Source: Candidatus Woesearchaeota archaeon
GTDB lineage: Archaea; Nanobdellota; Nanobdellia; CAZCWL01; CAZQAZ01
DNA: 64,000 nt
Direction: 5' to 3'
NCBI GenBank assembly: GCA_964591855.1
Contig: CAZQAZ010000001.1
Location: 7,591 to 71,590 of the forward strand
Part shown: one piece after another, positions 1 through 64,000 of the stretch
Position numbering within the stretch: position 1 is the first letter of the stretch
Layout of the letters: each line of letters begins with the position of its first letter
Position numbers and translations under genes: made by a program
Notes under the pieces: model-generated
What the model saw: the letters and a program-made list of their open reading frames with translations, nothing else
Told to the model about the DNA's origin: nothing
Databases searched by the model: none

Positions 1-633
1 AGTAAGGTAGGTCAGGAAGGAGTTATTGGCTATGAGATAAAATCGAATTCTGGTACAAATATATTTGTACCAAGAGAGGGTGGTTGGTGTAATGAGTATG
101 AGCTGAAGAAAAGAGATGGTAAAGGTGAGATAGCAAACATCCCACCAGGGGAAGTTTATATGGAGAAGGGGGAAGGTGGGAGAATGCAGAGAATAAATGC
201 AGAAGGCAAGATAGTCATGGACTTAACAGCGTCTAACACTTATGAGTACTTCCCAGACAAGGTGGCAAAGATAGAGCTTGAGCTAGAGAAAGGCTTTGTA
301 ACTTCAGCTGAAGCTTATAGAGGGAACAGACCTGCACCAGATATAATAAAGAAAGTTGAGTCCATGATTAAAGGAGAGTTTGATAGTGGAAGTGTATTCT
401 TACAAGAGTTAGGTGTTGGGCTTTTGAACTACAGGAACTTAGATAGGGAATTCTATGAGAAAGGAAAGGTTTTGGTCCTGGAAAAGCTTGGTATACACTT
501 TGGTCTAGGCCTGGAGAATACACATTGGGATGGAGTTTTAATACCAGAGAGAACGCAGATGTGCGTTGTCTATGAAGATGGGAAGAAAGAATTAGTTTAT
601 GATAAAGGAAAGTTACTTCTCGGTCAAAGCTGA
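1..633 (+). CDS. 5'-truncated CDS: metallo-aminopeptidase-like protein, M29/AmpS-like C-terminus (tentative).
   Basis: Frame 1 is open from nt 1 with no upstream stop, so the gene continues off the window. The C-terminal motifs IHFGLG and THWDG resemble the metal-binding motifs of thermophilic M29 aminopeptidases. Confidence 0.4.
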   Translation, partial: SKVGQEGVIGYEIKSNSGTNIFVPREGGWCNEYELKKRDGKGEIANIPPGEVYMEKGEGGRMQRINAEGKIVMDLTASNTYEYFPDKVAKIELELEKGFVTSAEAYRGNRPAPDIIKKVESMIKGEFDSGSVFLQELGVGLLNYRNLDREFYEKGKVLVLEKLGIHFGLGLENTHWDGVLIPERTQMCVVYEDGKKELVYDKGKLLLGQS

Positions 634-1905
634 TGGTGTTTCTCCACCATGCCATGTCATTCTTGGTTTTATTTGTATAGGGTAAATTCTTTCTTGGTTA
701 TCGTCTAAGACTATAGCAGAACCTGGCATCCTTGGTAGCATGTCCAAATACTTCTGTATTGTGAAGGTAAGGTAAGTTTGCATTATAGAGTTAAGAGCAT
801 CTATGTCAAGCTTTGCTGTAACTCTGTGTGAAATGATCAAGTCGGATTGTGTTAATACATCTGTATGAAGTTTTCCAGGCTGTTGTGTTGCAAGCACCAA
901 AGATATTCCAGGCTGTCTACCTTCCCTTATTATTTGTATAAGTGGACCTGTGGCAGGTGTAACATCATCCTTTGGTAAGAATTCGTGAGCTTCGTCTATG
1001 AATATCCACACTAAAGGAATCTTCTTCTTCCCAAGACCTGTCCAAGTACCTTGTATCTCTGCCATCTCCTCGATCTTTCTGGCAGTCATTCTCTGTTCAA
1101 GTATCATCTTCCCAACTAAGCCTATGACCAATGCTCTTAAAGAGAATGCTCCAACCAAATGCAAGTAAACAGAGATGTCAATAACTGCTACTTTACCAGG
1201 TTGCATGATCTCAAGAAGGTCCGTACCTTCTTTATCAAATAATCCCCAGTTCTTCACAGCTTCAAACCTGTTCTCTAAACCATACCTCACAATCTTTTCA
1301 ACCTTCTCATCTTTTGATATGGAATTTATTATGTCATCTATGTCATACTTCTTTCCACTTTCTTTTAGTTTGGCTATAGTTCTTTCTAGAGCAATGGCCA
1401 TAGCATCTGTTTGCTTGAACCCAAAAAGCATATTCCACTCATAAGCGGAAACACTTGACACAGGTATAGAGAAAGGTTTATCTGCAGGAATCCCACTGCT
1501 CTTATACTCCTCAAACTTCCCCTTTGGCACAAACACAACAACGTTGTCAAAACCCTTAGGTTTCATCCCCCACTTCTCAAGCAAAGCTCTGTCTCTGTAG
1601 TTTGCATTTTTCATAGTCCAATATATTCCCATTGTATCGAGTATAACAACCGTTAAGTTCTCTTTGACTTCTTTTGGCATGGTGGATATACCCTCTGCTA
1701 TAACACCCATAGTATAACTCTTACCAGATCCTCTTTTACCAGATATCATTATAAGGTGAGGTTTAGCCACGTCTAAGAAGATCTCATTTGATAGGGAAAC
1801 AACTTTCCCCATTTGAATGTATTGCTTCCCTATAGAAACAGCACCTTTATCTCCAAATCTTTGGCGGTCCTTTTCAGACCTCCCTATTATAATTTTATGA
1901 ACCAT
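613..1905 (-). CDS. HerA/FtsK-superfamily P-loop ATPase (DUF87/COG0433-like).
   Basis: 430-aa ORF with Walker A SGKRGSGKSYT and a Walker B-like VWIFIDEAHEF. The overall pattern resembles archaeal HerA-like DUF87 ATPases. No NurA, Mre11 or Rad50 partner is adjacent. Confidence 0.6.
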   Translation of the reverse strand: MVHKIIIGRSEKDRQRFGDKGAVSIGKQYIQMGKVVSLSNEIFLDVAKPHLIMISGKRGSGKSYTMGVIAEGISTMPKEVKENLTVVILDTMGIYWTMKNANYRDRALLEKWGMKPKGFDNVVVFVPKGKFEEYKSSGIPADKPFSIPVSSVSAYEWNMLFGFKQTDAMAIALERTIAKLKESGKKYDIDDIINSISKDEKVEKIVRYGLENRFEAVKNWGLFDKEGTDLLEIMQPGKVAVIDISVYLHLVGAFSLRALVIGLVGKMILEQRMTARKIEEMAEIQGTWTGLGKKKIPLVWIFIDEAHEFLPKDDVTPATGPLIQIIREGRQPGISLVLATQQPGKLHTDVLTQSDLIISHRVTAKLDIDALNSIMQTYLTFTIQKYLDMLPRMPGSAIVLDDNQERIYPIQIKPRMTWHGGETPSALTEK

Positions 1906-1944
1906 AGAATAATTTATAACTTCTACATTATTAAACTTTTATAT

Positions 1945-2028
1945 GCGGGGTTGGCGGAGTGGTTAACGCGGCTGGCTCGAGACCAGCTGTGCTTTATGCA
2001 CGCGCAGGTTCGAATCCTGCACCCCGCG
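1945..2028 (+). tRNA. tRNA-Ser(CGA), type II with long variable arm.
   Basis: Folded by hand. Acceptor stem gcggggt/accccgc (7 bp), 3-bp D stem, anticodon stem gctgg/ccagc with loop ctCGAga, long variable arm, T arm caggTTCGAATcctg, discriminator g. Confidence 0.85.
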
Positions 2029-2032
2029 TTCT

Positions 2033-2425
2033 ATGGACACGATAAGACTAAGTACGAGTAAGAAGGAAGAAATAATAGACATAACAGAGGAAGTTAGGTC
2101 TAGAGTAAAGGGAATTAAAGAAGGAATATGCTTAGTATACACTCCGCATGCCACAGCTGCTATCATAGTCAATGAGAACTATGACCCAAATGTTGGAAAA
2201 GATCTCCTTAATTTGTTGGATAAGCTCATCCCACAAGGGAAATGGTTACATGATAGGATAGATAACAATGGTGCAGCCCACCTCAAGTCAAGTATTCTTG
2301 GACCATCTGTTGCGATCCCTATCAAAAATGGGGATCTTGCCTTAGGAACGTGGCAGTCAATTATGTTTTGTGAGTTTGATGGTCCAAGAAAGGACAGAAA
2401 AATACATATATTGACCATAGAATAA
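2033..2425 (+). CDS. YjbQ/UPF0047-family protein.
   Basis: 130-aa ORF. The GICLVYTPHATAAI and GTWQSIMFCEFDGPR motifs are typical of the YjbQ family. Confidence 0.55.
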   Translation: MDTIRLSTSKKEEIIDITEEVRSRVKGIKEGICLVYTPHATAAIIVNENYDPNVGKDLLNLLDKLIPQGKWLHDRIDNNGAAHLKSSILGPSVAIPIKNGDLALGTWQSIMFCEFDGPRKDRKIHILTIE

Positions 2426-2487
2426 GGTTTATATTTGTTGACTCTTTATTTTAATTTAACTTGATAGGGTTGAAATTAAGGAAGGAG

Positions 2488-5400
2488 ATGGTCTTACTCT
2501 TATTAGTCTTGCTAATCTCAATTAGCTTTGCTGCTGAGATTATAGAGTTTGGAACGCCAAAAGTGTATTCTATTCACATAATGGATGCTAAAGGCCAGGC
2601 CCTCCAAGCAGATGTGGAGTTGAGGTCGGTAGCAGGAAGTTTAGTTACGCAATCAAGACTAAGACAAGGTACATATGACCTCTATGTTAAGCCAAAAGAC
2701 ATTCCTGTTAAGGAGATTGTCTTTAAGAAGGTTAACATTAATGGGGACTTAAGTCTTAAGCTCGACACTTTTGACAGTAAGAGATTTGTCCAAACGTATG
2801 CTATAGATCCTTCTCTTATTAACTTTGAGACAGCTGAAGTAAAAGTAACAGCAAAAGGAAAGGCATTGTACAAGTGTAAGGATTGGGATTTTGATGCAAA
2901 GGAGTGTAGAGGGATATGGGTTAAAATTAAAGACCTCACTCCTGGAGAGGAATATACCTTAACCCTCACGAAAGACGATCCTGGATTTGGGGAGGGAGAT
3001 GCTAAATCCTTGCCATCGTCTGCTTTGTACAATGGAGCGAACGTAACTACAAATGTTACAACCTCCGACAATGTATACGTTGATGTGAATGGAACACTTT
3101 ACATAAATTGGACAAATGATCTGCCGCCAACAAACATCCTCTCTTCAAATGTAACTTTTGAGATGTATAACAATCAGTCAGTGGATGTTTATTTGTTCAA
3201 CAGGAGCACATCATCTTGGGATCTCTTATCCACAATTCAAAGCAACATCACAGAAAGATATGTTAAAGTCTCACTTCCTCTTAAAACAAGCGATGATGCA
3301 AATTTAATACAGATAGCTGTCAACTCAACAAATGCTACAATTGACTATACCTTCCTAGAGATGGAGTATGAAAACATAGCACCGGAAGCAAAAGGTGCTA
3401 TATTCGTTGTTGACTCCTTACCAAGCGATCCAGATTCATGGACGGAATCAAATATAGATTCCTCAGATGATTCTATCTCTTGGAGTACAAAAGATAAGTC
3501 CCAAGACGCAATAATTGGTTTTTATTCAGCCCATGCTTCCTCTACTACTAAGGAGTTTTATTATCCAAAGTCCTTTGCAGCAAGTTGGAATCTTACTGAC
3601 TATGAGCAAGGTACAATAAACTTTTATGCTAAGGCATCCTCAAGCAAGACCTTGGATTTGGACTTGTTCGATTCTGATGGTGACGCTTTGGTGGCAACTT
3701 TAAATTTGACACAAGACTGGAAGTTTTTCTCAATAGAATTAGATAAGATGAGATATGACTGTACTATAGGGAATGGGAACTGTGATGGATTTAACTACGG
3801 TGATGTCTCAGGAGTATACATTTGGGATGGATCATCTGGATCTACTTTTGATGTTGATGTCTACATAGATGGGCTTCATTTTGATAAGGCTTTATTGTAT
3901 GGAAGGACTGTAACAGCCAAAACATATTACTACGATTATGATGGAGATCCAGAATCTGGTTCCCAATTAAATTGGTATAATAATTCTAACTACGTATCGA
4001 GTGATGAGACATATACGGTAACCTCCATAAAAGGTAACAACCTAACCCTAGAATACATTCCTAGTGATGGTACAGACTATGGACAAGGTTTTAACTACAC
4101 TAAAACGATAGATAACACACCTCCAATGGCATATGCACCAACAATCTCTCCTTCAGAAGTATACACAGACACAGACATTGCCTGTCAACCGGAAGGTGCA
4201 ACCGATGTAGATGGAGATGAGGTTTTAACGGCTATAAAATGGTACATAAACAACAGCGAAGTACTTCCAGCTGTTTTGGAGAGTTACGATAGCTTTGGAG
4301 ATCACTATGGTGTTTGTGCGAAGAATGCAACGGACTTTTATTTAACTTACTGGGTTGTTAAGACAGAAATTATCTTCGACCCACGTACTGGAAAGTCGTC
4401 GACGAAGACAACATATAACTCAAAGATTAGAGAATTTTCAAGCGTATCTGGTTCTAAGGATGTTGCTACAATAACTTCTTATGATTACTATCCTAAAGCA
4501 ATAGCATATGATGGCCATAATATTTGGTTTTATGGATCACAGAATGGCAAGATTTATAGGTTTAATATAACTTCAGGTTCTGTTGATGCTAACTTCTCTG
4601 TTGGATTCGGACCCGTGGACATGGCGTGGAATGGAACCTATCTTTATGTGTCAGATAGCTTGAATGTATATAGAGTTAATACAACTAAAGCAATACAATA
4701 CGGCAATCTTGAAAGTGGAGTAGATGCAGCAGTAGTTCTCCCTGTTAAACACAGCAGTCTGGCGATAAACTCATCTAAGTACATAGTAACAGACAGCGAT
4801 CTAATCTATGTAATTGATGAGAATTTAAGTGTTAAAGAAGTGTATCCATTTACTGATGTGAAAGAGTCGGGAGGAAATTCATTTGCAGCAAGAGGAATAA
4901 CATTTAACGAAGGTTTGTGGGCATTGTACTCAAGTAGTTCTGGTGGTTATCTAGACAAGATAAACTTAACACAACTTTATATACTCAATTCAACCTTCAC
5001 AAAACACTTTGATGTTGTAGCATGTGGTGTGCTTCCCTTCGACGGGGAAGATAAAGGTGAAGTTAATGCTTCTTCAATTAATGTGTTAAACACCCCTCCA
5101 AGCATAGATAACTGTTCCATAAATCCTTCACAAGCATACACAGATTCTAACTTAACAGCATCATCCATTGGTTATTACGATAAAGATGGGGATGTAGAAT
5201 CCAATTCCTTCTGTTCATGGTATGTGAATGACAATTTTATTGAGAACTCAACGCAGTTGAGTTACACAAACTTCAACAAACATGATGTTGTGAAGTGTAT
5301 ATACTATCCAAGCGATGGTTACGATTATGGTTCTCCTAAAGAATGTACTACAACAATCTTAAACTCGGAGCCCACCATTACCTCAACAAGCCCGGCTAAC

Positions 5401-8400
5401 GAGTCCATAGTTAACTCATTAGACTTTAGTATCACAGCTACTGACAAAGACTCAGACTCTTTGACATACTTCTTTTATGTAGATCAAACAGATGGAACAA
5501 CACTTGTGGGAACGAGTAGCGATGGTACATTCACATACACTGCTTCAGATGGAACATACTTCTGGAGAGTTAACGTCTCGGACGGAGAGGTTAACACCAC
5601 CTCTCAATTGTACAAAGTAACACTTGACACAGTTAAACCAAGCTCATCCCATATCTCTGTTAATGATACGCATGTAGGATCGTATGCAAAGTTCAGTGCA
5701 TTATGGAATGAGAATGTAGACCTTGATTATTTTATATTCTCTACAAATAACACAGGAGTGTGGGTTAATGATACAGCCGTAAGCATAAGCGGGACATCAA
5801 ACTACACAAATGTAACAAAGACCCTTAATTCAACAAGAGGTTTGGAGGTTGATTGGATAATATATGTTTGGGATAAAGCTGGGAACATGAACTCCACAGG
5901 CATACAGAAGTTGATAACAACCAATAATCCACCAGAAGCAAGGAATGTTGTGATTAAGCCAACTGACGATGTATACCCTTACACAAACCTTACTGGGGAA
6001 TATATGTACTATGATCAAGAAGGAGATCCAGAATCTGGATCTTTGTACAGATGGTACAAGAATGGAAAGCTTCTTTCAGGCGAGACGTCAACAACTCTTG
6101 AGGCTAACTTCACAGTTGGTGACAATATAACTTTTGAAGTCACACCTTACGATGGATTTGACTATGGGCAACCTGTCAATTACACGGTTACAGTAAAGTC
6201 AACATGTGAAGCCCCATCAGAAGGACAGTGGAGGATATACAATGAGTCTTGTTCCCTTACGAATGTTGATGTGGTTGTTGACGGATTGAAAGTGGATAAG
6301 GACTCCTCGCTGGAGATTAGAGACTCAAAATATACTTTGATAATCAATGGAAACTTAACTGTGGATGGAAACTTAACGATTAGTAACTCAACGGTTAAGT
6401 TTAACTGTACCTCGAGTGGTGCTTGTGGTGTGCTTGTCGAGTCCACAGGAAATCTTATCGTTGATAACGATTCTTACATTACATCTCTGAATAGCAACAC
6501 TTTCTTCTTCAAGGTTTATGGAAAGCTTCATGCGAACAACTCCACATTCGAGAAGCTTTACCTTGATGCTACCACAATACATGGAGGTATACAACTTTAT
6601 TCCAATTCAAATGTAGTAAAGAATTCTTTATTCAAGCAAAGTGATGGAGCAATGTATGCTTCTTGGGCAAATAGTACAATCTTTGAAGGGAATACTATAC
6701 TACAAAGTTATAATGCAACGAAGGGATACAACTTTGAAGCCGTTGGAATCTATGTAGAGAACTCAAAGAATTTGAGCATTAAGGGCAATGCTCTTAGCGG
6801 AACTCCTTGGGGAATAGCTTTATACAAAGTACAATCCTCGTACGTTGAAGACAATGTCATCGAAAACACAACCGGAGGAATCTACATTATAGAAACAAAG
6901 GATTTAACGGTGAAAAACAATACAATCTCAAAGATACAAGACGCAGCAGTCCAAACAGGGGATACAGACTCTAATGAGCTTTATGGTAATGCATTTACAA
7001 TGGAGAGCTCCGAGAACATTTCTCTAAGTGGGAATAATGTGAGTGATGGTGATAGAGATTCGGTTAGTGTTTATTCGCTTAGAAATAGTGGGTCGGACAT
7101 AAGCATATCTGAAGATAGGGCAGATGGTGTACGTTCTATTTTAGTTTTTGGTTATAGCCCTACAATTAGTAATCTCTCAATTAAGAGATGTACATTCACG
7201 AATGTTGGTGGGATAGATACAGGCACAGATTCTGTGCTATTAAATTACCTACTTGACTCAAACACTATATCCTTTAGCTCTGGTGGGATAGAAATACTTC
7301 ATGCAAACTCGTATGGTGTGATAAATAACAATACCTTGTCCACACCTTCTGACTTGGATTATTTAGTTTACATAAGAAAGGGAAACGTAACAAACAATGA
7401 TCTTCTGGCCAAGAAAGCTGTTCTTATTACAGAAAATATTACTTTAACAAATAATGTTATCCACTCCCAAGCAAGTGGAAGTAGAGGTATAGATTGTTCA
7501 AGTGGAGTTGGCACCATTGAAAACAATACAATCTACAATTACCAATATGGTGTGTATTATAGAGGTTGTTCATACAACCTAACTAATAATGAGATCTACA
7601 ACAATACTTATGGAGTATATCAGCCACCACAGAGTGTGAGATTAAAGGACAACCACATCTATGAGAACACATATGGAATATACACCTCCCAAGGCTTAGA
7701 TTCTGTAAACAACACATTCTGTAACAATACTATCACAGACTTGTACTCAAATTACAACAATAGTCTAGCAGCGTTCAACACATCAAATTATTTCTGCACA
7801 GGAAGCAAATCGGGTTATAGAGCGTACAATATCTTTAACAATTATAGGGTGTATGTTGTAGACCAAAACAATGAACCAGTTGGAGACGCTGTGGTTAGAA
7901 TTGAGAACTCAACTTCAGATCTTGTATCACAACTAACCACTTATTCATCCGGTTACACACCTTACACCAACATAAAGACGGATATACTCTACAACAATGG
8001 ACTACTTGTTGCAAGCAATCCACATACTCTTAAAGTAAGTAAGCCATATTACTACTCCAACACAACATCAACTAATATAACCTCAAACTCACAGACAGAC
8101 ACAGTCTCAATAACTTATGCTCCGTGTACCTACTTCGGTGGAGATTGGATTTTAATAGAGTCTTGTACTTTAAACAACGAAGACCTCACAATAAATGGCA
8201 ACATAGAAGTCCCCGAGAACATAACACTCACTCTTAACAGTACAACTTTGAGAATGAACTCTTCTTACGACGGAGAGCATAACATTACTGTATATGGTAA
8301 GCTGATAACTCTTAACAATTCGCACATAACAAATGTAACGAGCAGGTATGATCTCTTTGTTTATGGAAATACAAGCATAGACAATACGACCCTAGATAAT

Positions 8401-11400
8401 TACAGGGTCTTTGAGATATGGTCTATGAATAGCAACGTCACTAATTCCATACTGAAAGGTGGGGACGATGGTTTAAGGACGTACTCTTCGGATCTAAACC
8501 TTGAAAACGTAACAGTTACAAGCATAGGAACATCCATTTACGCTCACAACTCACAATTAAACTTAAACAGTCTAACTTTAACCAACAGTAGTGAAGGAAT
8601 ATTCTCATTCAATTCAGCCATTAATGCCACTGACTTGAAGGTTGACAACAACACCAAAGCTATAACCTTATCAAAATCAGACCTTGTGTTCACAGGTGGG
8701 AATGTCTCTTACAATGGTAGAGGAATTTATGCTGTAGATTCAAATGTATCTGTGCAATCCACAGCATTCTGTAACAACTCCCAGCAACATGTTTACGCTT
8801 TGAACACGACATTTAATACTAGCGCGTTTGGGACGTCAAACAGTTTCTGTTCAGGCGATGCAACAAAAGAGAGAGCGAGGAAAGAGTGGTACTATAGCGT
8901 TAAGGTTGTGGATTCCATAGGACAACCTATAGAAGGAGCAAAGGTGGAGTTATACAACTCAACTTCAGATTTGATTTTCACCAAGTATACAAACTCTCAG
9001 GGAACCTTTGATAAAGTTAATATAACTCAAGATTATATAAGCAGGGACGGGACTTATTATTCTTCTACACCACACACAGTAACTGCTTCTAAAGAGGCAT
9101 TCCAAACTAATACTTCAACGACTGACATAAATACCTCAAAGGTGGACACATTAACATTACAAGACACATGTTCTTATCCATCAGATGGAGATTGGATTAT
9201 AGATACGAACACATCCTGTGTTGGTAGAAACATAGTCATAAATGGAAACGTTACTGTTAACAATGGTGTGAAATTAATCTTGCGTAATTCCACATTATCT
9301 ATTAATGCTTCTGAGTACATCCCTGCAGTAACAGAGATTAAGATAGATGTTCCAGACTCTTTTACTGTAAGGGACGAAACAAGTAAGGTCAACTTAACAT
9401 GCGAGAGACCTGTTGATATATGGTGGGAGATTGTTGCTCCAGATGGAACTACTAAGAGATTCTCTGGTGGCGAAGGTATAGCTTACTCTTGGGGTGCTAT
9501 AGATCTTCTTACATCTCAGAACTTATACTATAACTTAACAAATAAAGTTGTGCAACAAGCAGTGTATTATGATAATACTTTTGGTGGATTGGGTATACTG
9601 TCTAACGGAACTTGGACATTAAGATTAACTAATTATAACACACCAAACAACTGTGTTATACATAGTTGGAACATAACTTTAAAAGACGAGAATGGAGTAG
9701 ATCATGTCTATAACAACACAACAGAAATAAAAGTCAAGCAGCCAAAACTCACTAATGTAATGAGTTATGGAGATTTGGAGCTTGTAGGTTCGAACATAAA
9801 GTCAAGTAATGACCATTATTTCATGTTTAAAGTGTATGGGCATATATACTCGGACAATACAAAGTTTGAAGACCTAGCAACTGTGAAGTATGGTGTTAAA
9901 TACATAGGTGGAGCAGCGTGGCCACTAGTGAACGGTGGAAATCTTGGTTCGTTAGGACCTGGTGGTCTTCAGATATACTCTGACAATAACACAATTAGAA
10001 ATTCTAACATCTCAAATACGCAAGAAAGAACTTTATGGTTAGAAGGGTCAAGCTTCAACTTGATAGAGAACAATTACTTCTACTCAAGAGGTTATGGTAT
10101 AGTCTTAGCATCGGCCTACAATGATAACCCTACAGCTAATAATACATTTAGAAACAATGTTATCATTGGAGGAAAGGGGAACGGTGGAAAGGATGCTTTA
10201 GACGAAAAGGTTTATGCTTACAACAACACATTCTATAATAACACATTTATTGGGTATTTGAACGATAGGGCAGTCCAGTCTTCTAATAACGCTTTCCTCA
10301 GACCTTACCCTAACTACTTCATGAGTAATATATTTAAAAATGGAGTGTACGACCAAATGGGTAAAGCAAGGTTCATAAACAACACATTCTATGGTGTAGG
10401 ATTTAAGATCCCGCCACTCGGTTACTCTTACACTTCTGAGTGTTACATAATTAATAACACATTTAACAACTCAAGGTTAGACATTGATCCATATAGAGGA
10501 GGATCATGGATAAAGATTGTTAATAATACATTTATTAGTCCTTCTACACTTCAAGTTGGGGGAGGCTACAGCTACTTGTCCAACATATTGTTTGCTAATA
10601 ACACAATTAACAACACCGAGAAAGTCTATTTCTTCAGAACAAGCTCGCTTAATGTGACTAACAATAAAGTAACTAACGCAAGAATGGTGATGACACTTAT
10701 ACGCAATGGACTTATAAGTGAAAATAAAATAATAAACGCCACAAAGCAAGATGGAGCACTAGAGGTTCTTAACTCCCATGCGAACATAACAAATAATACA
10801 ATACTTAATAGTCCAGCTAATGGGATATATGGCGCGTTGACTTCTTTCTCCTACACATCACACTTAAACATAACAGGAAATAGAATATGTAATAGTAGCG
10901 GTTATGGTATCTATCTTAAAGATGTAACATACGACCCAGCCGACTTATCTGCCAGTAATGACTTTGCATGTGAGTACAATCATAAAGGAAGGGTTTCTGT
11001 TGCATGGAGCATTAAAGCCCATACAATGGATCAAAATGGAAACGATCTTCCTGGAGCAGAGGTTACAGCAGTAAACAACACAAACGATAAGGTGTTCTCA
11101 TCGTATACAGAATACCTTGTAGATAACTGTAAAGACCAGTCTGAGTGGACGACTGTCAACATGACAATGGTGAAAGGAACGTCCTATGGTGGTTACTGGA
11201 TGATGAATGCTACGGGAGATAATGCTTTAGCACACAGATCACTTGATGGAGCGAGCGGTTATGATTACATAATGTATAGTTCTCACTGGCCAGGTTATGG
11301 TATTCCTTACTATGTAAACATCACTTACATGACAGGACCAATGGATGTGTACCTCATCAACGACACAAAAGGAACACGTTACCTTAAGATAGATAGGTAT

Positions 11401-14400
11401 AGGACTCTTGATAGGATATACTTCTACCAACCACAAGCGGGAAAGATAATGTATATAGGTTATATATACTTAGTAGGGAATACAACTGGCCAAGGAACTT
11501 CTGATTGGAAAGAAGTTGTTGAATACACGGTCAATAACTCTGGTTATAAGGTGGATACAACACCTATAGTCTTTACCGCTCATAGAAAGGGTTACAATGG
11601 AAACGTCGTGAGCTTATCTTCCTTCTCAGGACCAACCACAGTGAATATCACACTTTCTGAAAATCCTTGTGCTTACAATGGAGATGGTGACTGGAACATC
11701 AATACGACATGTGACATCCATGACATCGACGAGAATATATTTGGTAACTTAAACATTCAAACGGCAGGTAATGCTACATTCTCTAGATCCAAGTTGAGTA
11801 TTTACTCAGGAAGTGACGGGGTAAATGGCGTAAGTAATGTTGGAATACTACGTATGATAGACTCATGGGTAAAAAACATGGTAAGAGGTTATAGGATAAA
11901 GTTTGAGTCGTCTGGAGAGCTTTTGGAGTTGAACAACACAAACATAACACACTCGGCTGGTGTGAAACTCTTAGAGAATGGAAAGGCAATAATTCATGGA
12001 GGCAATATAACTGATAGTTCTTCACATGGATTGATGCTCTACAACTCAACAGATAACCTCGTCCAAGGAACATTATTCTCGTCTAGTAATGGTTATGGTA
12101 TATACGCCTTAAATTCATCCTTGAACAAAGACGTTGCAAACCTAAGCTCGTTTGTATCTAACAGCCTTGGGAGAGTTAAGGTAGATTGGTACCTAAAAGT
12201 ACGCACAGAGGATGAGACAGGTACTCCTATTGAATCTGCTGATGTGAAGGTTATAGATCAATACAACACTACAACATCTCTTTCAACGGATGCAAATGGT
12301 GAAACTCCTACAACTATCTTTACAGAATACATTGTGAATAACAGTGGTGGTATGGAGGAGTACTCCCCATACAAGATAAGCGCAAGCAAAACCAATCACA
12401 AGTCTAACTCTACGACTACGGATTTAAATGAGTCCAAAGTTGTATTGTTGATCCTCAATACGGACTATACTTCACCAAGTAAAGCCCCTGTTTTGACGGT
12501 TAAGTCTACAAACACATCTGATCCTACAGGGTGGTCTAGTGAGTATGTAAATCTAACTTGGACAGAAGCATTGGACGACAGGGGTATTTATTTCTATGAG
12601 GTTGTAAGAAATGAAGGAGCAAATAGTGTCTCCTTAGCAAATGTCTCAAACTCCACATTCAATTACGTAGACACAGCTGTACAATCTGACAAAGAGTACT
12701 CTTATTACATAGTTGCATACGACAGAGCTTACAATACTAACACTTCCAATGTTGAGAGTATTAAGGTAGATAAGAATGCACCAAATATTACTGTAACAGA
12801 TCCAGCTAATGGATCAACCGTATCATCTCCAGTGACCTTTAAGGTTAGTTATAGCGATTACTCTGAAACAAATTGTTACATAGCATTCGATTCGAACACC
12901 ACATACAACTTGATGTCAAACTCCGGATTAACAAGTGGTGTTGCAACCTACTCTGAAGACTTTACGGAGGGAACACACACTGCACATATAAAATGTGTGG
13001 ATTACTTAGGTCATGAAAATAGCACAAATGTAACCTTCTATAATATAGTACCACCAGGTGGCGTTTATGATGAAACCCCACCTACAACCTACTGTGATTC
13101 AGATGGACTGTACCACAATGAGACTTATACTGTTAACTTAACTTGTAACGACGAAGACTTTTCATACATGCAGTATTGTTACTCAACAGATACATGTGAA
13201 CCAACCACGTCAACAACTGACAACCCAGTTAGATTAACATTTGAGCCGGAGAATGCAAACTACACCATAAGATTTAGGTCCATAGACACAAATGGTAACG
13301 AAGAGAGTATTAAAGAATGTATTGTTAGGATGGTAAGCTGTACACCATTTGAGAGATTCGACCCAGAGAAAGGATGTGTGCCTTTGGAATTACCTGACTG
13401 TAGCTCACAGTGTGCAGCTTATGACGACTGGTACTTTAAGGACTTAAGTTGTCATTGTTACAATTATGAGACTCTTTATCCAGATGCAAGAGTGGAACCA
13501 ACGAATGGAACATCGAATGTGACATTTATGTATTATGTAGCCTCACAGGATAGGACAGTTGTAACAAGAATGTACATCAACGGAGAGTTAGTGGGTGGGA
13601 TAGAGCCACCACCATTACCTCCATTGCCACCACTTCCAAAGCCAGGTATACATCCTATAGCAGTGGAGAGCACACAAACCCTTCAAGCTAAAAGCACAAC
13701 AAATGCATATACGAGTAGAACATTTAGTCCTTCGTTCAATAACTTCACTGTATTCCAGGCTGGAAAGATAATTGATATGGATACAAAAGAAGATGGATTT
13801 GGGGAGTCATTTGCTGACGTCTCAGATTGGGACGCAATCAACGGAGAAATCTCAACAGATGGAGACGTGGCTACCTTATCCTGTAATAGTGGGACAGCAA
13901 CATTTGAGACAGACATACCTAAGTACTATTCTAACATTGAGATCAAAGGAGACTATGTTGACGTAGAACAATCAGATGGGAAGTTAAAGATAGTCCTACA
14001 GTGTCCAAAGACTGTCCACTTAGATGCAATAAGATTATACGACTCAATAACCGAGTATGATCCATGGACACAACCTTATGAGTACAGAATCCCTGTGAGG
14101 GTTGTATCTTCACCTACCATTAAGCATTACATTAGAGTACCATCTAACTCCATTGTAACAAATGAATATGGCAATCCAACGTCAATAACGTCTGAAGGGT
14201 TGTATTATATTTACTTTAACGCATCTTCATTCACTAACTTAGACCTTCCAGACGACTTAGTAGCCATACCTTCTGCAGTTCAGAAAATACAAATTGAAAA
14301 CTATCCAGTTGTGGACGACATACTCTTCAATGTGGAGAGTGTGAATTACTCTTCAATAATAATAAACTATAATGCTTCGTATGCTACAGGCGACGATAGA

Positions 14401-15552
14401 GATTTGGTTGTAGAATGTAGCTTTGGAAATGACACTTGTGTAGGATCAAATGGACAATGTGTCATTAGTCCAACACAGTGTGCTGACGAGGTTGTGTGTA
14501 GAGCATACGATCCAAAGTACTCTAATATATACTATCCAGGTTCAATTGTCATACCTGTGGATAGAAACAATCCAATCATATGTGGTCTTTGTGGTGGGGA
14601 GCTAGTTGGTAGCGTGTGTTGTGGAGATGAGAGTGGAGAATATCCAATATACAAGATCGTACAGAGTGGTACAACTACTACATCTGTTACAACAGATGAA
14701 GCATGTTGTGCTTCAAGTACAGCGTGTGTTAACTCACAAGTGTGTTACAGTTCTGGATCTTCAACAGTCTTTGGAAGTAAGGAATACACATGTAATAACA
14801 ATGTTTGGGTACCTGGAGCTCAACCTTCAAGTGGAGGTGGAGGAGGACCTGGAGGTGTGACTAGACCAACAGTTGGAGACATAAGACTTGTGTCAACAGA
14901 AGCTGTTGAGCCTAAGGCAAAACCAAAGCAAAATGTTACATTCGTATCTAAGTTATGTAATTATGGTAAAGGAGACATTCCTGGAGGGTTGAGTGTTGAA
15001 GTGTACGAGAGGGTAGGAGGCATAAAATCAAGAGGTAAAGTCAACTCTACTATACCAAAAGGTTACTGTGGTGACGTGGTATGGACTTCCATAGCACCAG
15101 AGGAAGGATATATATACACACCAATTCCAGAAGTTAAAATTAGCATAAATCAAAGGAGTTATACTGTACCTCCCGCGTATCCAATTTTACAACCAGAGCC
15201 TGAGAATGATATTGTTGGATTCAATGAGAAGGTTTATGCGAACATATCAGGAGTTGTATTCGTAAACAACACATATGTGAAAGCAAACCTTACCGATGCT
15301 GTATTGAAGGTTTACTCACCAGAAGGGAAGTTAGTGTACTCCAAACCAATAGGCTACTTGCCAGATAAAGGCATTGTTGTTGGCATAAACCCAACTGAGA
15401 TAAATGCAATAGGAGATAGATACTTAATCGTAGTTGAGGCATCTGCTGGATCGTATGTGGGCAGTGGTGGTTCATCCTTCTTGCAAGGAGGATTCATAGT
15501 ACCACAGGCTGGACAAGCACTTGATGACTACCTTAAAGAGCTAAACAAATAA
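2488..15552 (+). CDS. Giant secreted, probably heavily N-glycosylated cell-surface protein (about 4354 aa from ATG 2488; 4363 aa if TTG 2461 is used).
   Basis: One uninterrupted 13.1-kb ORF. N-terminal signal MVLLLLVLLISISFAAEI; ATG 2488 is preceded by GGAAGGAG. N-x-S/T sequons are extremely dense. One KCKDWDF module lies at about nt 2790-3000. Three roughly 70-aa repeats have the form [YF]YDxDGDxESGS..W[YF]xN..P-SDG-x-DYG. Long runs of NNT-rich right-handed beta-helix-like repeats occur at about nt 6200-7800, 8100-8900 and 9900-10900. Several transthyretin/CarbopepD-regulatory-like inserts are present (e.g. YRVYVVDQNNEPVGDAVVRIENST). An FN3-like segment lies at about nt 12480-12760. A PPPLPPLPPLPKP linker is at nt 13606-13644. 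The C-terminus is Cys-rich. There is no C-terminal TM. Confidence 0.8.
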   Translation: MVLLLLVLLISISFAAEIIEFGTPKVYSIHIMDAKGQALQADVELRSVAGSLVTQSRLRQGTYDLYVKPKDIPVKEIVFKKVNINGDLSLKLDTFDSKRFVQTYAIDPSLINFETAEVKVTAKGKALYKCKDWDFDAKECRGIWVKIKDLTPGEEYTLTLTKDDPGFGEGDAKSLPSSALYNGANVTTNVTTSDNVYVDVNGTLYINWTNDLPPTNILSSNVTFEMYNNQSVDVYLFNRSTSSWDLLSTIQSNITERYVKVSLPLKTSDDANLIQIAVNSTNATIDYTFLEMEYENIAPEAKGAIFVVDSLPSDPDSWTESNIDSSDDSISWSTKDKSQDAIIGFYSAHASSTTKEFYYPKSFAASWNLTDYEQGTINFYAKASSSKTLDLDLFDSDGDALVATLNLTQDWKFFSIELDKMRYDCTIGNGNCDGFNYGDVSGVYIWDGSSGSTFDVDVYIDGLHFDKALLYGRTVTAKTYYYDYDGDPESGSQLNWYNNSNYVSSDETYTVTSIKGNNLTLEYIPSDGTDYGQGFNYTKTIDNTPPMAYAPTISPSEVYTDTDIACQPEGATDVDGDEVLTAIKWYINNSEVLPAVLESYDSFGDHYGVCAKNATDFYLTYWVVKTEIIFDPRTGKSSTKTTYNSKIREFSSVSGSKDVATITSYDYYPKAIAYDGHNIWFYGSQNGKIYRFNITSGSVDANFSVGFGPVDMAWNGTYLYVSDSLNVYRVNTTKAIQYGNLESGVDAAVVLPVKHSSLAINSSKYIVTDSDLIYVIDENLSVKEVYPFTDVKESGGNSFAARGITFNEGLWALYSSSSGGYLDKINLTQLYILNSTFTKHFDVVACGVLPFDGEDKGEVNASSINVLNTPPSIDNCSINPSQAYTDSNLTASSIGYYDKDGDVESNSFCSWYVNDNFIENSTQLSYTNFNKHDVVKCIYYPSDGYDYGSPKECTTTILNSEPTITSTSPANESIVNSLDFSITATDKDSDSLTYFFYVDQTDGTTLVGTSSDGTFTYTASDGTYFWRVNVSDGEVNTTSQLYKVTLDTVKPSSSHISVNDTHVGSYAKFSALWNENVDLDYFIFSTNNTGVWVNDTAVSISGTSNYTNVTKTLNSTRGLEVDWIIYVWDKAGNMNSTGIQKLITTNNPPEARNVVIKPTDDVYPYTNLTGEYMYYDQEGDPESGSLYRWYKNGKLLSGETSTTLEANFTVGDNITFEVTPYDGFDYGQPVNYTVTVKSTCEAPSEGQWRIYNESCSLTNVDVVVDGLKVDKDSSLEIRDSKYTLIINGNLTVDGNLTISNSTVKFNCTSSGACGVLVESTGNLIVDNDSYITSLNSNTFFFKVYGKLHANNSTFEKLYLDATTIHGGIQLYSNSNVVKNSLFKQSDGAMYASWANSTIFEGNTILQSYNATKGYNFEAVGIYVENSKNLSIKGNALSGTPWGIALYKVQSSYVEDNVIENTTGGIYIIETKDLTVKNNTISKIQDAAVQTGDTDSNELYGNAFTMESSENISLSGNNVSDGDRDSVSVYSLRNSGSDISISEDRADGVRSILVFGYSPTISNLSIKRCTFTNVGGIDTGTDSVLLNYLLDSNTISFSSGGIEILHANSYGVINNNTLSTPSDLDYLVYIRKGNVTNNDLLAKKAVLITENITLTNNVIHSQASGSRGIDCSSGVGTIENNTIYNYQYGVYYRGCSYNLTNNEIYNNTYGVYQPPQSVRLKDNHIYENTYGIYTSQGLDSVNNTFCNNTITDLYSNYNNSLAAFNTSNYFCTGSKSGYRAYNIFNNYRVYVVDQNNEPVGDAVVRIENSTSDLVSQLTTYSSGYTPYTNIKTDILYNNGLLVASNPHTLKVSKPYYYSNTTSTNITSNSQTDTVSITYAPCTYFGGDWILIESCTLNNEDLTINGNIEVPENITLTLNSTTLRMNSSYDGEHNITVYGKLITLNNSHITNVTSRYDLFVYGNTSIDNTTLDNYRVFEIWSMNSNVTNSILKGGDDGLRTYSSDLNLENVTVTSIGTSIYAHNSQLNLNSLTLTNSSEGIFSFNSAINATDLKVDNNTKAITLSKSDLVFTGGNVSYNGRGIYAVDSNVSVQSTAFCNNSQQHVYALNTTFNTSAFGTSNSFCSGDATKERARKEWYYSVKVVDSIGQPIEGAKVELYNSTSDLIFTKYTNSQGTFDKVNITQDYISRDGTYYSSTPHTVTASKEAFQTNTSTTDINTSKVDTLTLQDTCSYPSDGDWIIDTNTSCVGRNIVINGNVTVNNGVKLILRNSTLSINASEYIPAVTEIKIDVPDSFTVRDETSKVNLTCERPVDIWWEIVAPDGTTKRFSGGEGIAYSWGAIDLLTSQNLYYNLTNKVVQQAVYYDNTFGGLGILSNGTWTLRLTNYNTPNNCVIHSWNITLKDENGVDHVYNNTTEIKVKQPKLTNVMSYGDLELVGSNIKSSNDHYFMFKVYGHIYSDNTKFEDLATVKYGVKYIGGAAWPLVNGGNLGSLGPGGLQIYSDNNTIRNSNISNTQERTLWLEGSSFNLIENNYFYSRGYGIVLASAYNDNPTANNTFRNNVIIGGKGNGGKDALDEKVYAYNNTFYNNTFIGYLNDRAVQSSNNAFLRPYPNYFMSNIFKNGVYDQMGKARFINNTFYGVGFKIPPLGYSYTSECYIINNTFNNSRLDIDPYRGGSWIKIVNNTFISPSTLQVGGGYSYLSNILFANNTINNTEKVYFFRTSSLNVTNNKVTNARMVMTLIRNGLISENKIINATKQDGALEVLNSHANITNNTILNSPANGIYGALTSFSYTSHLNITGNRICNSSGYGIYLKDVTYDPADLSASNDFACEYNHKGRVSVAWSIKAHTMDQNGNDLPGAEVTAVNNTNDKVFSSYTEYLVDNCKDQSEWTTVNMTMVKGTSYGGYWMMNATGDNALAHRSLDGASGYDYIMYSSHWPGYGIPYYVNITYMTGPMDVYLINDTKGTRYLKIDRYRTLDRIYFYQPQAGKIMYIGYIYLVGNTTGQGTSDWKEVVEYTVNNSGYKVDTTPIVFTAHRKGYNGNVVSLSSFSGPTTVNITLSENPCAYNGDGDWNINTTCDIHDIDENIFGNLNIQTAGNATFSRSKLSIYSGSDGVNGVSNVGILRMIDSWVKNMVRGYRIKFESSGELLELNNTNITHSAGVKLLENGKAIIHGGNITDSSSHGLMLYNSTDNLVQGTLFSSSNGYGIYALNSSLNKDVANLSSFVSNSLGRVKVDWYLKVRTEDETGTPIESADVKVIDQYNTTTSLSTDANGETPTTIFTEYIVNNSGGMEEYSPYKISASKTNHKSNSTTTDLNESKVVLLILNTDYTSPSKAPVLTVKSTNTSDPTGWSSEYVNLTWTEALDDRGIYFYEVVRNEGANSVSLANVSNSTFNYVDTAVQSDKEYSYYIVAYDRAYNTNTSNVESIKVDKNAPNITVTDPANGSTVSSPVTFKVSYSDYSETNCYIAFDSNTTYNLMSNSGLTSGVATYSEDFTEGTHTAHIKCVDYLGHENSTNVTFYNIVPPGGVYDETPPTTYCDSDGLYHNETYTVNLTCNDEDFSYMQYCYSTDTCEPTTSTTDNPVRLTFEPENANYTIRFRSIDTNGNEESIKECIVRMVSCTPFERFDPEKGCVPLELPDCSSQCAAYDDWYFKDLSCHCYNYETLYPDARVEPTNGTSNVTFMYYVASQDRTVVTRMYINGELVGGIEPPPLPPLPPLPKPGIHPIAVESTQTLQAKSTTNAYTSRTFSPSFNNFTVFQAGKIIDMDTKEDGFGESFADVSDWDAINGEISTDGDVATLSCNSGTATFETDIPKYYSNIEIKGDYVDVEQSDGKLKIVLQCPKTVHLDAIRLYDSITEYDPWTQPYEYRIPVRVVSSPTIKHYIRVPSNSIVTNEYGNPTSITSEGLYYIYFNASSFTNLDLPDDLVAIPSAVQKIQIENYPVVDDILFNVESVNYSSIIINYNASYATGDDRDLVVECSFGNDTCVGSNGQCVISPTQCADEVVCRAYDPKYSNIYYPGSIVIPVDRNNPIICGLCGGELVGSVCCGDESGEYPIYKIVQSGTTTTSVTTDEACCASSTACVNSQVCYSSGSSTVFGSKEYTCNNNVWVPGAQPSSGGGGGPGGVTRPTVGDIRLVSTEAVEPKAKPKQNVTFVSKLCNYGKGDIPGGLSVEVYERVGGIKSRGKVNSTIPKGYCGDVVWTSIAPEEGYIYTPIPEVKISINQRSYTVPPAYPILQPEPENDIVGFNEKVYANISGVVFVNNTYVKANLTDAVLKVYSPEGKLVYSKPIGYLPDKGIVVGINPTEINAIGDRYLIVVEASAGSYVGSGGSSFLQGGFIVPQAGQALDDYLKELNK

Positions 15553-15558
15553 ATACCA

Positions 15559-16224
15559 ATGGTTCTTAACTTTCATATGGATGAGCCTCTTAATTTTGAT
15601 GACGTGTACAATGAATGGGTTCAAATAGACAGACAAGTTTCAGACCCTATTGTAATTAACTTTGGAAAGTTTACTTTGATTTTCATTTTGATTAATGTGC
15701 TGGTTTATGTCTTAAGTGCATTTTTTCCTTTAGTTCAGCTATTTGCTATGAATAGAGTTTATATGTTCCAGCTTTGGAGGTGGATCACATCACTTTTCTT
15801 CCACTTTAGCATAACACATCTTCTATTCAATATGATTTCTTTGTTTATATTTGGGAACATAATAGAAAGGAGGTTGGGGTCAAGAAACTTTTTGCTCCTT
15901 TACTTTCTTTCTGGAATATTTGGTAATGTAGGATTTTTATTGTTTTCAGGTCCATACACTTTTGGAGCTGGAGCATCTGGTTCTATATTTGGTTTGATAG
16001 GTGCAGCAACCATCCTTTATCCAAACCTTGTACTTTACATAAACTTCATACCTCTTCCATTGAAGGTTGCAGGACCCCTTATGGCCTTAGGCGAGTTTAT
16101 ACTCCTACTTGGTGCAAGGGATGGGATAGCACATTCCGCACACGTCTTTGGATTTGTTGTTGGGATAGTGCTAGCATTTTACTTAAGGAGGAGAGAGCTT
16201 GGATACAGTAGATCTAGTTCTTAA
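15559..16224 (+). CDS. Rhomboid-family intramembrane serine protease.
   Basis: 221-aa polytopic membrane protein with GASGSIFG (catalytic Ser in GxSG) and downstream AHSAHVFGF (catalytic His). Starts 7 nt after the giant ORF stop. Confidence 0.7.
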   Translation: MVLNFHMDEPLNFDDVYNEWVQIDRQVSDPIVINFGKFTLIFILINVLVYVLSAFFPLVQLFAMNRVYMFQLWRWITSLFFHFSITHLLFNMISLFIFGNIIERRLGSRNFLLLYFLSGIFGNVGFLLFSGPYTFGAGASGSIFGLIGAATILYPNLVLYINFIPLPLKVAGPLMALGEFILLLGARDGIAHSAHVFGFVVGIVLAFYLRRRELGYSRSSS

Positions 16225-16957
16225 TGAGCTGAAGAGATCAAAGAAGTATAAGAGCTTACATGAGGATCTCTTAATCCCAATAATCCTTAAACATTTGCCT
16301 GAGACACAAGATACTAGAACTAAGGAATTCAAGGACAAGATTAAAAGCATTAAGAGAGAGCTTCACAAAGCATATGCAGCTTACATCCAAAACAAGAGAA
16401 GAATAGAGACCTTACTTAAGAAAGGTGCAAGTGAAGAGGAGATAATGGCTCTTCACTCTTCCACTAAGGAAAGACTTCCTTACTACAAGGAATTTTACTC
16501 ATCGATTTTTAAGATCACAGGGAAGCCAAAGAGAGTTGCGGACATAGGGTGTGGCTTAAATCCCCTTTCCTACAAGTATTTTGGATGTAAACCCTTCTAC
16601 TTTGCAATGGATGTAGACCCTTTCGTTATCAATGCGGTTAACACTTACTTCAATATGAAAGGCATAGATGGAAGAGCTGTGCTTGGTTCAGCACTTGAAC
16701 TTAAATACGATTTCAAAGATTATGACGTTGTTCTGATGTTGAAGTTACTCCCATTACTTGAATCCCAAAGGAAAGGAATCACAGAGCAGCTTTTGTCCCA
16801 AATAAAATCAAGGTACATTGTATTCTCCCTCCCAACGAGGTCTCTTTCGTCTAGAAAGCCACTTGACACTTCCTTTTTCAAGGAAAAGATACCTTACAAA
16901 AAGCTTATTAAGTTTCCTAACGAAGAGGTTTTAGTATACGAAAGCCCCGTCGTCTAG
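16199..16957 (+). CDS. Class I SAM-dependent methyltransferase, FmrO/Rmt(ArmA)-like signature.
   Basis: 252-aa ORF with motif I VADIGCGLNPLSY. GCG-x-NPL is the signature I associate with 16S rRNA m7G1405 methyltransferases. Overlaps the rhomboid stop (26 nt) and the tRNA-Gln 5' end (15 nt). Confidence 0.45.
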   Translation: MDTVDLVLNELKRSKKYKSLHEDLLIPIILKHLPETQDTRTKEFKDKIKSIKRELHKAYAAYIQNKRRIETLLKKGASEEEIMALHSSTKERLPYYKEFYSSIFKITGKPKRVADIGCGLNPLSYKYFGCKPFYFAMDVDPFVINAVNTYFNMKGIDGRAVLGSALELKYDFKDYDVVLMLKLLPLLESQRKGITEQLLSQIKSRYIVFSLPTRSLSSRKPLDTSFFKEKIPYKKLIKFPNEEVLVYESPVV

Positions 16958-17015
16958 TGGTCAAGGATGCGAGGTTCTGGCCCTCGTGACCCCGGTTCGA
17001 ATCCGGGCGGGGCTA
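16943..17015 (+). tRNA. tRNA-Gln(CTG).
   Basis: Acceptor stem agccccg/cggggct with A1-U72 (common for archaeal tRNA-Gln). Anticodon stem cgagg/cctcg with loop ttCTGgc. T arm ccggTTCGAATccgg. Discriminator a. Confidence 0.85.
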
Positions 17016-18268
17016 TGATACAATTTTTAAATACAGAGCTCTTTATTCTTTTGATGGCTAAGAGGTTGATAGATAGAATAAAGGAAATGAGTCCTGGAGA
17101 GAGAGGAAGATTTCTATTGGGTTTACCAAGAAGGAGGAGAGAAGAGGTGCTGAACTCTTTGAAAAATGAAGAGATTCTACAAGCTTTACACTACCTTGAT
17201 CCAGATGAAGTGGCAGATGTCTTACGGAGTGTAAGTAGCTTGAGAAGGAGATATCTCTTGTCAAAACTAGGTAAGGAGATGAAAGGAAAAGTAGAGTATC
17301 TACTAAGTTTCGATCCAAGAACGGCAGCAGGTCTTATGAGCCTTAATTATATAATAGTCAGTGATGATGCAACTTTAGGAGACGTGGCTAAAGATTTAAG
17401 AGTACACGAAAAGAGAACAGGCAAGACACCAGAAGTCTTAGTTGTGGATAAGAAAGGAAAGTTTCTTGGGGGGCTTCCAAGTTATGCCTTAGCTTTACAC
17501 AAAGGCAATGAGAAAGTGATTAAGCACGTTAAGAAACTACCTACTTTAAGATACGATGTTAAAGAAAGCGATGTTATTAAAGCCTTCAAGAAGCACAAGC
17601 ATGGAAAGCTTGTTGTTCTTGACGACGATGGAAGTGTAATGGGAGTAATATACTCCGATGACATCCTTAGGATCATCAGTAAGGCTATGTCTAAGAGTAT
17701 TTATAACTTTGCAGGTGTGAGCGAAGAAGAAGATGCTCTAGACCCTTTTACAACCAAAATAAGATACAGGTACAAGTGGCTTATAATAAACCTTCTTACA
17801 GCTTTCTTAGCAGCTTCTGTTGTAGCAGCTTTTAGAAACACAATATCTTCTCTTGTTTTGTTGGCAGTTTACATGCCAATAGTTGCAGGCGAAGGTGGAA
17901 ACGCTGCCACTCAAACCTTGGCTGTTATGGTTAGAGGTCTTGCTTTAGGAGAGATAAAACCAAATACAGCTAAAAGAGTGATACTTCACGAAGCCTTAGC
18001 AGGTGTGATAAATGGTATCATAACTGGTTCTATTGTGGCTGCGGTTGCACTTTTAGTCAATAGAAGCCCAATTATAGGTTTGGCCGTTGGACTAGCTATG
18101 ATCATAAATCTTTTTATAGCAGGAGTATTTGGAGCCATAATTCCTTTGATAATGAAGAAACTTGGCAAAGACCCAGCCACATCTGCTACAATATTTATAA
18201 CCACCGCTACAGATGTGTTTGGCTTCCTGTCTTTCTTAGGTATAGCAACACTCCTCCTTCGTCTATGA
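17015..18268 (+). CDS. mgtE: Mg2+ transporter MgtE.
   Basis: N-terminal cytosolic domain plus CBS-like region. C-terminal TM domain has PIVAGEGGNAATQTLAVMVRGLALGEI and ATDVFGFLSFLG, both typical of MgtE. The track start at 16967 overlaps tRNA-Gln. ATG 17015 or ATG 17054 (MAKRL...) is more likely. Confidence 0.65.
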   Translation: MIQFLNTELFILLMAKRLIDRIKEMSPGERGRFLLGLPRRRREEVLNSLKNEEILQALHYLDPDEVADVLRSVSSLRRRYLLSKLGKEMKGKVEYLLSFDPRTAAGLMSLNYIIVSDDATLGDVAKDLRVHEKRTGKTPEVLVVDKKGKFLGGLPSYALALHKGNEKVIKHVKKLPTLRYDVKESDVIKAFKKHKHGKLVVLDDDGSVMGVIYSDDILRIISKAMSKSIYNFAGVSEEEDALDPFTTKIRYRYKWLIINLLTAFLAASVVAAFRNTISSLVLLAVYMPIVAGEGGNAATQTLAVMVRGLALGEIKPNTAKRVILHEALAGVINGIITGSIVAAVALLVNRSPIIGLAVGLAMIINLFIAGVFGAIIPLIMKKLGKDPATSATIFITTATDVFGFLSFLGIATLLLRL

Positions 18269-18307
18269 GTAGTTTATTTTATATAGGTTAAGGTCTTTAG
18301 TAAGAGT

Positions 18308-19201
18308 ATGGATACGGTAAAGAAGATTCTCAACGACATTAAAACCCTAAAGATACAAGGAGCAACAAATGTTGCCAAGGCATCACTCGAAGTACTAAAC
18401 CTGGTCTCTAAGAAGTCCAAAGCAAAAACTTTCGATTCTTATTTCAAGGAATTAGAGTCAGTGAGAGATAAAATACTAAAGACAAGGCCAACAGAACCCA
18501 TGGCATACAACATAATAGGACTAATAATCAAAGACCTAAAAGAGTACCCCAACCTCGAGAAGGCTAAGAAAGACTTGCCAAGGCTAATAAAGTATTACGT
18601 CAACAGAATTAAAGAATCAAAGGAAGAAATAGGAAGAATTGGTTCAGGTTTAATAAGAAATGGCTACACCATTTTAACCCACTGTCATTCCTCTACTGTT
18701 ATGAGTATATTTAAGTCAGCAAAGGATAGTGGAAAGAAGTTTAAAGTGATCTGCACAGAGACAAGGCCTTTATACCAAGGTAGAATAACTGCGAAAGAGC
18801 TCCTAAAATATAAGATAGATACAACAATGATTGTGGATTCAGCTGTTTCCAATGTTATGAAGGATGTTGACGTGGCCTTCATAGGCTCGGACTTGATTAC
18901 AGCCACAGGAGACATTGTTAACAAAGTAGGAAGTATGAATGTGGCTTTGGCATGTAAGAGGACAGATACACCTTTGTATGTGGCCGCATCTATCTTAAAA
19001 CTTGATACATCAACCCTCTTTGGGAGGACACCCGTGATAGAGCAAAGAGACCCAAGAGAAGTGTGGCCAAACCCTCCAAGAGGTTTAAAGATCCTAAACC
19101 CTGCCTTTGAGATAGTCCCTAGTGACTTAATAAAAGCAATAATAACAGAAAAGGGAATAATAAGACCTGACTCTGTTTACGACGCATTTAGAACCCCATA
19201 G
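18308..19201 (+). CDS. eIF-2B alpha/beta/delta-family protein (aIF-2B subunit or ribose-1,5-bisphosphate/MTR-1-P isomerase-like).
   Basis: 297 aa. The TILTHCHSSTV, KVICTETRPLYQGR and SDLITATGDIVNKVGS motifs fit the eIF2B/MtnA fold family. Confidence 0.6.
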   Translation: MDTVKKILNDIKTLKIQGATNVAKASLEVLNLVSKKSKAKTFDSYFKELESVRDKILKTRPTEPMAYNIIGLIIKDLKEYPNLEKAKKDLPRLIKYYVNRIKESKEEIGRIGSGLIRNGYTILTHCHSSTVMSIFKSAKDSGKKFKVICTETRPLYQGRITAKELLKYKIDTTMIVDSAVSNVMKDVDVAFIGSDLITATGDIVNKVGSMNVALACKRTDTPLYVAASILKLDTSTLFGRTPVIEQRDPREVWPNPPRGLKILNPAFEIVPSDLIKAIITEKGIIRPDSVYDAFRTP

Positions 19202-19239
19202 CAAACTTAATAAGTTTTAAAAGGGCTTTATTAACTATA

Positions 19240-22200
19240 ATGGAGATACTGAAAGCAGCAATTTATATAGTCCTAGCTACGATTTTCATAATAGTTATAC
19301 CAGTCTATCTCATCACGGGTTATGCAACATGGGCTAAGGACTTTGTCTCTTACACAGAGGATTTAAACCTTTACTTCGATCACAATGCAACATTTGAATG
19401 GAGTCCATCGTACATTAAGAGTGATATGGGCTTGTATGCCATATATCTCTCCGCTGAGGTGTACGGAGATGGAAACGCAACAGTTTACCTTGAAACAGAT
19501 GGAGAACCAAAAGTCTTTGAATTCCCAAAAGAAGGAAGTTATTTAACAGGGAGATCTATCACGATACAAGGCAGATCTAGAGGAACAATATCTATAGAAC
19601 CTAAAAAACCTATTGTAAAAGAGCCTACCAAAGCCTCTCTATCAAAAGTTGTTCTCACAGATGAATGTCTAGACACTTGCGACCTTTCAAAGTATAACAT
19701 TTCGTACCCTCTCAAGTTTAAAGTCGTCTTGAACAACGCCACGGTAAGATTAACGAGTATAAAGTATGTGTGGTATAGGAAGTTAGATAAAGTTGAGTTT
19801 ACACTTCCAGTTGTTGGCAGTGACGGAACCTTCTATCCTTCAGAGGTTCTTATTAGGGATCCAGAGGGAAATGTTGTTTTCCAAACTGAAAATAAGAAGA
19901 CTTTATTTGGCAGTACGCCTTTTGTGGTAAAACCTGGTGATTACAATATAGAGTTAGCATTTGAGGGTACACCTCTAACCAAACTTGAGTTCAAGAATGT
20001 TAGTATTAGCGTAGCTTCCAATCCAAAAGTTAAGTTTGAGGATTACTCAACATCAGATTACGTAGCCTTCGCCGTTGACCCTAATTTAGACTTTGAGGAT
20101 GGCAAAGTACAGTTTGTATCCAATGGAGGAGAGATATACAAATGTAAGGATTGGGATTGGAGTAACAAGACATGTAACTCTGCATGGGTTTTCCTTCTTA
20201 ATACAACAAAAGGAGAGGTTGTAACTTTAGACATTAACGAATCTGATCCCGCTTTCGTGGAGCTTGTGAATGTATCAGGTGTTTCAACTCTTGCTGGGAA
20301 TAAGGGTTTTGTTCCACCAATACTTATTGATGGTAAGGTGATAGCAAGAGATAGATCTGGAAGGGAGATAGAGAAATACTCTGCAATTTACAAGTCAGGT
20401 AAGTTAGTAAAGTATAACAATGAGACATACAAGAAGATCTCTAAAGGCCTTTACAATGTAACATTGCTTATTAATAAGACACACGTGAAGAAAGTAGATG
20501 TAGAGAACGCTTTACTTGATAGAGATACACACGAAATTGTGGTGGATGAGCTTGAGCCGGATCCCAATTCTTCGTATAAGCTTGTGTACCACATTAACGC
20601 ATCCTCTCTACAGTTCAAAGCATTAAATGTTAATGTGGTTGCAAAAGGGAATATTGTGTATGAATGTAAAGACTGGGATTTCTCGGGGGGGAAATGTAAT
20701 GGAGACTTAGATCCTGTAAGAGTTGTAAGTCCTGGGAAAGCATACACTCTTTCCCTCAATGATGAAGAAGTAGTTCTAGTAGAGAAAGCAGAGCCAATAA
20801 ACTGTGTAGCTGAGGATCTAAGGCAGAAAGACGAGTTCATTGATGCATGCGATTCTCCTGATGGGACAAGTTTGGCAAAAGATGATGGTGTAATTGAGAG
20901 GCACTTCTATGGTAAATCAACATCGAAGAAGTATGGTGGTGTTTTAATTAACCTTTCATCTTCTAATTTAACAAACTGTACAAACATTGAGAAGGTTGAG
21001 TTGTGTTATGAATGGTGGAGAGGTCCCGTTAAGCCTAAGGATTGTGAGATAAGTGTAGACACAGGCGATGGAAATTGGAATAAAGTTGTGACTTCTTGTC
21101 CGAACAAAGCTGCAAATCCAGGAATTAGTTGTGTGGACATAACAAACTTGAAGTCATGGGCTTGTAGCGACTTCACAAGCGGCAAAATTAGGATAAAATC
21201 CCAACTTGGTGGTGCAGTGGGAAACAACGGAAATTCATATGCTGTATGGGACGCTCTTTACATAAATGTGTCTTATTCTACAAGTAGTACCTTCGTTAAG
21301 TTGATTGATCCCCCTAATGGTACAGAGGACTCAAATGGTCAAGTAAACTTTGTCTACGATCTTTCAGACTATAGTAAGTTCGACCAGTGTTCTTTAATAC
21401 TAGACAATAAAGTTGTAGCGACAGATTATGGGTTTTCCAGAAATAGGAACAGATTCCATGTGGTAGATTTGGACGAGGGCATACATAGCTGGAAAATTTC
21501 GTGCCTCTCTTCAAATGAATATTACAATACAACAGAAAGAATAATTTATGTAACTAGAGGAGGAGCTGGGGGGAGTGTAGAAATTCCTATTGTTATGAAA
21601 AATTCTAGGGAGGATGCAATACCATCTAAATTTATTTTCAAAGATTCAAGTAACGGTGAAGTTGAGCTCGAAACTAATTATGGGGGATTGATCTCAGCTA
21701 ACCTTAGTAAAGGTAAGTATGATATAGATATAATACCCAAAAATGGACGAATAAAAAAGATAGAAATTAAAGGTGCGATGATCGACAAGGACACAGCTGC
21801 TCTAATGTTTTTTGAGGACAACATAACAACCAATGGACCTGTGAATAGATTTGCAATAAATCCACTAATAGACTTTACAAGTGCAAACATAACAGTTACT
21901 GCAAGAGGGACAAGGTTGCTTAAGTGTAAAGATTGGAATTGGACATCACAGACATGTGATGGAAGGTGGACTTTTATTAAGGACATAACTCCAGGTACGA
22001 ATTACACAATCACACTTACCCCAGAGGATCCAGGTTATGCAGAGTCTGGTGCTATAATGTGTTATACTTCTCCTTGTGTGGCTGGCTCTGACCTACTTAT
22101 GTCAAGAGACAACCTTGATACTCCAGAGCCAAACTTCCCAAACACAATTGATACTTGTACGGATGGAACGTCAGGTTCTTATAAATCGGACGAGTCTATA

Positions 22201-25200
22201 GAGAACATCACCGTCACAGACTTAAACTCAACCTACTTTAGGGTAGGAGACACAGTGAAGGTTGAGATTTGGGCGTACTGTTATGGTTCTGGATCAAGTG
22301 ACAACATCAACTTTGTATACGCAAATAACACCTCAGAACCTGTTTGGAAGGTAGTTGATTATGTTGACCCATGTCCTGGCGGTGGCTTCCAGAAAGTGTC
22401 TACTACATTCCAGTTGGAGAACGTAACGGGAAATCATTCTGTTAGGGGTATAATCCAATACTCTGGTGATGTGACAAGTACATGTGGTACAGGTGATTAC
22501 GACGACAACGATGATGTCTCGTTTAAGGTTTATTCTAGTTCTACAGAGAGAATAGTTGTTCCTGACAAAAACTTGTATGTGGATTGTAGAGGTAATGATA
22601 ATATTGAAATACTTGGCTTAAATTGGAATTCGAACATAAATGTCACGTTAAATGTCACATACTTGGAGACAGGAGAAAATGTGTTGTACGAGAATGTGAC
22701 TACCAACTCAAGTGGTGAGTTCTTAAGGGTGCTTCCAATAGCTTGGATTTTAGGTAACGGGAAGTATAAAATATTTGCCTTTGAATGGAACAACACCTCA
22801 CTTAATGCCTCAAGTTCATTTGATGTGGACATCCCAAGGTGTGTAGTGGTAAGGCCTGTTGACAATCAGGAGATATATGAAGGATTTAAGGTGGTGTATT
22901 GGTCGGACTACGATAATGATACATTACATACCTTACGGTTAGATGATGGTTCACCGGAAGGTTATGTGGGGGGATCAACTTCAAACGTTCTTATAAGAGC
23001 TAACGAGTACAACATAAAACATTCTGATTACTGGGATGAGAATGTTACAGTTTGTGGTTACATGGGCTATGAGTACAATGAAAATGGTGATACTAACCCA
23101 CTTGTTAATGTTACAGTTGATACAACAGTTACACCTTATCAAATAGAGCTGACAAATTCTATATCATCCCCTCAATGGCATTGTATTAATGTATCGAAGT
23201 CGTACTTCTCAGATGGCTATCATAAGATAGGATTTAAATGTGAGAACTGTCAAAGTGGTGCGTCTACGAATCAGGAAGTATCTTGGTCCATAATGGCAGA
23301 CTCTAAGCAGAGGGAATCTTACTACTGGAATGGTACAGATTGGATTCATTACAAATATACATATTACATTAGAGTTAACTACACGGAACTTGGAGATGAC
23401 ACCTCAATACAAGCCCACCTTCCAAATGGAACTGTAGATACGATAGATACAATCTTGAAGACGGAGAAGGTAGATCGTGCAGTAACAACGTACAATAACA
23501 CACTTCTTGGGAACTACACATTCTGTGTATACTGGAAAGGTTGTACCTCAAATAGAACGGTAGAATCTGTGGACACTAGCCCTCCAAACATAACAGTGGA
23601 ATCCCCACTTAACCAAACATACTTACAAGATGTTTGGTTTAATGTAACAGCTGTGGACAATTATAAGGTGGGGTCTTGTAAATTCTCATTAGATGGACAA
23701 AGCAATACAACTATGAGCAACGACTCATATACTCACTTCTACTATCATAATAGCAGTATGACTATCGGACAACACAATGTAGTATTCTACTGCAATGACT
23801 CAGAAGGTAACCTTAATCAAACGGATACAATTTATTTCACAGTTGTTGGAAATGCTGCACTTTATGCTGTTAAGTATAATATATCGGACTTTCAGTTTGC
23901 TTCAGACACATACGTTGATAGTGTATTAATTTACTTCAATACATCAGCCTCGAGCACCAACTTTGCACTACTTTCAACGATGAATGTTAGGAAGGTGGAT
24001 GGAACTCTACCCAACGACGTCTACTGTTTAGTTAGAGTTGATGGGAAGAACATAAGAGAGGAGAAAGTGAGAACTGTCAATACGACAGACGATGAAGGAT
24101 CTACAGGGTTAGCACCAGTTAAGTTTTCAGTTGGGCCTGGAGAGCACAACTTAACAGTATCATTCAAGAGAAGTGGAGATGGGACAGTGAATGTGAGCGA
24201 CTTTGATCTTGTTTTACTTAAAGCAAGATCGAACCTTGACAATGAAGTTAGGCTCCAGATTACAAATGAGTCTTACACGCATTCTTCAAGCAGTTTTGAG
24301 CCAGCATTTAACTGGACTGTTGTAAGAGATAATCAAGCAAGCACATATATCTTCCTTAAGCAAACTACAACTTCAACTGCAGCTTCAGATGTAAGCTACT
24401 ACATAGAAAATCTAAACACAAGTTTGAAGTCACCTTACTGGTCTGGTAGGATAGAGTCGGCTTCAGATGTAAGCTCTCTTTTTGGTACACACATAGATTC
24501 AGAGTACGGTAATAGTACTTTCACAATCCAATCAAAGACTCAGACAGGCCAAGCAACAGTAAATGTCTCTATCTTGGATTTGGACCTTAAAGATAGTGGG
24601 GGAAATGTAATAGATCACTTCAACGTGACCAACTCGTCCTCTACGCTCACACAAAACTTGGTTCTATCGCAAGGCTTACATAAGGTAGCAAGTGCTACCA
24701 TAACTCCAAAGAGTGGGGATAGTTATGTAGTATCTGCAGTTTTATCCTTGAACTCAACGAGCTCAGGCACGTACACAGTGATAATTAATTCTACAGACAT
24801 AGGGGAAGATAATTGTAGCTCAAAAAAGGAAATCTATATCCCAGATGGCTCAGCTCGTATGGTTGGTATAGTAACAGAGTGTACAGGTATGAGTATTGGA
24901 AATAGTTATACAATTGACTTATGGGTGAAAGTTCCACAGGGTTCAACATTGAGTGTACTTGACGAGAATCTTGTAGGTCTAGAGGCAAAGGTGTTTGATA
25001 CCCAAACAGGAAATCTTCCTCCAGCACCAAATGATATAACGAATCCAACAGATGGAGCCCTCTTAAAAGGAAGTGTTAACATAACTTGGGACGAGTTCGT
25101 AGACCCAAACGGAGACAGTGTTACTTACAATATCTCCTTATTTAATCCAGATGGAACATTCAACAGCACTATTAATGGCAGTACAACCTTTACTTACCAG

Positions 25201-26352
25201 CTTTGGGACACAACTGGAAGTTACGATGGGAACTACACATTGGTTGTTGAAGCATGTGATCCAAGCAGTGCTTGTTCTAATAGCAGTGTTAACATTAGGG
25301 TGGACAACACTCCACCACAATGGTCAAATGTTGGTGAGAACGCAACCTCAGTAGATCAAGGAGAAAGTGTGAAACTATATGCTTACTGGGCAGACAACAC
25401 CAATTTATCATTTGCTATCCTTTCTACGAATGAGTCGGGAGTTTGGGAGAATAAGACTGAGTACGGTAGTCCACTTGCATTCTCAAGTAAGGAAGGGTGG
25501 TCTAACTTCACATGGTCAAATAACTCTGTGACTGGGACAGTTGCCTGGAAGATATGGGCAAACGACACAGCTGGAAATTGGAACGTTACTGACACACAAT
25601 ACTTCGACATCGTTGCCAATAATCTACCAACTATCTTAAACGTTACAAGTCCTGGCTCTGTTGACCCTGTTGAAGGAGGAGTGAAGTTAGTAGAGATAAG
25701 GTTCAACGCGTATGACTATGATGGGAACTCTGACCTTAACGATACGACTGCTAAAGCAATCATAGATCTACTAGGTACAACCTACCAGAACAATAGTTGT
25801 GTATCCTCAGTTGTCAACGCCACTGTTAAAGAGTACACATGTACTTTCACACTACATTACTACGACAATTATGGAGATTGGTCCATAAATGTCTCAGTAA
25901 GAGACAATTCAAATGCATTAGCCTACAACGACTCAGAGACATTTTACTACTCCAAACTTGCAGCCGCTACTCTTATAAATTCAACGGTAAACTTTGGAAG
26001 CGTCAGTTTAGGTTCTTCGAATGCTACGAACATCAACAACCCTATGATTGTGAATAACACAGGAAATATGGAGTTGAATATAAACATAACAGGAGCAGAC
26101 CTTGTTGGTGTAACAGATCCATCCTATGTGATTGGTGTAGGTAATGTCACTTTCAATGACGATGACAATTCCACAGGGGATGGCTCTGGGAACCCATTAA
26201 AGCATTTATCTACAGATCCCATCAATTATAACCCAAACGCAACACTTTTAAAGAAGAAGAGCTTTATGTATTTATACTGGTGGATAAATATTCCACAAGG
26301 CTTGATGGCCCAAGCATACAATGCAACTTGGACCATACTCGTATACGGGTAG
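19240..26352 (+). CDS. Giant N-terminally anchored, sequon-dense cell-surface protein (2370 aa).
   Basis: Single 7.1-kb ORF. N-terminal TM/signal-anchor ILKAAIYIVLATIFIIVIPVYLI. Three copies of the KCKDWD module are centred at nt about 20140, 20665 and 21925, each followed by a T(L)T(L)..EDPG-like segment. Many NxT/S sequons. FN3/PKD-like segments are present. The C-terminal roughly 270 aa is paralogous to the next gene. Confidence 0.8.
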   Translation: MEILKAAIYIVLATIFIIVIPVYLITGYATWAKDFVSYTEDLNLYFDHNATFEWSPSYIKSDMGLYAIYLSAEVYGDGNATVYLETDGEPKVFEFPKEGSYLTGRSITIQGRSRGTISIEPKKPIVKEPTKASLSKVVLTDECLDTCDLSKYNISYPLKFKVVLNNATVRLTSIKYVWYRKLDKVEFTLPVVGSDGTFYPSEVLIRDPEGNVVFQTENKKTLFGSTPFVVKPGDYNIELAFEGTPLTKLEFKNVSISVASNPKVKFEDYSTSDYVAFAVDPNLDFEDGKVQFVSNGGEIYKCKDWDWSNKTCNSAWVFLLNTTKGEVVTLDINESDPAFVELVNVSGVSTLAGNKGFVPPILIDGKVIARDRSGREIEKYSAIYKSGKLVKYNNETYKKISKGLYNVTLLINKTHVKKVDVENALLDRDTHEIVVDELEPDPNSSYKLVYHINASSLQFKALNVNVVAKGNIVYECKDWDFSGGKCNGDLDPVRVVSPGKAYTLSLNDEEVVLVEKAEPINCVAEDLRQKDEFIDACDSPDGTSLAKDDGVIERHFYGKSTSKKYGGVLINLSSSNLTNCTNIEKVELCYEWWRGPVKPKDCEISVDTGDGNWNKVVTSCPNKAANPGISCVDITNLKSWACSDFTSGKIRIKSQLGGAVGNNGNSYAVWDALYINVSYSTSSTFVKLIDPPNGTEDSNGQVNFVYDLSDYSKFDQCSLILDNKVVATDYGFSRNRNRFHVVDLDEGIHSWKISCLSSNEYYNTTERIIYVTRGGAGGSVEIPIVMKNSREDAIPSKFIFKDSSNGEVELETNYGGLISANLSKGKYDIDIIPKNGRIKKIEIKGAMIDKDTAALMFFEDNITTNGPVNRFAINPLIDFTSANITVTARGTRLLKCKDWNWTSQTCDGRWTFIKDITPGTNYTITLTPEDPGYAESGAIMCYTSPCVAGSDLLMSRDNLDTPEPNFPNTIDTCTDGTSGSYKSDESIENITVTDLNSTYFRVGDTVKVEIWAYCYGSGSSDNINFVYANNTSEPVWKVVDYVDPCPGGGFQKVSTTFQLENVTGNHSVRGIIQYSGDVTSTCGTGDYDDNDDVSFKVYSSSTERIVVPDKNLYVDCRGNDNIEILGLNWNSNINVTLNVTYLETGENVLYENVTTNSSGEFLRVLPIAWILGNGKYKIFAFEWNNTSLNASSSFDVDIPRCVVVRPVDNQEIYEGFKVVYWSDYDNDTLHTLRLDDGSPEGYVGGSTSNVLIRANEYNIKHSDYWDENVTVCGYMGYEYNENGDTNPLVNVTVDTTVTPYQIELTNSISSPQWHCINVSKSYFSDGYHKIGFKCENCQSGASTNQEVSWSIMADSKQRESYYWNGTDWIHYKYTYYIRVNYTELGDDTSIQAHLPNGTVDTIDTILKTEKVDRAVTTYNNTLLGNYTFCVYWKGCTSNRTVESVDTSPPNITVESPLNQTYLQDVWFNVTAVDNYKVGSCKFSLDGQSNTTMSNDSYTHFYYHNSSMTIGQHNVVFYCNDSEGNLNQTDTIYFTVVGNAALYAVKYNISDFQFASDTYVDSVLIYFNTSASSTNFALLSTMNVRKVDGTLPNDVYCLVRVDGKNIREEKVRTVNTTDDEGSTGLAPVKFSVGPGEHNLTVSFKRSGDGTVNVSDFDLVLLKARSNLDNEVRLQITNESYTHSSSSFEPAFNWTVVRDNQASTYIFLKQTTTSTAASDVSYYIENLNTSLKSPYWSGRIESASDVSSLFGTHIDSEYGNSTFTIQSKTQTGQATVNVSILDLDLKDSGGNVIDHFNVTNSSSTLTQNLVLSQGLHKVASATITPKSGDSYVVSAVLSLNSTSSGTYTVIINSTDIGEDNCSSKKEIYIPDGSARMVGIVTECTGMSIGNSYTIDLWVKVPQGSTLSVLDENLVGLEAKVFDTQTGNLPPAPNDITNPTDGALLKGSVNITWDEFVDPNGDSVTYNISLFNPDGTFNSTINGSTTFTYQLWDTTGSYDGNYTLVVEACDPSSACSNSSVNIRVDNTPPQWSNVGENATSVDQGESVKLYAYWADNTNLSFAILSTNESGVWENKTEYGSPLAFSSKEGWSNFTWSNNSVTGTVAWKIWANDTAGNWNVTDTQYFDIVANNLPTILNVTSPGSVDPVEGGVKLVEIRFNAYDYDGNSDLNDTTAKAIIDLLGTTYQNNSCVSSVVNATVKEYTCTFTLHYYDNYGDWSINVSVRDNSNALAYNDSETFYYSKLAAATLINSTVNFGSVSLGSSNATNINNPMIVNNTGNMELNINITGADLVGVTDPSYVIGVGNVTFNDDDNSTGDGSGNPLKHLSTDPINYNPNATLLKKKSFMYLYWWINIPQGLMAQAYNATWTILVYG
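25834..25964 (+). repeat. 131-nt perfect direct repeat (copy 1 of 2; copy 2 at 26694..26824).
   Basis: Read directly. tacacatgtactttcacactacattactacgacaattatggagattggtccataaatgtctcagtaagagacaattcaaatgcattagcctacaacgactcagagacattttactactccaaacttgcagc is identical at both sites. Flanking coding sequence has diverged. Confidence 0.85.
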
Positions 26353-26358
26353 GTAAAG

Positions 26359-27219
26359 ATGGAGTGGACAAAATACTTGTCATTAGTTTTTGTATCGTTG
26401 TTTATAGTAGGGACAGTATTAGCAGCAGATGTCACATCCGAAAGTGAACAAGTAAATGCAACACTTATCCTTACAAACTCTCCACCAACAATAGATTCTG
26501 TTACTCCAGGTTCTACGACATACGATCCTGTAGAGGCAGGTACAACACTAGTAACCATCTACTTTGTTGCTTCGGATTCAAATGGCGTTAGTGACATAGA
26601 TGACTCAACAGCACAAGCAGTCATAACAAATGGAGCTACAACCTATACTAACACATCTTGCGTTGGAACAGACTTAGATGCAGACTCTGTTAACTACACA
26701 TGTACTTTCACACTACATTACTACGACAATTATGGAGATTGGTCCATAAATGTCTCAGTAAGAGACAATTCAAATGCATTAGCCTACAACGACTCAGAGA
26801 CATTTTACTACTCCAAACTTGCAGCTCTTGAGTTAATAAACACACCAATAGACTTTGGTAGCTTAACTTTAGGAACCAACGATAATCCAAACCAGAATAA
26901 CCCATTAAAGATTAACAACACAGGTAACCTTGCACTTAACATAAACATAACAGGAGCAGACCTTGTTGGTGTAACAAACCCAGCATACAAGATAGGTGTG
27001 GGTAATGTAACAGTAGATGACGATGCAACATTAAATGAGGGAACAGAAACGGGTAACAACGAATTAACTTTAAGCACATCTGCACAGACCTACAATCCAA
27101 ATGGATCACCTGTAGCTAAACAAAGTACAGCAGACTTGTACTTCTGGATAGACTTACCATCAGTAGGATTGATAGCACAACAGTACAATGCAACTTGGAC
27201 CATAACAGGATTCGAGTGA
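26359..27219 (+). CDS. Secreted protein, stand-alone paralog of the C-terminal domain of the preceding giant protein.
   Basis: 286 aa with signal peptide MEWTKYLSLVFVSLFIVGTVLAA. Aligns along its length to the last roughly 270 aa of ORF 19240..26352, including an identical CTFTLHYYDNYGDWSINVSVRDNSNALAYNDSETFYYSKLAA segment. Starts 7 nt after the giant ORF stop. Confidence 0.7.
   Translation: MEWTKYLSLVFVSLFIVGTVLAADVTSESEQVNATLILTNSPPTIDSVTPGSTTYDPVEAGTTLVTIYFVASDSNGVSDIDDSTAQAVITNGATTYTNTSCVGTDLDADSVNYTCTFTLHYYDNYGDWSINVSVRDNSNALAYNDSETFYYSKLAALELINTPIDFGSLTLGTNDNPNQNNPLKINNTGNLALNINITGADLVGVTNPAYKIGVGNVTVDDDATLNEGTETGNNELTLSTSAQTYNPNGSPVAKQSTADLYFWIDLPSVGLIAQQYNATWTITGFE
26694..26824 (+). 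repeat. 131-nt perfect direct repeat (copy 2; copy 1 at 25834..25964). A second identical 36-nt block lies at 26080..26115 = 26941..26976.
   Basis: Same string as copy 1. The second block is ataaacataacaggagcagaccttgttggtgtaaca. Confidence 0.85.
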
Positions 27220-27226
27220 GTAGCTT

Positions 27227-28816
27227 ATGAGACTTAAATCCTTACTTTTACTTTACTTAGTTTTATCTTTAGCTGTAAGTTTTAGTTTCGCATGGGGTAT
27301 AACTTCTGATAAGCCTTACATTACTATGAATCCTGGGGAGACTAGAGAGTTTAGCATAAGGCTTCAAAATGCTGGGAATGAGGATAAGTATATAACCTAT
27401 ACTGTACTTGATGAGTATGGTGTTGTCAAGGGAGCTGATGTGAAACCTCCAATATTTCTCCCAGCTAACACAACCACACACCCCATAGAGATAAAATTTA
27501 CTCTCCACTTACCAAGGAATGCTAGTCTTCCTTACTACAATGTCACTTTCTTATTTTCGGAGAAGGCACAAAATGGACAGGGGGTAAGTCTTGGGATACA
27601 ACTTACAAGGAAGGTAGTTATAAGAAATTCATTCGTTGAAGAGCCTATCATCAAAGATTACTCTAAGCTAATCTTTGCTGGAGAGTTAGTCTTGTTAAGT
27701 GTTGTGATAGTGTGTGTAGGGATTTATGTTAGGAAGATCGTCGAAAGGAAGACAGAGGAGGCTAAGAAAAGAAAAAAGAAGCTTGAACACCTAAAGAAAA
27801 GTGTAGTTAAGCTTGTGTTTCTTATGCTTTTGTTATCCTTCGCAGCAAGCCTTACACTTGCAGACGAGACAGAAGCTACACTTAACCTAACAGAGAACAA
27901 CGCCACTCTTACCATAAATTCCCCTATAGAAATTAATGTTCAAGAGGACGCTGATTTCATAGCCAAGTACTATGTTGGAAACATGTCAATTCCTGATGCA
28001 ACGTGCACTCTTAGAATTGGAAACGACGTTTACTCTATGGATTATGTTTCTTCAAGGCAGCACTACGAGAGAATGGTTAGGTTTTATGTTCCAGGAGAGT
28101 ACACTTTTAATGTCTCATGCAAGGCGCCAGGTTATGAATATAAGTCAGAGCTTGGAACTGTTTATGTAAGAGCAGCGTCTAAGTCCACCAGCAAGGGCTT
28201 TTTATTCCAGAGAGAAAACTTACCAAACTTTGTGAAGGGAAACTTCTCAGATGTGCAAGTTTTCATTTACTTGAAGAAAGGTGTCAGCAATCCCAATATA
28301 ACTTTTGAGAGGTGTGAGAATCAAACTTTAGAAGGTTACTTACTTTATACTTGCTTTTACATTGATGTGAACTTCGACAAAGAGCTCATAAACAAAACAG
28401 TAATTATGTTCAACATCTCACATAGGTGGATACAAGACAATGATATTAATGTCTCAACAATAACTTTCATTAAAGATGGTGAGAGGATTGATGTTGAGCT
28501 AGTGGAGGAAAATGGATTTGGTTTAGTTTACAAGTATGAATCTGACTCACTTTCTTTGTTTTCCGTATTCGCTAAGAAAAATATTTATCCGACTATAGAT
28601 TACTGGACCATGCTAAAGATTGTTATGGACTACTACGATGGGAAAGTTCCATTCTCGAAAGTTGAGGACGCATTGAAAACTTACTATGGTAACTTCAGTG
28701 GTAAAGGTGTGGCATCAACGTATCCATTTAAGGAACCTTTGAATCAAGACATAGCTATACTGCTCTTAGTATTTATACTGTTCACTTTATTGAGCTTTAG
28801 GGGTGTGAAGAGATGA
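27227..28816 (+). CDS. Membrane protein with CARDB-like N-terminal domain; possibly two fused type-I membrane modules.
   Basis: 529 aa. Signal peptide, then a CARDB-like segment (ITMNPGETREFSIRLQNAGNEDKYITYTV), TM, basic stretch KKRKKK, a second signal-like hydrophobic segment (FLMLLLSFAASLTLA), a second ectodomain, and a C-terminal TM. Confidence 0.5.
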   Translation: MRLKSLLLLYLVLSLAVSFSFAWGITSDKPYITMNPGETREFSIRLQNAGNEDKYITYTVLDEYGVVKGADVKPPIFLPANTTTHPIEIKFTLHLPRNASLPYYNVTFLFSEKAQNGQGVSLGIQLTRKVVIRNSFVEEPIIKDYSKLIFAGELVLLSVVIVCVGIYVRKIVERKTEEAKKRKKKLEHLKKSVVKLVFLMLLLSFAASLTLADETEATLNLTENNATLTINSPIEINVQEDADFIAKYYVGNMSIPDATCTLRIGNDVYSMDYVSSRQHYERMVRFYVPGEYTFNVSCKAPGYEYKSELGTVYVRAASKSTSKGFLFQRENLPNFVKGNFSDVQVFIYLKKGVSNPNITFERCENQTLEGYLLYTCFYIDVNFDKELINKTVIMFNISHRWIQDNDINVSTITFIKDGERIDVELVEENGFGLVYKYESDSLSLFSVFAKKNIYPTIDYWTMLKIVMDYYDGKVPFSKVEDALKTYYGNFSGKGVASTYPFKEPLNQDIAILLLVFILFTLLSFRGVKR

Positions 28817-29277
28817 GAAGAACATTGTTGATCCTAGTTTTAACATTGATTTTGCCTACAGTCATTGCTGGCAATGTCTCTTTAGAGAGGGATTATAATA
28901 GTCAAATAACCACATCTAACACTTTAGTAATCAAGCTCAACATCAGCACAACGTCTCAAGCAGATGTTGCTGAGTTTATACCATTACAGTTTAAGTTACT
29001 CAACTGGACAGCAAGCTGCCCTGTGCAGTTCGATAAAAAGATGGTGGGTGATAGACTAGTTTTGCATTTCAAGACGAATTCAAGTTGCACAATAAGCTAC
29101 ACTCTTCTCCCAACCTCTAGTGGAGAATATGAATTCACCTCCATATTAACTTCTTTGGACAGCGTTAAAAAGGAAACATTTCCTGTTAAGGTTCTTCAAA
29201 CCTACAACTTTGACTTTGTGTACATACTTGTATTCTTGCTTCTATTGGGATTACTAATTAAGGTGACGTCCAAATGA
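28813..29277 (+). CDS. Small type-I membrane-anchored extracellular protein (hypothetical).
   Basis: 154 aa. N-terminal signal peptide, C-terminal TM (FVYILVFLLLLGLLI), sequons. Start overlaps the previous stop (ATGA). Confidence 0.5.
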   Translation: MRRTLLILVLTLILPTVIAGNVSLERDYNSQITTSNTLVIKLNISTTSQADVAEFIPLQFKLLNWTASCPVQFDKKMVGDRLVLHFKTNSSCTISYTLLPTSSGEYEFTSILTSLDSVKKETFPVKVLQTYNFDFVYILVFLLLLGLLIKVTSK

Positions 29278-29831
29278 AAAAGATGATTCCATTGCTTGCA
29301 GTTCTCATCCTCTCCACAAGTTTAGTTTATGGTATAAACATTAAAAGTGAGAGCGCTTCTTTCTTAGGTCAGGCTATAGACTTCTCCATAGAAGCCAAAC
29401 CAAGCGAATTAAACACATTTGTTTTAGTTCTTCCAGATGATGCGAATCTTGTAGATTGGAACTTCAACAAAGTAAAGTATGATTACTCATACGAAGCTAG
29501 AGGAGGGCAGATTATTCATACGTGGGATAATCTGTCTTATAGCAAATACTTAAGCTTCAACGCAAAGATCTCTTTTAATAAACCTGGTGAAAGGGAGTTT
29601 TTAATCTTCTATAAAGGTGCAAATGAGAGCATGGTAAGAAAAAAAGTCTATGTCTCAGATAAAAGTCTTTGTGGTAATGGACTTTGTGACAAGAATGAGG
29701 AATACACCTGTCCACAAGATTGCAAGAAGTTCGAGTTGCCAACCATTCCGAAGTGGGTATGGATTGTTCTCATAGTTGTTTTGATCTTAGTCTTGGTCTT
29801 AGCATATGTGAAGCTAAGATTTTGGTACTAA
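29274..29831 (+). CDS. Small type-I membrane-anchored extracellular protein (hypothetical).
   Basis: 185 aa. Signal peptide, a Cys-rich CGNGLCDKNEEYTCPQDC segment, C-terminal TM (WVWIVLIVVLILVLVLAYV). Start overlaps the previous stop. Confidence 0.5.
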   Translation: MKKMIPLLAVLILSTSLVYGINIKSESASFLGQAIDFSIEAKPSELNTFVLVLPDDANLVDWNFNKVKYDYSYEARGGQIIHTWDNLSYSKYLSFNAKISFNKPGEREFLIFYKGANESMVRKKVYVSDKSLCGNGLCDKNEEYTCPQDCKKFELPTIPKWVWIVLIVVLILVLVLAYVKLRFWY

Positions 29832-30404
29832 ACTAACAATATCCACTCTCCCCTCTTCATATAATAACATCTTGTCTTCAAATGCAGGTTTCCCTTTCAA
29901 AGTTAAAATTACTTCATTAGCACATAAGGCTCCAATTATACCACAGACAGAAGGTTCAACATGTCTGTGGCATTCCACGAACACATCTTTGTTCTTGATT
30001 ACAGAATAAAAGTCTGACTTGTACACGTGTGCAAATCTTCCTTGGTTTCTTATAGCTGCTGTATGAAATAGCCTCTTTCCCTTTAAGTGACATAACCTAG
30101 CCAAGAGCTTTCGAGTTTCCATATTATCTGAACAATCTATAATTATATCTTCCTCATCAATATAAGACTCAAATCCAACATCAAACCTTTCCTTTACGCC
30201 TTTAAACTTGCAAAAGCTTGAGAGTTTCTCTTCAGCAACTTCAACCTTATACTTACCCACATCTTTCGGCCCATAGAGTATTTGTCTATTAAGATCGCTT
30301 TCATTAACCTCATCGAAGTCAAAGGCTGTGATGTTAACCCCTCTTCTGGCTAGAAACATAGCCACAGAACTTCCAGTCCCGCCAAGTCCTATTATGAGCA
30401 CCAT
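29814..30404 (-). CDS. ThiF/MoeB/HesA-family E1-like adenylyltransferase (minimal form).
   Basis: 196 aa. N-terminal dinucleotide-binding motif LIIGLGGTGSSVAMFLARRGV and a DxxDNxxxR-like DCSDNMETR, typical of ThiF/MoeB. Lacks the long Cys-rich C-terminal extension. Confidence 0.6.
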   Translation of the reverse strand: MVLIIGLGGTGSSVAMFLARRGVNITAFDFDEVNESDLNRQILYGPKDVGKYKVEVAEEKLSSFCKFKGVKERFDVGFESYIDEEDIIIDCSDNMETRKLLARLCHLKGKRLFHTAAIRNQGRFAHVYKSDFYSVIKNKDVFVECHRHVEPSVCGIIGALCANEVILTLKGKPAFEDKMLLYEEGRVDIVSLVPKS

Positions 30405-30483
30405 ACTTAATTACTACCATCCACACATTAAATACTTTAATAACCTTTTTAAACGAAGAGATTTTTGTTATAGTGGTGAGAAC

Positions 30484-30906
30484 ATGGTAAATGTAGTTGG
30501 AAATCAGATAACAAAGTTAGAAGCTTCTAAGAAGGAAGTTAAAGAGAGAGTAACGGAACTTAACTTCAACATCAAAACCAAAGTGGATAAAGTAGAAGTT
30601 AAGAGAAAGCTCGAGAACGACGTTAGCTTAGTCTCAGCAAAATATAGCTTAGTTATAGATTACGTATTTAAAAAGAAAAGCATAGCAAACATAACCTTCG
30701 AAGGCGAGATGCTTTTTGCCTACTCTCAAGATGCTGCTGAGAAATTAGTTAAAGAGTGGAAGAAGTCAAAGAAGCTTGAGAGGGGAATGGCAGCAGCTGT
30801 AAATAAAATTGGATTTGAGCAGTGTTTAGTTGAGGCCATAAACGTTGCTAGAATGTTAAAGTTGCCAAATCCTATACCCATTGGTAATCTTTTTAGGAAA
30901 CAATAA
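30484..30906 (+). CDS. Hypothetical cytosolic protein, coiled-coil-like.
   Basis: 140 aa from ATG 30484 (MVNVVGNQ...). The track ORF begins at 30328 but that part overlaps thiF on the opposite strand. No recognisable motifs. Confidence 0.35.
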   Translation: MVNVVGNQITKLEASKKEVKERVTELNFNIKTKVDKVEVKRKLENDVSLVSAKYSLVIDYVFKKKSIANITFEGEMLFAYSQDAAEKLVKEWKKSKKLERGMAAAVNKIGFEQCLVEAINVARMLKLPNPIPIGNLFRKQ

Positions 30907-30938
30907 TCTTAATAAATAGTTATTCCCTTATTTTTCTT

Positions 30939-31643
30939 ATGTACAGAAAAACAAAGAAATTAGTCCTTAGTGCTGTTTTGTTACTTTTACTTGCAGCCGT
31001 TGCTTATAATTCCTTACATCTTACAGGTTTATTCTTAGCTACAAGTGATTGGCAAAAGTATTGGGAGAACAGAGAGGTTCTTGAGATAGATAACTCTAAG
31101 GAGTACATCACACACTTTATCAAGTTTGGGATGTACAAGCCGAAGGTGTGTAGTGAGGGGATATGGGTAACGGATGGTTTCAATGACATAGACTTCCAAA
31201 CCTTCAATGAAACTTACTCCAATGGGTACTGTGTAAGTACGAATATAAAGTTTAGGAATCCGATTTACACCGAAAGGAAGATAAGCATAAGGCCTGTAAC
31301 AGCGCCTGAAAGACCTTCAAGAAGGGTTCTAATAACAGCCAAGGCTATTATGAACTCTATGAAAGTTTACGTTTACTATGGACGTAAGCCAGTCATTCCA
31401 GAGTATAACAAACTGCAAGATGATCCTAACTTTGACGTTGTGATTCAAAATGAAACCTTGGTAAATGGAACCCTTATTGTTACATTCTATCATACATCCG
31501 AAACACCGAGAAACATATCCATCCTTGGAAATGTTAACTACACACTCTCCGAGAACGTATCAAATGGTTATGAAGTTGTAGAGCTTAAGATATATGGGTG
31601 GAATGAGTACGGGCAGAACTACTTCCAGCTTGTTGTGGAATAA
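30939..31643 (+). CDS. Secreted/N-terminally anchored hypothetical protein.
   Basis: 234 aa, N-terminal hydrophobic segment LVLSAVLLLLLAAVAY, sequons. Confidence 0.45.
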   Translation: MYRKTKKLVLSAVLLLLLAAVAYNSLHLTGLFLATSDWQKYWENREVLEIDNSKEYITHFIKFGMYKPKVCSEGIWVTDGFNDIDFQTFNETYSNGYCVSTNIKFRNPIYTERKISIRPVTAPERPSRRVLITAKAIMNSMKVYVYYGRKPVIPEYNKLQDDPNFDVVIQNETLVNGTLIVTFYHTSETPRNISILGNVNYTLSENVSNGYEVVELKIYGWNEYGQNYFQLVVE

Positions 31644-31677
31644 AAAGGATTATATTTGTTAGAGGTTTAATTATTGT

Positions 31678-32541
31678 ATGAAAGTGGAGCTTCTTGCCTT
31701 TGATTCAATGGGAGTTAGATCCATGGCAACCTTCATTAAGACAAAAGACGTGGCCATAACAATAGACCCAGGTGTTTCTCTTGGCCCTTTAAGATACGGA
31801 TTAGAGCCGCACCCTCTTGAGTATAAGGAAGAGATCAAGAGATGGAACCTCATTGAAAAGAAAGCAAGGGACTCTGACATACTTATTATATCTCATTATC
31901 ATTACGATCATTATAACCCAGATAAGCCTGACTTATACTCAAATAAGATTGTTTTCATAAAAGATCCTAAGAACAAGATAAATCAAAGTCAAAAGAGGAG
32001 AGCAAGTTCTTTCATACCGCAAATAGAGCCTCTTGTGAAATCTTTGGACATAGCGGATGGGAGAGATTTTAAATTTGGAAGTACAAAGATATCTTTCTCT
32101 CCACCAGTCTTCCATGGAAAGAATGCAAGACTTGGGTACGTGGTACAAACGTTAATTGACGATGGAAAGAAGAGAATAATCCATACTTCGGACATAGAGG
32201 GGCCATGTAATGAGATTCAAATAGATTTCATACTTAGGAACAAGCCAAATATTGTCATAATGGATGGGCCCCTTACTTATATGTTAGGATATAGAATGTC
32301 TTATGATGACTTAAACAAGGCAAAGAACTTGCTTAAGAAAGTCTTGGCTATGAAATCCTTAGAGGTTTTGGTATACGACCATCACTTCATGAGAGACCTT
32401 AAGTGGGAAGAAAGAATAGCTGACCTGTTCAAGTATGCTAAGGAACACAACTCTAAGATCATGCCTGCATCAAGGTTCATGGGCGAAAAGCTAAACATTC
32501 TTGAAGCAAGAAGAAAAGAACTTTGGGAGCAAGAGATCTAA
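31678..32541 (+). CDS. Metallo-beta-lactamase-fold hydrolase (UPF0282-like).
   Basis: 287 aa. The ISHYHYDHY motif (HxHxDH) and downstream His/Asp residues fit MBL-fold proteins of the archaeal UPF0282 type. Confidence 0.5.
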   Translation: MKVELLAFDSMGVRSMATFIKTKDVAITIDPGVSLGPLRYGLEPHPLEYKEEIKRWNLIEKKARDSDILIISHYHYDHYNPDKPDLYSNKIVFIKDPKNKINQSQKRRASSFIPQIEPLVKSLDIADGRDFKFGSTKISFSPPVFHGKNARLGYVVQTLIDDGKKRIIHTSDIEGPCNEIQIDFILRNKPNIVIMDGPLTYMLGYRMSYDDLNKAKNLLKKVLAMKSLEVLVYDHHFMRDLKWEERIADLFKYAKEHNSKIMPASRFMGEKLNILEARRKELWEQEI

Positions 32542-32555
32542 CCTCCAATTTTTGT

Positions 32556-33899
32556 CTACTTTCTCTTTGATTTGTAAAGCTCATACAAAGTTAGGATAAG
32601 GAGTGCAATTACAAGTAAGAGTACAAGCCAATCAAATGGCTTGTTTGGGGGGTACACGAACACAGTTCGGTTTACGTAAACTGTTTCTCTCTCTGGGAGG
32701 ACAGTTATGTTCAGCTCCTTAAAGTAAAGTGTAGAGTCTTTTTGTTTAACGATTAGACTTATCTTCTGAAGCCCAGTTTCATTGGCTTGGAAAGTTATTG
32801 TTTTAGTAGCCTTGTATTCACTCTCATTACTGTACTCTCCTAAGAGAATCAATCCACTTGAGTAATCCAACACATAACTTAGGTTAAGTTCTACATTGGA
32901 ACTTGTAGTCACTGAGACATTGAATACATCCCCCAATAATGCAAGATTTGGATATTCTAAGAATATATTGTAGCTAGGCTCTGATATGTACACAACACCT
33001 GTTGGACACGTTCCTCCAGATCCTCCACCTCCAGATGGACAGTAATATGTGATAAAGGTATCTTCTACCCAAGAAGAACAAGCCCCATACTTATCACATG
33101 TCCTTACCCTCCACGAATATTTCTCAAAATAAGATAAGTTTGACTCATACTGCGGAGAGATGGCAGGACTTATTACATTCCCGCCGTTGAACTGGTACTC
33201 ATCATAAACATCGTCTCCATCTGGATCCACACCTGATTCCCAAGACAAAGCTACACTTAGTTGTTGAGTATTGTCTTGGTCTGTGAGTGTTGGAGGTGAA
33301 GGAGGATGATTAATAACTGTGAAGGTGTCATAAACCCAATCTGAACATGAATAATCATTACATGTTCTTACTCCCCATTTATATGTTCCAGGGGGAAGGG
33401 AAACCCTATAGCTATTCCCAGTTGGGTAATACACAGTTCCATCAATAATAAGCTGGTCAGAGGTGTTTAGCCCATTTGGATCTGAACCAGAAGTCCAGTT
33501 TAAGATTACATCTCCAGTATGTGTATCGTTTACATCTTCTAATGTTGGATTTGTAGGTGGCGTGGACAAAGTTAAGTTTAAGTATCCAGCTTGGTATTGA
33601 TCTGCTTGTGTTTCACCTGAACCTTCGAGATCGTTGAAGCTTGCTTGAACTCTTATCGTCCCACCAGGCTCAACATTAAGATTAGCGATTACATAATAAC
33701 CATTAGAATCTGATAAGGTCTGTCCGGAGCATCCACTTCCACTACACCCAACAACTGTTGCATTGACGGTTGCTCCTTGAATCAGATTCCCGTTGAAATC
33801 TTTAATATAGCCCTCAACAGTCCCCAAGTATATCTGAGCATAACTTGCTCCAATTACAAAAAACGCAAGCATAAAGACAGCAAACTTCAGTCTGGTCAT
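32556..33899 (-). CDS. Type-I membrane-anchored surface protein with CarbopepD-like and two FN3-like domains.
   Basis: 447 aa. Signal peptide. Two FN3-like repeats of the form TNPTLEDVNDTHTGDVILNWTSG...YKWGVRTCNDYSCSDW and LTDQDNTQQLSVALSWESG...YSWRVRTCDKYGACSSW. A Gly-rich CPSGGGGSGGTCP segment. C-terminal TM plus KSKRK tail. Confidence 0.6.
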   Translation of the reverse strand: MTRLKFAVFMLAFFVIGASYAQIYLGTVEGYIKDFNGNLIQGATVNATVVGCSGSGCSGQTLSDSNGYYVIANLNVEPGGTIRVQASFNDLEGSGETQADQYQAGYLNLTLSTPPTNPTLEDVNDTHTGDVILNWTSGSDPNGLNTSDQLIIDGTVYYPTGNSYRVSLPPGTYKWGVRTCNDYSCSDWVYDTFTVINHPPSPPTLTDQDNTQQLSVALSWESGVDPDGDDVYDEYQFNGGNVISPAISPQYESNLSYFEKYSWRVRTCDKYGACSSWVEDTFITYYCPSGGGGSGGTCPTGVVYISEPSYNIFLEYPNLALLGDVFNVSVTTSSNVELNLSYVLDYSSGLILLGEYSNESEYKATKTITFQANETGLQKISLIVKQKDSTLYFKELNITVLPERETVYVNRTVFVYPPNKPFDWLVLLLVIALLILTLYELYKSKRK

Positions 33900-33926
33900 T
33901 GATTTAATTAAACGTTCTCAGTTTAT

Positions 33927-34577
33927 TTAGCTTTCTAAGTAAGATACATTATAATAAACAAAGCTCTTATCATAAGTTAAAAGGAAGAACCCTTCACCCA
34001 TCCTAATAACAGTAAACTCAGGAACAGCAGACCTTGGAGAATAAATCAAAAACCTTTGAGTTACATTGTCCCATTTAAGTGCATATCTATAGCTTGGCGT
34101 GTAACTCAATACTTTTTGTATGGTTGAGTTGAATTGATACGGGAATGGAAGTGCATTCCACCCCTTTGTTGTACTTATGTTCAAATCCCCAAATTCCACA
34201 TCTGATCCTAAGTACTCTTTCTCACTTCCAGTAAAGAGTATGAAGAAACTCTCATTGTAATCTAAGTACTCGAACTCAGGATTAGCAGCTCTTGGCGAGT
34301 AAACTAAGAACTTCTGTGATGGTTCATCCCATTTCAAAACATACCTATACTCACCTTCTATTTGTTTCATCAGCTCTTTAACGCTGTAGTTTGTTTCATT
34401 CCCACACAAAGAGACTTGATTCCATCCCGGCCTTAAGGTAAAATAACAATCCCCCAAAACAACAACCCTAGAGCTTACTAAAACGTTTCCAGTTATGCTT
34501 GTGTTTAAGTGTAGTAAGAAGATGTTAGCAAGTGATAAAACAATAGCAAGCATAAACAAGATGTGCTCTTTGTTCAT
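33927..34577 (-). CDS. Secreted protein with two tandem roughly 90-aa repeats (hypothetical).
   Basis: 216 aa, N-terminal signal/anchor. Repeat 1 is RYVLKWDEPSQKFLVYSPRAANPEF...FFILFTGSEKEY. Repeat 2 is RYALKWDNVTQRFLIYSPRSAVPEF...FFLLTYDKSF. Confidence 0.5.
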   Translation of the reverse strand: MNKEHILFMLAIVLSLANIFLLHLNTSITGNVLVSSRVVVLGDCYFTLRPGWNQVSLCGNETNYSVKELMKQIEGEYRYVLKWDEPSQKFLVYSPRAANPEFEYLDYNESFFILFTGSEKEYLGSDVEFGDLNISTTKGWNALPFPYQFNSTIQKVLSYTPSYRYALKWDNVTQRFLIYSPRSAVPEFTVIRMGEGFFLLTYDKSFVYYNVSYLES

Positions 34578-34677
34578 ACAAACTTAAAGACTTTTTAGTT
34601 TAAATTCTTTCACAACCTTTATAAATAGAGGAATAGATTCATAAAGAAGGGATGATGGATAGGCCTGAGCCTAAGGA

Positions 34678-35208
34678 GTGATGAGTATGGGTTTGTACAA
34701 ATACCTTACTAAGCTTTGGAGAAAGCCAACAGACGAAATAAAAGACGTAAGAAAGAAAAGATTAATTGAATGGAGAAAGCAGCCTTCTATAGTTAGAGTA
34801 GATAAACCAACAAGAATAGATAAGGCCAGGAGACTAGGATACAAAGCAAAGCAGGGATTTGTGATAGTAAGAGTTAAGGTTAAAAAGGGAGGAAGAGAAA
34901 AGCCAAGGCCAAGGAAAGGAAGAAGGCCAAAGAGAATGGGGGTTAAGAAATACACACCTGCTAAATCACATCAAAGAATAGCAGAGGAAAGAGCAGCAAG
35001 GAAGTACAGGAACTTAGAAGTCCTTAACTCATACTATGTTGGGGACGATTCGGTACATGAGTGGTATGAGGTAATTATGGTGGATCCATACCACCCAGCC
35101 ATAAGGAAAGATAAGGACATAAAGTGGATTGCAGAGAAGCAGCACAGAGGAAGAGCATTTAGAGGCTTAACTTCTGCAGGTAAGAAAGGAAGGGGATTAA
35201 GAGCATGA
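34678..35208 (+). CDS. rpl15e: 50S ribosomal protein L15e.
   Basis: 176 aa, strongly similar to archaeal L15e ([57 protein letters not shown]). Confidence 0.9.
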
Positions 35209-35534
35209 TACCTGGAATGAACCCAAATCAGCTTAAGAAAATAATGAAGATGTTAAATGCTAAAGAGCTAGACGTGTCTGAGGTAATCTTCCATATGAGC
35301 GATGGCAGCAAAAAGAAAGTAGAAAGTCCTGAAGTTACAGTAATGAATCTTATGGGAGAGAAGATTATACAAGTTAAAGGAGAATTGCAGGATGTGGAGG
35401 AAAAACCAAAAATAACAGACGATGACATTAAGTTAGTAGCAGAGAAAGCTCAAGTTTCTGAGGAGGAAGCAAGAAGAGCGTTAGAAGAGACGAATGGAGA
35501 CATAGCAGAAGCAATACTTAAGCTTACTTCTTGA
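35205..35534 (+). CDS. nac: Nascent polypeptide-associated complex protein (NAC alpha homolog).
   Basis: 109 aa with N-terminal [13 protein letters not shown] (NAC domain) and C-terminal UBA-like [23 protein letters not shown]. Start ATG overlaps the L15e stop (ATGA). Confidence 0.8.
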
Positions 35535-35850
35535 GCTCTTTAGACTTTTTTGGACTTATAGGTATTCTTTTCTTTTTGCCACATTCTTTGCATGTATATT
35601 CTATAACTTTCTTCTTAATCCTTTTCACAACATTATCCCCCACAACCCAAAAAGCTCCACAGTTTTTACAAAACTGTCTTTTATACTCAAGAGGCATTCT
35701 TAAATTAACTTTCATTGCTATTTTCCTTGCGATGTAAACGTATCTGTTAGCAAGATCTTTTCTACCCCTTTTATACTCTTCCTTTGCAAGTTTGAAAAGT
35801 ATCTTAATCCTTTCCAGCGCAAGCTTTTCTAGATCTCTTTGCTTTCGCAT
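35524..35850 (-). CDS. rnp4: RNase P protein component 4 (Rpp21/Rpr2).
   Basis: 108 aa. YVYIARKIAMKVNLRMP and CKNCG...CKECG zinc ribbon, typical of archaeal Rpp21. Convergent with NAC; the 3' ends overlap by 11 nt. Confidence 0.75.
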   Translation of the reverse strand: MRKQRDLEKLALERIKILFKLAKEEYKRGRKDLANRYVYIARKIAMKVNLRMPLEYKRQFCKNCGAFWVVGDNVVKRIKKKVIEYTCKECGKKKRIPISPKKSKELKK

Positions 35851-35874
35851 ACAAAAATTAGAAAGAGTATACTC

Positions 35875-36018
35875 TTAAATCTTGTTGTTGCATTCTTCAC
35901 ATACGTATACTTCCTTACCTTCTGTTTTAATTACATACTTTGCTTCATTCTTACAGTAATGACATTTTCTCCCCTTTTCTTTTAATTCTTCTCTGACTAA
36001 ACCTCCATTTATTTGCAT
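35875..36018 (-). CDS. Small zinc-ribbon protein (47 aa), not in the ORF track.
   Basis: Translated by hand as MQINGGLVREELKEKGRKCHYCKNEAKYVIKTEGKEVYVCEECNNKI. CxxC-x17-CxxC pattern. Lies immediately upstream of rnp4 on the same strand. Too short to identify (RpoP-like and other Zn ribbons are possible). Confidence 0.3.
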   Translation of the reverse strand: MQINGGLVREELKEKGRKCHYCKNEAKYVIKTEGKEVYVCEECNNKI

Positions 36019-36097
36019 GAGTTCTTCACCTCAAAACCAAATCAAATTTGAAGAAAGTGTTAGAGCATTGCCCTTTCCCTCGCTATGGGAAGTACTC

Positions 36098-36175
36098 GGG
36101 CAATCGTCTTGCGGCTTAACTTCCGTGGTCGAGACGAGAACGGGTGTTTCCCGCAAGACTATGGCCCTAACATTT
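36098..36175 (+). ncRNA. Candidate structured small RNA (hairpin followed by an ACA trinucleotide) in a roughly 200-nt gene-free gap.
   Basis: gggc(aatcg)tcttgcgg-[35 nt with internal ccgt/acgg pairing]-ccgcaaga(ctat)ggccc, then ta-ACA. This gives a 4-bp lower stem, a small internal loop, an 8-bp upper stem, and ACA 2 nt after the helix. It loosely resembles an H/ACA guide architecture. No C/D boxes and no SRP RNA motifs. Strand is uncertain. Confidence 0.15.
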
Positions 36176-36226
36176 CCTTTTACTCTAAAATCTTTTATAA
36201 AGATTTCTATCAATGCTTTATCTATG

Positions 36227-36910
36227 TTAGTTTTTATCTTCAAGTCTTGCTTTCTTGATCAAGAACATTCCTGCGGAGCCATCCCATACAGTTTCTGCTT
36301 CTTCTATTTTGATTCTCTTCTTGAATATAGGACCGTCTATAACAAGAGTTTCAAACTCCCCACCTTCTCCAGCAGTACATATATAGCAAGTGTTATGCAA
36401 ATCACAGAGTTGTTTAAATGCGAATAAGTCTATTTCCTTTCCAAGCCATTCTTTTTCTAGTCCACCAGCTGCCACACCTGTTATTATGATCTTAAATCCA
36501 GCCCCAAGAATGTCAAGCAAAAGTGTCTTCGGATCCTTATGCCACAATGGAGCTATAGACTCCAAACCCAACTCTTCACATATCTTATCTATTCTTGACT
36601 TTTGATATGTGGAAGCAATGGCCCCTGAAACAATACCTTCTATACCATACTTTTCTTTAGCTTCTTTTATTGCTTCTTTCAAATCTTCAAGCTCTTTTTC
36701 TTTCTCACCTTTTGTGGTTTTGAATATCTGAGGAATGCCTATTGCTTCTGCTTGTAACTTTGTAACCTCTATAGAAGGATAGTGAAACATGTAAGACTCA
36801 GGATTTAAAGGCTTAAGCGTTATTAAGACTACAACTTCATGCTCTTTCATGGCTTTGTACAAAGAATACACACTATCCTTTCCCCCTGAGAAAAGCACAC
36901 CAACTTTCAT
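36227..36910 (-). CDS. dph6: Diphthine-ammonia ligase (Dph6; MJ0570-family PP-loop ATPase).
   Basis: The PP-loop N-terminus MKVGVLFSGGKDS and the GIEGIVSGAIASTYQKSRIDKICEELGL and EGGEFETLVIDGP motifs are typical of the MJ0570/Dph6 family. Start ATG 36910 overlaps the stop of the upstream HAD gene (ATGA). The track extension to 36964 is unlikely. Confidence 0.7.
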   Translation of the reverse strand: MKVGVLFSGGKDSVYSLYKAMKEHEVVVLITLKPLNPESYMFHYPSIEVTKLQAEAIGIPQIFKTTKGEKEKELEDLKEAIKEAKEKYGIEGIVSGAIASTYQKSRIDKICEELGLESIAPLWHKDPKTLLLDILGAGFKIIITGVAAGGLEKEWLGKEIDLFAFKQLCDLHNTCYICTAGEGGEFETLVIDGPIFKKRIKIEEAETVWDGSAGMFLIKKARLEDKN

Positions 36911-37524
36911 ACTACACCCAACACCTTTCTTAAATCGTTTATTACATAATCTGCTTTTTTCCAATTTTTGATTCTGTGGTATTTGGTATACAATATAAAC
37001 ATTACTCTTGCTGCTTTGGCTGCTGATAAGTCATGTTCAGAGTCCCCAACGAATGCAACTTCTTCCCCTTTCAACTTAAACTTTCTTTTGATGAGATTAA
37101 GCCCTTCAGGATGAGGTTTGAAGTGTTTAACCTTACTTGAGTCAACAATGAAGTCATAAGCTTTAAACTTAAGGCACTTTGTAAGGGCTTTAAGTTCCGT
37201 GGGTGTTTCTTGTGTTAGAAGACATATCTTCTTCCCCTTCTCCTTAAGCTTTTTTAGAACGTAACTAGCATAAGGAGAAGGTTTTGCTATCTTGTAATAC
37301 CTTCTAGCCACAAGCTTTTGTTTATCCTTGATTACGTCTTTTATCTCTTTTGAACTCATGTTTGGAAAGTTCTTTTCTAGTAGTTCCTCATTGGACCATC
37401 CGTACACGAACTTTATCTTCTTGCGATAACCTCTTCTCTTTAAAATCTCTTCAAATGCTTTTAGGTGTAGTTCATCCGCATCTACTAAAGTCATATCAAC
37501 ATCAAACACTACACACTTGATCAT
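36907..37524 (-). CDS. HAD-superfamily hydrolase (phosphatase-like).
   Basis: 205 aa. HAD motif I VVFDVDMTLVD, motif III K, motif IV FVGDSEHD. Confidence 0.65.
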   Translation of the reverse strand: MIKCVVFDVDMTLVDADELHLKAFEEILKRRGYRKKIKFVYGWSNEELLEKNFPNMSSKEIKDVIKDKQKLVARRYYKIAKPSPYASYVLKKLKEKGKKICLLTQETPTELKALTKCLKFKAYDFIVDSSKVKHFKPHPEGLNLIKRKFKLKGEEVAFVGDSEHDLSAAKAARVMFILYTKYHRIKNWKKADYVINDLRKVLGVV

Positions 37525-37575
37525 ATCAACTCTATGCTCTAAAAGTTTATAATGCTTTATTTGCTTGTATTGTGT

Positions 37576-37953
37576 ATGAGAGCCGTGGCAGGTATACTAA
37601 ATAACAATGGAATGGTGCTGATAGTGAGGTATAAGAATCCTATCAGAGAAGAGTACCAGTGGTTTTTCCCAATGGTTAAGTTAGATGAGGGCGTATCTCC
37701 AAAAAAGGAGATAAAAGAATACTTCAAGGAGAAGTTTAATCTCGATGTGGATATTACTGGAGACGTAATAAAGTTTGAGCCAAGTTATGATCCTGAGACC
37801 ATAATCTACATTTATCCACTTAAGATAAGTGGAGGATTCCTAAAGTCTTCAGGCGACTTTGAGATAGTTAAGTGGATAAACCCTAAAGAAGTTCCAAAGT
37901 ACTTCTCTGCAAGATTGACTTACAATATAAGTAAGTTTCTAGATCTTGAGTGA
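37576..37953 (+). CDS. Small hypothetical protein, possibly a divergent Nudix-fold protein.
   Basis: ATG 37576 (MRAVAGILNNNGMVLIVRYK...). The N-terminus resembles a Nudix fold start, but the Nudix box is not convincingly intact. The stop overlaps the tRNA-Arg(CCT) 3' end on the opposite strand. Confidence 0.3.
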   Translation: MRAVAGILNNNGMVLIVRYKNPIREEYQWFFPMVKLDEGVSPKKEIKEYFKEKFNLDVDITGDVIKFEPSYDPETIIYIYPLKISGGFLKSSGDFEIVKWINPKEVPKYFSARLTYNISKFLDLE

Positions 37954-38024
37954 GCCTGGCGGGATTTGAACCCGCGACCTGCAGCTTAGGAGGCTGCCGC
38001 CCTTCCAGACTAGGCTACAGGCTC
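37951..38024 (-). tRNA. tRNA-Arg(CCT).
   Basis: Minus-strand read gagcctgtagcctagtctggaagggcggcagcctCCTaagctgcaggtcgcgggTTCAAATcccgccaggctc + a. 7-bp acceptor stem, anticodon loop ctCCTaa. Confidence 0.85.
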
Positions 38025-38057
38025 ATTTTAAAATAAAGAATTCTGATTTAAAAGCTT

Positions 38058-38942
38058 TTATTTGAATCTTAAATCAGAAGCTGCTCTTTCCGGGAAGATT
38101 CTGTTGATTGTTATGTTCCTGCTTTTCTGTAACCATGTTGGGTACAGCTCAATGTGAAAATGGAAGTCCTGCATCTTCTGAGCGACAGGACTTTCGTGGA
38201 ATGTAAAGTTGTAATCAAGATTAAGTTTGACAAGCTTCCTTGTCAGGTTTCTTAATATCTCAGCCAGTTCGTAAAGCTGGTTGTCATTTAGCATAGTGAA
38301 CCTTTGGATATGTTTCTTAGGTAGGATCCATGTTTCGTAAGGACTTAATGAAGCATAAGGAGCTAGAACAATAAACTCCTTACTCTCATACACCTTCCTT
38401 TCTTCCTTCTCTTGTTTTATTAAATTGCAGAACATGCACTCCTCTTTTCTTTTGTAGTATGCATTATACTCCATAAGCTCATCCTTAAGCTTGTCTGGAA
38501 CCTTTGGTAGGGTAAAAATTCTTGTAAATGAGTGATCAAAATACGCTTTCTCTACAACGACGCTTTCCACTTTGTCTCTAGTCTTTAACTCTTCTATCCT
38601 TTTCTTGTAGACATAAAAGCAAAGACTGATTTGGTTTGTGGTTAGTTCATGAAATGGCTTATGCTTTGGAGTTTCAATTACAATCTCTGAGTACCCGTGG
38701 GCTGGTGCTTTTGAGAAGAATGTACCAAGCCCTTCAATCTTAAATCTTGATGGGTGAGTTGGAGGATAAGGATCTTCTATTACCTTGACCTGCCATGGTT
38801 CTCTTTGCTTACCTCTTGAATTAACAAAGAAGATTGGCTTTGTTTCTTCACAAAGCATGCACTTCTCTTGCTTCGTACCTGTGATTGGAGAGTACAAAAC
38901 CCACTTATCAAGGAAGTAGTCTCTTCTTAACTCATTCTTCAT
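38058..38942 (-). CDS. GalT-family (HIT-like) hexose-1-phosphate nucleotidyltransferase.
   Basis: 294 aa. Two half-domains with CMLCEE and CMFCNL Cys pairs and an HFHIE (HxHxQ-like) active-site motif, as in galactose-1-phosphate uridylyltransferase class I. Confidence 0.6.
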   Translation of the reverse strand: MKNELRRDYFLDKWVLYSPITGTKQEKCMLCEETKPIFFVNSRGKQREPWQVKVIEDPYPPTHPSRFKIEGLGTFFSKAPAHGYSEIVIETPKHKPFHELTTNQISLCFYVYKKRIEELKTRDKVESVVVEKAYFDHSFTRIFTLPKVPDKLKDELMEYNAYYKRKEECMFCNLIKQEKEERKVYESKEFIVLAPYASLSPYETWILPKKHIQRFTMLNDNQLYELAEILRNLTRKLVKLNLDYNFTFHESPVAQKMQDFHFHIELYPTWLQKSRNITINRIFPERAASDLRFK

Positions 38943-38984
38943 GATTAAGAAAGTTTATAAAACTATTTTAACCTTTCTAAGTTT

Positions 38985-39407
38985 ATGAAGGTGGAAGAAG
39001 ACCCATTGTTCCAAAGCTATAATCAGATCTTAGAGATCTGGGAAAATAGAGATACGAATCCTCTAGCTCATCTTGCCTTGATCCCTGTGGAGGCTGGGTT
39101 AAATGTTGTAAAGAAAAGATATGGAATCATAGAGACCCGTGCTCTTAACATGGTTAATAGCAAAGATGAAGAGATAGCAGGGCTTGGTGAGTGTGTCTAT
39201 AATGGTGTAAGAGATAGAAAGTTAAGAGAGCCTTTTGATCAACGTGTTGGCATTGCGACAGAGATGATAGGTCTTATAGGTATGATGAAGGAATATCTTG
39301 GAAATAGAAGAGAAATGGAGCCAAGTGAAAAAGAAAAAATTGAGACAAATATAGAGTTTGAATTGGGTAAGGTTAAACATCTTTTGGATGTTCTTTCTGG
39401 GGTATAA
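38985..39407 (+). CDS. Hypothetical protein.
   Basis: 140-aa ORF between galT-like and tRNA-Arg, no recognisable motifs. Stop abuts the tRNA on the opposite strand. Confidence 0.4.
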   Translation: MKVEEDPLFQSYNQILEIWENRDTNPLAHLALIPVEAGLNVVKKRYGIIETRALNMVNSKDEEIAGLGECVYNGVRDRKLREPFDQRVGIATEMIGLIGMMKEYLGNRREMEPSEKEKIETNIEFELGKVKHLLDVLSGV

Positions 39408-39408
39408 G

Positions 39409-39481
39409 TGCTCCCGCCGGGATTTGAACCCGGGCCACACGGACCGCAACCGTGCGTTCTTCCAGACTATACTACGGGAGC
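39409..39481 (-). tRNA. tRNA-Arg(GCG).
   Basis: Minus-strand read gctcccgtagtatagtctggaagaacgcacggttGCGgtccgtgtggcccgggTTCAAATcccggcgggagc + a. 7-bp acceptor stem, anticodon loop ttGCGgt. The D stem has one A-A mismatch. Confidence 0.75.
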
Positions 39482-39708
39482 ATGAAGATATTAAAATTCA
39501 AGAGATTTAATTCTTTTGAAAGTATGGTTGTACTGGGTGAGAAGGATCAAGTAGGCTCTTATTCCTCCAGAATATGTAAGCTTCTAAGTCCATACCTTCC
39601 ACATCTATGTTTACACCAAAAAGTCTTTCCATCTCTGGCAGACCTTCATCATATGGTCCTATCCCCTCCATAGAACTCAATCCACACACATAAATATAAA
39701 TTTTCTGA

Positions 39709-41790
39709 TTAGAAGAGAGTAGTCTGCCCTTCAGGAACAAGAGGGCTCTCCCTTAAGAGAGACTCTATTTTATACTTGTTTGATTTGTCTTGAAGTGGAA
39801 GGATTGTGTCTAAAAGTAAACCCACTTTACCACTCTTAAGGCTTCTCTTTCCATTGCTTTCCCTTCCAAAGAGACTATCCAATATCTCTTTGTGTCTTTT
39901 TACAAGAGGTACAACTTCATTCTTTCTCCTCCCCTTGATCTGGTTAGCTATAGACTTTTGCCTCTCTTTAAATAGGGAAGAGTAAACAAAGTAATCCATA
40001 CCAAGAGTAAACTCTTTAATTCTAAGTTCTTCGGGGACTCTTTCCTCTTTTAGTTCTTCTTTTATAACTTCAAGATAAGGAATTAAACTTTCTAGGTCGT
40101 TGTTAAAAACCATATTTAATACGCTGCCAAGGACTTGCTTCTCATAAGGAACTATGTAACCATAGTTCTTCCAAAAGTTTGCACCTATGGAAAATATCCT
40201 GCCTTTAGATTGGAAGAACACCACTCCCTTAGAGCACGATAACAAAACATCTGCAACATCGTATACAAAATAAGAATCAGATGGAATAACATCCTTAGCA
40301 AATAAAAAGTCCTTTGAGACATTTAAAACAACACTATCTTTGAGATCTTCCTTAAGTTTTTTCTTGTAGCTGTCTAATCTCTTTCTAAACTCATCTGGAT
40401 GAATTAAGTGCCTCTTGTAAAATTCTATATGTCCAAGTTCCCCACCTTCACACATCTCTAAGTCAAAAAGTAAGTCTTTAAGGAAGGCGCTGGCAACCTC
40501 TGTTTGAAGCACACCTTCCCCAAGAACATCTTCTAACCCAAAGAAGATGTCTCCTAGAAAAGAAAAGTTTGGATAAAGAACGTAAACGTCCTCAAACCTT
40601 CCTCTTATTATCTCTCTATTAAAGCTTTTCCAGACTTCTCTCATGAACTTCTCTTTAGGGTCAAATTTCTCGAACTTCTTTCTGTCAATTTGGTGTTTTG
40701 GTCTTGAGTAACCTAAGGACCAGAAGTATCTCTCCTTGTACTTCTGGACGAGCCTCTCATATGATGTTGCTCCAAATGTCGAAGGATCTACTCCCAAAGC
40801 CATGGACAAAGATAATACGTCTTCAATTATGTCCATGCCTATGCCGTAACTTAACTGCACATCTTTCATGTTGTACTCAAGTATTGTTCTTTTCGCTTCG
40901 TCGTTGCCCTCTAAAGCTTTCTCAAGATGGCGTGCAAGCTCTTCATGTGAAAGAGCTTTAGTATCGTTTTTCAGATATTCGGCAAGTGTGCTTAGCTTAG
41001 CATTTGGAAAAATCTTGAAGAGAGAAGGGATGTATGTATCTATGAGTATTCTTCCATCGAGCACAAGCTTTGGAGGGAAGAACCTACCTAATTTTTTTGG
41101 AGGTTTTTTGTTCGGTCCTATATTAAATCCTCTTGGATGTTTCTCCATAAGCTTTGGAAGATCGAAGCCTCTTAAGTTTTGATTCATGATTATTAATGGA
41201 TCAACTTTCATAACAAACCTTCTAAACTTTTCAATCAAATCCATCTCATTATCTGCGACAATAACACTGTAACTTGTATCAACTTCAAATTCTGTGGTGG
41301 TGTATATTCTTTCATCCACTACATCCCCATCTTGGGCAGTAAGCACAGCTATAGAATACACTTCGTCTTTAAAAGGATACTTTGTTTCTATGTCGAAGCA
41401 TAAGAGCTTATCATTTAGCAGATCTTCCAAACTCGCCTTACCAAGAACATTAAGATCATCATCGACAATCGATAGTGGAAAGCCAAGTTTCCACCTAAGA
41501 ATCTCTAAATAACTTGGCTTCTCTTTAGGGAAGCCCCTTACGAACCTTTTTCTTAAATCGAAATACCTTTTTGGAAGATTGACCTCTAGAGAGCGATTTG
41601 TAACACCTAGCTTTCTTTGTTTCATGAAGGCCTTTAGATTTCCATATGATTCGTAAAGCTCTTCAATTTTGGACTTTGTGTTGGGATAAGAATAAAAGGT
41701 GTATGGGATTCTATGGGGTAAAACTTTTGATTTGCCATAGTCCCTCAGAATGACTTCTTTGTTTGTCACACCCGTTAGTAGGTATTCCAT
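39709..41790 (-). CDS. Compact family-B DNA polymerase-like protein (693 aa). Exonuclease motifs are intact and motif A is present, but motif C is degenerate.
   Basis: Collinear with archaeal PolB. N-terminal IPYTFYSY. Exo I LLCFDIETKYPF. Exo II IIMNQNLRGFDLPKL. GRILIDTY then Exo III EYNMKDVQLSYG. Motif A-like EDVYVLYPNFSF with Asp retained. Motif B-like SIGANFWKNYGY. No YxDTD motif C was found; the nearest is VFNNDLES. Confidence 0.6.
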   Translation of the reverse strand: MEYLLTGVTNKEVILRDYGKSKVLPHRIPYTFYSYPNTKSKIEELYESYGNLKAFMKQRKLGVTNRSLEVNLPKRYFDLRKRFVRGFPKEKPSYLEILRWKLGFPLSIVDDDLNVLGKASLEDLLNDKLLCFDIETKYPFKDEVYSIAVLTAQDGDVVDERIYTTTEFEVDTSYSVIVADNEMDLIEKFRRFVMKVDPLIIMNQNLRGFDLPKLMEKHPRGFNIGPNKKPPKKLGRFFPPKLVLDGRILIDTYIPSLFKIFPNAKLSTLAEYLKNDTKALSHEELARHLEKALEGNDEAKRTILEYNMKDVQLSYGIGMDIIEDVLSLSMALGVDPSTFGATSYERLVQKYKERYFWSLGYSRPKHQIDRKKFEKFDPKEKFMREVWKSFNREIIRGRFEDVYVLYPNFSFLGDIFFGLEDVLGEGVLQTEVASAFLKDLLFDLEMCEGGELGHIEFYKRHLIHPDEFRKRLDSYKKKLKEDLKDSVVLNVSKDFLFAKDVIPSDSYFVYDVADVLLSCSKGVVFFQSKGRIFSIGANFWKNYGYIVPYEKQVLGSVLNMVFNNDLESLIPYLEVIKEELKEERVPEELRIKEFTLGMDYFVYSSLFKERQKSIANQIKGRRKNEVVPLVKRHKEILDSLFGRESNGKRSLKSGKVGLLLDTILPLQDKSNKYKIESLLRESPLVPEGQTTLF

Positions 41791-41810
41791 ATTAATTGGT
41801 CTCGAAAAAA

Positions 41811-41822
41811 CTTTAAATTTAT
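41811..41822. promoter_or_regulatory. TATA-like element in the 36-nt divergent gap between the PolB-like gene and ORF 41827.
   Basis: ctttaaattta. On the minus strand this reads taaatttaaag about 22 nt upstream of the PolB-like ATG (41790), consistent with a leaderless or short-leader transcript. Confidence 0.3.
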
Positions 41823-41826
41823 TCCG

Positions 41827-42771
41827 ATGTGGAGTTTTATGTCCAGAGTCCCAAGAGCATGGAGATTCTCAGATCCAACTAAATGGGAAAGAATTACTCC
41901 AGTTGAACCTTGTGCTAAGTATCCTAGAAGTAAAATAGAATGGTACATGGAGGTCAACAACAACCATAAGTCAAGAACACCCAGGATTTATTCCATATAT
42001 GAGGACTTATTCGAGCAGAACTTAGGGAAGCTAGAAGAATACGAGGTTATTTTTATAACAGGTCTATCTCCAGACCTAACAGAGGTTCCAAACCCATTTG
42101 GCTTCTATCCCAAAACAAGGGGTTTAGACTTGTTCCAAGATCAGAATAGACTGTCGAATGAGATAATGAAAATACATGCAGAGCTTGGGCCAGAGAAGCT
42201 TGAACACATACTTTACTTCCCTATTGCTCCGATAAGTATGCCTGCAAGAATAAAAAAGAAAGGTGATCTTTTGATTTTAGAGCATCCACTAAGGGAAGTC
42301 GTGGACGAGGCCAATAGGAGAAATGGCAGGGGGTTTGGAAGGACGTATAAGATACTAGACCTAAAAAGTAAAAGGTTTGATCTCACACCACACCTTGGTA
42401 ATTATGAATTCTCAAGGTTTTATTATCAGAAGCCACAAAGTGGGCGAGATTTTTACGATGATAATGAACCACAAATATATGAGATATGCAGAAAGTACGA
42501 CATAACCAGAGATGAGCTGCCTTATCTTGTTGGGCTGGCAAGATACATTCACAGGAGAATGTTGGGTGAGAGATTAAAAAGATATGTAGACATTCTTGGA
42601 CTTGAAAACCCACCATTGTATGCCTTAAACACATCTTATGCTTTTGACGTGATGAAAGATGTAGCTTGTACTTCACTTAAGATTGGAAGAAACTTGGAAT
42701 TTCCACACTTAGGCGAGGCGGAGCCATCGGCTCTTAATGTGCTGAAAGGTTATTTGGAGGAGTTCATATGA
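41827..42771 (+). CDS. Hypothetical protein, first gene of an operon divergent from the PolB-like gene.
   Basis: 314 aa, no recognisable motifs. Stop overlaps the next ORF start (ATGA). Confidence 0.45.
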   Translation: MWSFMSRVPRAWRFSDPTKWERITPVEPCAKYPRSKIEWYMEVNNNHKSRTPRIYSIYEDLFEQNLGKLEEYEVIFITGLSPDLTEVPNPFGFYPKTRGLDLFQDQNRLSNEIMKIHAELGPEKLEHILYFPIAPISMPARIKKKGDLLILEHPLREVVDEANRRNGRGFGRTYKILDLKSKRFDLTPHLGNYEFSRFYYQKPQSGRDFYDDNEPQIYEICRKYDITRDELPYLVGLARYIHRRMLGERLKRYVDILGLENPPLYALNTSYAFDVMKDVACTSLKIGRNLEFPHLGEAEPSALNVLKGYLEEFI

Positions 42772-43838
42772 AAAAGTGTCCACACTTTCCATTTATGTGT
42801 GACAGGAATGTGTGTGTTAAGGACGATGATAGATATACATGTGGGTATGATCTACTCAGTCTTTTAGACGAAGAAGATGTTAAGCTATTTGAAGACGATG
42901 CAAAGAAGAATGGGTACCTTGCTTTTCCAATAGAGCTTGGCTTGGCGATGCTGAGATACACTAGTCCAGATGTTTTCTTAGAGGATGGAAAGTCTATCTC
43001 GCTTAGAAAAATATTGGAGGACTATCCCATCTATCCACATGAGATAACTTCTGGAGTAGAACATGAGAAGTATAATTTAACAGCCAGCGAGTTCAATACA
43101 CCTTGTGTGCTTTCAAGAATAATCCAAAAGACAAACTTGGATAGCAAGAATGTCTATGCAAGAATAGGAAGGGTAATACACTTCTTGATGAATGAGCAAT
43201 TGGACAAGCTAATACACAATGAAACACTTTTGAGGATGGGGGCTCCAGCTATGGACAGAAGGATGTATTGTGAAAGAACCTTGGAGTTTGTACACAAAGA
43301 CATCATTGTTCATGGCCATCCTGATGCAATGTTTGAAGTCAAAGACATGCTTGGAGTTTTTGACAACAAGAGATCTATGCATGTTAAGCATACTTACTTT
43401 ACACAGGAGACCATCTACGCCTTAGCCGAAGATCCAAATAGGGAGAGATACTTATTAGTAGTTGCTACTAGACCATATGGTGAGATAGAGTTTGCTGAGA
43501 GACTCCCTAACTTAGATGTAGCTTTGATAAGGAGAGGTGGAGAGGTTATAAGGAGAACACTTAAGGACATAGAAGAATCTTATATGAGACAAGCAGAACT
43601 TTTAAGATCAGATAACCCATTTAAACACGTAAACAAAAGGAACTGCGTAACAAGCTCTGGACCATGTTTTAACTATGAGATATGTAAAGAGCTGTACAAT
43701 CTATGGAGGATTGAGAGAACAGAGCTTATAGACTTGCTAAATGACAAATACACTGAGGAGGTTATGGTTGATAAAGGCTTCCTTGAGAGGGGAAAACACA
43801 TATTACCAAAGAAGCTGGCCCTTCCGCAAGATTTATAA
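42768..43838 (+). CDS. Cys-rich putative PD-(D/E)xK nuclease (Cas4/RecB-like) (tentative).
   Basis: 356 aa. N-terminal Cys cluster CPHFPFMCDRNVCVKDDDRYTCGY. Candidate nuclease motifs IIVHGHPDAMFEVKD / VFDNK (D...D/ExK) and QETIY (QxxxY). C-terminal C-x5-C-x5-C (NCVTSSGPCFNYEIC). The layout resembles Cas4/AddB-type Fe-S nucleases, but this rests on motifs only. Confidence 0.35.
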   Translation: MKKCPHFPFMCDRNVCVKDDDRYTCGYDLLSLLDEEDVKLFEDDAKKNGYLAFPIELGLAMLRYTSPDVFLEDGKSISLRKILEDYPIYPHEITSGVEHEKYNLTASEFNTPCVLSRIIQKTNLDSKNVYARIGRVIHFLMNEQLDKLIHNETLLRMGAPAMDRRMYCERTLEFVHKDIIVHGHPDAMFEVKDMLGVFDNKRSMHVKHTYFTQETIYALAEDPNRERYLLVVATRPYGEIEFAERLPNLDVALIRRGGEVIRRTLKDIEESYMRQAELLRSDNPFKHVNKRNCVTSSGPCFNYEICKELYNLWRIERTELIDLLNDKYTEEVMVDKGFLERGKHILPKKLALPQDL

Positions 43839-43846
43839 TTCTGCAC

Positions 43847-44131
43847 GTGAGACATTTCTTGATGGAGAAGGAAAATCTTGAGATGGAAGTCCTAAAGGAT
43901 AGTATAAGCGTTAGCGTAGAGGGCTTATTACTTCCAAGATACACTTTGGAATATCTCTTACGTGTTAAAGTGAATGGAAAAGATTACCTTGTGAAAGAGG
44001 AGAGGAAGGCATATACTTACTTAGGTATGAGGTGGTATATCGAGAAAAAGCTTTCCACCTATGGGGATGAAGTGTATAAAAAGGCGCTGAGGTTACTTAA
44101 TGAGGAATGGAAGAAGTGGAATAATTTTTAG
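43847..44131 (+). CDS. Small hypothetical protein.
   Basis: 94-aa ORF completing the 41827-44131 co-directional cluster. Confidence 0.35.
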   Translation: MRHFLMEKENLEMEVLKDSISVSVEGLLLPRYTLEYLLRVKVNGKDYLVKEERKAYTYLGMRWYIEKKLSTYGDEVYKKALRLLNEEWKKWNNF

Positions 44132-44138
44132 ATCCGAT

Positions 44139-45674
44139 TTACTCTTTAATTATTCTGCTCATTATGTCTGCGAATGCTGGTCTTGTTATAAACACACCTA
44201 TTGATATAGCTATTATTGTTGTGATTGCAAATCCTCTTAATATTCCTGCTCCAGCAAATGCAAGGGGTATCATTGCTGCTATTGATGAAACAAATGCAGC
44301 AACCACTATGAAGAAAGCTCTTTTAATTCTGTTCTTAATTGAAGTTTCTTCTTCCTTCGATCTTCCCCTTAAAAGCTCATCAACTATCACTATCTGATCG
44401 TCTAAACCTGTACCAACTGCTGCCAACAAACCTGCTATCGATGGAAGATCCATAGTCCAGTGTATTATGCAAGCTATGCCAAGCGTGGCGACTATTTCTA
44501 ATAAAGCTATAAGAACCATAGGTAGGAATATCTTTATACTTCTATACCTTATTAACATCACCACATCAACGAAAACTATAGCAAGTATGAACACCATGAA
44601 TACATTCTTAGCAAATTCTTTACCAAGTAAAGGAGATACTGTGTTCATCTTCTCAACTTCTAATGATACAGGTAAGGAACCTGACTGAAGAATGGCTTGC
44701 ATTCTTTTTAGTTCACTCTCAGCTTCAATTTGTGTAGCTCTAGTACCTGTGATAACAGCAGATGTAACTATCTTCCCCTTTAGATTAGAGACGATGTTAA
44801 GTGAACCTCCTTCTACAGGTTTGCCATCTATATAAAAATCAAGTGTTTCGTTAAGGTAGCATTGTTGTCCTCTGCAGACTTCAGATAATCCAGCCGTTAC
44901 ATTAGCGAATCTCTCGGCAGCCTTCTGAGATATGTCAATCTGTAGTGAATATTGCCATAACTCTTGCCCAGAGCTGGTTACTATTCTATTTATAGTTCTT
45001 GTACACTGTGGAGGACCGCTTAAACAGATACCAACTATGTCTGTACCACTAAAGACTGTTGTATTCCCAATCTTAGCTTCAAACTTTCCTTGCTGGCTTA
45101 GTAACCTCTCAACTTCTTCTCTTGACACACCCGCAAACTCAATTCTTATGTACTGCTTTCCATCCAACCCTTTGATTGGGGTAACTGGTATTTCTTTGAG
45201 ACCATAAACATTAAGTCTCTGCCTTAAGATGCTAAGAAGACTTTCCATTTCCTTGTCGTTAAGTGGTCTCTCAGGCCTTAACAGAACTTCAGTACCACCC
45301 ACAATCTCCAACCCAAATTCTACATTGGTCCTTTTAACATCTGATACGGTCAAGCCAAGAGTGTCATTTATTTTGAATGGGTAAGCTTCCACAGTTTTGT
45401 AGACGTAAGGGAACTTCTTAACTTTGTATTTCACATAGACTATAGAGTTGTTAAGAGATCTTTCAATGGAATAATAATCAGTCACATCTTTTACTTCCAT
45501 ACCATTTATCTCAGTTATAATTGCACCTATTGGAATGTACTTTGATCCAGGCATAACAGCTTGCTTCACAACGACACCGCTTGGGTGTAGTTTAGGCTCT
45601 ATGGCTAATACTGAGAACACTGCAAGTAGTATAACAAGTATTATCTTCCAGTCTCTTAGTATTTTAATCCCCAT
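44139..45674 (-). CDS. secD: Protein-export membrane protein SecD.
   Basis: 511 aa. N-terminal TM, large periplasmic domain, C-terminal 6-TM region with GLDDQIVIVDELL and FFIVVAAFVSSIAAMIPLAFAGAGILRGFAITTII, as in archaeal SecD. Confidence 0.8.
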   Translation of the reverse strand: MGIKILRDWKIILVILLAVFSVLAIEPKLHPSGVVVKQAVMPGSKYIPIGAIITEINGMEVKDVTDYYSIERSLNNSIVYVKYKVKKFPYVYKTVEAYPFKINDTLGLTVSDVKRTNVEFGLEIVGGTEVLLRPERPLNDKEMESLLSILRQRLNVYGLKEIPVTPIKGLDGKQYIRIEFAGVSREEVERLLSQQGKFEAKIGNTTVFSGTDIVGICLSGPPQCTRTINRIVTSSGQELWQYSLQIDISQKAAERFANVTAGLSEVCRGQQCYLNETLDFYIDGKPVEGGSLNIVSNLKGKIVTSAVITGTRATQIEAESELKRMQAILQSGSLPVSLEVEKMNTVSPLLGKEFAKNVFMVFILAIVFVDVVMLIRYRSIKIFLPMVLIALLEIVATLGIACIIHWTMDLPSIAGLLAAVGTGLDDQIVIVDELLRGRSKEEETSIKNRIKRAFFIVVAAFVSSIAAMIPLAFAGAGILRGFAITTIIAISIGVFITRPAFADIMSRIIKE

Positions 45675-46563
45675 GTTTCTCTACCCACAACCTCTGTAGT
45701 CCATTGTTCCATATAAGAGTGAAGATCTCATCAAAGAATATACCCATTATAAGAATTGTTGCAATGTGTTGAATTATAGCTACGTTACTTAAGGCAAGCA
45801 TTGTGAAGTATACTGTGTATGAGGATAGGTCTTGTGTTAATTCTGTTTTAAGAGCCTTTCTTATTCTGTAGCTCAAACTTCCTTCCCTTCTTTTTAAGAT
45901 GTTTGTTGATAGGAGTATGTTGGAGTCTGTTGAGTAACCGACTATCATAAGCAAAGCACCTATTGTTGCTGTGGTGAACTTAATCCCCAATAAATTCATT
46001 AGACCAAGTATACATATTATGTCTCCCACGACACTTATTATAATAGCAAATGTGGCGAAGATATTTCTAAAGTAGTAATATGAAACAAGTGAGACTAAAA
46101 GGAAGGAGAACATAAGTATGTACACTATTTCATGGAAGAAAGTCTTTGCTAAACTTGGACCTTGATATCCTATACTAACATCCTCCTCTGGTAGGGGATG
46201 AAATATTGAACTTAGTTTGTTCATTATCATTGTTTTGTTTTCATTTATGTCAAGCTGCATTGAATACCCAACCACTCTGTTACTAAAAGGTTCTGTGAGA
46301 ACTCTAACAGTCACATCATCTGTGCCAAAGACTTGCTTTAACTTAGATTCGAGCAAGTGTGGGTCCATGCTCTCATTTGTGGTTACGGTTATAGTTGTTC
46401 CTCCTTTGAGTGAGACGTCTTTATCTATGAATTCACCTGTTTTTATTTTGTTATTAAGAAGGACTGCTCCAAAGACTATGACAAGAATTAAAGGAATGAT
46501 CATAAGTTTCTTGTAATTGGCCATGTAATAGGACCAAAACTTTTCAAAGCCCTTGCGTATCAT
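45664..46563 (-). CDS. secF: Protein-export membrane protein SecF.
   Basis: 299 aa. N-terminal TM, small periplasmic domain, C-terminal TM bundle (GLMNLLGIKFTTATIGALLMIVGYSTD). Immediately upstream of secD and overlapping it by 11 nt, as in archaeal secF-secD pairs. Confidence 0.8.
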   Translation of the reverse strand: MIRKGFEKFWSYYMANYKKLMIIPLILVIVFGAVLLNNKIKTGEFIDKDVSLKGGTTITVTTNESMDPHLLESKLKQVFGTDDVTVRVLTEPFSNRVVGYSMQLDINENKTMIMNKLSSIFHPLPEEDVSIGYQGPSLAKTFFHEIVYILMFSFLLVSLVSYYYFRNIFATFAIIISVVGDIICILGLMNLLGIKFTTATIGALLMIVGYSTDSNILLSTNILKRREGSLSYRIRKALKTELTQDLSSYTVYFTMLALSNVAIIQHIATILIMGIFFDEIFTLIWNNGLQRLWVEKHGD

Positions 46564-46586
46564 CGTATCTTCTAAATGTTTTCTTA

Positions 46587-46606
46587 CTTATAAATATTTA
46601 TAAAGG
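46587..46606. promoter_or_regulatory. Palindromic A/T TATA-like element in the divergent secF / envelope-operon intergenic region (possible bidirectional promoter).
   Basis: cttataaatatttataaagg; the core ttataaat|atttataa is a perfect 16-nt palindrome. It sits about 25 nt upstream of secF ATG (minus strand) and about 22 nt upstream of ATG 46627 (plus strand). Confidence 0.4.
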
Positions 46607-46626
46607 TGGAGCTTCTTGTAAGAAAT

Positions 46627-47838
46627 ATGAGAAAAGCGTACAAAGCTGCTCCTCTGATCGTTATAGCCATGGCGGGCATGATAATATTCTACCTTATTAT
46701 GATATACCCAACAGAAAGAGCAGAGTTATTGGGTTATTTACATAACAACACATCAATTGGACAGCAGTATATACACACGCGTTCTGTTACTCCCGGGGCA
46801 ATAGTTGATACTTACTCTAGTATAGGGTATGTTGGGCAGGCAATGGGTCAAGAGTTAGATAAGATAGTGATATCCAAAGTAGATTTGGAGTACCCTTTAG
46901 TCAAAACTCAAAAAAAAACTGTTTCTTCTTTTGTTTTGACTTCAAACATACTAAGAGCAACGCCCTATGAGACTTATGTAGACATAGAACCCTCAGCAAG
47001 CAGTGCTGAGGTTGAGATAGATATTGGAGACGTTTCTGGAACCCCAAAGCTTATAGTGGAATTCAATGGCAATACAATATTTTATTCATCTGTTCAATCT
47101 GGTGAGAAGCTTAAGATAAAAGTTCCAAAGTCCATGCTATCAGCAGTTAACACTCTGACTTTGCGTTCAAAGTTTGTTGGCGTGAACATATTCTCAACGC
47201 AGACAATTACAGTGCAAGAAGTGAGAGTTTACTCCATAATGTATGATCCTTTAAGAGCAAAGGATAGTTATTACAGAGACTTAAGTGTGGATCCAAAGGG
47301 TTTTGGCTCAATGGTTTTATCCTTTGGCACCACTTCTCTTGGGGAGGCAGCTAAGGTAAAGATCACACTCAACGGAAAGACCATCTTTAATAAAGTTCCA
47401 AATGAATTAGAATCCATGAGGAGTGGCCTTGTTGGAATACCCTTACGTAAAACAAATAACTTAATAACATTCGAAACAGAGAAGGGAGGAGTTTACACTT
47501 TAGACAATGTTAAGTTCTCATTCTATGCTGAAAAGACAGGTAGGGCTCAGCAAAAAATAGTATTTGATGTCCCAGCGGATGTTTTTGCTTACGATAAAAA
47601 TGTTACAATAACTGCTTACATCGGTGAGGTTTTAATACCAGGTACTTTGGAGTTCAACTTAGAGTACCCAGGTGTTTCTTACATAGCTGACATAAGCTCA
47701 AAACCTGGACCTGTTACAGTACAAATAGAAGATCCACAAACAGAGTTAAGACCTTATGGTAACTTGTTAATCTTAGATTCTCCAGATGGAAGGTTTAGAG
47801 TCGATAAGATTGAGATAAAAGTAGAAGATGTTGAGTGA
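46627..47838 (+). CDS. N-terminally anchored extracellular protein (hypothetical), first gene of a 6.5-kb envelope-protein operon.
   Basis: ATG 46627 (MRKAYKAAPLIVIAMAGMIIFYLIMIY, TM). The track start GTG 46606 lies only about 5 nt from the palindromic TATA, so ATG 46627 is preferred. The large ectodomain has sequons. Confidence 0.5.
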   Translation: MRKAYKAAPLIVIAMAGMIIFYLIMIYPTERAELLGYLHNNTSIGQQYIHTRSVTPGAIVDTYSSIGYVGQAMGQELDKIVISKVDLEYPLVKTQKKTVSSFVLTSNILRATPYETYVDIEPSASSAEVEIDIGDVSGTPKLIVEFNGNTIFYSSVQSGEKLKIKVPKSMLSAVNTLTLRSKFVGVNIFSTQTITVQEVRVYSIMYDPLRAKDSYYRDLSVDPKGFGSMVLSFGTTSLGEAAKVKITLNGKTIFNKVPNELESMRSGLVGIPLRKTNNLITFETEKGGVYTLDNVKFSFYAEKTGRAQQKIVFDVPADVFAYDKNVTITAYIGEVLIPGTLEFNLEYPGVSYIADISSKPGPVTVQIEDPQTELRPYGNLLILDSPDGRFRVDKIEIKVEDVE

Positions 47839-49904
47839 GTATGGCTAAGAAAGGTATCAAGGACATAATAAAGGAACATCCTGAAGACATAATAGGGATG
47901 GCTGCAGCTCCAGAAGCTGCAGCACCTAAGCTTGTGAAGGATGTACTTGAGACTCAGAAGGAGACTGCTGAGGCTGAGAAGAAAGCAGCCAAAGCTAAGG
48001 AGGCTGCCGCGAAAAGTCAACCCTCTGGAGGTGGAGGAGGTTCTTCTGGTGGTGGATTTGGCGGTGTAGGTGGGGGAAGATTTAATAGAGTAGGCATTTG
48101 GGCAGGTTTAGGTATAGTTTTTATATTTATCATAATTATACTTATAGGAGCGATGGTCCCAACTGCAAGACATATGCTCTCCACACAAGGGAGCTTTAGC
48201 TTTGGGCTAGGAGAACTCATAAAACAAATAGCAGGTATTTCTGTAGTTGGACCCGTTGAGACGGAAAAGGAAGTTAAATCCGGACCAACACTAGCTACAA
48301 CACCCTTCTATTCATTTAGGATAGATTCTGTAGAAGTATCTCCAATGAAAGGGCAGATGTTCTTCCCAGGTGGTTCTGTAACAGCTAAGAACTTTGACAT
48401 AGAAAAAGGAAGCACATACGAAGTTAGGAAGGCAGGAGAGACAATACTAACCAAAACTGCAAGTGAGAGTATCACAGCCCAAGCTGCCTGTGACTCTGCT
48501 GTTAATGAGCTAAATGGTGATGATAACCCAGACAACGATGTCACACCAGATGATATAGTCGTAGTTTATAGTGGTATGTACTATCCTTGTGGCGATGATC
48601 ATGAAATAAAGTATATAAGCTCGGAAGGTGCAGGCCAAACTTTTTCCATCAGAGTTCTTGTTAGGAATACAGGAGACAAAGAGGCTGACAATATGACTTT
48701 AGTTATACTCCCAAAGCCAAAGGATTCGTGGTGTAACATTGGCGGGGAGGATAAAATGTTATATAAGCTTGGTTCTGGAGAGTCAACAGAGTTCTGTGAC
48801 ACAGTATACCTAGATGAGAGTGGAGGTTATACTAACTTCGACGCGTGTGCTAAAAGCTTTACATTGGAGAAAGCAGGTACATACTTCTCATCTTGTAAAG
48901 TTAAGTTTGGATGCGTGAATAACTTTGTAGGGAAAGTCTCGGGGATATTTGAGAATACAGGTTGTGAATGTGACCCTTCGGCTGAAGAAGGATGTGGGTG
49001 GTTAAATAATGTTTACACTCCAAATGTTTATGCAAGACTTGTTGGACCATACGTCTCTACAACAAGACTTGATATACAGTTCATGGATGGAGATTATTAT
49101 GACATCCTCACGAATCAAAACTTGTTTTATCCGTTTGTAAGAACTGCTACTAATTCTTGGGGTGCAGTAACTCTTTATCTTGATACAGCAAGTGAAAAAC
49201 AGCCAATCTTATCCTTTAAGAGCGCTCCTATGGATACGTTCACTTTAAGAGTAAAATACGATGTCCCTCAAAAGAAAAGTGGAAGAATATTAGAGCCATT
49301 TACTGAGAACATACCAGGAACCAAGTCAGCAACGTATGGAGACATACAAAAGATCTTGAATAGAAAGAACAGTGATGTATGGCCATGGGAAGGTGATGCA
49401 ACCACAACTTTCAACAAGTACTACAAAGAAAGACTATACATGTTGATACCATCTACACTTTTGTTCATTGGGACTCCTTATGAGAATCAGTTTAAACACA
49501 AAGGAGGTGAATTTAAGAATAGCATAGTGATTAACAATTTGGTATGTGGAGACTATGTGTATGATAAACTTTGTGATCAAAATTCAGACGAATATAAAAA
49601 CTTCATAAGTAGAAACCTTGAGTTTAAGAAGGTAGCAGACAGTTACTGTAGAGAAACTGCTAAGTCAAATGATGGGGAATATAAAGGTATAGGTTACCTC
49701 GTTTGTGAGGTTTATGATGGCAAGATAGGAAACATTGACTACGAGTTAAAGGAAGGTGAGGAATATCAGTTCCCACTTCATGTACCTAACTTGAATGGAG
49801 AATCTGTTAACAGAGTGACATACTTAATAAGGGCTGATTTATTATACTACTTTGTATATGAAAAGGACCAACAAAATCCAATTGTTATATACAGCAAAAT
49901 TTAG
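47835..49904 (+). CDS. Membrane protein with A/E/K-rich and Gly-rich cytosolic N-terminus, single TM and large Cys-containing ectodomain (hypothetical).
   Basis: 689 aa. GTG 47835 overlaps the previous stop; ATG 47841 is an alternative start. SGGGGGSSGGGFGGVGGGRF, then TM IWAGLGIVFIFIIIILIGAMV, then a roughly 580-aa ectodomain. Confidence 0.5.
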   Translation: MSMAKKGIKDIIKEHPEDIIGMAAAPEAAAPKLVKDVLETQKETAEAEKKAAKAKEAAAKSQPSGGGGGSSGGGFGGVGGGRFNRVGIWAGLGIVFIFIIIILIGAMVPTARHMLSTQGSFSFGLGELIKQIAGISVVGPVETEKEVKSGPTLATTPFYSFRIDSVEVSPMKGQMFFPGGSVTAKNFDIEKGSTYEVRKAGETILTKTASESITAQAACDSAVNELNGDDNPDNDVTPDDIVVVYSGMYYPCGDDHEIKYISSEGAGQTFSIRVLVRNTGDKEADNMTLVILPKPKDSWCNIGGEDKMLYKLGSGESTEFCDTVYLDESGGYTNFDACAKSFTLEKAGTYFSSCKVKFGCVNNFVGKVSGIFENTGCECDPSAEEGCGWLNNVYTPNVYARLVGPYVSTTRLDIQFMDGDYYDILTNQNLFYPFVRTATNSWGAVTLYLDTASEKQPILSFKSAPMDTFTLRVKYDVPQKKSGRILEPFTENIPGTKSATYGDIQKILNRKNSDVWPWEGDATTTFNKYYKERLYMLIPSTLLFIGTPYENQFKHKGGEFKNSIVINNLVCGDYVYDKLCDQNSDEYKNFISRNLEFKKVADSYCRETAKSNDGEYKGIGYLVCEVYDGKIGNIDYELKEGEEYQFPLHVPNLNGESVNRVTYLIRADLLYYFVYEKDQQNPIVIYSKI

Positions 49905-49932
49905 GTGATGCGAAATCAAGAAAGAACTCTTT

Positions 49933-51024
49933 GTGTTTGGAGTGGTTTTGGTAGCCATGCTTGTAATGGGCTGTATAGGTGTTGGTCCGACTGAAGAAAA
50001 GGAAACAGTCCTTAGACCAAATCAAGGTGTTGGCGTCGTACCTGGTGGAGTTTATGTTTTAGACTCCAAGGTAAAGCCTGGTGCTATAACATCCGTAGTT
50101 GTAAAAGTAAGAAATAATTTAGAAGGACAGCCGGCTAATAACATAGTAGTTACTTTAGATAATGTAGCCCCCCTAAGAATACTTTGTAGGGGTGGAAGTG
50201 GTGCGGTGGAAGAGTTCTTTGATAACTTCCCAAATTATAAAGAGGGATACGAAGCTTGTGGAAGAGATTACTCTCTAGACTTAGATTCCAATTTAAAACT
50301 TAATCAGCATGGTGTGGTTAAACTTGATCCTGGAGAGGAGGTTGAGTTTATCTGGCCAATACGCACGCCGGACAGAGCAGTTCTCGCAGGAATGAAATAT
50401 GAGCACACTCTTTACTACACAATAGATTATGACTACAAGCTTAAAGCACAGGAAAGTATTGTTTACCTATCAAACCAAGAGTACTTGAGATTGAAGCAGG
50501 AGAACAAAACCTTAAATTATCCATCAACATTTAGACAGACAGCAGGTGAGTTCAAGCTCTACCCACAAACTGTTAATCCATTCCTTTACTATCCATCGCA
50601 AGGTATAGCCCAAGTTGCATCCATTAACTACAACATAGAAAACAACGGAGACGGATTCATACCTCCAGATTCAAAGCTTGTTATAGTTCTTCAGTATCCT
50701 AAAGAGATGGAACCTGACGAAACTTACTCTGAAAAGAGATGGATAAAGGGAACAGACTTAGATAATGAGAGAATCAAATCCATATTGAAGCACTTCCCAG
50801 ACATAAACTTAAATAGAATACTTTACAAAGAACTTGATCCTTCCTTCTTAAGGAAGGGCTTTAGGTATCCAATCTCTGCACCTTTAACTCTAACTCAAGA
50901 CGAGCTTAACTCCCTTATAGAAAATAGCATCCCTAGTAAAACTTATAATATTCAAGTTTATGTATTTTATAAGTACAGGTTTGAAAAATCAAGCAAAATA
51001 ACGATCTATCCTGTAGAAATATAA
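49933..51024 (+). CDS. Putative lipoprotein with CARDB-like N-terminal domain.
   Basis: 363 aa. Signal peptide with lipobox-like LVMGC. GGVYVLDSKVKPGAITSVVVKVRNNLEGQPANNIVVTLDN resembles a CARDB fold signature. Confidence 0.5.
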   Translation: MFGVVLVAMLVMGCIGVGPTEEKETVLRPNQGVGVVPGGVYVLDSKVKPGAITSVVVKVRNNLEGQPANNIVVTLDNVAPLRILCRGGSGAVEEFFDNFPNYKEGYEACGRDYSLDLDSNLKLNQHGVVKLDPGEEVEFIWPIRTPDRAVLAGMKYEHTLYYTIDYDYKLKAQESIVYLSNQEYLRLKQENKTLNYPSTFRQTAGEFKLYPQTVNPFLYYPSQGIAQVASINYNIENNGDGFIPPDSKLVIVLQYPKEMEPDETYSEKRWIKGTDLDNERIKSILKHFPDINLNRILYKELDPSFLRKGFRYPISAPLTLTQDELNSLIENSIPSKTYNIQVYVFYKYRFEKSSKITIYPVEI

Positions 51025-51037
51025 GGAGGAAAAAAGA

Positions 51038-51994
51038 ATGAGAAATGAAATAATTGTTTTTGTGGCAGCCATACTAGTGCTTTCAGTAATGTACGGTTGT
51101 GTAGACGTTAAATCTTTTATACCTGGCGGAGAGAAGGAACAACAGCAGCAACCAACAGGCGGTAGAGTAGAGTACTCTAAGGCTGTTTTTGGGGAGTCAA
51201 TGGATGTGACAGAACTTTATCCCGGACAAGCAACAACTCTCTTAGTAACAATTAATAACACATGGGAAAACCCTATCAAAAATGTAAAGATTCAGTTGAA
51301 GGGAGCAAGCTTTGTAGTCAGCAGTAGTGTTTTGGACACGATGGTAAGCGTTGACAAGAAAGAAGCAACAGTAAACAATGTAAACCCTGGAGCTTATTCC
51401 CAAAGATCTTTTGTGATAAGAGTTCCAAGAAAGTTAGTTGAGCGAGTAAATGTTTACCCAAGAATCTGCTTCGACTACAATCAAACAATAGCTAAGGACA
51501 TCGTCCTTGTCCCAGACTCAGCAACACAAGTTACCACACCCTCACATTACACAAATGAACCCCTAAGTGTTAGGATTCCAACAAATAAAATACTAGCAAC
51601 AGAGTCTATTGTTGGTGAAGGAGGAACAGAGTCATACTTAAGTTACACAGTTGGTGCACAAAGCGTTGATAGCATTGAGAAGCTTTACAACTTCACATTT
51701 GATATAAGTACAGACGATTACTTGGGAGGCATTAACAGCATATCTCTTGCAGAACTTTCTTCGGACAATGGAGACTTTGCTTGTGAGGAGTACACGTTCA
51801 CAGATGATCAGAAAAGAGAAAGGTGTTACCTTACTAAAGAATACGAACCACAGATAAAAACATTATCAGGAAGTGTAGCAGTAAGCATTGATAATCCAGT
51901 AGAGTCTGAAACATATGAAAACGTAGAGATTGTAGCAGAAGGAAGGTACTGTGTCAACCTTCCAACTATAACAATAAATGTGAAGAAAGTATGA
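51038..51994 (+). CDS. Putative lipoprotein with CARDB-like domain; paralog of the next gene.
   Basis: 318 aa. Signal with SVMYGC. LYPGQATTLLVTINNTWENPIKNVKIQLKG. Shares the (P/A)RICFDY motif with ORF 51991. Confidence 0.5.
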   Translation: MRNEIIVFVAAILVLSVMYGCVDVKSFIPGGEKEQQQQPTGGRVEYSKAVFGESMDVTELYPGQATTLLVTINNTWENPIKNVKIQLKGASFVVSSSVLDTMVSVDKKEATVNNVNPGAYSQRSFVIRVPRKLVERVNVYPRICFDYNQTIAKDIVLVPDSATQVTTPSHYTNEPLSVRIPTNKILATESIVGEGGTESYLSYTVGAQSVDSIEKLYNFTFDISTDDYLGGINSISLAELSSDNGDFACEEYTFTDDQKRERCYLTKEYEPQIKTLSGSVAVSIDNPVESETYENVEIVAEGRYCVNLPTITINVKKV

Positions 51995-53142
51995 GCCAGA
52001 AAAACCTTTTATTTTTTATTATTTTAATTTCAGTAGTGGTTATTCTATCAGGTTGTGTTAACCCTCCAAAGACCGAAGAGAAAGAAGGACCAAGTTATAT
52101 TCCTTCTGTCTTCTCAGCTAATTTAACATTCAGTAAACCTTTAAGTGGGGGAAGACTTGTCTTAGCACCTGGAGAGCAAGTCACTGCATATCTTACATTC
52201 GCCAACAAGGGTAACGCTCCAGCAAGAAATGTTAAGGCTATTCTTTATGGATGCAACTTAGATATCAGTTCGAACACAGGTGAAGAGGTATATACTTTAG
52301 ATAGTGTTAATCCAGACGATACGAAGACACTAACGTGGCAGATTGTAGTCCCTGAGGACTATACTGGCAAATGTTCACTCACTGCAAGAATTTGTTTCGA
52401 CTACACAACAGAAGGATATAAAGAGATTGAGATAGGAAAACAAGGAGAGGTGTCTTCAAGTAGGAGTGTGGAGTACACAAGCCCAGGCCCTATAAACTTA
52501 TCTTTCAACTTTGCAGATAGATATGTGGTATACAAAGATTACTCTCCCATAACCTTTAAGATCAAATACAAGAATGTTGGTGGAGGAAGAATACAATACG
52601 TTGGAGAGCCAGATAAGACAGATCATGTTGACTACATAGAAATGACTGTAAGAGACGGTGCAGCTTTCTTAGGCGGCGACTTCAGTGAATGGACGCATGT
52701 TGAAATCCCAAAGTACTACTCCAGTTTACAAGACGCATTCTATAAGGAAGAATTTGTACCAGCAGGACTATCTGGAGAATACAACTTCGAGCAGGTATTC
52801 AATAGAGAAGTATATGACATGTACATAAAAGATAAATACACTACACCAGAAGATATTCTCGAGCAGGAAGAAGTTGACTTTGGATTCTACACAATGAACT
52901 ACACACTCAGTGAAGATAGTCCAGCATGGAACTTGAGCATGTGGTATGATGAGGACCACGAAGGTAAAGGTTGGGCGGATAGGAACGAGCTTAAGTTTGT
53001 GGGTAATACCTTAGAAAAGAGAGCTACTTTTTATATTAATAAGTCAGCTGTAGAAGGATCTGAAACATTCAATGTTGGTACCAAAATAAAGTATTCTTAC
53101 TGTATTACAACAGGGACAACAAGTGTTGTTGTAGAAGAATGA
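51991..53142 (+). CDS. Putative lipoprotein with CARDB-like domain; paralog of the previous gene.
   Basis: 383 aa. Signal with ILSGC. LAPGEQVTAYLTFANKGNAPARNVKAILYG, ARICFDY. Start overlaps the previous stop (ATGA). Confidence 0.5.
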   Translation: MSQKNLLFFIILISVVVILSGCVNPPKTEEKEGPSYIPSVFSANLTFSKPLSGGRLVLAPGEQVTAYLTFANKGNAPARNVKAILYGCNLDISSNTGEEVYTLDSVNPDDTKTLTWQIVVPEDYTGKCSLTARICFDYTTEGYKEIEIGKQGEVSSSRSVEYTSPGPINLSFNFADRYVVYKDYSPITFKIKYKNVGGGRIQYVGEPDKTDHVDYIEMTVRDGAAFLGGDFSEWTHVEIPKYYSSLQDAFYKEEFVPAGLSGEYNFEQVFNREVYDMYIKDKYTTPEDILEQEEVDFGFYTMNYTLSEDSPAWNLSMWYDEDHEGKGWADRNELKFVGNTLEKRATFYINKSAVEGSETFNVGTKIKYSYCITTGTTSVVVEE

Positions 53143-53144
53143 GC

Positions 53145-53915
53145 TTAACCAATGTATCTTAACCCTTCTTTATCCGTTCTCTTCATAGCCTTTGCTATCT
53201 CCTTTCTGGCCATCTTCTCTTTCTTGATTCTTGTTTCTAAGGCTTTCACTTCCTTTTCTATAGAAGCAAGGCTTACTTTCATATTTAGGTACTTAACAAG
53301 CTTTTTAAGTACCTCATGAGCCGTTTTAATACCAAAGTGAGCAGGATGATTGTATGTTTCACCCAAGAAGGACACAGCTTTTATTCCTTCTAACTGAGCT
53401 AAGCCAAGAAGTAGTCCTGAAACCCCAACTATAAACCCAACAGTCTTATTCCCATCAAGTATAACAAGGTTCTTTAGGTCTTTGAGATACTTCTTATTTG
53501 AGGCTACACCGTGGACTTTTGGCTTCGAAGGCTCCTTGCTTAAGCCTATACCACCAATTGTTATTATCTCTTTAACATTCTCTTTCTTGGCAACGCTCAT
53601 TAAAACTTTAGATAGAGCATATGATTTCTCTTCGTCCAAAGGTTGCATATCCCCTGTTAATAACAATAGTTCTTTTCTTCCTTTTTTGACGTACCAAAGG
53701 GAAACACTTGGCAATCTAATTGTGGAGTCACCTTCCACAAACACAGAGTTTGGAAACGCAGTGGAAAAGATCTCTATATGCTTCTTTGCCTTCAAACTTG
53801 TTATTAAGTAATCAACTACAATCCTCCCAACATTTCCAGTGCCTGGTAGGCCTGCTATGAGTATTGCCTTCTTTGGCTTTGTTCTTCCAAATTTCTTAAC
53901 TATGAATTCACTCAT
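53145..53915 (-). CDS. PAC2-family protein (archaeal proteasome-assembly-chaperone-like, COG1938).
   Basis: 256 aa with N-terminal AILIAGLPGTGNVGRIVVDYL typical of PAC2/COG1938. In archaea this gene is the conserved neighbour of nop10 and aIF-2alpha. Start overlaps the nop10 stop. Confidence 0.6.
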   Translation of the reverse strand: MSEFIVKKFGRTKPKKAILIAGLPGTGNVGRIVVDYLITSLKAKKHIEIFSTAFPNSVFVEGDSTIRLPSVSLWYVKKGRKELLLLTGDMQPLDEEKSYALSKVLMSVAKKENVKEIITIGGIGLSKEPSKPKVHGVASNKKYLKDLKNLVILDGNKTVGFIVGVSGLLLGLAQLEGIKAVSFLGETYNHPAHFGIKTAHEVLKKLVKYLNMKVSLASIEKEVKALETRIKKEKMARKEIAKAMKRTDKEGLRYIG

Positions 53916-54063
53916 TTTTTAACATCCTCCTATACTTTGAGTACTTTACATCTATGGCTCTAAATCTTGCAGGGATGTTTAGTATGGTTTCTCCACCACA
54001 CCTAGGACATTTTTCTTTAAGAGTATATTCCTTGCACTTTTTACAATATCTTATCCTTCTCAC
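53908..54063 (-). CDS. nop10: H/ACA ribonucleoprotein subunit Nop10, not in the ORF track.
   Basis: Hand translation from GTG 54063: MRRIRYCKKCKEYTLKEKCPRCGGETILNIPARFRAIDVKYSKYRRMLKNE (51 aa). The Zn ribbon CxxC...CxxC plus PARF and KYSKYRR are typical of Nop10. The GTG start overlaps the aIF-2alpha stop (GTGA). Confidence 0.7.
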   Translation of the reverse strand: MRRIRYCKKCKEYTLKEKCPRCGGETILNIPARFRAIDVKYSKYRRMLKNE

Positions 54064-54800
54064 TCTTCAAGCACCTTGAACTCCAAACCTTCTTTTTTTG
54101 CATTTGTCTCCAAGCATTTGATTATGTCTTGCATCATTTTTTCTCCTTCCTTATAGCTCTTTGCCGTCACTTCTATATTGTACTTTGGAGACGCAACAAC
54201 TGTGGCCTTGGCTTTACCGAGGCATGCTTTGAACATGGACTTAAGCTTCTCCACACCATCTCCTGCAAGAGTTGTAAGCTCAACGAGTCTTCTTACTATT
54301 ACTTCTTTCTCTTTAAGCTGATCTTTTATGAAAGCATAAAGTTTTTTCTTGTGCTTTGTTTTAAGCTCATCGAGTACCTCGTCCCCAAACTCTTTTATTG
54401 AGTCGTAGAAGTTACTATACGAGCCAAATGTGGTTAGAATTTCATTCTTTATGCTTTCGACTTCTTTCTTCTCTATCTTGTTCTCCTTAGCAAACACATC
54501 TATTAGTTTGTCTATCTTTTTATTGAGTTTCCTCTCCTGAAGCTTTCTCTTTCTCTCACCAGAGCTTACCCTCTTAAGCGAGGCAATGACTTGATTCCCT
54601 TTTACATCAACAACTTTTAGTACTACGATTTGACCTTCTCTTACAAAGCTTTTAATGTTCTTTACCCACGACGATGAGATCTCAGATATGTGTACAATAG
54701 CTGTAGAGTCGTAATTCTCTAAATCAGCAAAGAAACTATGTGGTGTGATTTTCTTTACAACACCTATTACTACATCTCCTCTCCTTGGAAGTTTTGCCAT
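54060..54800 (-). CDS. eif2a: Translation initiation factor 2 alpha subunit (aIF-2alpha).
   Basis: 246 aa. N-terminal S1 domain (GDVVIGVVKKITPHSFFADLENYDSTAIVHISEISSSWVKNIKSFVREGQIVVLKVVDV), then helical and alpha/beta C-terminal domains. Conserved eif2a-nop10-PAC2 order. Confidence 0.75.
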   Translation of the reverse strand: MAKLPRRGDVVIGVVKKITPHSFFADLENYDSTAIVHISEISSSWVKNIKSFVREGQIVVLKVVDVKGNQVIASLKRVSSGERKRKLQERKLNKKIDKLIDVFAKENKIEKKEVESIKNEILTTFGSYSNFYDSIKEFGDEVLDELKTKHKKKLYAFIKDQLKEKEVIVRRLVELTTLAGDGVEKLKSMFKACLGKAKATVVASPKYNIEVTAKSYKEGEKMMQDIIKCLETNAKKEGLEFKVLEE

Positions 54801-54882
54801 ACCTATTGTACGATAACAGGGAATATAAATCTTACTAAATTTTCCGGTAATATTTATATAGCAGAATTGTTCTATATCACTA

Positions 54883-57800
54883 TGGACTTATATAAAAACA
54901 TCTTTTCCTTGGTTGCTTTTCTCATTTTACTAGGAGCAATATTTGCAACTTCGGATGTGGATAGTATATCTTTTGTACCTACTTATTCTTCTGGACATTG
55001 CGGGGATACTTTAGTTTCTGGAGATGTCATAACAGAAGTCGTGAACATATCTGTAGCTCATTCAGGAGATTCTATTTACAATGCAACTATTAAATTACTC
55101 AATACGACACAGAGTGATTTTATAATTAATCAAGTTTTATCGAATCCTGAGAACTTGACATGTACAAAGCAAAGTGATTATGTGATAGAGTGTGTAAATA
55201 GTACAGATTCAGGACTGGTTTCGGCTGTCCCATTAAATATCTCTTTGAATATGAGTATTAATAGGAGCAGCTTGTGTTCTCTTGATAAGGTTTTCACGTA
55301 CACATTTGAAATAAATTTAACGAACAAAACAAGTATTATTAATGGGTCAAGTGATGTGCTTCAATTAGATGCACAAAAGCCTTATTTCGCTGGGCAGATA
55401 AACATTCTGACACAATACCCGAATGTGTCTTATTATAATGGTTCCGTTTATTACATAAAAGGTGGCTACAATGCAAGTATAGCTTCAGATGATGCATTTT
55501 CTGGTATAGCAAGTTGTAATTATACGATTAATGCATCGGGGCAACCTGTTGTTTGGGCACTTTCTACATATAATGGAACACATTGTGTAGTTTCTGATAT
55601 CTCATTTGGCTCGGAGACAGAGCACTTATTAAGCTTTAGGGTTAGGGACAAAGCATTTAACTTTAATGAGAGCTCTGCTGTTACATTAGTGGAAGACGTC
55701 TCACCACCCACTATAGATTTTGTAAGTCCGGTATTAACGTATGTTGGTTCCGGCAAACTCTTAAAGGTAAACGTAACTTTTGTGGATAAAGGATCTGGTG
55801 TAAATACAAGTTCTGTACTCATAACAAATAATGAATCCCTACCGTTTGTAGGAAGTACACAGTGTACTTCTGGTGCAGGCGTTGTTTATTGTAATAATTC
55901 TATTGATACATCCGGTTTTGCAGGTATGTTGAATATAAGTGCATCGATTAAGGATAATGTCCAGAATGCAAACCTATCAAGTGTGGTTGTAAAGGTATTG
56001 CATGTTAGGGTAGACAATATTACAGACCAGGATAATAATGTGCAGAGCTTAGTTGGTCTTGCAACAAATTGGGTAAAGCTAAAGGTGAACGCTACGAATA
56101 ATACGCAGATTGGTGTTAATATCACTCATAAGGGGATATGTTTAGGTCAAGATAATGTGCCTATGCAGTATAATGACACCACTGGTTTATGGGAATATAA
56201 TTGTAGTTTAAATCACTCGGCTATGGTATCTGGGGAACAAAATGTTTCTGTGTTTGTATACCCTCTTGTAGACGAGAATGCAATAAATGATACAAGAAAC
56301 TTCACAATAAACTATGATGACCAGAGACCTGTTGTTGTATTTGACTGGTGGGACACTGAAGATATAGATGGTAGTAGTGTTAGAATACCTTCTCCTTTAT
56401 CTATACTCAGTAATCCAGACTTCTTTTTCTCACCGAATGATAATGAGATATGGTTTGCTGTCAATGTTACAGACAATATTGGGATTGATAGAGTGGTAGT
56501 TAACTTAAGTTCGATAAATATGTCCAATCCTGGAAATACATGCTATGGTTTGCTGGATCTTACGTACAATAGCACTACATCGTTGTGGGAAGGAAATTGT
56601 TCACTAGGTGTATTCAACGAGAGTGATTTGAACAGGAATGATCCATATGGTGGGCCATTACAATCATCAGATATAATCATATCTGTGTACGACACTGCTG
56701 GTAATGAGAACTGGTTTTATAATTCAAGCGGTACTGAAACGAGCTCCATACAAAGCGTTTGTCCGTATGGGATTAACCCACAAGACTACCCTGAATGTTT
56801 GCAGCCATTTATACCAGTAATAATACATGACTTAGGTACTCCAAATAGTTTAGACCCATGTATGCATTTTGGTCCCGAAACTACAAACTTTAATAATGTT
56901 CTCAATTTCTCAAGTGTTAACTTAGTACTTGAAATACAATTGAACATGTCTTGCTTTGATCCATCCCTACCAAGTGACTTTATAACTATGAATAAATTTG
57001 AATTCCAGTCATTGGACTTCTTTGACCAACAGACAGTAGCAAAGATGAGCTTGCTTCCTTCGGCTTTACAGGTGAATATTACGCCCCCAGGAATGTTCGG
57101 AGACTCAAGAATTTATATAAATTCAACTTTATTCTCGGAACTCAATACGAATTCAACTATAACTTTGTACCACCTTCCATTTATTTCCATGCCTACCATA
57201 GTTGCAGACCCCGGAGCTAGGGGTTATAATCAAACTAGCATTAGTTGGGTTTCAGGCTATGATCCAATATTTGGAGTTTGGACCGGAAATCTAACATTTA
57301 AGGTATATGGATTCTCAGGATATAATATAACAGATAATACACCCCCAACTATAGAATTTAATTATCCATTGAATAATACGAAGTACATGCCACCCGTTAA
57401 CAATGTTAATGTAACTATTAATGGTACGGGTACTCCATTAAGCTTTGTGAATATAACTCTCGATACAGCAAGTTATATTTACAATGCTACAAGTGATGTA
57501 AATACCGCTAATTGTACCTCTGCTAACAATGAGACATTTTATTGTAACCTAACAGACTTAGGAATAGAGTCTGGAACGCATACGGTCAGGGTTGTGGCCT
57601 ATGACTATGGTGGAGAATATCCAGGAAATAATAATTCATCTGAAATAAGTTTTTCCATAGACTCGATACCTCCAACAATATCTAACATAAGTGTTTCCAA
57701 CATAACTAATTCTTCTACTGCAATAATCTTTAGTACGAATGAGTTATCAACTTGTTTTGTTAAGTTTGGGGAGTCCAGTAGTCTTGGAGAGCTAACACCT

Positions 57801-59147
57801 TCTATACAGAATACTACATTTAGTATAAATTTAGTCGGTTTAAACTCATCAGTTCTATATTACTATTCGGTAAACTGTACGGATCTCGCAGGCAACTCTG
57901 TGGAGTCATCTATTTCAAACTTTACGACAGCTGAGAGTGTGTACGAAACCCTTGATAATTCCTCTACGAATTATGTAACTATAAATGTTACACAAAATGG
58001 AGTAGTATACAAGTTGGTGGAGTTTGAATTGAATGTTAAGGAAAGCACTTCTGCAAGTATAAATGTCACGAAATACAGCAGTAATCCTGAGTCTGTGGGT
58101 TTGGGTGTTAACTCTCTTAATAAGTATATCTCTATAGACTCAAATTTAAATTCGAGTAAGATAGACTATGTCATTATTAAAGTTTACTACACAGATTCGG
58201 AGGTACCAGAGGGTGTAGACGAATCTTCACTGAGATTATACTGGTTTAATGAGTCAAGTAACGAGTGGGAAAGAGTTCCTGGTGGGGTGGATACTGTAAA
58301 TAATTATGTTTGGGGGAACACTACACACTTTAGTACTTATGGTATAGGAGGTTTGCTAGCAAATGGTCAAAGTTGTTCCTCAAATTCAGAATGCGCTTCA
58401 GGTATCTGTTGTGAGGGTTTATGTTCGTCTACATGTGGAGCCGAAGCAGAAACAGGAGGAGCGGGAGCTGGGGTAGATTTAGATAGCTATTTCTGGTTCT
58501 TTAAGAGTAATGTGCAGGCAGGAGAGACTGTGGATATAGATGTAAATAAACCTGAAAATCCTATTGGTAGCATAAAAATTAGGTTTGGCACAAGTGTAGA
58601 CAATATAAGGATTAATATCCTTAAACTACACTACAAGCCAATGGGGCTTCCTGACTTGTTGGATGTTTATTCTTATATAAGTATCTTACACTCAGGCCTA
58701 GAAGAACAGAATATCGAGAAAGCAGAGATAAACTTTAAGGTGGACAAGAGATGGCTTTTAGATAGAGGTTATGATAAGTTGGGTATTGTTCTTGCAAGAT
58801 ATGAGAAGGGAGAGTGGACGGATCTAAGTACGGACTTTGTTAAGGAGGATAGCGATTACTATTACTACAAAGCGGAGACTCCTGGATTTTCGTATTTCGC
58901 AATAAGGTATGAAGAGCCGGAGGGCGTGGAGGAGCAACCACGACCTACCGTTGTTGAGCCAACAGGGCCAACAAAGGAAGAGGAAGAGTCAGCCAAGCAG
59001 CCGGTAAAGAATGTAACAGAGCAGGTGGTAAGTGAGGAAAAGAAGCATAATTATGTTTATACAGTAATACTCATATTACTTATTGTGTTAATCTCAGCCT
59101 TTCTCTTTGCGATAAAGGGAAGGTTCTTAGCGAAGGGTAGACGCTAA
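54883..59147 (+). CDS. Giant type-I membrane-anchored, sequon-dense cell-surface protein (1421 aa; S-layer/adhesin-like).
   Basis: Start ATG 54883 (MDLYKNIFSLVAFLILLGAIFATS, signal peptide). The track start 54738 would overlap eif2a. Very dense NxT/S sequons. Cys-rich EGF-like GQSCSSNSECASGICCEGLCSSTCG. An E/K/P/T-rich stalk. C-terminal TM VYTVILILLIVLISAFLFAI plus basic tail KGRFLAKGRR. Confidence 0.75.
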
Positions 59148-59157
59148 TTCTATAGAT

Positions 59158-59349
59158 TCATTTTAGAACATAGCCACAATGTGGACACACCCACTTATAT
59201 TTGAAGTATATCATTTTCTTTCCACACCTAGGACACTTAACAACAGGCTCTTCTTCATCTTCTATTTGATTGTAGACAAGTGTAGCAACTATTGATAGGA
59301 ACACTACAAGTACGAAGAAAGCCACAGCGTAGACGAACTCTAATATCAT
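59158..59349 (-). CDS. Small membrane protein with C-terminal zinc ribbon (hypothetical).
   Basis: 63 aa. N-terminal TM (AVAFFVLVVFLSIVATLVY), then CPRCG...CPHCG. Confidence 0.4.
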   Translation of the reverse strand: MILEFVYAVAFFVLVVFLSIVATLVYNQIEDEEEPVVKCPRCGKKMIYFKYKWVCPHCGYVLK

Positions 59350-59442
59350 AAATCTAAGTAAAGCTCATATAATTTAAGTCTTTCTCTATTAGATGCACTT
59401 TACTACACAAAATCTTAAAAAGCTACACTTGGGTTTAGAAGT

Positions 59443-60711
59443 ATGAATCTCTCAGACGTAATAAAGTACTACACAAACAAAGAGGTACGTAAAGAGATAG
59501 CAAGAGTATCAAAGAATAGGGAAGTTGTTGGGAGATTCTTGACAGGAGAATTCATGTCAAGACCAAGTACCATAAGTTATGAGCAAGAAGTACTAGACTT
59601 AGTAAGGAAAGGAGTATCTTCTTTTCACATGTCAGAGGAAAGATGGTCAAATCCCCTTCAGTTAAGAAGTGACATGTCTAGAAAGGAGTTGGATGAGCTA
59701 AGAATAGGTTGGGACCTTGTACTAGACATTGACTCAAAACATATAGAGTTTGGTAAGCTATGCGCTTTTTATGTTGAAGAGCTCTTAGAGTTTCATGGGG
59801 TTACCCATTACTCCATCAAGTTTTCTGGTGGGAAGGGGTTCCATATAGCTATTCCATACGAGTCTTTCCCAGAGAAAGTGGGAGGTAAGAATGTTAAGGA
59901 CTTGTTCCCAGAGGCTTCGAGAATAATAGCCACATACATTCAAGAGCAAATAAATCCATTACTAACAGAAGCTATACTTGATAAGTATAGCCTCAAAGAC
60001 ATCGAGACCATGTCTGGTGTTAAGTTCGAATCCGAAGACAAGTTTGATGTCACGAAGATCGTTAGCTTGGATCCGGTTGCCATATCCTCAAGACACATGA
60101 TAAGAATGCCTTACTCTTTGAATGAGAAAACATGGTTGGTTTCGATCCCTATTAAAAAGGGATCCGCCTTGAAGTTTAAGTTAGAGGAGGCAGATCCTAA
60201 AAAAGTGGTAGTTAAGTATAGGTTCTTAGACACTTACAAGGAAGGAGAGGCTGAGAACCTATTCATAGAGGCTTTTGATTTCAAGCCTAAGACTGCAGAA
60301 ACAAGTAACGTTTCCCAATCCAAACCAGAGTTTAAGTTCATATTCCCTAAAGAAAAGATTACGGACAAGAACATCTTCCCACCTTGCATAAGAAACATTC
60401 TTAAGGGTATGGAGGATGGGAGGAAAAGGTCTTTATTCATACTTATAAATTACTTTAAGCTTTTGGGTTGGGACTGGGACACTATAACAAATGAGATCTT
60501 AGAATGGAACAAGAGAAATAAAGAACCTTTAAGCATGAGATACATAAAATCTCAACTCTCATACTACAAAAGAAGAAAAGATTACATGATACCAAACTGT
60601 TCCTCAGAAAACTTTTACAAAGATTTAAATATATGCACACCTGATAATACTTGTAAGCGCATTAAGAACCCAATTAACTATTCTTATAAAAAAGTGAGGT
60701 ATAGACGATGA
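59443..60711 (+). CDS. priS: DNA primase small (catalytic) subunit PriS.
   Basis: 422 aa. Catalytic motifs DLVLDIDSKH and FSGGKGFHIAIPY (the SGGRGYH-type motif) are typical of archaeo-eukaryotic primase p41, with a Cys-containing C-terminal extension. Confidence 0.75.
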   Translation: MNLSDVIKYYTNKEVRKEIARVSKNREVVGRFLTGEFMSRPSTISYEQEVLDLVRKGVSSFHMSEERWSNPLQLRSDMSRKELDELRIGWDLVLDIDSKHIEFGKLCAFYVEELLEFHGVTHYSIKFSGGKGFHIAIPYESFPEKVGGKNVKDLFPEASRIIATYIQEQINPLLTEAILDKYSLKDIETMSGVKFESEDKFDVTKIVSLDPVAISSRHMIRMPYSLNEKTWLVSIPIKKGSALKFKLEEADPKKVVVKYRFLDTYKEGEAENLFIEAFDFKPKTAETSNVSQSKPEFKFIFPKEKITDKNIFPPCIRNILKGMEDGRKRSLFILINYFKLLGWDWDTITNEILEWNKRNKEPLSMRYIKSQLSYYKRRKDYMIPNCSSENFYKDLNICTPDNTCKRIKNPINYSYKKVRYRR

Positions 60712-61253
60712 AAGACATACTTACATATCAGGAGATAAGAGAAGTCCATGCAAAGGAGGATAAAACCTCCTCCTTGCAGAAACTAGATGAAGACTTCTTT
60801 AAGAGAGTTAATATGTATCTCAAGCAGAAGTATCAGATGCTATCAAAAATTGAGGAGAAGAAAGATAATGTTTTCTCCCAAACTTCTAAGCGTAAGATAG
60901 AGAAAGAAATAAGCAACGTATTAAATGTGTTTAAAAACATAATCCAACTAAGGGAGAAGAAGATAGCCATGAGAGCCTTGCTTGACGCAAGGCTTGGCAC
61001 AGAATCCACAACAAACATGACTCCATTGGAGGTAAAGCTCTATAAGAGTTTGTTGAGTTTGTTTAAAGACTTTGAGAAAGAGTTTGAAGCCAAGTCTAAA
61101 TCAGACCTTGTTAAGGTCAGATTCTTAAAAGACACCCCAAAGTTTAAATGGAGAGGTAAGGTATACGGCCCATATGAGAAAGGCAAAGAGTATGAGCTAT
61201 CCATGGTCTTAGCGGACATGTTAATCAAAGGAAAGAAAGCCGAAAAAGTTTAA
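60708..61253 (+). CDS. gins51: GINS subunit Gins51 (Gins15).
   Basis: 181 aa. MTPLEVKLYKSLLSLF and GKVYGPYEKGKEYELSMVLADMLI align with archaeal Gins51 A/B-domain motifs. The gene sits in the conserved position directly downstream of priS; start overlaps the priS stop. Confidence 0.55.
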   Translation: MKDILTYQEIREVHAKEDKTSSLQKLDEDFFKRVNMYLKQKYQMLSKIEEKKDNVFSQTSKRKIEKEISNVLNVFKNIIQLREKKIAMRALLDARLGTESTTNMTPLEVKLYKSLLSLFKDFEKEFEAKSKSDLVKVRFLKDTPKFKWRGKVYGPYEKGKEYELSMVLADMLIKGKKAEKV

Positions 61254-61261
61254 AACCCCAA

Positions 61262-61274
61262 AAAGTTTATAAAT
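61262..61274 (+). promoter_or_regulatory. BRE/TATA-like promoter element upstream of rpl44e-rps27e.
   Basis: aaagTTTATAAAt about 24 nt upstream of the L44e ATG. Purine-rich BRE-like aaag followed by a TATA box consensus. Confidence 0.4.
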
Positions 61275-61297
61275 CCACTAATTAATAGGGAGATAGC

Positions 61298-61591
61298 ATG
61301 AAAATCCCAAAGAAAGTCAATAGGTATTGCCCCTACTGTAAGAAGAAGACAGAACACAAAGTTACAAATGAGAAAAGTGGGGGAAGGAGAGGAGTTTTAG
61401 GTAAGGGTAGAAGGAAGAAGTATAAAATGGAGCATGGATATGGAGGATTTCCTTATCCGAACCCCCAAAAGTCTACAAGATGGGGAATAAAACAGTCTAA
61501 GAAGACCAATTTAAGGTACAAGTGTACAGTTTGTGGCAAGATTAGTGTTCAAAAATCAGGTGTTAGAGCTAAGAAGGTGGAGTTAGTATGA
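61298..61591 (+). CDS. rpl44e: 50S ribosomal protein L44e.
   Basis: 97 aa. [13 protein letters not shown]...KCTVCGK zinc ribbon and basic composition typical of L44e. Confidence 0.85.
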
Positions 61592-61770
61592 AGGACAGAG
61601 AATGTAGATCAAGGTTCCTAAGGGTAAGATGTCCTAAGTGTAAGAATGAACAAATAATATTTGGTAAGGCTTCATCTGAGGTTAAATGTTTAGTTTGTGG
61701 TAATGTACTTGGTATCCCAACAGGTGGAAAAACCAAACTTAAAGCAAGAGTTCTCGAGGTCTTAAACTAA
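61588..61770 (+). CDS. rps27e: 30S ribosomal protein S27e.
   Basis: 60 aa. [32 protein letters not shown] is the C4 zinc finger of S27e. Start overlaps the L44e stop (ATGA). Confidence 0.85.
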
Positions 61771-61814
61771 AATCCTACTAAAAGTTTATAAGTAATACTT
61801 TCCTTTCTTTTATT

Positions 61815-62645
61815 ATGAAAAGGATATTATTTCTCCTAATACCCGTGCTCTTAATGGGTACAGTATTTGCATTCAACATAGATGTAGGAATAGACCTTAA
61901 ACCTCCAATAGTAGGTAAAGATGGAGCACAAATGCCTGGTCAAAGTGAAGAAACAACTCCAGTTGTAGCGAACATGACTAACTGTATAGACTCGGACGGA
62001 AAAGACAACTTCAACACAACAGGAGTCGTAACTGCAGAATATGACAACGGCGCAGTAAGAGTGTTTCAAGACAAATGTGCTTTCATAGACGGCAAGTGGG
62101 TAGCAGTAGACTTTTACTGTGGTGATGAAGGTCCAAACTACACAGTAAAGGAGTGTCCTTGTTTCGCAGGAAGGTGCTTAAACAAGCCACTTTTGGGAGT
62201 AAAAGGAAAAATACTTAATGTAACAGAAAAAGTGCAGAATGTTAGCAACAAAGTTCAGATGAGAGTAGAAGCAGAAATACAAAAGAGTAAAGTTAACATC
62301 ACAATAACGGAAGAGAACGGAACTTACACAAAGATTATAGAGACCCCAGCAGTAAAGATCATAACAACCAAAGAAGTAGACGTTGAGAATGGAACCTTGA
62401 GAATAAATAAAGTGGTCATTAATCCAGACAGGATAGTAAACATCACAAAGACTATAAATGTAAACATAACAGAATTACAGGTCGAAGAGGAAGGGAACAA
62501 AACAGTCCTTGTTGGACACGCAGTAGAGAAAAGGAAATTATTTGGATTCATACCGGTAAGAATGAGAACTACAGTTAAGATAGACCCAATAACAGATTCC
62601 ATAATAGAACATAAGAAGCCATGGTGGGCATTCTTAGCAGTATAA
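61815..62645 (+). CDS. Secreted hypothetical protein.
   Basis: 276 aa. Signal peptide ILFLLIPVLLMGTVFA, several Cys, sequons, hydrophobic C-terminus WWAFLAV. Confidence 0.45.
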   Translation: MKRILFLLIPVLLMGTVFAFNIDVGIDLKPPIVGKDGAQMPGQSEETTPVVANMTNCIDSDGKDNFNTTGVVTAEYDNGAVRVFQDKCAFIDGKWVAVDFYCGDEGPNYTVKECPCFAGRCLNKPLLGVKGKILNVTEKVQNVSNKVQMRVEAEIQKSKVNITITEENGTYTKIIETPAVKIITTKEVDVENGTLRINKVVINPDRIVNITKTINVNITELQVEEEGNKTVLVGHAVEKRKLFGFIPVRMRTTVKIDPITDSIIEHKKPWWAFLAV

Positions 62646-62679
62646 AAACTTTTAAAAGCTTATTTCTTATTTTTTCTTT

Positions 62680-64000
62680 ATGGATTTCGAGCCCATAGAG
62701 AAAAAGTGGCAAGAAAGATGGGAGAAGGAAGGCGTATACAAAACTTCTATAGACAAGTCTAAGCCGAAATTCTTTATGATCTTTGCATATCCAGGTGTAT
62801 CTGGATTTCTACACGTAGGACACATGCGTGGCTACACTTACACAGACGTGATCACAAGATACAAGAGAATGAGAGGTTACAATGTTCTCTTCCCAGTAGG
62901 AGTTCATGCTTCAGGAAATATAGCAATAGCTTTCTATCAGAAAGTCAAAAACAAAGATCCAAAATGGATTGAATACCTCAAAGAAAATGGGGCCACAGAT
63001 GAAGACCTTAACAAGATGACGTCCCCAGAGGCTGTTGTGGATTACTTTGTTAATGTGTACGTTAATGAATACTGGAAGAAGTTTGGTTTTCTAGCAGATT
63101 GGGAGAGATTCACATGCACAATTTACCCTGAATACAATAAATTCATCCAATGGCAGTTTAGGAAGCTAAAGGAAAAGGGCCTAATAGTCCAAAAGCCATA
63201 TTATGCTACTTTCTGTCCAAAATGTGGTCCAGTAGCTGTGGATCCTTCACAAACAGACATAAGCAAAGGAGGTAATGCTGAGAAACAAGAGTTTACCCTT
63301 CTTAAGTTTAAGATGGGTGATGTGTACTTAATTGCTGCAACCTTAAGACCAGAAACAGTCTATGGCCAAACAAATATGTGGGTAAGACCTGACATAACCT
63401 ATGTTAAGATAAAGGTTGGAGACGAAATATGGGTTGTGTCAAGAGAAGCTGCAGAGAAGTTAAAGTACCAAAAGGAAGGAATAGAGATCGTAGGCGAAGT
63501 AAAAGGAGAGGAGCTTATTGGAAAGAAAGCTTTAGCTCCAGGTGTTAACAGAGAAATAATAATTCTTCCATCAAGTTTCGTTGATCCAAACTTTGGTACA
63601 GGAATAGTAACATCTGTCCCATCGGATGCTCCATATGATTATATTGCACTTGAAGACTTAAAGAAGGATGAAGAGACATTAAGAAAGTATGGCATTGATC
63701 CAGAGGAAGTAAGGTCCATTCAACTCATACCAATAATAGAAACCCCCGGATGGGGAAAATTCCCAGCTAAAGAGATTGTTGAGAAGATGGGGATTAAAAA
63801 CCAGAATGATCCTAAACTAAAAGAAGCAACGCAGGTCATATACAAAGAAGGATTTCACAAGGGTAAGATGATTGGAGACACACCTTACTCTGGAATGAGT
63901 GTTGAAGAGGCTAAAGAGAAAGTTAAGCAAGATCTTATCAATCAAGGATTGGCAGACATAATGTACGAGCTTTCAGAGGAAGTTATATGTAGATGTGGGG
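62680..64000 (+). CDS. leuS: Leucyl-tRNA synthetase, 3'-truncated at the window edge. Not in the ORF track.
   Basis: Open frame from ATG 62680 to the window end: MDFEPIEKKWQERWEKEGVYK...FMIFAYPGVSGFLHVGHMRGYTYTDVITRYKRMRGYNVLFPVGVHASG. Class I HIGH-type (HVGH) motif with archaeal LeuRS-like context. Confidence 0.8.
   Translation, partial: MDFEPIEKKWQERWEKEGVYKTSIDKSKPKFFMIFAYPGVSGFLHVGHMRGYTYTDVITRYKRMRGYNVLFPVGVHASGNIAIAFYQKVKNKDPKWIEYLKENGATDEDLNKMTSPEAVVDYFVNVYVNEYWKKFGFLADWERFTCTIYPEYNKFIQWQFRKLKEKGLIVQKPYYATFCPKCGPVAVDPSQTDISKGGNAEKQEFTLLKFKMGDVYLIAATLRPETVYGQTNMWVRPDITYVKIKVGDEIWVVSREAAEKLKYQKEGIEIVGEVKGEELIGKKALAPGVNREIIILPSSFVDPNFGTGIVTSVPSDAPYDYIALEDLKKDEETLRKYGIDPEEVRSIQLIPIIETPGWGKFPAKEIVEKMGIKNQNDPKLKEATQVIYKEGFHKGKMIGDTPYSGMSVEEAKEKVKQDLINQGLADIMYELSEEVICRCG

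Follow-up and report, generated by a model that had tools for sequence, protein, structure and literature searches.

A previously undescribed PolB-like/A/B gene module of DPANN-type archaea with a predicted Cas4/RecB-type nuclease

The 64-kb stretch of DNA that was analysed here (the window) carries three genes that, judged by sequence comparison, form a previously undescribed module of very distant DPANN-type archaea, and no description of this PolB-like/A/B module was found in the searchable literature. The PolB-like gene codes for a derivative of family-B DNA polymerases, and gene A and gene B, transcribed in the opposite direction, code for an alpha/beta domain and a Cas4/RecB-type nuclease (Table 1). 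The PolB-like gene divergently adjoined A-B in all eight independent lineages for which enough upstream DNA was available (8/8), and the mutual identity of these lineages was only 19-41%. As gene order and promoter spacer were kept across eight lineages at this level of identity, the triad is a strong candidate for a core function in DNA maintenance that has no described counterpart. The genomes of DPANN archaea are very small, and their replication and repair have been little studied. We consider it probable, at roughly 0.6, that the locus is a chromosomal, three-part DNA-processing module that works on DNA ends or flaps, and most likely this module would trim DNA ends in replication or repair.

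Table 1. Features of the divergent locus in the window
Feature	Coordinates	Strand	Description
PolB-like	39709..41790	-	693 aa; predicted DEDDy 3'-5' exonuclease, degenerate palm, PolB thumb, QTTLF tail
Divergent spacer	41791..41838	.	48 nt; presumed shared bidirectional promoter
Gene A	41839..42771	+	310 aa (314 aa from ATG 41827); alpha/beta domain
Gene B	42768..43838	+	356 aa; N-terminal Cys4, RecB/Cas4-like PD-(D/E)xK core, C-terminal Cys3
Gene C	43847..44131	+	94 aa (89 aa from ATG 43862); lineage-specific

Conservation of the triad and of its promoter spacer

Word-indexed homologue searches with B, A, and the PolB-like protein yielded a single relative in each case, and the family was revealed by an exhaustive profile search with 68 matches, two of which (P0013 and P0077) were rejected as tandem-repeat false positives. 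Pattern scans of genome contigs gave no match with alignment A1 and one named MAG with alignment A6, a scan of metagenome contigs gave one short locus, and one relative came from a Candidatus Nanoarchaeia MAG. The conservation counts for B given below refer to 67 family members (about 66 distant relatives), with denominators that differ from position to position. The motifs of the PolB-like protein were assessed in an alignment of 9 sequences, and the Pfam test of B was done with 30 of its relatives.

The three plus-strand open reading frames that face the PolB-like gene lie where the initial annotation had placed them, with the first one read there from 41827 to 42771 (314 aa). That annotation had regarded the locus as a gene quartet, of which PolB-like, A, and B co-occurred in the eight lineages, whereas homologues of the 94-aa gene C were confined to contigs of the window's own species (L002-L004). 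No gene C homologue was found downstream of B in other lineages, and comparison with family databases gave no significant match. Because gene C is not conserved, the conserved unit is the triad and not the quartet; gene C is probably co-transcribed with A-B and lies outside the conserved module. No fourth conserved partner gene was found across the compared loci, and the genes that lie convergently downstream in L011 and L016 were mutually unrelated. Gene A was positioned immediately N-terminal of B in all cases, either as a separate gene or in a fusion, and about 15 relatives have A-B fused into one protein of 650-870 aa. In the window, the two genes overlap by ATGA, and a GGAGGA is found just upstream of the B start. 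The pairwise identities of the PolB-like protein versus A and B, which were compared as a co-evolution test, were saturated at 19-41%, so the correlations carry no information.

The flanks varied by lineage: the window has SecDF and a tRNA there, L005 the RNAP operon, L009 ArgRS, and L012 wyosine and iPGM genes. The immediate neighbours of the triad were housekeeping genes in every long locus, each long contig had the triad in a single copy, and the GC content of the triad was that of the surrounding window. Judged solely by its flanking genes, the triad itself would be of housekeeping nature. In L008 and L013, the gene that directly follows B codes for PCNA, and L014 has a PCNA gene about 6 kb upstream of its PolB-like gene; this adjacency is limited to about three lineages, and L008 and L013 share downstream genes and may be related.

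A near-palindromic TATA-like element (TTTAAATTTA, 41812-41821) is central in the spacer from which the two units diverge. All eight lineages, one of which is GC-rich, have a spacer of 46-58 nt, and TTTAAAT or TTTATATA stands at its centre. The 36-nt gap with a TATA element that had been described initially is correct for a start of gene A at ATG 41827, but ATG 41839 and thus the longer spacer are favoured by the gene callers, by the conserved N-terminus (MSRVPR...), and by the TATA position. The presumed promoter would produce leaderless or near-leaderless transcripts, and the two units are probably co-expressed, as they diverge from one short spacer whose centre holds a single TATA. A scan for sigma-70 promoters and terminators gave counts at the level of shuffled sequences, with a scan model that is not applicable to archaea.

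The nuclease B and its partner domain A

B combines an N-terminal Cys4 module (C4, C11, C16, C25) with a nuclease core (H138, HGHPD186, FD199-N-K201, Q213-ETI-Y217) and a C-terminal cysteine cluster, and two extra conserved cysteines, C113 and C168, are located upstream of the core. At the catalytic positions, D186 (66/66), D199 (61/61), K201 (62/62), and Q213 (62/62) were invariant, and Y217 was found in 59/62 members. As the overall identity in the family is about 25-30%, the invariance of D186, D199, K201, and Q213 argues for a maintained active site. The N-terminal cysteines were present in 48-52 of 51-52 members, in agreement with the four-cysteine cluster recognised in the initial annotation, and C293, C300, and C306 were each present in 54 of 58-59. 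The latter three are spaced C-x6-C-x5-C in the window protein, and family-wide the spacing is C-x6..12-C-x5-C; this corrects the C-x5-C-x5-C reported before. From the initially proposed nuclease motifs, D186 of HGHPD, D199 and K201 of FDNK, and Q213 and Y217 of QETIY are conserved, with D199-x-K201 as motif III, whereas the alternative motif III candidate EVK was rejected, as E190 and K192 are not conserved in the family.

The AlphaFold (AF2) model of B had a pLDDT of 91.9 and a pTM of 0.91, and its top Foldseek matches in the PDB were almost solely PD-(D/E)xK nucleases of the Cas4/RecB type. These included the FmDinG nuclease (3.3e-5), the Cas4 protein SSO0001 (1.6e-4), RecE (2.5e-4), and AdnAB (4.1e-4), and further matches were MGME1, ACE1, the Cas4 protein Pcal_0546, lambda exonuclease, AddAB, and EXO5. 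Probabilities were 0.9-1.0 in most of the top 25, and the TM-scores normalised to the target were modest, at most 0.42, owing to the extra domains of B. The window protein itself had no significant match in Pfam, including PF12705 and PF01930, but 17 of the 30 relatives matched PF12705 (PDDEXK_1) at E<=1, with a best value of 7.7e-7. With a gathering cutoff of 22 for this family, P0014 was above it at 25.0 bits and P0015 scored 22.0. A weak alignment of B with AdnB spans exactly motifs II-IV. On the basis of its relatives and its predicted structure, B is therefore assigned to the Cas4/RecB-type PD-(D/E)xK nucleases, which substantiates the candidate class that had been named in the initial annotation.

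Cas4 proper has one cysteine N-terminal of the core and a C-terminal C-x2-C-x5-C that bind an Fe-S cluster. With Cas4 proteins (SSO0001 and Pcal_0546; PF01930/COG1468), B has in common the fold of the PD-(D/E)xK core (1.6e-4 to 7e-3 in Foldseek), the motif order D ... (D/E)xK ... QxxxY, and cysteines that flank the core, three of them downstream and one or two upstream. PF01930 was matched by 2/30 relatives at a best E-value of 0.0048, which is below significance. B also differs from Cas4 by about 150 extra residues (the N-terminal Cys4 module and a helical C-terminus), by downstream cysteines arranged as Cx6-12Cx5C in its family rather than Cx2Cx5C, and by being always joined to A and paired with a PolB-like gene; in contrast to CRISPR-associated Cas4, no cas1 or cas2 was found among the Pfam-annotated neighbours of B and no CRISPR-like array in the 64 kb. 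By sequence, B is Cas4-like but does not belong to the Cas4 family proper. C113 or C168 together with the three C-terminal cysteines corresponds in sequence to the '1+3' layout of iron-staple nucleases, and B may accordingly hold an Fe-S cluster. The additional N-terminal Cys4 is a putative second metal site, with which B would add a new subfamily to the Cas4/RecB-like nucleases.

The best sequence-level family for B is that of the RecB-family nucleases (AddB/AddA, AdnA/AdnB, RecB; PF12705). In AddB, the nuclease is C-terminal to a non-catalytic-looking domain, and conserved cysteines flank the core, and A-B has the same arrangement. Unlike in AddAB, AdnAB, and RecB, no helicase or helicase-derived domain was detectable in A, the partner of B is a PolB derivative and not a UvrD-like motor, and the hosts are archaeal. 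Among Cas4-like nucleases, the eukaryotic and mitochondrial enzymes Dna2, EXO5, and MGME1 act in the processing of 5' flaps and ends. MGME1 and EXO5 match B in fold, and with Dna2 and EXO5 B may share, by analogy, a replication-linked role at ends or flaps and possibly an Fe-S cluster, but B has no helicase domain and does not belong to these families at the sequence level.

The A profile matched the first ~310 aa of the fusions P0025, P0035, P0054, P0060, and others with E-values of 1e-17 to 1e-5. Structure prediction for A, which had been suggested initially for 41827-42771, resulted in an AF2 model (pLDDT 86.5, pTM 0.87) for which Foldseek found nothing in the PDB (best E 0.12) or BFVD (best 0.31). 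There were no matches to A in Pfam, NCBIfam, PADLOC, and PHROG and none (0) in a sequence-profile search of the PDB. According to its model, A is an alpha/beta domain without a detectable known fold or family, and it thereby adds a domain of ~310 aa without structural neighbour in these two structure databases. Its conserved residues are S77, D97, P131, P135, H149, K171, T265, and S266.

The PolB-like protein

The PolB-like protein matched DNA_pol_B_exo1 of Pfam (1.7e-7), and its family profile matched the archaeal PolB structures of KOD, 9N, and Tgo with an E-value of ~2e-20, which applies to the whole sequence. The match consisted of two stretches, the exonuclease at 136-366 and the thumb at 596-764, the latter aligning positions 597-760 of the profile with 596-764 of KOD PolB. 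The motifs Exo I-III are D133/E135, N205/D210, and Y306/D310 in the window, and D133, D210, D251, Y306, and D310 were invariant in the 9 sequences. The ExoI glutamate was absent in the two most divergent proteins, L012 and L017, and the exonuclease may therefore be inactive in some lineages, or the alignment is imperfect there. The palm, unlike the exonuclease and the thumb, did not align with PolB structures. No conserved acidic residue was found among the 9 sequences at the positions of PolB motifs A or C, with motif C reading S-K-D, S-N-K, S-D-R, or S-N-R instead of D-T-D, and the lysine and asparagine of motif B were unrecognisable. From these alignments, the protein is a family-B derivative that lacks the catalytic carboxylates of polymerases and is predicted to have kept the exonuclease site.

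In archaea, the PIP box is usually C-terminal. The C-termini of PolB-like proteins read QTTLF (window), QTRIVGF (P0080), QDTLF, QLSLF, and QLELL; the canonical spacing Q-x-x-[LIM]-x-x-[FYW]-[FYW] was found solely in P0080, so that the tail is non-canonical in most members. The Q-x-x-L-F tail is probably PIP-like and a candidate for PCNA binding.

PolB2 (Dpo2) is a PolB paralogue that has diverged and in which polymerase motifs are substituted; it has a conserved partner neighbourhood and a proposed repair role, and some of its members carry clamp-binding motifs (PMC4104785, PMC11791011). The PolB-like protein resembles it in being a divergent paralogue with substituted polymerase motifs and a conserved gene neighbourhood. 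However, PolB2 lacks the conserved ExoI, and ExoIII is absent (PMC7544198), whereas Exo I-III are conserved here. The protein described here would thus add a third kind of archaeal 'dead polymerase', in which the exonuclease is kept and the polymerase is lost, the reverse of the usual PolB2 degeneration. The neighbours of PolB2 are PPB2, a helical protein of ~90 aa, and an inactivated RadA (PMC7544198, PMC4104785). A had no fold match to RadA, Rad51, or P-loop proteins, and gene C, although similar in size to PPB2, is not conserved. To our knowledge, PolB2 neighbourhoods contain no PD-(D/E)xK nuclease. Another polymerase-dead family-B module is the C-terminal PolB module of eukaryotic Pol epsilon, which has a structural or scaffolding function within an assembly associated with the replisome (PMC7544198). 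In that module the exonuclease is inactive as well and an active PolB is fused to it, whereas the PolB-like protein has intact exonuclease motifs and stands alone.

Possible role of the module and alternative readings

For the proposed work on DNA ends or flaps, the dead polymerase would bind a primer-template or a DNA end, probably on PCNA, and would trim the 3' strand by its predicted 3'-5' exonuclease. A-B would cut or degrade the 5' strand or flap, with B as an Fe-S 5' nuclease, and together the proteins could process DNA ends or flaps in replication-coupled repair as a complex that is probably linked to PCNA. More tentatively, the triad may be a housekeeping machine that has so far gone undescribed and is possibly limited to DPANN archaea. 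In it, a PCNA-tethered dead PolB would provide DNA binding and 3' trimming, and the new fold of A would link it to a Cas4-like 5' nuclease with an Fe-S cluster. Such a machine would be a compact stand-in for Dna2 or for the Mre11-Rad50/NurA-HerA resection and flap systems in reduced genomes, and it would be an archaeal parallel to Pol epsilon, with a dead PolB module taken on as a scaffold.

Both enzymatic assignments can be read differently. Inactivated PD-(D/E)xK domains are common, and as the window protein has no significant Pfam match of its own, B could be a structural or regulatory protein with an inactive fold and relic motifs; the four invariant catalytic residues, kept in every aligned member (61-66 of 61-66) at such low identity, make this very improbable. 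It is also unlikely, though less remote, that the PolB-like protein still polymerises by means of non-canonical residues and that the triad is a holoenzyme for translesion or repair synthesis with A-B as accessory subunits. PolB2, once thought dead and accompanied by the conserved partners PPB2 and iRadA (PMC4104785, PMC11791011), is a precedent for this, and the kept thumb, the conserved residues D377, D443, and E550, and D401 near the motif A position in the window would fit. However, D401 is replaced by N or H in more distant lineages and is acidic solely in the close relative P0080 and in L016, and this reading is further opposed by the lack of a conserved aspartate at the motif C position, the palm that aligns with no PolB structure, and the unrecognisable motif B residues.

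Other alternatives concern the locus as a whole. PolB and Cas4-like nucleases are combined in casposons and archaeal viruses, and casposons and other self-synthesising elements have PolB, Cas1, and sometimes a Cas4-like nuclease. The presence of both a PolB-family gene and a gene for a Cas4-like nuclease, together with the tRNA-Arg (39408-39481) directly downstream of the PolB-like gene, could thus point to the replication or integration module of a mobile element (casposon-like, a pPolB plasmid, or a virus), of which the initial annotation had been reminded. We rejected this reading, which has hardly any probability left: no direct repeat of the tRNA end, terminal inverted repeats, or target site duplications were found flanking 39.3-44.4 kb, the tRNA adjacency did not recur in other lineages, and pattern scans of IMG/VR viral contigs found no relatives. 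In addition, the polymerase lacks its catalytic residues, the flanks are housekeeping genes with the same GC content as the triad, and the loci share three genes only, so that nothing else travels with the triad. The initially noted absence of a CRISPR array holds for the 64 kb, which contained no tandem or CRISPR-like repeat array, and that of cas1 and integrase holds for the Pfam-annotated genes of 32.8-53.8 kb; no cas genes were among the Pfam-annotated neighbours in any locus.

Defence against viruses or plasmids, with the nuclease and the exonuclease degrading invading DNA as might be the case for solo-Cas4 or the Argonaute-associated Cas4 (ACE1), appears unlikely as well. A role in defence or repair has been proposed for the solo-Cas4 genes of DPANN archaea (PMC5704561), ACE1 is among the fold matches of B, the PADLOC defence models Cas4 and Aga_Cas4-like were matched weakly by members of the B family, and a DNA methyltransferase and an AAA protein are encoded nearby in L014. 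However, none of the PADLOC models matched the PolB-like protein or A, and housekeeping genes as immediate neighbours and the single copy per long contig speak for another role. As the divergent architecture and the spacer were kept in eight divergent lineages, the module also does not fit the turnover of defence islands. The reading as a module for DNA-end processing agrees better with the PCNA linkage and the PIP-like tail, which suggest a connection to the replisome.

The triad and its divergent spacer

Four ORFs lie between a tRNA-Arg gene and secD, namely the PolB-like gene, which encodes a derivative of family-B polymerases, and the divergently oriented genes A, B, and C (see the table). 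According to gene callers and the conserved N-terminus, A starts at 41839. A and B are joined by an ATGA overlap, and GGAGGA is found just 5' of the start of B.

Using local HMMs of the PolB-like protein, A, and B, we searched all six-frame ORFs of contigs of diverse family members. A PolB-like gene, encoded on the opposite strand, was located immediately 5' of A-B in 8/8 independent lineages whose upstream DNA was long enough; the five remaining loci are too short to show this. PolB-like matches outside the window's lineage had E-values from 0 to 6e-9, identity among the triad lineages was only 19-41% per protein, and the genes around the triad differed from lineage to lineage. The Candidatus Nanoarchaeia source of L012 falls within Nanobdellota, kingdom Nanobdellati, i.e. 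DPANN. The initial annotation had proposed a gene quartet, which held for PolB-like, A, and B but not for gene C, as no homologue of C was found outside the window's own species. Because C is species-limited and no other downstream partner common to the loci was found, the conserved unit is the triad.

In all eight lineages, 46-58 nt separate the PolB-like gene from A. In the middle of every such spacer, including that of the GC-rich L017, sits a single near-palindromic TATA-like element, either TTTAAAT or TTTATATA, and each of the two start codons is about 22-27 nt away. This recurrent central position suggests a single shared bidirectional TATA box that would give rise to near-leaderless transcripts.

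Coordinates of the triad, its spacers, and surrounding features
Feature	Locus	Position	Strand	A-B	Source
PolB-like ORF, 693 aa	window	39709-41790	-
ORF A	window	41827 or 41839 to 42771	+
ORF B	window	42768-43838	+
ORF C	window	43847-44131	+
Divergent spacer	window	41791-41838		split (also L002, L004)	this window
Divergent spacer	L011	1772-1825		split	Logan SRR7615342
Divergent spacer	L012	8990-9042		split	MAG Candidatus Nanoarchaeia archaeon
Divergent spacer	L016	1439-1488		split	GCA_043801255.1
Divergent spacer	L005	9951-10000		fused (L005-7)	JGI metagenomes
Divergent spacer	L009	9943-10000		fused	GCA_902385155.1
Divergent spacer	L014	9955-10000		fused (L014/15)	GCA_053533115.1
Divergent spacer	L017	2442-2492		fused	GCA_016211135.1
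PCNA gene	L008	1882-2625
PCNA gene	L013	974-1753
PCNA gene	L014	1057-1794
Gene pair, 769 + 318 aa	L014	3181-6443	-
5S rRNA gene	window	36057-36172	-
tRNA-Arg gene	window	37950-38024
tRNA-Arg gene	window	39408-39481	-
140-aa ORF	window	38985-39407	+
secD	window	44139-45674	-
4363-aa ORF	window	2461-15552	+
2370-aa ORF	window	19240-26352	+
1469-aa ORF	window	54738-59147	+
Five-gene run	window	46606-53142	+

The nuclease B and its partner domain A

A word-indexed search with B retrieved a single other relative (56% identity), and when 1.84 billion cluster representatives were searched exhaustively with a profile, 68 matches at E ≤ 1e-3 emerged. Two high-ranking matches, P0013 (2848 aa, with a repeat period of 59 residues) and P0077 (463 aa), match one short profile segment repeatedly and were rejected as translated tandem repeats, i.e. 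false positives and not family members. Among 67 aligned members, about 25-30% identical to the window's B, the nuclease motifs HGHPD186, D199-N-K201, and Q213-ETI-Y217 are strongly conserved: D186 is kept in 66/66, D199 in 61/61, K201 in 62/62, Q213 in 62/62, Y217 in 59/62, and also H138 in 64/66 sequences. The N-terminal cysteines C4, C11, C16, and C25 are kept in 48-52 of 51-52 sequences, C113 in 55/63, C168 in 58/65, and C293, C300, and C306 each in 54 of 58-59. The cysteine clusters, D186, and QxxxY motif first noted in this ORF are thus real, and the initial annotation is borne out and its interpretation extended with minor corrections: the EVK motif is not conserved across the family, and the C-terminal cysteines are spaced C293-x6-C300-x5-C306, not C-x5-C-x5-C. 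The cysteine layout of B, with one or two residues before the core and three after it, mirrors that of iron-staple nucleases, at non-canonical spacing, and B has an extra N-terminal Cys4 module; judged from these residues, B may bind metal.

The window's B had no match in Pfam and only a faint AddA-nuclease match in NCBIfam. PF12705 (PDDEXK_1) was matched by 17/30 relatives at E ≤ 1 (best 7.7e-7), with representative P0014 exceeding the gathering cutoff, PF01930 (Cas_Cas4) gave weak matches in only 2/30 relatives, and PADLOC and PHROG gave weak Cas4 and exonuclease matches on the same core. In the family profile, motifs II-IV align with the AdnB nuclease. The AlphaFold2 model of B, built from 30 sequences, had a pLDDT of 91.9 and a pTM of 0.91, and its top Foldseek matches in the PDB were almost all nucleases of the Cas4/RecB-like PD-(D/E)xK branch, led by the F. 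magna DinG nuclease domain (3.3e-5), with the SSO0001 Cas4 at 1.6e-4 and with RecE, AdnAB, MGME1, ACE1, the Pcal_0546 Cas4, lambda exonuclease, Cas4-Cas1-Cas2, AddAB, RecBCD, and EXO5 also matched. As these matches provide the fold-level similarity that the proposed Cas4/RecB-like candidate called for, B is, according to its predicted structure, a Cas4/RecB-like PD-(D/E)xK nuclease, and we are highly confident of this identity and of the composition of the triad. The solo-Cas4 genes of DPANN archaea belong to COG1468 (PMC5704561), which is a different family from B.

In every recovered locus, A is directly upstream of B or fused to it. About 15 representatives are 650-870 aa long and carry the B domain in their C-terminal half, and the N-terminal ~310 residues of the fused representatives match the gene A profile (E 1e-17 to 1e-5). 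A and B each make up one half of a single protein. A itself had no family matches in Pfam, NCBIfam, PADLOC, or PHROGs and no relative in a PDB sequence search. Its confident model (pLDDT 86.5, pTM 0.87) is an alpha/beta domain for which Foldseek found no neighbor in the PDB (best E 0.12) or BFVD (best 0.31). Few residues are conserved (S77, D97, P131, P135, H149, K171, T265, S266), and A may be an adaptor, a DNA binder, or an enzyme. The L014 gene pair, ~1 kb downstream of the PolB-like 3' end, recalls fused A-B and domain A in size; it has no Pfam match, and the PolB-like, A, and B profiles do not match it.

The PolB-like protein

Pfam recognized the PolB exonuclease domain alone. A four-sequence profile matched archaeal family-B structures (KOD, 9N, Tgo, Pfu; E ~2e-20) in two stretches, the exonuclease (chain residues 136-366) and the thumb (596-764), and palm and fingers had no match to these structures. 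In nine sequences, D133 (Exo I), D210 (Exo II), D251, and Y306 and D310 (Exo III) are invariant, and the Exo I Glu is kept in 7/9. The same alignment shows no conserved acidic residue at the positions of motif A and motif C; at the latter, the sequences have S-K-D, S-N-K, S-D-R, or S-N-R in an otherwise still recognizable context, V-I-N-x-S-x-x-F-L-F. As the exonuclease residues are kept and the motif A and C carboxylates are not, the protein looks polymerase-dead and exonuclease-competent. The opposite holds for PolB2, in which the exonuclease motifs decay (PMC7544198; PMC4104785), and a PolB2-PPB2-iRadA mutasome was rejected as the identity of the triad.

Five complete sequences end in Q-x-x-L-(F/L) or, in P0080, QTRIVGF, tails that resemble a PIP motif. 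In L008 and L013, the gene immediately after B encodes PCNA, with bPH_2 and NUDIX genes next in L008; in L014, PCNA is encoded ~6 kb upstream of the PolB-like gene. Tail and gene proximity together hint at a link to the sliding clamp.

Possible function and genomic surroundings

In the mechanism that we favor, with a probability of roughly 0.6 for the statement as a whole, the dead polymerase, probably seated on PCNA, would grip a primer-template junction or DNA end with its degenerate palm and its thumb. The 3' strand would be trimmed at its DEDDy site, and A-B, attached to the polymerase, would use the RecB/Cas4-type site to cut or degrade the 5' strand or flap. Ends or gaps trimmed in this way might then enter replication-coupled repair or recombination, a biological role that we propose tentatively and at somewhat less than even odds.

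That the triad is instead an unconventional active polymerase holoenzyme is unlikely; the thumb match stands beside the lost motif A and C carboxylates. A defense nuclease system is similarly improbable: PADLOC does match B, and as these matches are confined to weak Cas4, a known defense system was rejected. A CRISPR association was also rejected, as no tandem or CRISPR-like array was seen in the 64 kb, in agreement with the initial annotation, and no cas genes occur in the annotated neighborhoods. We give very little credence to a mobile-element module. A recognizable mobile element was rejected, as no integrase or Cas1 was found among the annotated genes around the triad; the flanks of the module show neither att-like nor inverted terminal repeats, tRNA adjacency does not recur in other lineages, there is no composition shift at the triad, and pattern scans of limited sensitivity revealed no relatives in IMG/VR. 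The idea that B is an inactive relic of a nuclease is just as implausible, its catalytic motifs being conserved as described.

In the literature searched, we found no description of a triad of PolB-like protein, unknown domain, and Cas4-like protein, an absence that is not proof. What is new is a Cas4/RecB-like nuclease subfamily adjacent or fused to a domain of no recognized family, and an exonuclease-only PolB type that partners it.

The triad lies among housekeeping genes of archaeal type (ribosomal protein L15e, NAC, RNase P Rpr2 subunit, diphthamide synthase, GalT/HIT protein, SecD, SecF, PAC2), with one 5S rRNA and four tRNA genes, and the GC content is flat across the window (0.36-0.41). 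The 5S rRNA gene (Rfam 66.7 bits) stands alone, with no 16S or 23S rRNA gene nearby. In the public contig, the 140-aa ORF between the GalT/HIT-like gene and tRNA-Arg is a called gene; it has no family match. Among three giant ORFs, the 2370-aa and 1469-aa ones had no Pfam matches; the 4363-aa product contains right-handed beta-helix/NosD, Big_13, and CarboxypepD_reg domains and is therefore probably a surface protein. Just past secDF, and oriented opposite to it, five genes (410, 689, 363, 318, and 383 aa) that overlap or are tightly packed and have no Pfam match on record may form an uncharacterized envelope or appendage operon; the 689-aa product has a Gly-rich N-terminal stretch followed by a hydrophobic segment.

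Follow-up and report, generated by a model that had tools for sequence, protein, structure and literature searches.

Genes A to E, which lie divergently from secF-secD in a woesearchaeotal genome, are a genuine five-gene operon of outward-facing, membrane-tethered proteins. We tentatively interpret them as a leaderless polycistronic operon that may encode a lineage-specific module or complex of the cell envelope, tethered near the membrane of Woesearchaeota-like DPANN archaea. Positions below refer to the whole stretch of DNA analysed, 64 kb in length (the window).

Gene layout and promoters

The genes and control elements are the following.

44139-45674, minus strand: secD (Pfam SecD_SecF_C and NCBIfam archaeal SecD models)
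45664-46563, minus strand: secF (Pfam SecD_SecF_C and NCBIfam archaeal SecF models)
46587-46594, minus strand: TATA-like box TTTATAAG of secF-secD, centred about 27.5 nt before the secF ATG (46563)
46588-46603, no strand: perfect 16-nt palindrome TTATAAATATTTATAA, with the halves TTATAAAT and ATTTATAA (sequence, palindrome scan)
46597-46604, plus strand: TATA box TTTATAAA of the A-E operon, centred about 26-27 nt before ATG 46627
46627-47838, plus strand: gene A, 403 aa (ORF, orthologue alignment)
47841-49904, plus strand: gene B, 687 aa (ORF)
49915/49933-51024, plus strand: gene C, 369 aa from ATC 49915 or 363 aa from GTG 49933
51038-51994, plus strand: gene D, 318 aa, with a GGAGG Shine-Dalgarno sequence upstream
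51991-53142, plus strand: gene E, 383 aa (ORF)

An earlier note on this DNA had described a six-gene operon; the ORF count gives five. Its description of co-directional genes with abutting ends holds, the joints between ORFs being gaps or overlaps of a few nt. The A stop (47836-47838) is followed by the B ATG at 47841, or overlaps B by 4 nt if the alternative GTG 47835 is used, C and D are 13 nt apart, and the last 4 nt of D (ATGA) are also the first of E. The probable start of C is ATC 49915, preceded by a GGTGAT Shine-Dalgarno sequence, rather than GTG 49933. A single operon is supported by the compact co-directional arrangement, the Shine-Dalgarno sites before internal genes and the TATA box at -26. 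Pfam and NCBIfam agree with the earlier naming of secF and secD as the divergent neighbours; this pair (44139-46563, minus strand) is given as context and is not implied to be part of the A-E system.

The spacer between secF and A measures 63 nt (46564-46626) and not about 40 nt as previously given; it would be 42 nt only if A began at GTG 46606, a start that we disfavour because the orthologue alignment and the TATA spacing both speak against it. The perfect palindrome reported in this spacer is present. Perfect 16-mer palindromes number three in the window, where 1.7 are expected, and the palindrome as such is statistically not unusual; its meaning lies in its position. In our reading it consists of two BRE+TATA elements set back to back, each about 27 nt before a start codon. 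The distance from TATA box to ATG implies a leaderless mRNA for A-E, and that of the minus-strand box implies the same for secF-secD, given the known distance from TATA box to transcription start in archaea. A spacing of 25-31 nt from TATA to start also precedes many first genes of the window, and in a related locus, L005, TTTATAAA stands 25.5 nt ahead of the corrected A start. The palindrome had been proposed to drive both transcription units. Two TATA boxes can indeed be read there, but the fused form occurs only in this genome: comparison of the spacers shows that the palindrome is not conserved in L005 or L008, where two separate TATA-like boxes lie between secF and A.

Anchors and ectodomains

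Every A-E product has an N-terminal TM segment or a lipobox, and from these signal and anchor sequences it is a reasonable inference that all are Sec substrates; nothing in them is specific to SecDF. Gene A has a short basic N-terminus (MRKAYK), then a signal-anchor TM at residues 8-27 (nt 46648-46707) and a conserved motif YP(T/S)E(R/K). Its all-beta ectodomain of ~370 aa comprises about three weakly repeated modules of ~95 aa, and the protein contains no Cys. Its orthologues in L005, L008, L002, L003 and L009 are 24-37% identical, and it has no match in Pfam, NCBIfam or PDB profile searches. Gene B has the long cytoplasmic head described in the earlier note: 83 residues, conserved as a K/A/E-rich and Gly/Pro-rich segment, with the K/A/E-rich part at 47841-48023 and a poly-Gly run at 48024-48077, followed by a TM at 48090-48158. 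This architecture recurs in P0002, L008, L009 and L005; in L005 the head is encoded in frame ahead of the start that had been called. The motifs of B, C, D and E, all on the plus strand, are listed here.

48642-48713, plus strand: CARDB-like stretch of B (sub-threshold Pfam)
48960-48974, plus strand: GCECD of B (sequence)
49044-49073, plus strand: invariant motif GPYVSTTRLD of B (orthologue comparison)
49809-49853, plus strand: conserved C-terminal strand of B (orthologue comparison)
49963-49974, plus strand: putative lipobox VMGC of C (sequence)
50410-50436, plus strand: motif YYTIDYDY of C (sequence)
51089-51100, plus strand: putative lipobox MYGC of D (sequence)
51458-51478, plus strand: PRICFDY of D (sequence)
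51944-51958, plus strand: C-terminal YC motif of D (sequence)
52045-52056, plus strand: lipobox LSGC of E, canonical (sequence)
52384-52404, plus strand: ARICFDY of E (sequence)
53092-53109, plus strand: C-terminal YSYC of E (sequence)

The ectodomain of B is Cys-rich (14 Cys) and its AF2 model is unusable (pLDDT 47). It can be aligned collinearly with the C/D/E domain through both hallmark motifs, non-significantly, and B may hold a very diverged copy of the C/D/E module together with a Cys-rich insert.

C, D and E are paralogous putative lipoproteins. D and E find each other by BLAST (E = 4e-11), C joins them as a remoter paralogue by hhalign (98.5% probability), and P0006-P0009 are orthologues of C. 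The lipobox-like Cys ends reported earlier (VMGC, MYGC, LSGC) are all present, are the only lipobox-like N-termini among ORFs of at least 100 aa in the window, and have a G-C that is kept in every one of the 9 or more C/D/E orthologues. Measured against a signal peptide ending in [LVI][ASTVI][GAS]C, E matches throughout, whereas C and D match only at -1 and +1, having non-canonical V-M and M-Y at -3/-2. The motif (P/A)RICFDY, also said to be common to two genes, is found in D and E and is conserved as [RK][IV]C[FY]DY. Prevalence in DPANN has been reported for both lipobox proteins and AliA, and archaeal lipobox lipoproteins are Sec- or Tat-exported and lipidated via AliA/AliB (PMC12462473). 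C, D and E share with these a short hydrophobic signal ending in an invariant G-C, canonical L-S-G-C in E. They differ in the atypical -3/-2 residues of C and D, in that lipidation of C/D/E is only predicted, and in mature domains that fall in no described lipoprotein family and are not substrate-binding proteins.

None of A-E has a significant match in Pfam, NCBIfam, PHROG or PDB families, and searches with Pfam, NCBIfam and profiles gave no sign of a catalytic or transporter family in them. The CARDB-like domains named in the earlier note are sub-threshold by sequence. No A-E member reaches the Pfam gathering score for CARDB, NPCBM_assoc or DUF11 (PF07705, PF10633, PF01345), and A, C and D have no match to these Pfam HMMs. 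B scores 14-15 bits against CARDB (cut-off 22.7), and E scores 24.3 bits against NPCBM_assoc (cut-off 24.4) over only 24 residues; of the D/E-type orthologues, only 2 of 5 match NPCBM_assoc. The predicted fold of C, by contrast, backs an Ig/DUF11-like domain. Its model (AlphaFold/AF2; pLDDT 73.4, pTM 0.71) has two tandem Ig/CARDB-like beta-sandwiches, at residues ~33-180 and ~207-360. Foldseek matches it to integrin calf/thigh, complement, MSCRAMM and a DUF11 protein (E 1e-6 to 1e-7, with a TM of only ~0.2 over the full length), and further fold matches are PrgB Ig domains and cohesins. C is thus predicted to carry an Ig-like seven-strand beta-sandwich fold, its model being the one among A-E on which this was tested; Ig-like domains point to no particular function. 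What is shared with CARDB/DUF11/NPCBM_assoc is the signature L.PG....(V/F).(V/I).N.G...A.NV.V.L and, in C, the beta-sandwich with its DUF11 and integrin-type Ig matches. Apart from the scores, the differences are the strand that closes the domain, [IV]C[FY]DY / IDYDY, which is specific to this family, and a two-domain architecture that has no named counterpart. The anchors, the invariant G-C and the fold of C all fit the earlier description of an operon of anchored, lipobox-type, Ig/CARDB-like extracytoplasmic proteins.

Distribution, divergence and the secDF neighbourhood

Every related locus found (L005, L008, L004, L002, L003, L009/L010, L012 and the P0008 contig) has the A-B-C-(D/E)n block with its gene order unchanged, the number of D/E paralogues varying from 1 to 3. 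All loci with A-E are from Nanoarchaeota/Woesearchaeota. The A-E family is very rare and confined to a narrow clade of tiny Woesearchaeota-like archaea; an exhaustive search among 1.84 billion representatives gave 4 clusters for the B family. The earlier note had named two outcomes that would count against it, assignment of the genes to a known system by domain searches and lack of conservation as a block. The searches were run and no known system claims A-E, and the block is kept in all related loci, so neither outcome was found. ABC-transporter substrate-binding lipoproteins were considered and rejected: there is no match to such a family in Pfam or NCBIfam, and no permease or ATPase gene in any A-E locus viewed.

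Relative to L005, A-E are 23-39% identical, compared with 54-59% for SecD, SecF and PAC2; A-E diverge faster than their neighbours, at about twice the SecDF rate. We count this in favour of an envelope location, since envelope proteins typically diverge faster. Sequons number 0.15-1.3 per 100 aa in A-E, 0.98 in SecD and 3.8-5.1 in three giant surface proteins of the window, the giants having 1400-4400 aa. The low content in A-E fits any non-glycosylated extracytoplasmic protein and not a sub-coat location alone. Archaeal S-layer glycoproteins are large, abundantly N-glycosylated, outermost and usually C-terminally anchored. A-E were rejected as such proteins, being 318-687 aa long, N-terminally anchored and poor in sequons. 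An ORF beside them (54879-59147; 1422 aa, 73 sequons, a C-terminal TM then KGRR) appears from its sequence to be the better S-layer glycoprotein candidate.

Placement next to secDF had been taken to suggest a co-regulated assembly. secF directly adjoins A in three loci (the window, L005 and L008), lies 1-3 genes off in L003 and L002, and is outside the view in one locus. However, the divergent partner of A in L002, L003 and L009/L010 is a Hel308-like helicase (or His_Phos then helicase), and the downstream PAC2 and eIF2alpha genes are likewise syntenic. Since PAC2 and eIF2alpha are equally syntenic, the secDF neighbourhood is best explained by general synteny. The direct adjacency stands in three loci, but the proximity appears to reflect inherited gene order and not an established functional or regulatory link.

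Envelope module and alternatives

In the interpretation that we favour, the transcript would begin about 26 nt downstream of the operon's TATA box (46597-46604), gene A would be translated without a leader, and B-E would be translated from short Shine-Dalgarno sites or by translational coupling. Nearly all the mass of the products would lie outside the cell, with their N-termini holding them at the membrane. A and B would be uncleaved signal-anchor helices (N-in), and C, D and E would carry a lipid on the invariant lipobox Cys after Sec export, presumably by an AliA-type archaeal pathway. The ectodomains of C, D and E would be paralogous tandem Ig/CARDB-like beta-sandwiches, and that of A about three beta-rich modules. 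We suggest that these non-enzymatic domains may assemble right at the membrane into a hetero-oligomeric complex or layer lying under the giant, heavily glycosylated coat proteins that other genes of the window encode, with a role that may be structural, spacing or contact-related, and that the conserved basic head of B may be the sole cytoplasmic handle. A purely structural role leaves this head and the persistent proximity of secDF unexplained.

Alternatively, A-E could form an exoplasmic cradle associated with the Sec translocon, around the SecYE-beta/SecDF exit. The cradle would take up nascent chains during export, or help them to fold, the giant surface proteins being one example, and the B head would contact the ribosome or translocon on the cytoplasmic side. 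By analogy this draws on two precedents. In TRAP (SSR1-4) the Ig-like lumenal domains of the alpha, beta and delta subunits form a cradle on Sec61, and the charged TRAP-alpha tail binds the ribosome (PMC10279528). In Mycoplasma pneumoniae three paralogous lipoproteins, Mdp436/444/489, together with MPN523, form a dome, an extracellular chamber, that contacts SecDF (bioRxiv 10.1101/2025.04.25.650208). As in TRAP, A-E are several small single-anchor proteins with Ig-like beta-sandwich ectodomains, predicted here, on the trans side, one subunit (B) has a charged cytosolic tail, and the genes adjoin those of a translocon accessory, SecDF. The Ig-like fold of C is that of TRAP alpha, beta and delta too, but this fold is generic. 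Unlike TRAP, whose anchors are C-terminal TM segments, A-E have N-terminal or lipid anchors and no multi-pass subunit like TRAP-gamma; there is no sequence homology, and the likeness is one of analogy. With the Mycoplasma dome A-E share three paralogous N-terminally lipidated proteins (putatively so in C/D/E) in a genome-reduced organism, but the Mdps are large PrsA/parvulin-like foldases, whereas C/D/E, predicted to be beta-sandwich proteins, show no foldase signature. The merging of the secF and A promoters into one palindrome in this genome, the low sequon content with membrane-proximal tethering and the conserved K/A/E-rich head of B would also fit a cradle, as would the secF adjacency in three loci and its nearness in L003 and L002. 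Against it, the adjacency is not universal, a helicase being the divergent partner of A in L002, L003 and L009/L010, and synteny is enough to explain the linkage. The A-E proteins also change at about twice the SecDF rate and are limited to a very narrow clade while SecDF is widespread, and neither TRAP nor Rotamase/PrsA has a Pfam match in any A-E member or orthologue. We therefore regard a translocon cradle as unlikely. The more specific proposal of an independently evolved archaeal counterpart of TRAP or the Mdp dome, with B-E as a ring of N-terminally tethered Ig-like paralogues, plus A, over SecYE-beta/SecDF and the B head docking the ribosome, aiding export and folding of giant DPANN surface proteins, is likewise unlikely.

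The Ig/CBM-like domains might instead face outwards and bind host-surface or polymer ligands, A-E acting singly or as a loose set in the manner of SusE/F-type lipoproteins or MSCRAMM adhesins in a putatively host-dependent cell. The fold matches to MSCRAMM adhesins, PrgB Ig domains and cohesins are consistent with this, as are the Pfam hints of NPCBM_assoc, CBM-like and SusF_SusE domains, every one of which is below threshold. Proteins at a host interface typically diverge rapidly and vary in paralogue number, as is seen here, with 1 to 3 copies of D/E. Against this, the neighbourhood contains no transporter, glycosidase or sortase-like partner, the strict order and co-occurrence suggest an obligate complex and not independent adhesins, and A-E, being short and N-terminally tethered, would be buried beneath the giant glycoproteins; on balance we find adhesins or ligand-binding lipoproteins rather unlikely. 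Highly improbable is a fibre or pilus-like assembly, either by donor-strand exchange as in TasA and archaeal bundling pili or with A as a class III type-IV-pilin-like protein. The best PDB profile match of the C/D/E N-domain (10-sequence profile) is to TasA (5of1, 8aur), with which it shares a strand-pair motif, and the C model has long terminal beta-strands, but the match is non-significant (E = 0.46-0.57 over 45 residues), covers only a generic 'PG...N.G...NV' strand pair and is accompanied by no Pfam match to the TasA/Peptidase_M73 type. A lipid or TM tether on the N-terminus of each subunit is ill-suited to a donor strand, which in TasA and bundling pilins is free, or to an extruded fibre. 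The A orthologues of L009 (KRG|QYAVPF) and L002 (RRA|QIQIP) loosely resemble the class III cleavage motif used, [KR][GA]|[hydrophobic] before a helix. The A N-termini of the window (RKA-YKAAP; MRKA-YKAAPLIV) and L008 (MEEQTP; MEEQTPIAAP) miss it, and the type IV pilin-like candidate was rejected. Among the 42 window ORFs scanned against Pfam, which are most of those in the window, there was no pilus-type machinery: no assembly ATPase, platform protein, prepilin peptidase or SipW-like peptidase.

The host-associated life of DPANN archaea depends on the cell surface, and to our knowledge almost none of their envelope proteins has been characterised. The A-E operon comprises five unannotated families that strictly co-occur and are all membrane-tethered, and it offers a concrete candidate for an envelope complex of Woesearchaeota-like cells. 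It also adds C, D and E as likely archaeal lipoproteins that do not belong to the usual substrate-binding class. Should the weak link to secDF prove functional, this would be the first known archaeal extracytoplasmic translocon-associated chamber and would bear on the origin of TRAP-like accessories; if not, A-E would be an ordinary but well-defined lineage-specific surface gene cluster.

Organization and conservation of the A-E block

Genes A-E constitute a genuine, block-conserved and lineage-restricted operon of five unannotated families. The earlier note had proposed six genes, but we count five co-directional ORFs, from 46627 to 53142, arranged with their divergent neighbours as follows.

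44139-45674, minus strand, secD
45664-46563, minus strand, secF
46627-47838, plus strand, gene A
47841-49904, plus strand, gene B
49915 or 49933-51024, plus strand, gene C
51038-51994, plus strand, gene D
51991-53142, plus strand, gene E

The genes are separated by 2 nt (A/B), 10-28 nt (B/C) and 13 nt (C/D), D and E overlap by 4 nt, and a convergent PAC2 gene lies 2 nt past E. The window is low-GC (about 38%) chromosomal DNA of a DPANN archaeon, and its gene content includes archaeal SecD and SecF, PAC2, eIF2alpha, ribosomal protein L15e, a 5S rRNA gene and giant surface proteins. The closest genome in the GTDB-based collection is the Nanoarchaeota MAG DPANNHV_H2.bin.89 (SecF 47% identity), while the label Candidatus Woesearchaeota is carried by one gene C orthologue. 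A provirus or other viral origin was ruled out by the absence of PHROG and IMG/VR matches and by the housekeeping flanks. Elsewhere in the window, a single 422-aa ORF (59443-60711, plus strand) matches both the small and the large DNA primase subunit in Pfam and is thus a fused PriS-PriL primase. The sole domain matches of a 693-aa protein (39709-41790, minus strand) are a family-B DNA polymerase exonuclease domain and RNase_H_2; this gene, which is followed by two ORFs without matches (41827-43838), could represent a PolB that is split or degenerate.

These are extremely rare families: among 1.84 billion cluster representatives scanned exhaustively with HMMER, four proteins matched the B ectodomain, and a profile search with C found five clusters. 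Full-length B had no match beyond itself in a word-indexed search of 5.8 billion proteins, and with a six-sequence B alignment B itself was again the only match among at most 8000 candidates, a cap that low-complexity heads had filled. Related loci came from a SecF scan of the genome collection (two) and a B-alignment scan of metagenomes (one); a C-alignment scan of IMG/VR gave none. Conservation as a block was borne out, gene order being the same on every contig recovered.

Gene order at related loci (L) and on the contig of a related protein (P)
L005: secD-secF, divergent A-B-C-D-E, then MJ0043_C, PAC2, eIF2alpha
L008: secF, divergent A-B
L004: A-B-C (fragments)
L002: A-B-C'-E'
L003: A, divergent helicase-secF
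L009/L010: helicase-His_Phos, divergent A-B-C-D
L012: B-C-D
P0008 contig: B-C and three genes D/E-like by size (314, 302, 304 aa), then MJ0043_C, PAC2

These orders indicate a core of A, B and C with one to three D/E-type genes.

Start codons and the divergent promoter

The secF and A start codons are separated by 63 nt (46564-46626), not by about 40 nt as had been claimed, and this spacer contains the perfect palindrome TTATAAATATTTATAA at 46588-46603. A palindrome scan found three perfect 16-mers in the window against 1.7 expected, and the sequence is not kept in relatives. It is the position of the palindrome, not its palindromy, that is informative.

TATA elements in the secF/A spacer
46597-46604, plus strand, TATA box for A, TTTATAAA, centre about 26.5 nt before the A ATG
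46594-46587, minus strand, TATA-like box for secF, TTTATAAG, centre about 27.5 nt before the secF ATG

Many first genes in the window are preceded by a TATA-like box whose centre lies 25-31 nt from the start codon. Since in archaea transcription starts about 26-27 nt past the TATA box, the A-E and secF-secD units are both most likely leaderless. Shine-Dalgarno-like sites occur at internal genes (GGAGG before D, GGTGAT before C), and archaeal operons usually combine a first gene that is leaderless with SD sites at the later genes. In our reading each half of the palindrome would act as the TATA of one unit and the A-rich BRE (RNWAAW-like) of the other. The suggestion that the palindrome drives both units thus fits both TATA positions here, but the longer spacers of L005 and L008 contain two separate TATA-like boxes and no palindrome. 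A second divergent pair, GalT/HIT-like 38058-38942 (minus strand) and 38985-39407 (plus strand), has a 42-nt spacer (38943-38984) in which TTTATAAA, palindromic in itself, occurs once, at 38954, its centre lying 27 nt ahead of the plus-strand start. Divergent promoters with a palindromic TATA thus occur more than once in this genome.

The TATA reading also sets the start of A at ATG 46627; GTG 46606 was ruled out by the spacing from the TATA box and by the alignment of orthologues. Their N-termini are consistent with this (MRKAYKAAP in the window, MRKTQYHAAP in L005, MRRAQIQIP in L002). In L005 the gene calls shorten both A (8561-8636) and B (9766-10001); the true A ATG at 8561 restores the TM helix, and a K/A/E-rich B head lies in frame upstream of the called start, 10001. 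Gene C probably starts at a non-canonical codon, ATC 49915. The mechanically called GTG 49933 gives a signal peptide without a charged n-region, unlike all orthologues, whereas the in-frame ATC, six bases past the GGTGAT Shine-Dalgarno, gives (M)KKELFVFGVV..., in agreement with the MKK... starts of the orthologues (region 49903-49935).

Architecture and relationships of the products

The A protein (403 aa) has a basic N-terminus, one signal-anchor helix (residues 8-27) and no cysteine. B (687 aa) is read from ATG 47841, three bases past the A stop. Its long cytoplasmic head is present as the earlier note described, with 83 residues that comprise a K/A/E-rich part and a Gly run of 18 residues; a TM helix comes next, and the ectodomain after it has 14 Cys. 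The head layout, a charged K/A/E segment, a Pro- or Gly-rich linker and a TM helix, is kept in the related protein P0002, in L008, in L009 and also in L005, where it lies ahead of the called start. We also recovered the lipobox-like ends VMGC (C), MYGC (D) and LSGC (E), the only such N-termini among all window ORFs of at least 100 aa, and the common (P/A)RICFDY motif, which is PRICFDY in D and ARICFDY in E.

D and E are paralogous across their N-terminal ~160 residues (E = 4e-11), and C aligns with D/E over about 180 columns (hhalign probability 98.5%, E = 2e-15), with IDYDY of C opposite [IV]C[FY]DY of D/E. Besides the lipobox Cys, two further Cys are invariant in the D/E type: that of RIC and that of a C-terminal YC. 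The alignment of B with the C/D/E domain profile is collinear and passes both hallmark motifs (SIRVLVRNTGDKEADNM with VKVRNNLEGQPANNI, GPYVSTTRLDIQF with IDYDYKLKAQESIVY), but it falls short of significance (E 0.028, probability 1.7%), and we take it as a hint that B may be a very diverged paralogue of C/D/E. No relation was found between A and the other four proteins. About three weakly self-similar ~95-residue modules in A (hhalign E about 0.002-0.003, low probability) are only suggestive of internal repeats.

Domain searches placed A-E outside known systems: the five proteins and their orthologues had no Pfam, NCBIfam or PHROGs match above threshold, and PDB profile searches with the queries A2, A4, A5, A6 and A10 gave no significant match. 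The top PDB profile match of the domain common to C/D/E was TasA, which is not significant at E about 0.5. An AF2 model of C from five sequences (pLDDT 73.4, pTM 0.71) has two beta-sandwich domains, residues ~33-180 and ~207-360, each closed by an unusually long strand. Foldseek of this model against PDB and BFVD returned generic tandem Ig proteins alone (TM about 0.2), such as integrin thigh/calf domains, complement, the AglB peripheral domain, MSCRAMMs, arrestin-like proteins and a viral DUF11 protein. The earlier CARDB-like assignment is sub-threshold by sequence, but the predicted fold of C agrees with an Ig/DUF11-like domain. The model of the B ectodomain, from a four-sequence alignment, failed (pLDDT 47). 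The A-E products are N-terminally tethered extracytoplasmic proteins, probably of beta-sandwich type; their function is inferred.

Neighbourhood and possible function

Divergence of A-E from L005 has been much faster than that of their neighbours: SecD, SecF and PAC2 are 59%, 57% and 54% identical, and A, B, C, D and E 37%, 29%, 39%, 23% and 29%. The density of N-x-S/T sequons in A-E is at background (0.15-1.3 per 100 aa; SecD 0.98), while the three giant surface proteins of the window have 3.8-5.1. No enzyme, transporter, pilus or viral signature was found in the cluster or in the nearby ORFs scanned. Lipobox proteins and the lipidation enzyme AliA have been reported to be prevalent in DPANN (PMC12462473). 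Taken together, these observations favour a non-enzymatic, hetero-oligomeric assembly that would hug the membrane beneath a glycosylated coat.

Of the alternatives, a translocon-associated chamber is the most interesting, and we give it a low probability. Real precedents exist: on Sec61 the Ig-like domains of TRAP alpha/beta/delta make up a cradle, and TRAP has a charged tail that binds the ribosome (PMC10279528), while in Mycoplasma three paralogous lipoproteins build a dome touching SecDF (10.1101/2025.04.25.650208). A chamber would also account for the B head. The case depends on a gene proximity that is only partly conserved, and the narrow distribution and fast evolution of A-E count against it. 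Although secF is directly divergent from A in the window, L005 and L008, a Hel308-like helicase gene separates them in L003 and three genes do so in L002 (helicase, UPP synthase, geranylgeranyl reductase). In L009/L010 A is flanked by the same helicase (43% identity) and a His_Phos gene, with secF not in view; the helicase is absent from the 64-kb window. Most simply, the ancestral order would have been secD-secF-...-helicase, divergent from A-E, and the sub-lineage of the window would have lost the helicase at this position. PAC2 and eIF2alpha downstream are also syntenic, so conservation extends to the entire neighbourhood and secDF proximity is of little specific weight. The earlier description, mostly right apart from gene count and spacer length, overstated this coupling as it did the significance of the palindrome. 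Weaker again are the readings as adhesins or ligand-binding proteins and as fibre or pilin proteins.

S-layer identity of A-E was ruled out by size, anchoring and sequon density. A neighbouring 1422-aa protein (54879-59147, plus strand) looks like an S-layer or coat glycoprotein and is a better candidate: it begins with a signal sequence, carries 73 N-x-S/T sequons (5.1 per 100 aa) and has a C-terminal TM helix with a KGRR tail. The 4363-aa (2461-15552) and 2370-aa proteins are likewise sequon-rich. A rhomboid protease gene (15559-16224, plus strand) lies 7 nt downstream of the 4363-aa protein gene, and its product could process that protein. The giant 2370-aa protein belongs to a second surface-protein cluster (19240-29831, plus strand), where four small secreted or TM proteins (286, 529, 154 and 185 aa) come after it, none of which has a Pfam match. 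The 2370-aa and 286-aa proteins both finish with a common C-terminal motif of ~25 residues (LYxWIxxP...AQxYNATWTI), a possible sorting or processing signal.

For A-E themselves we favour the membrane-hugging assembly, and the block belongs among the familiar archaeal anchored or lipoprotein surface modules.
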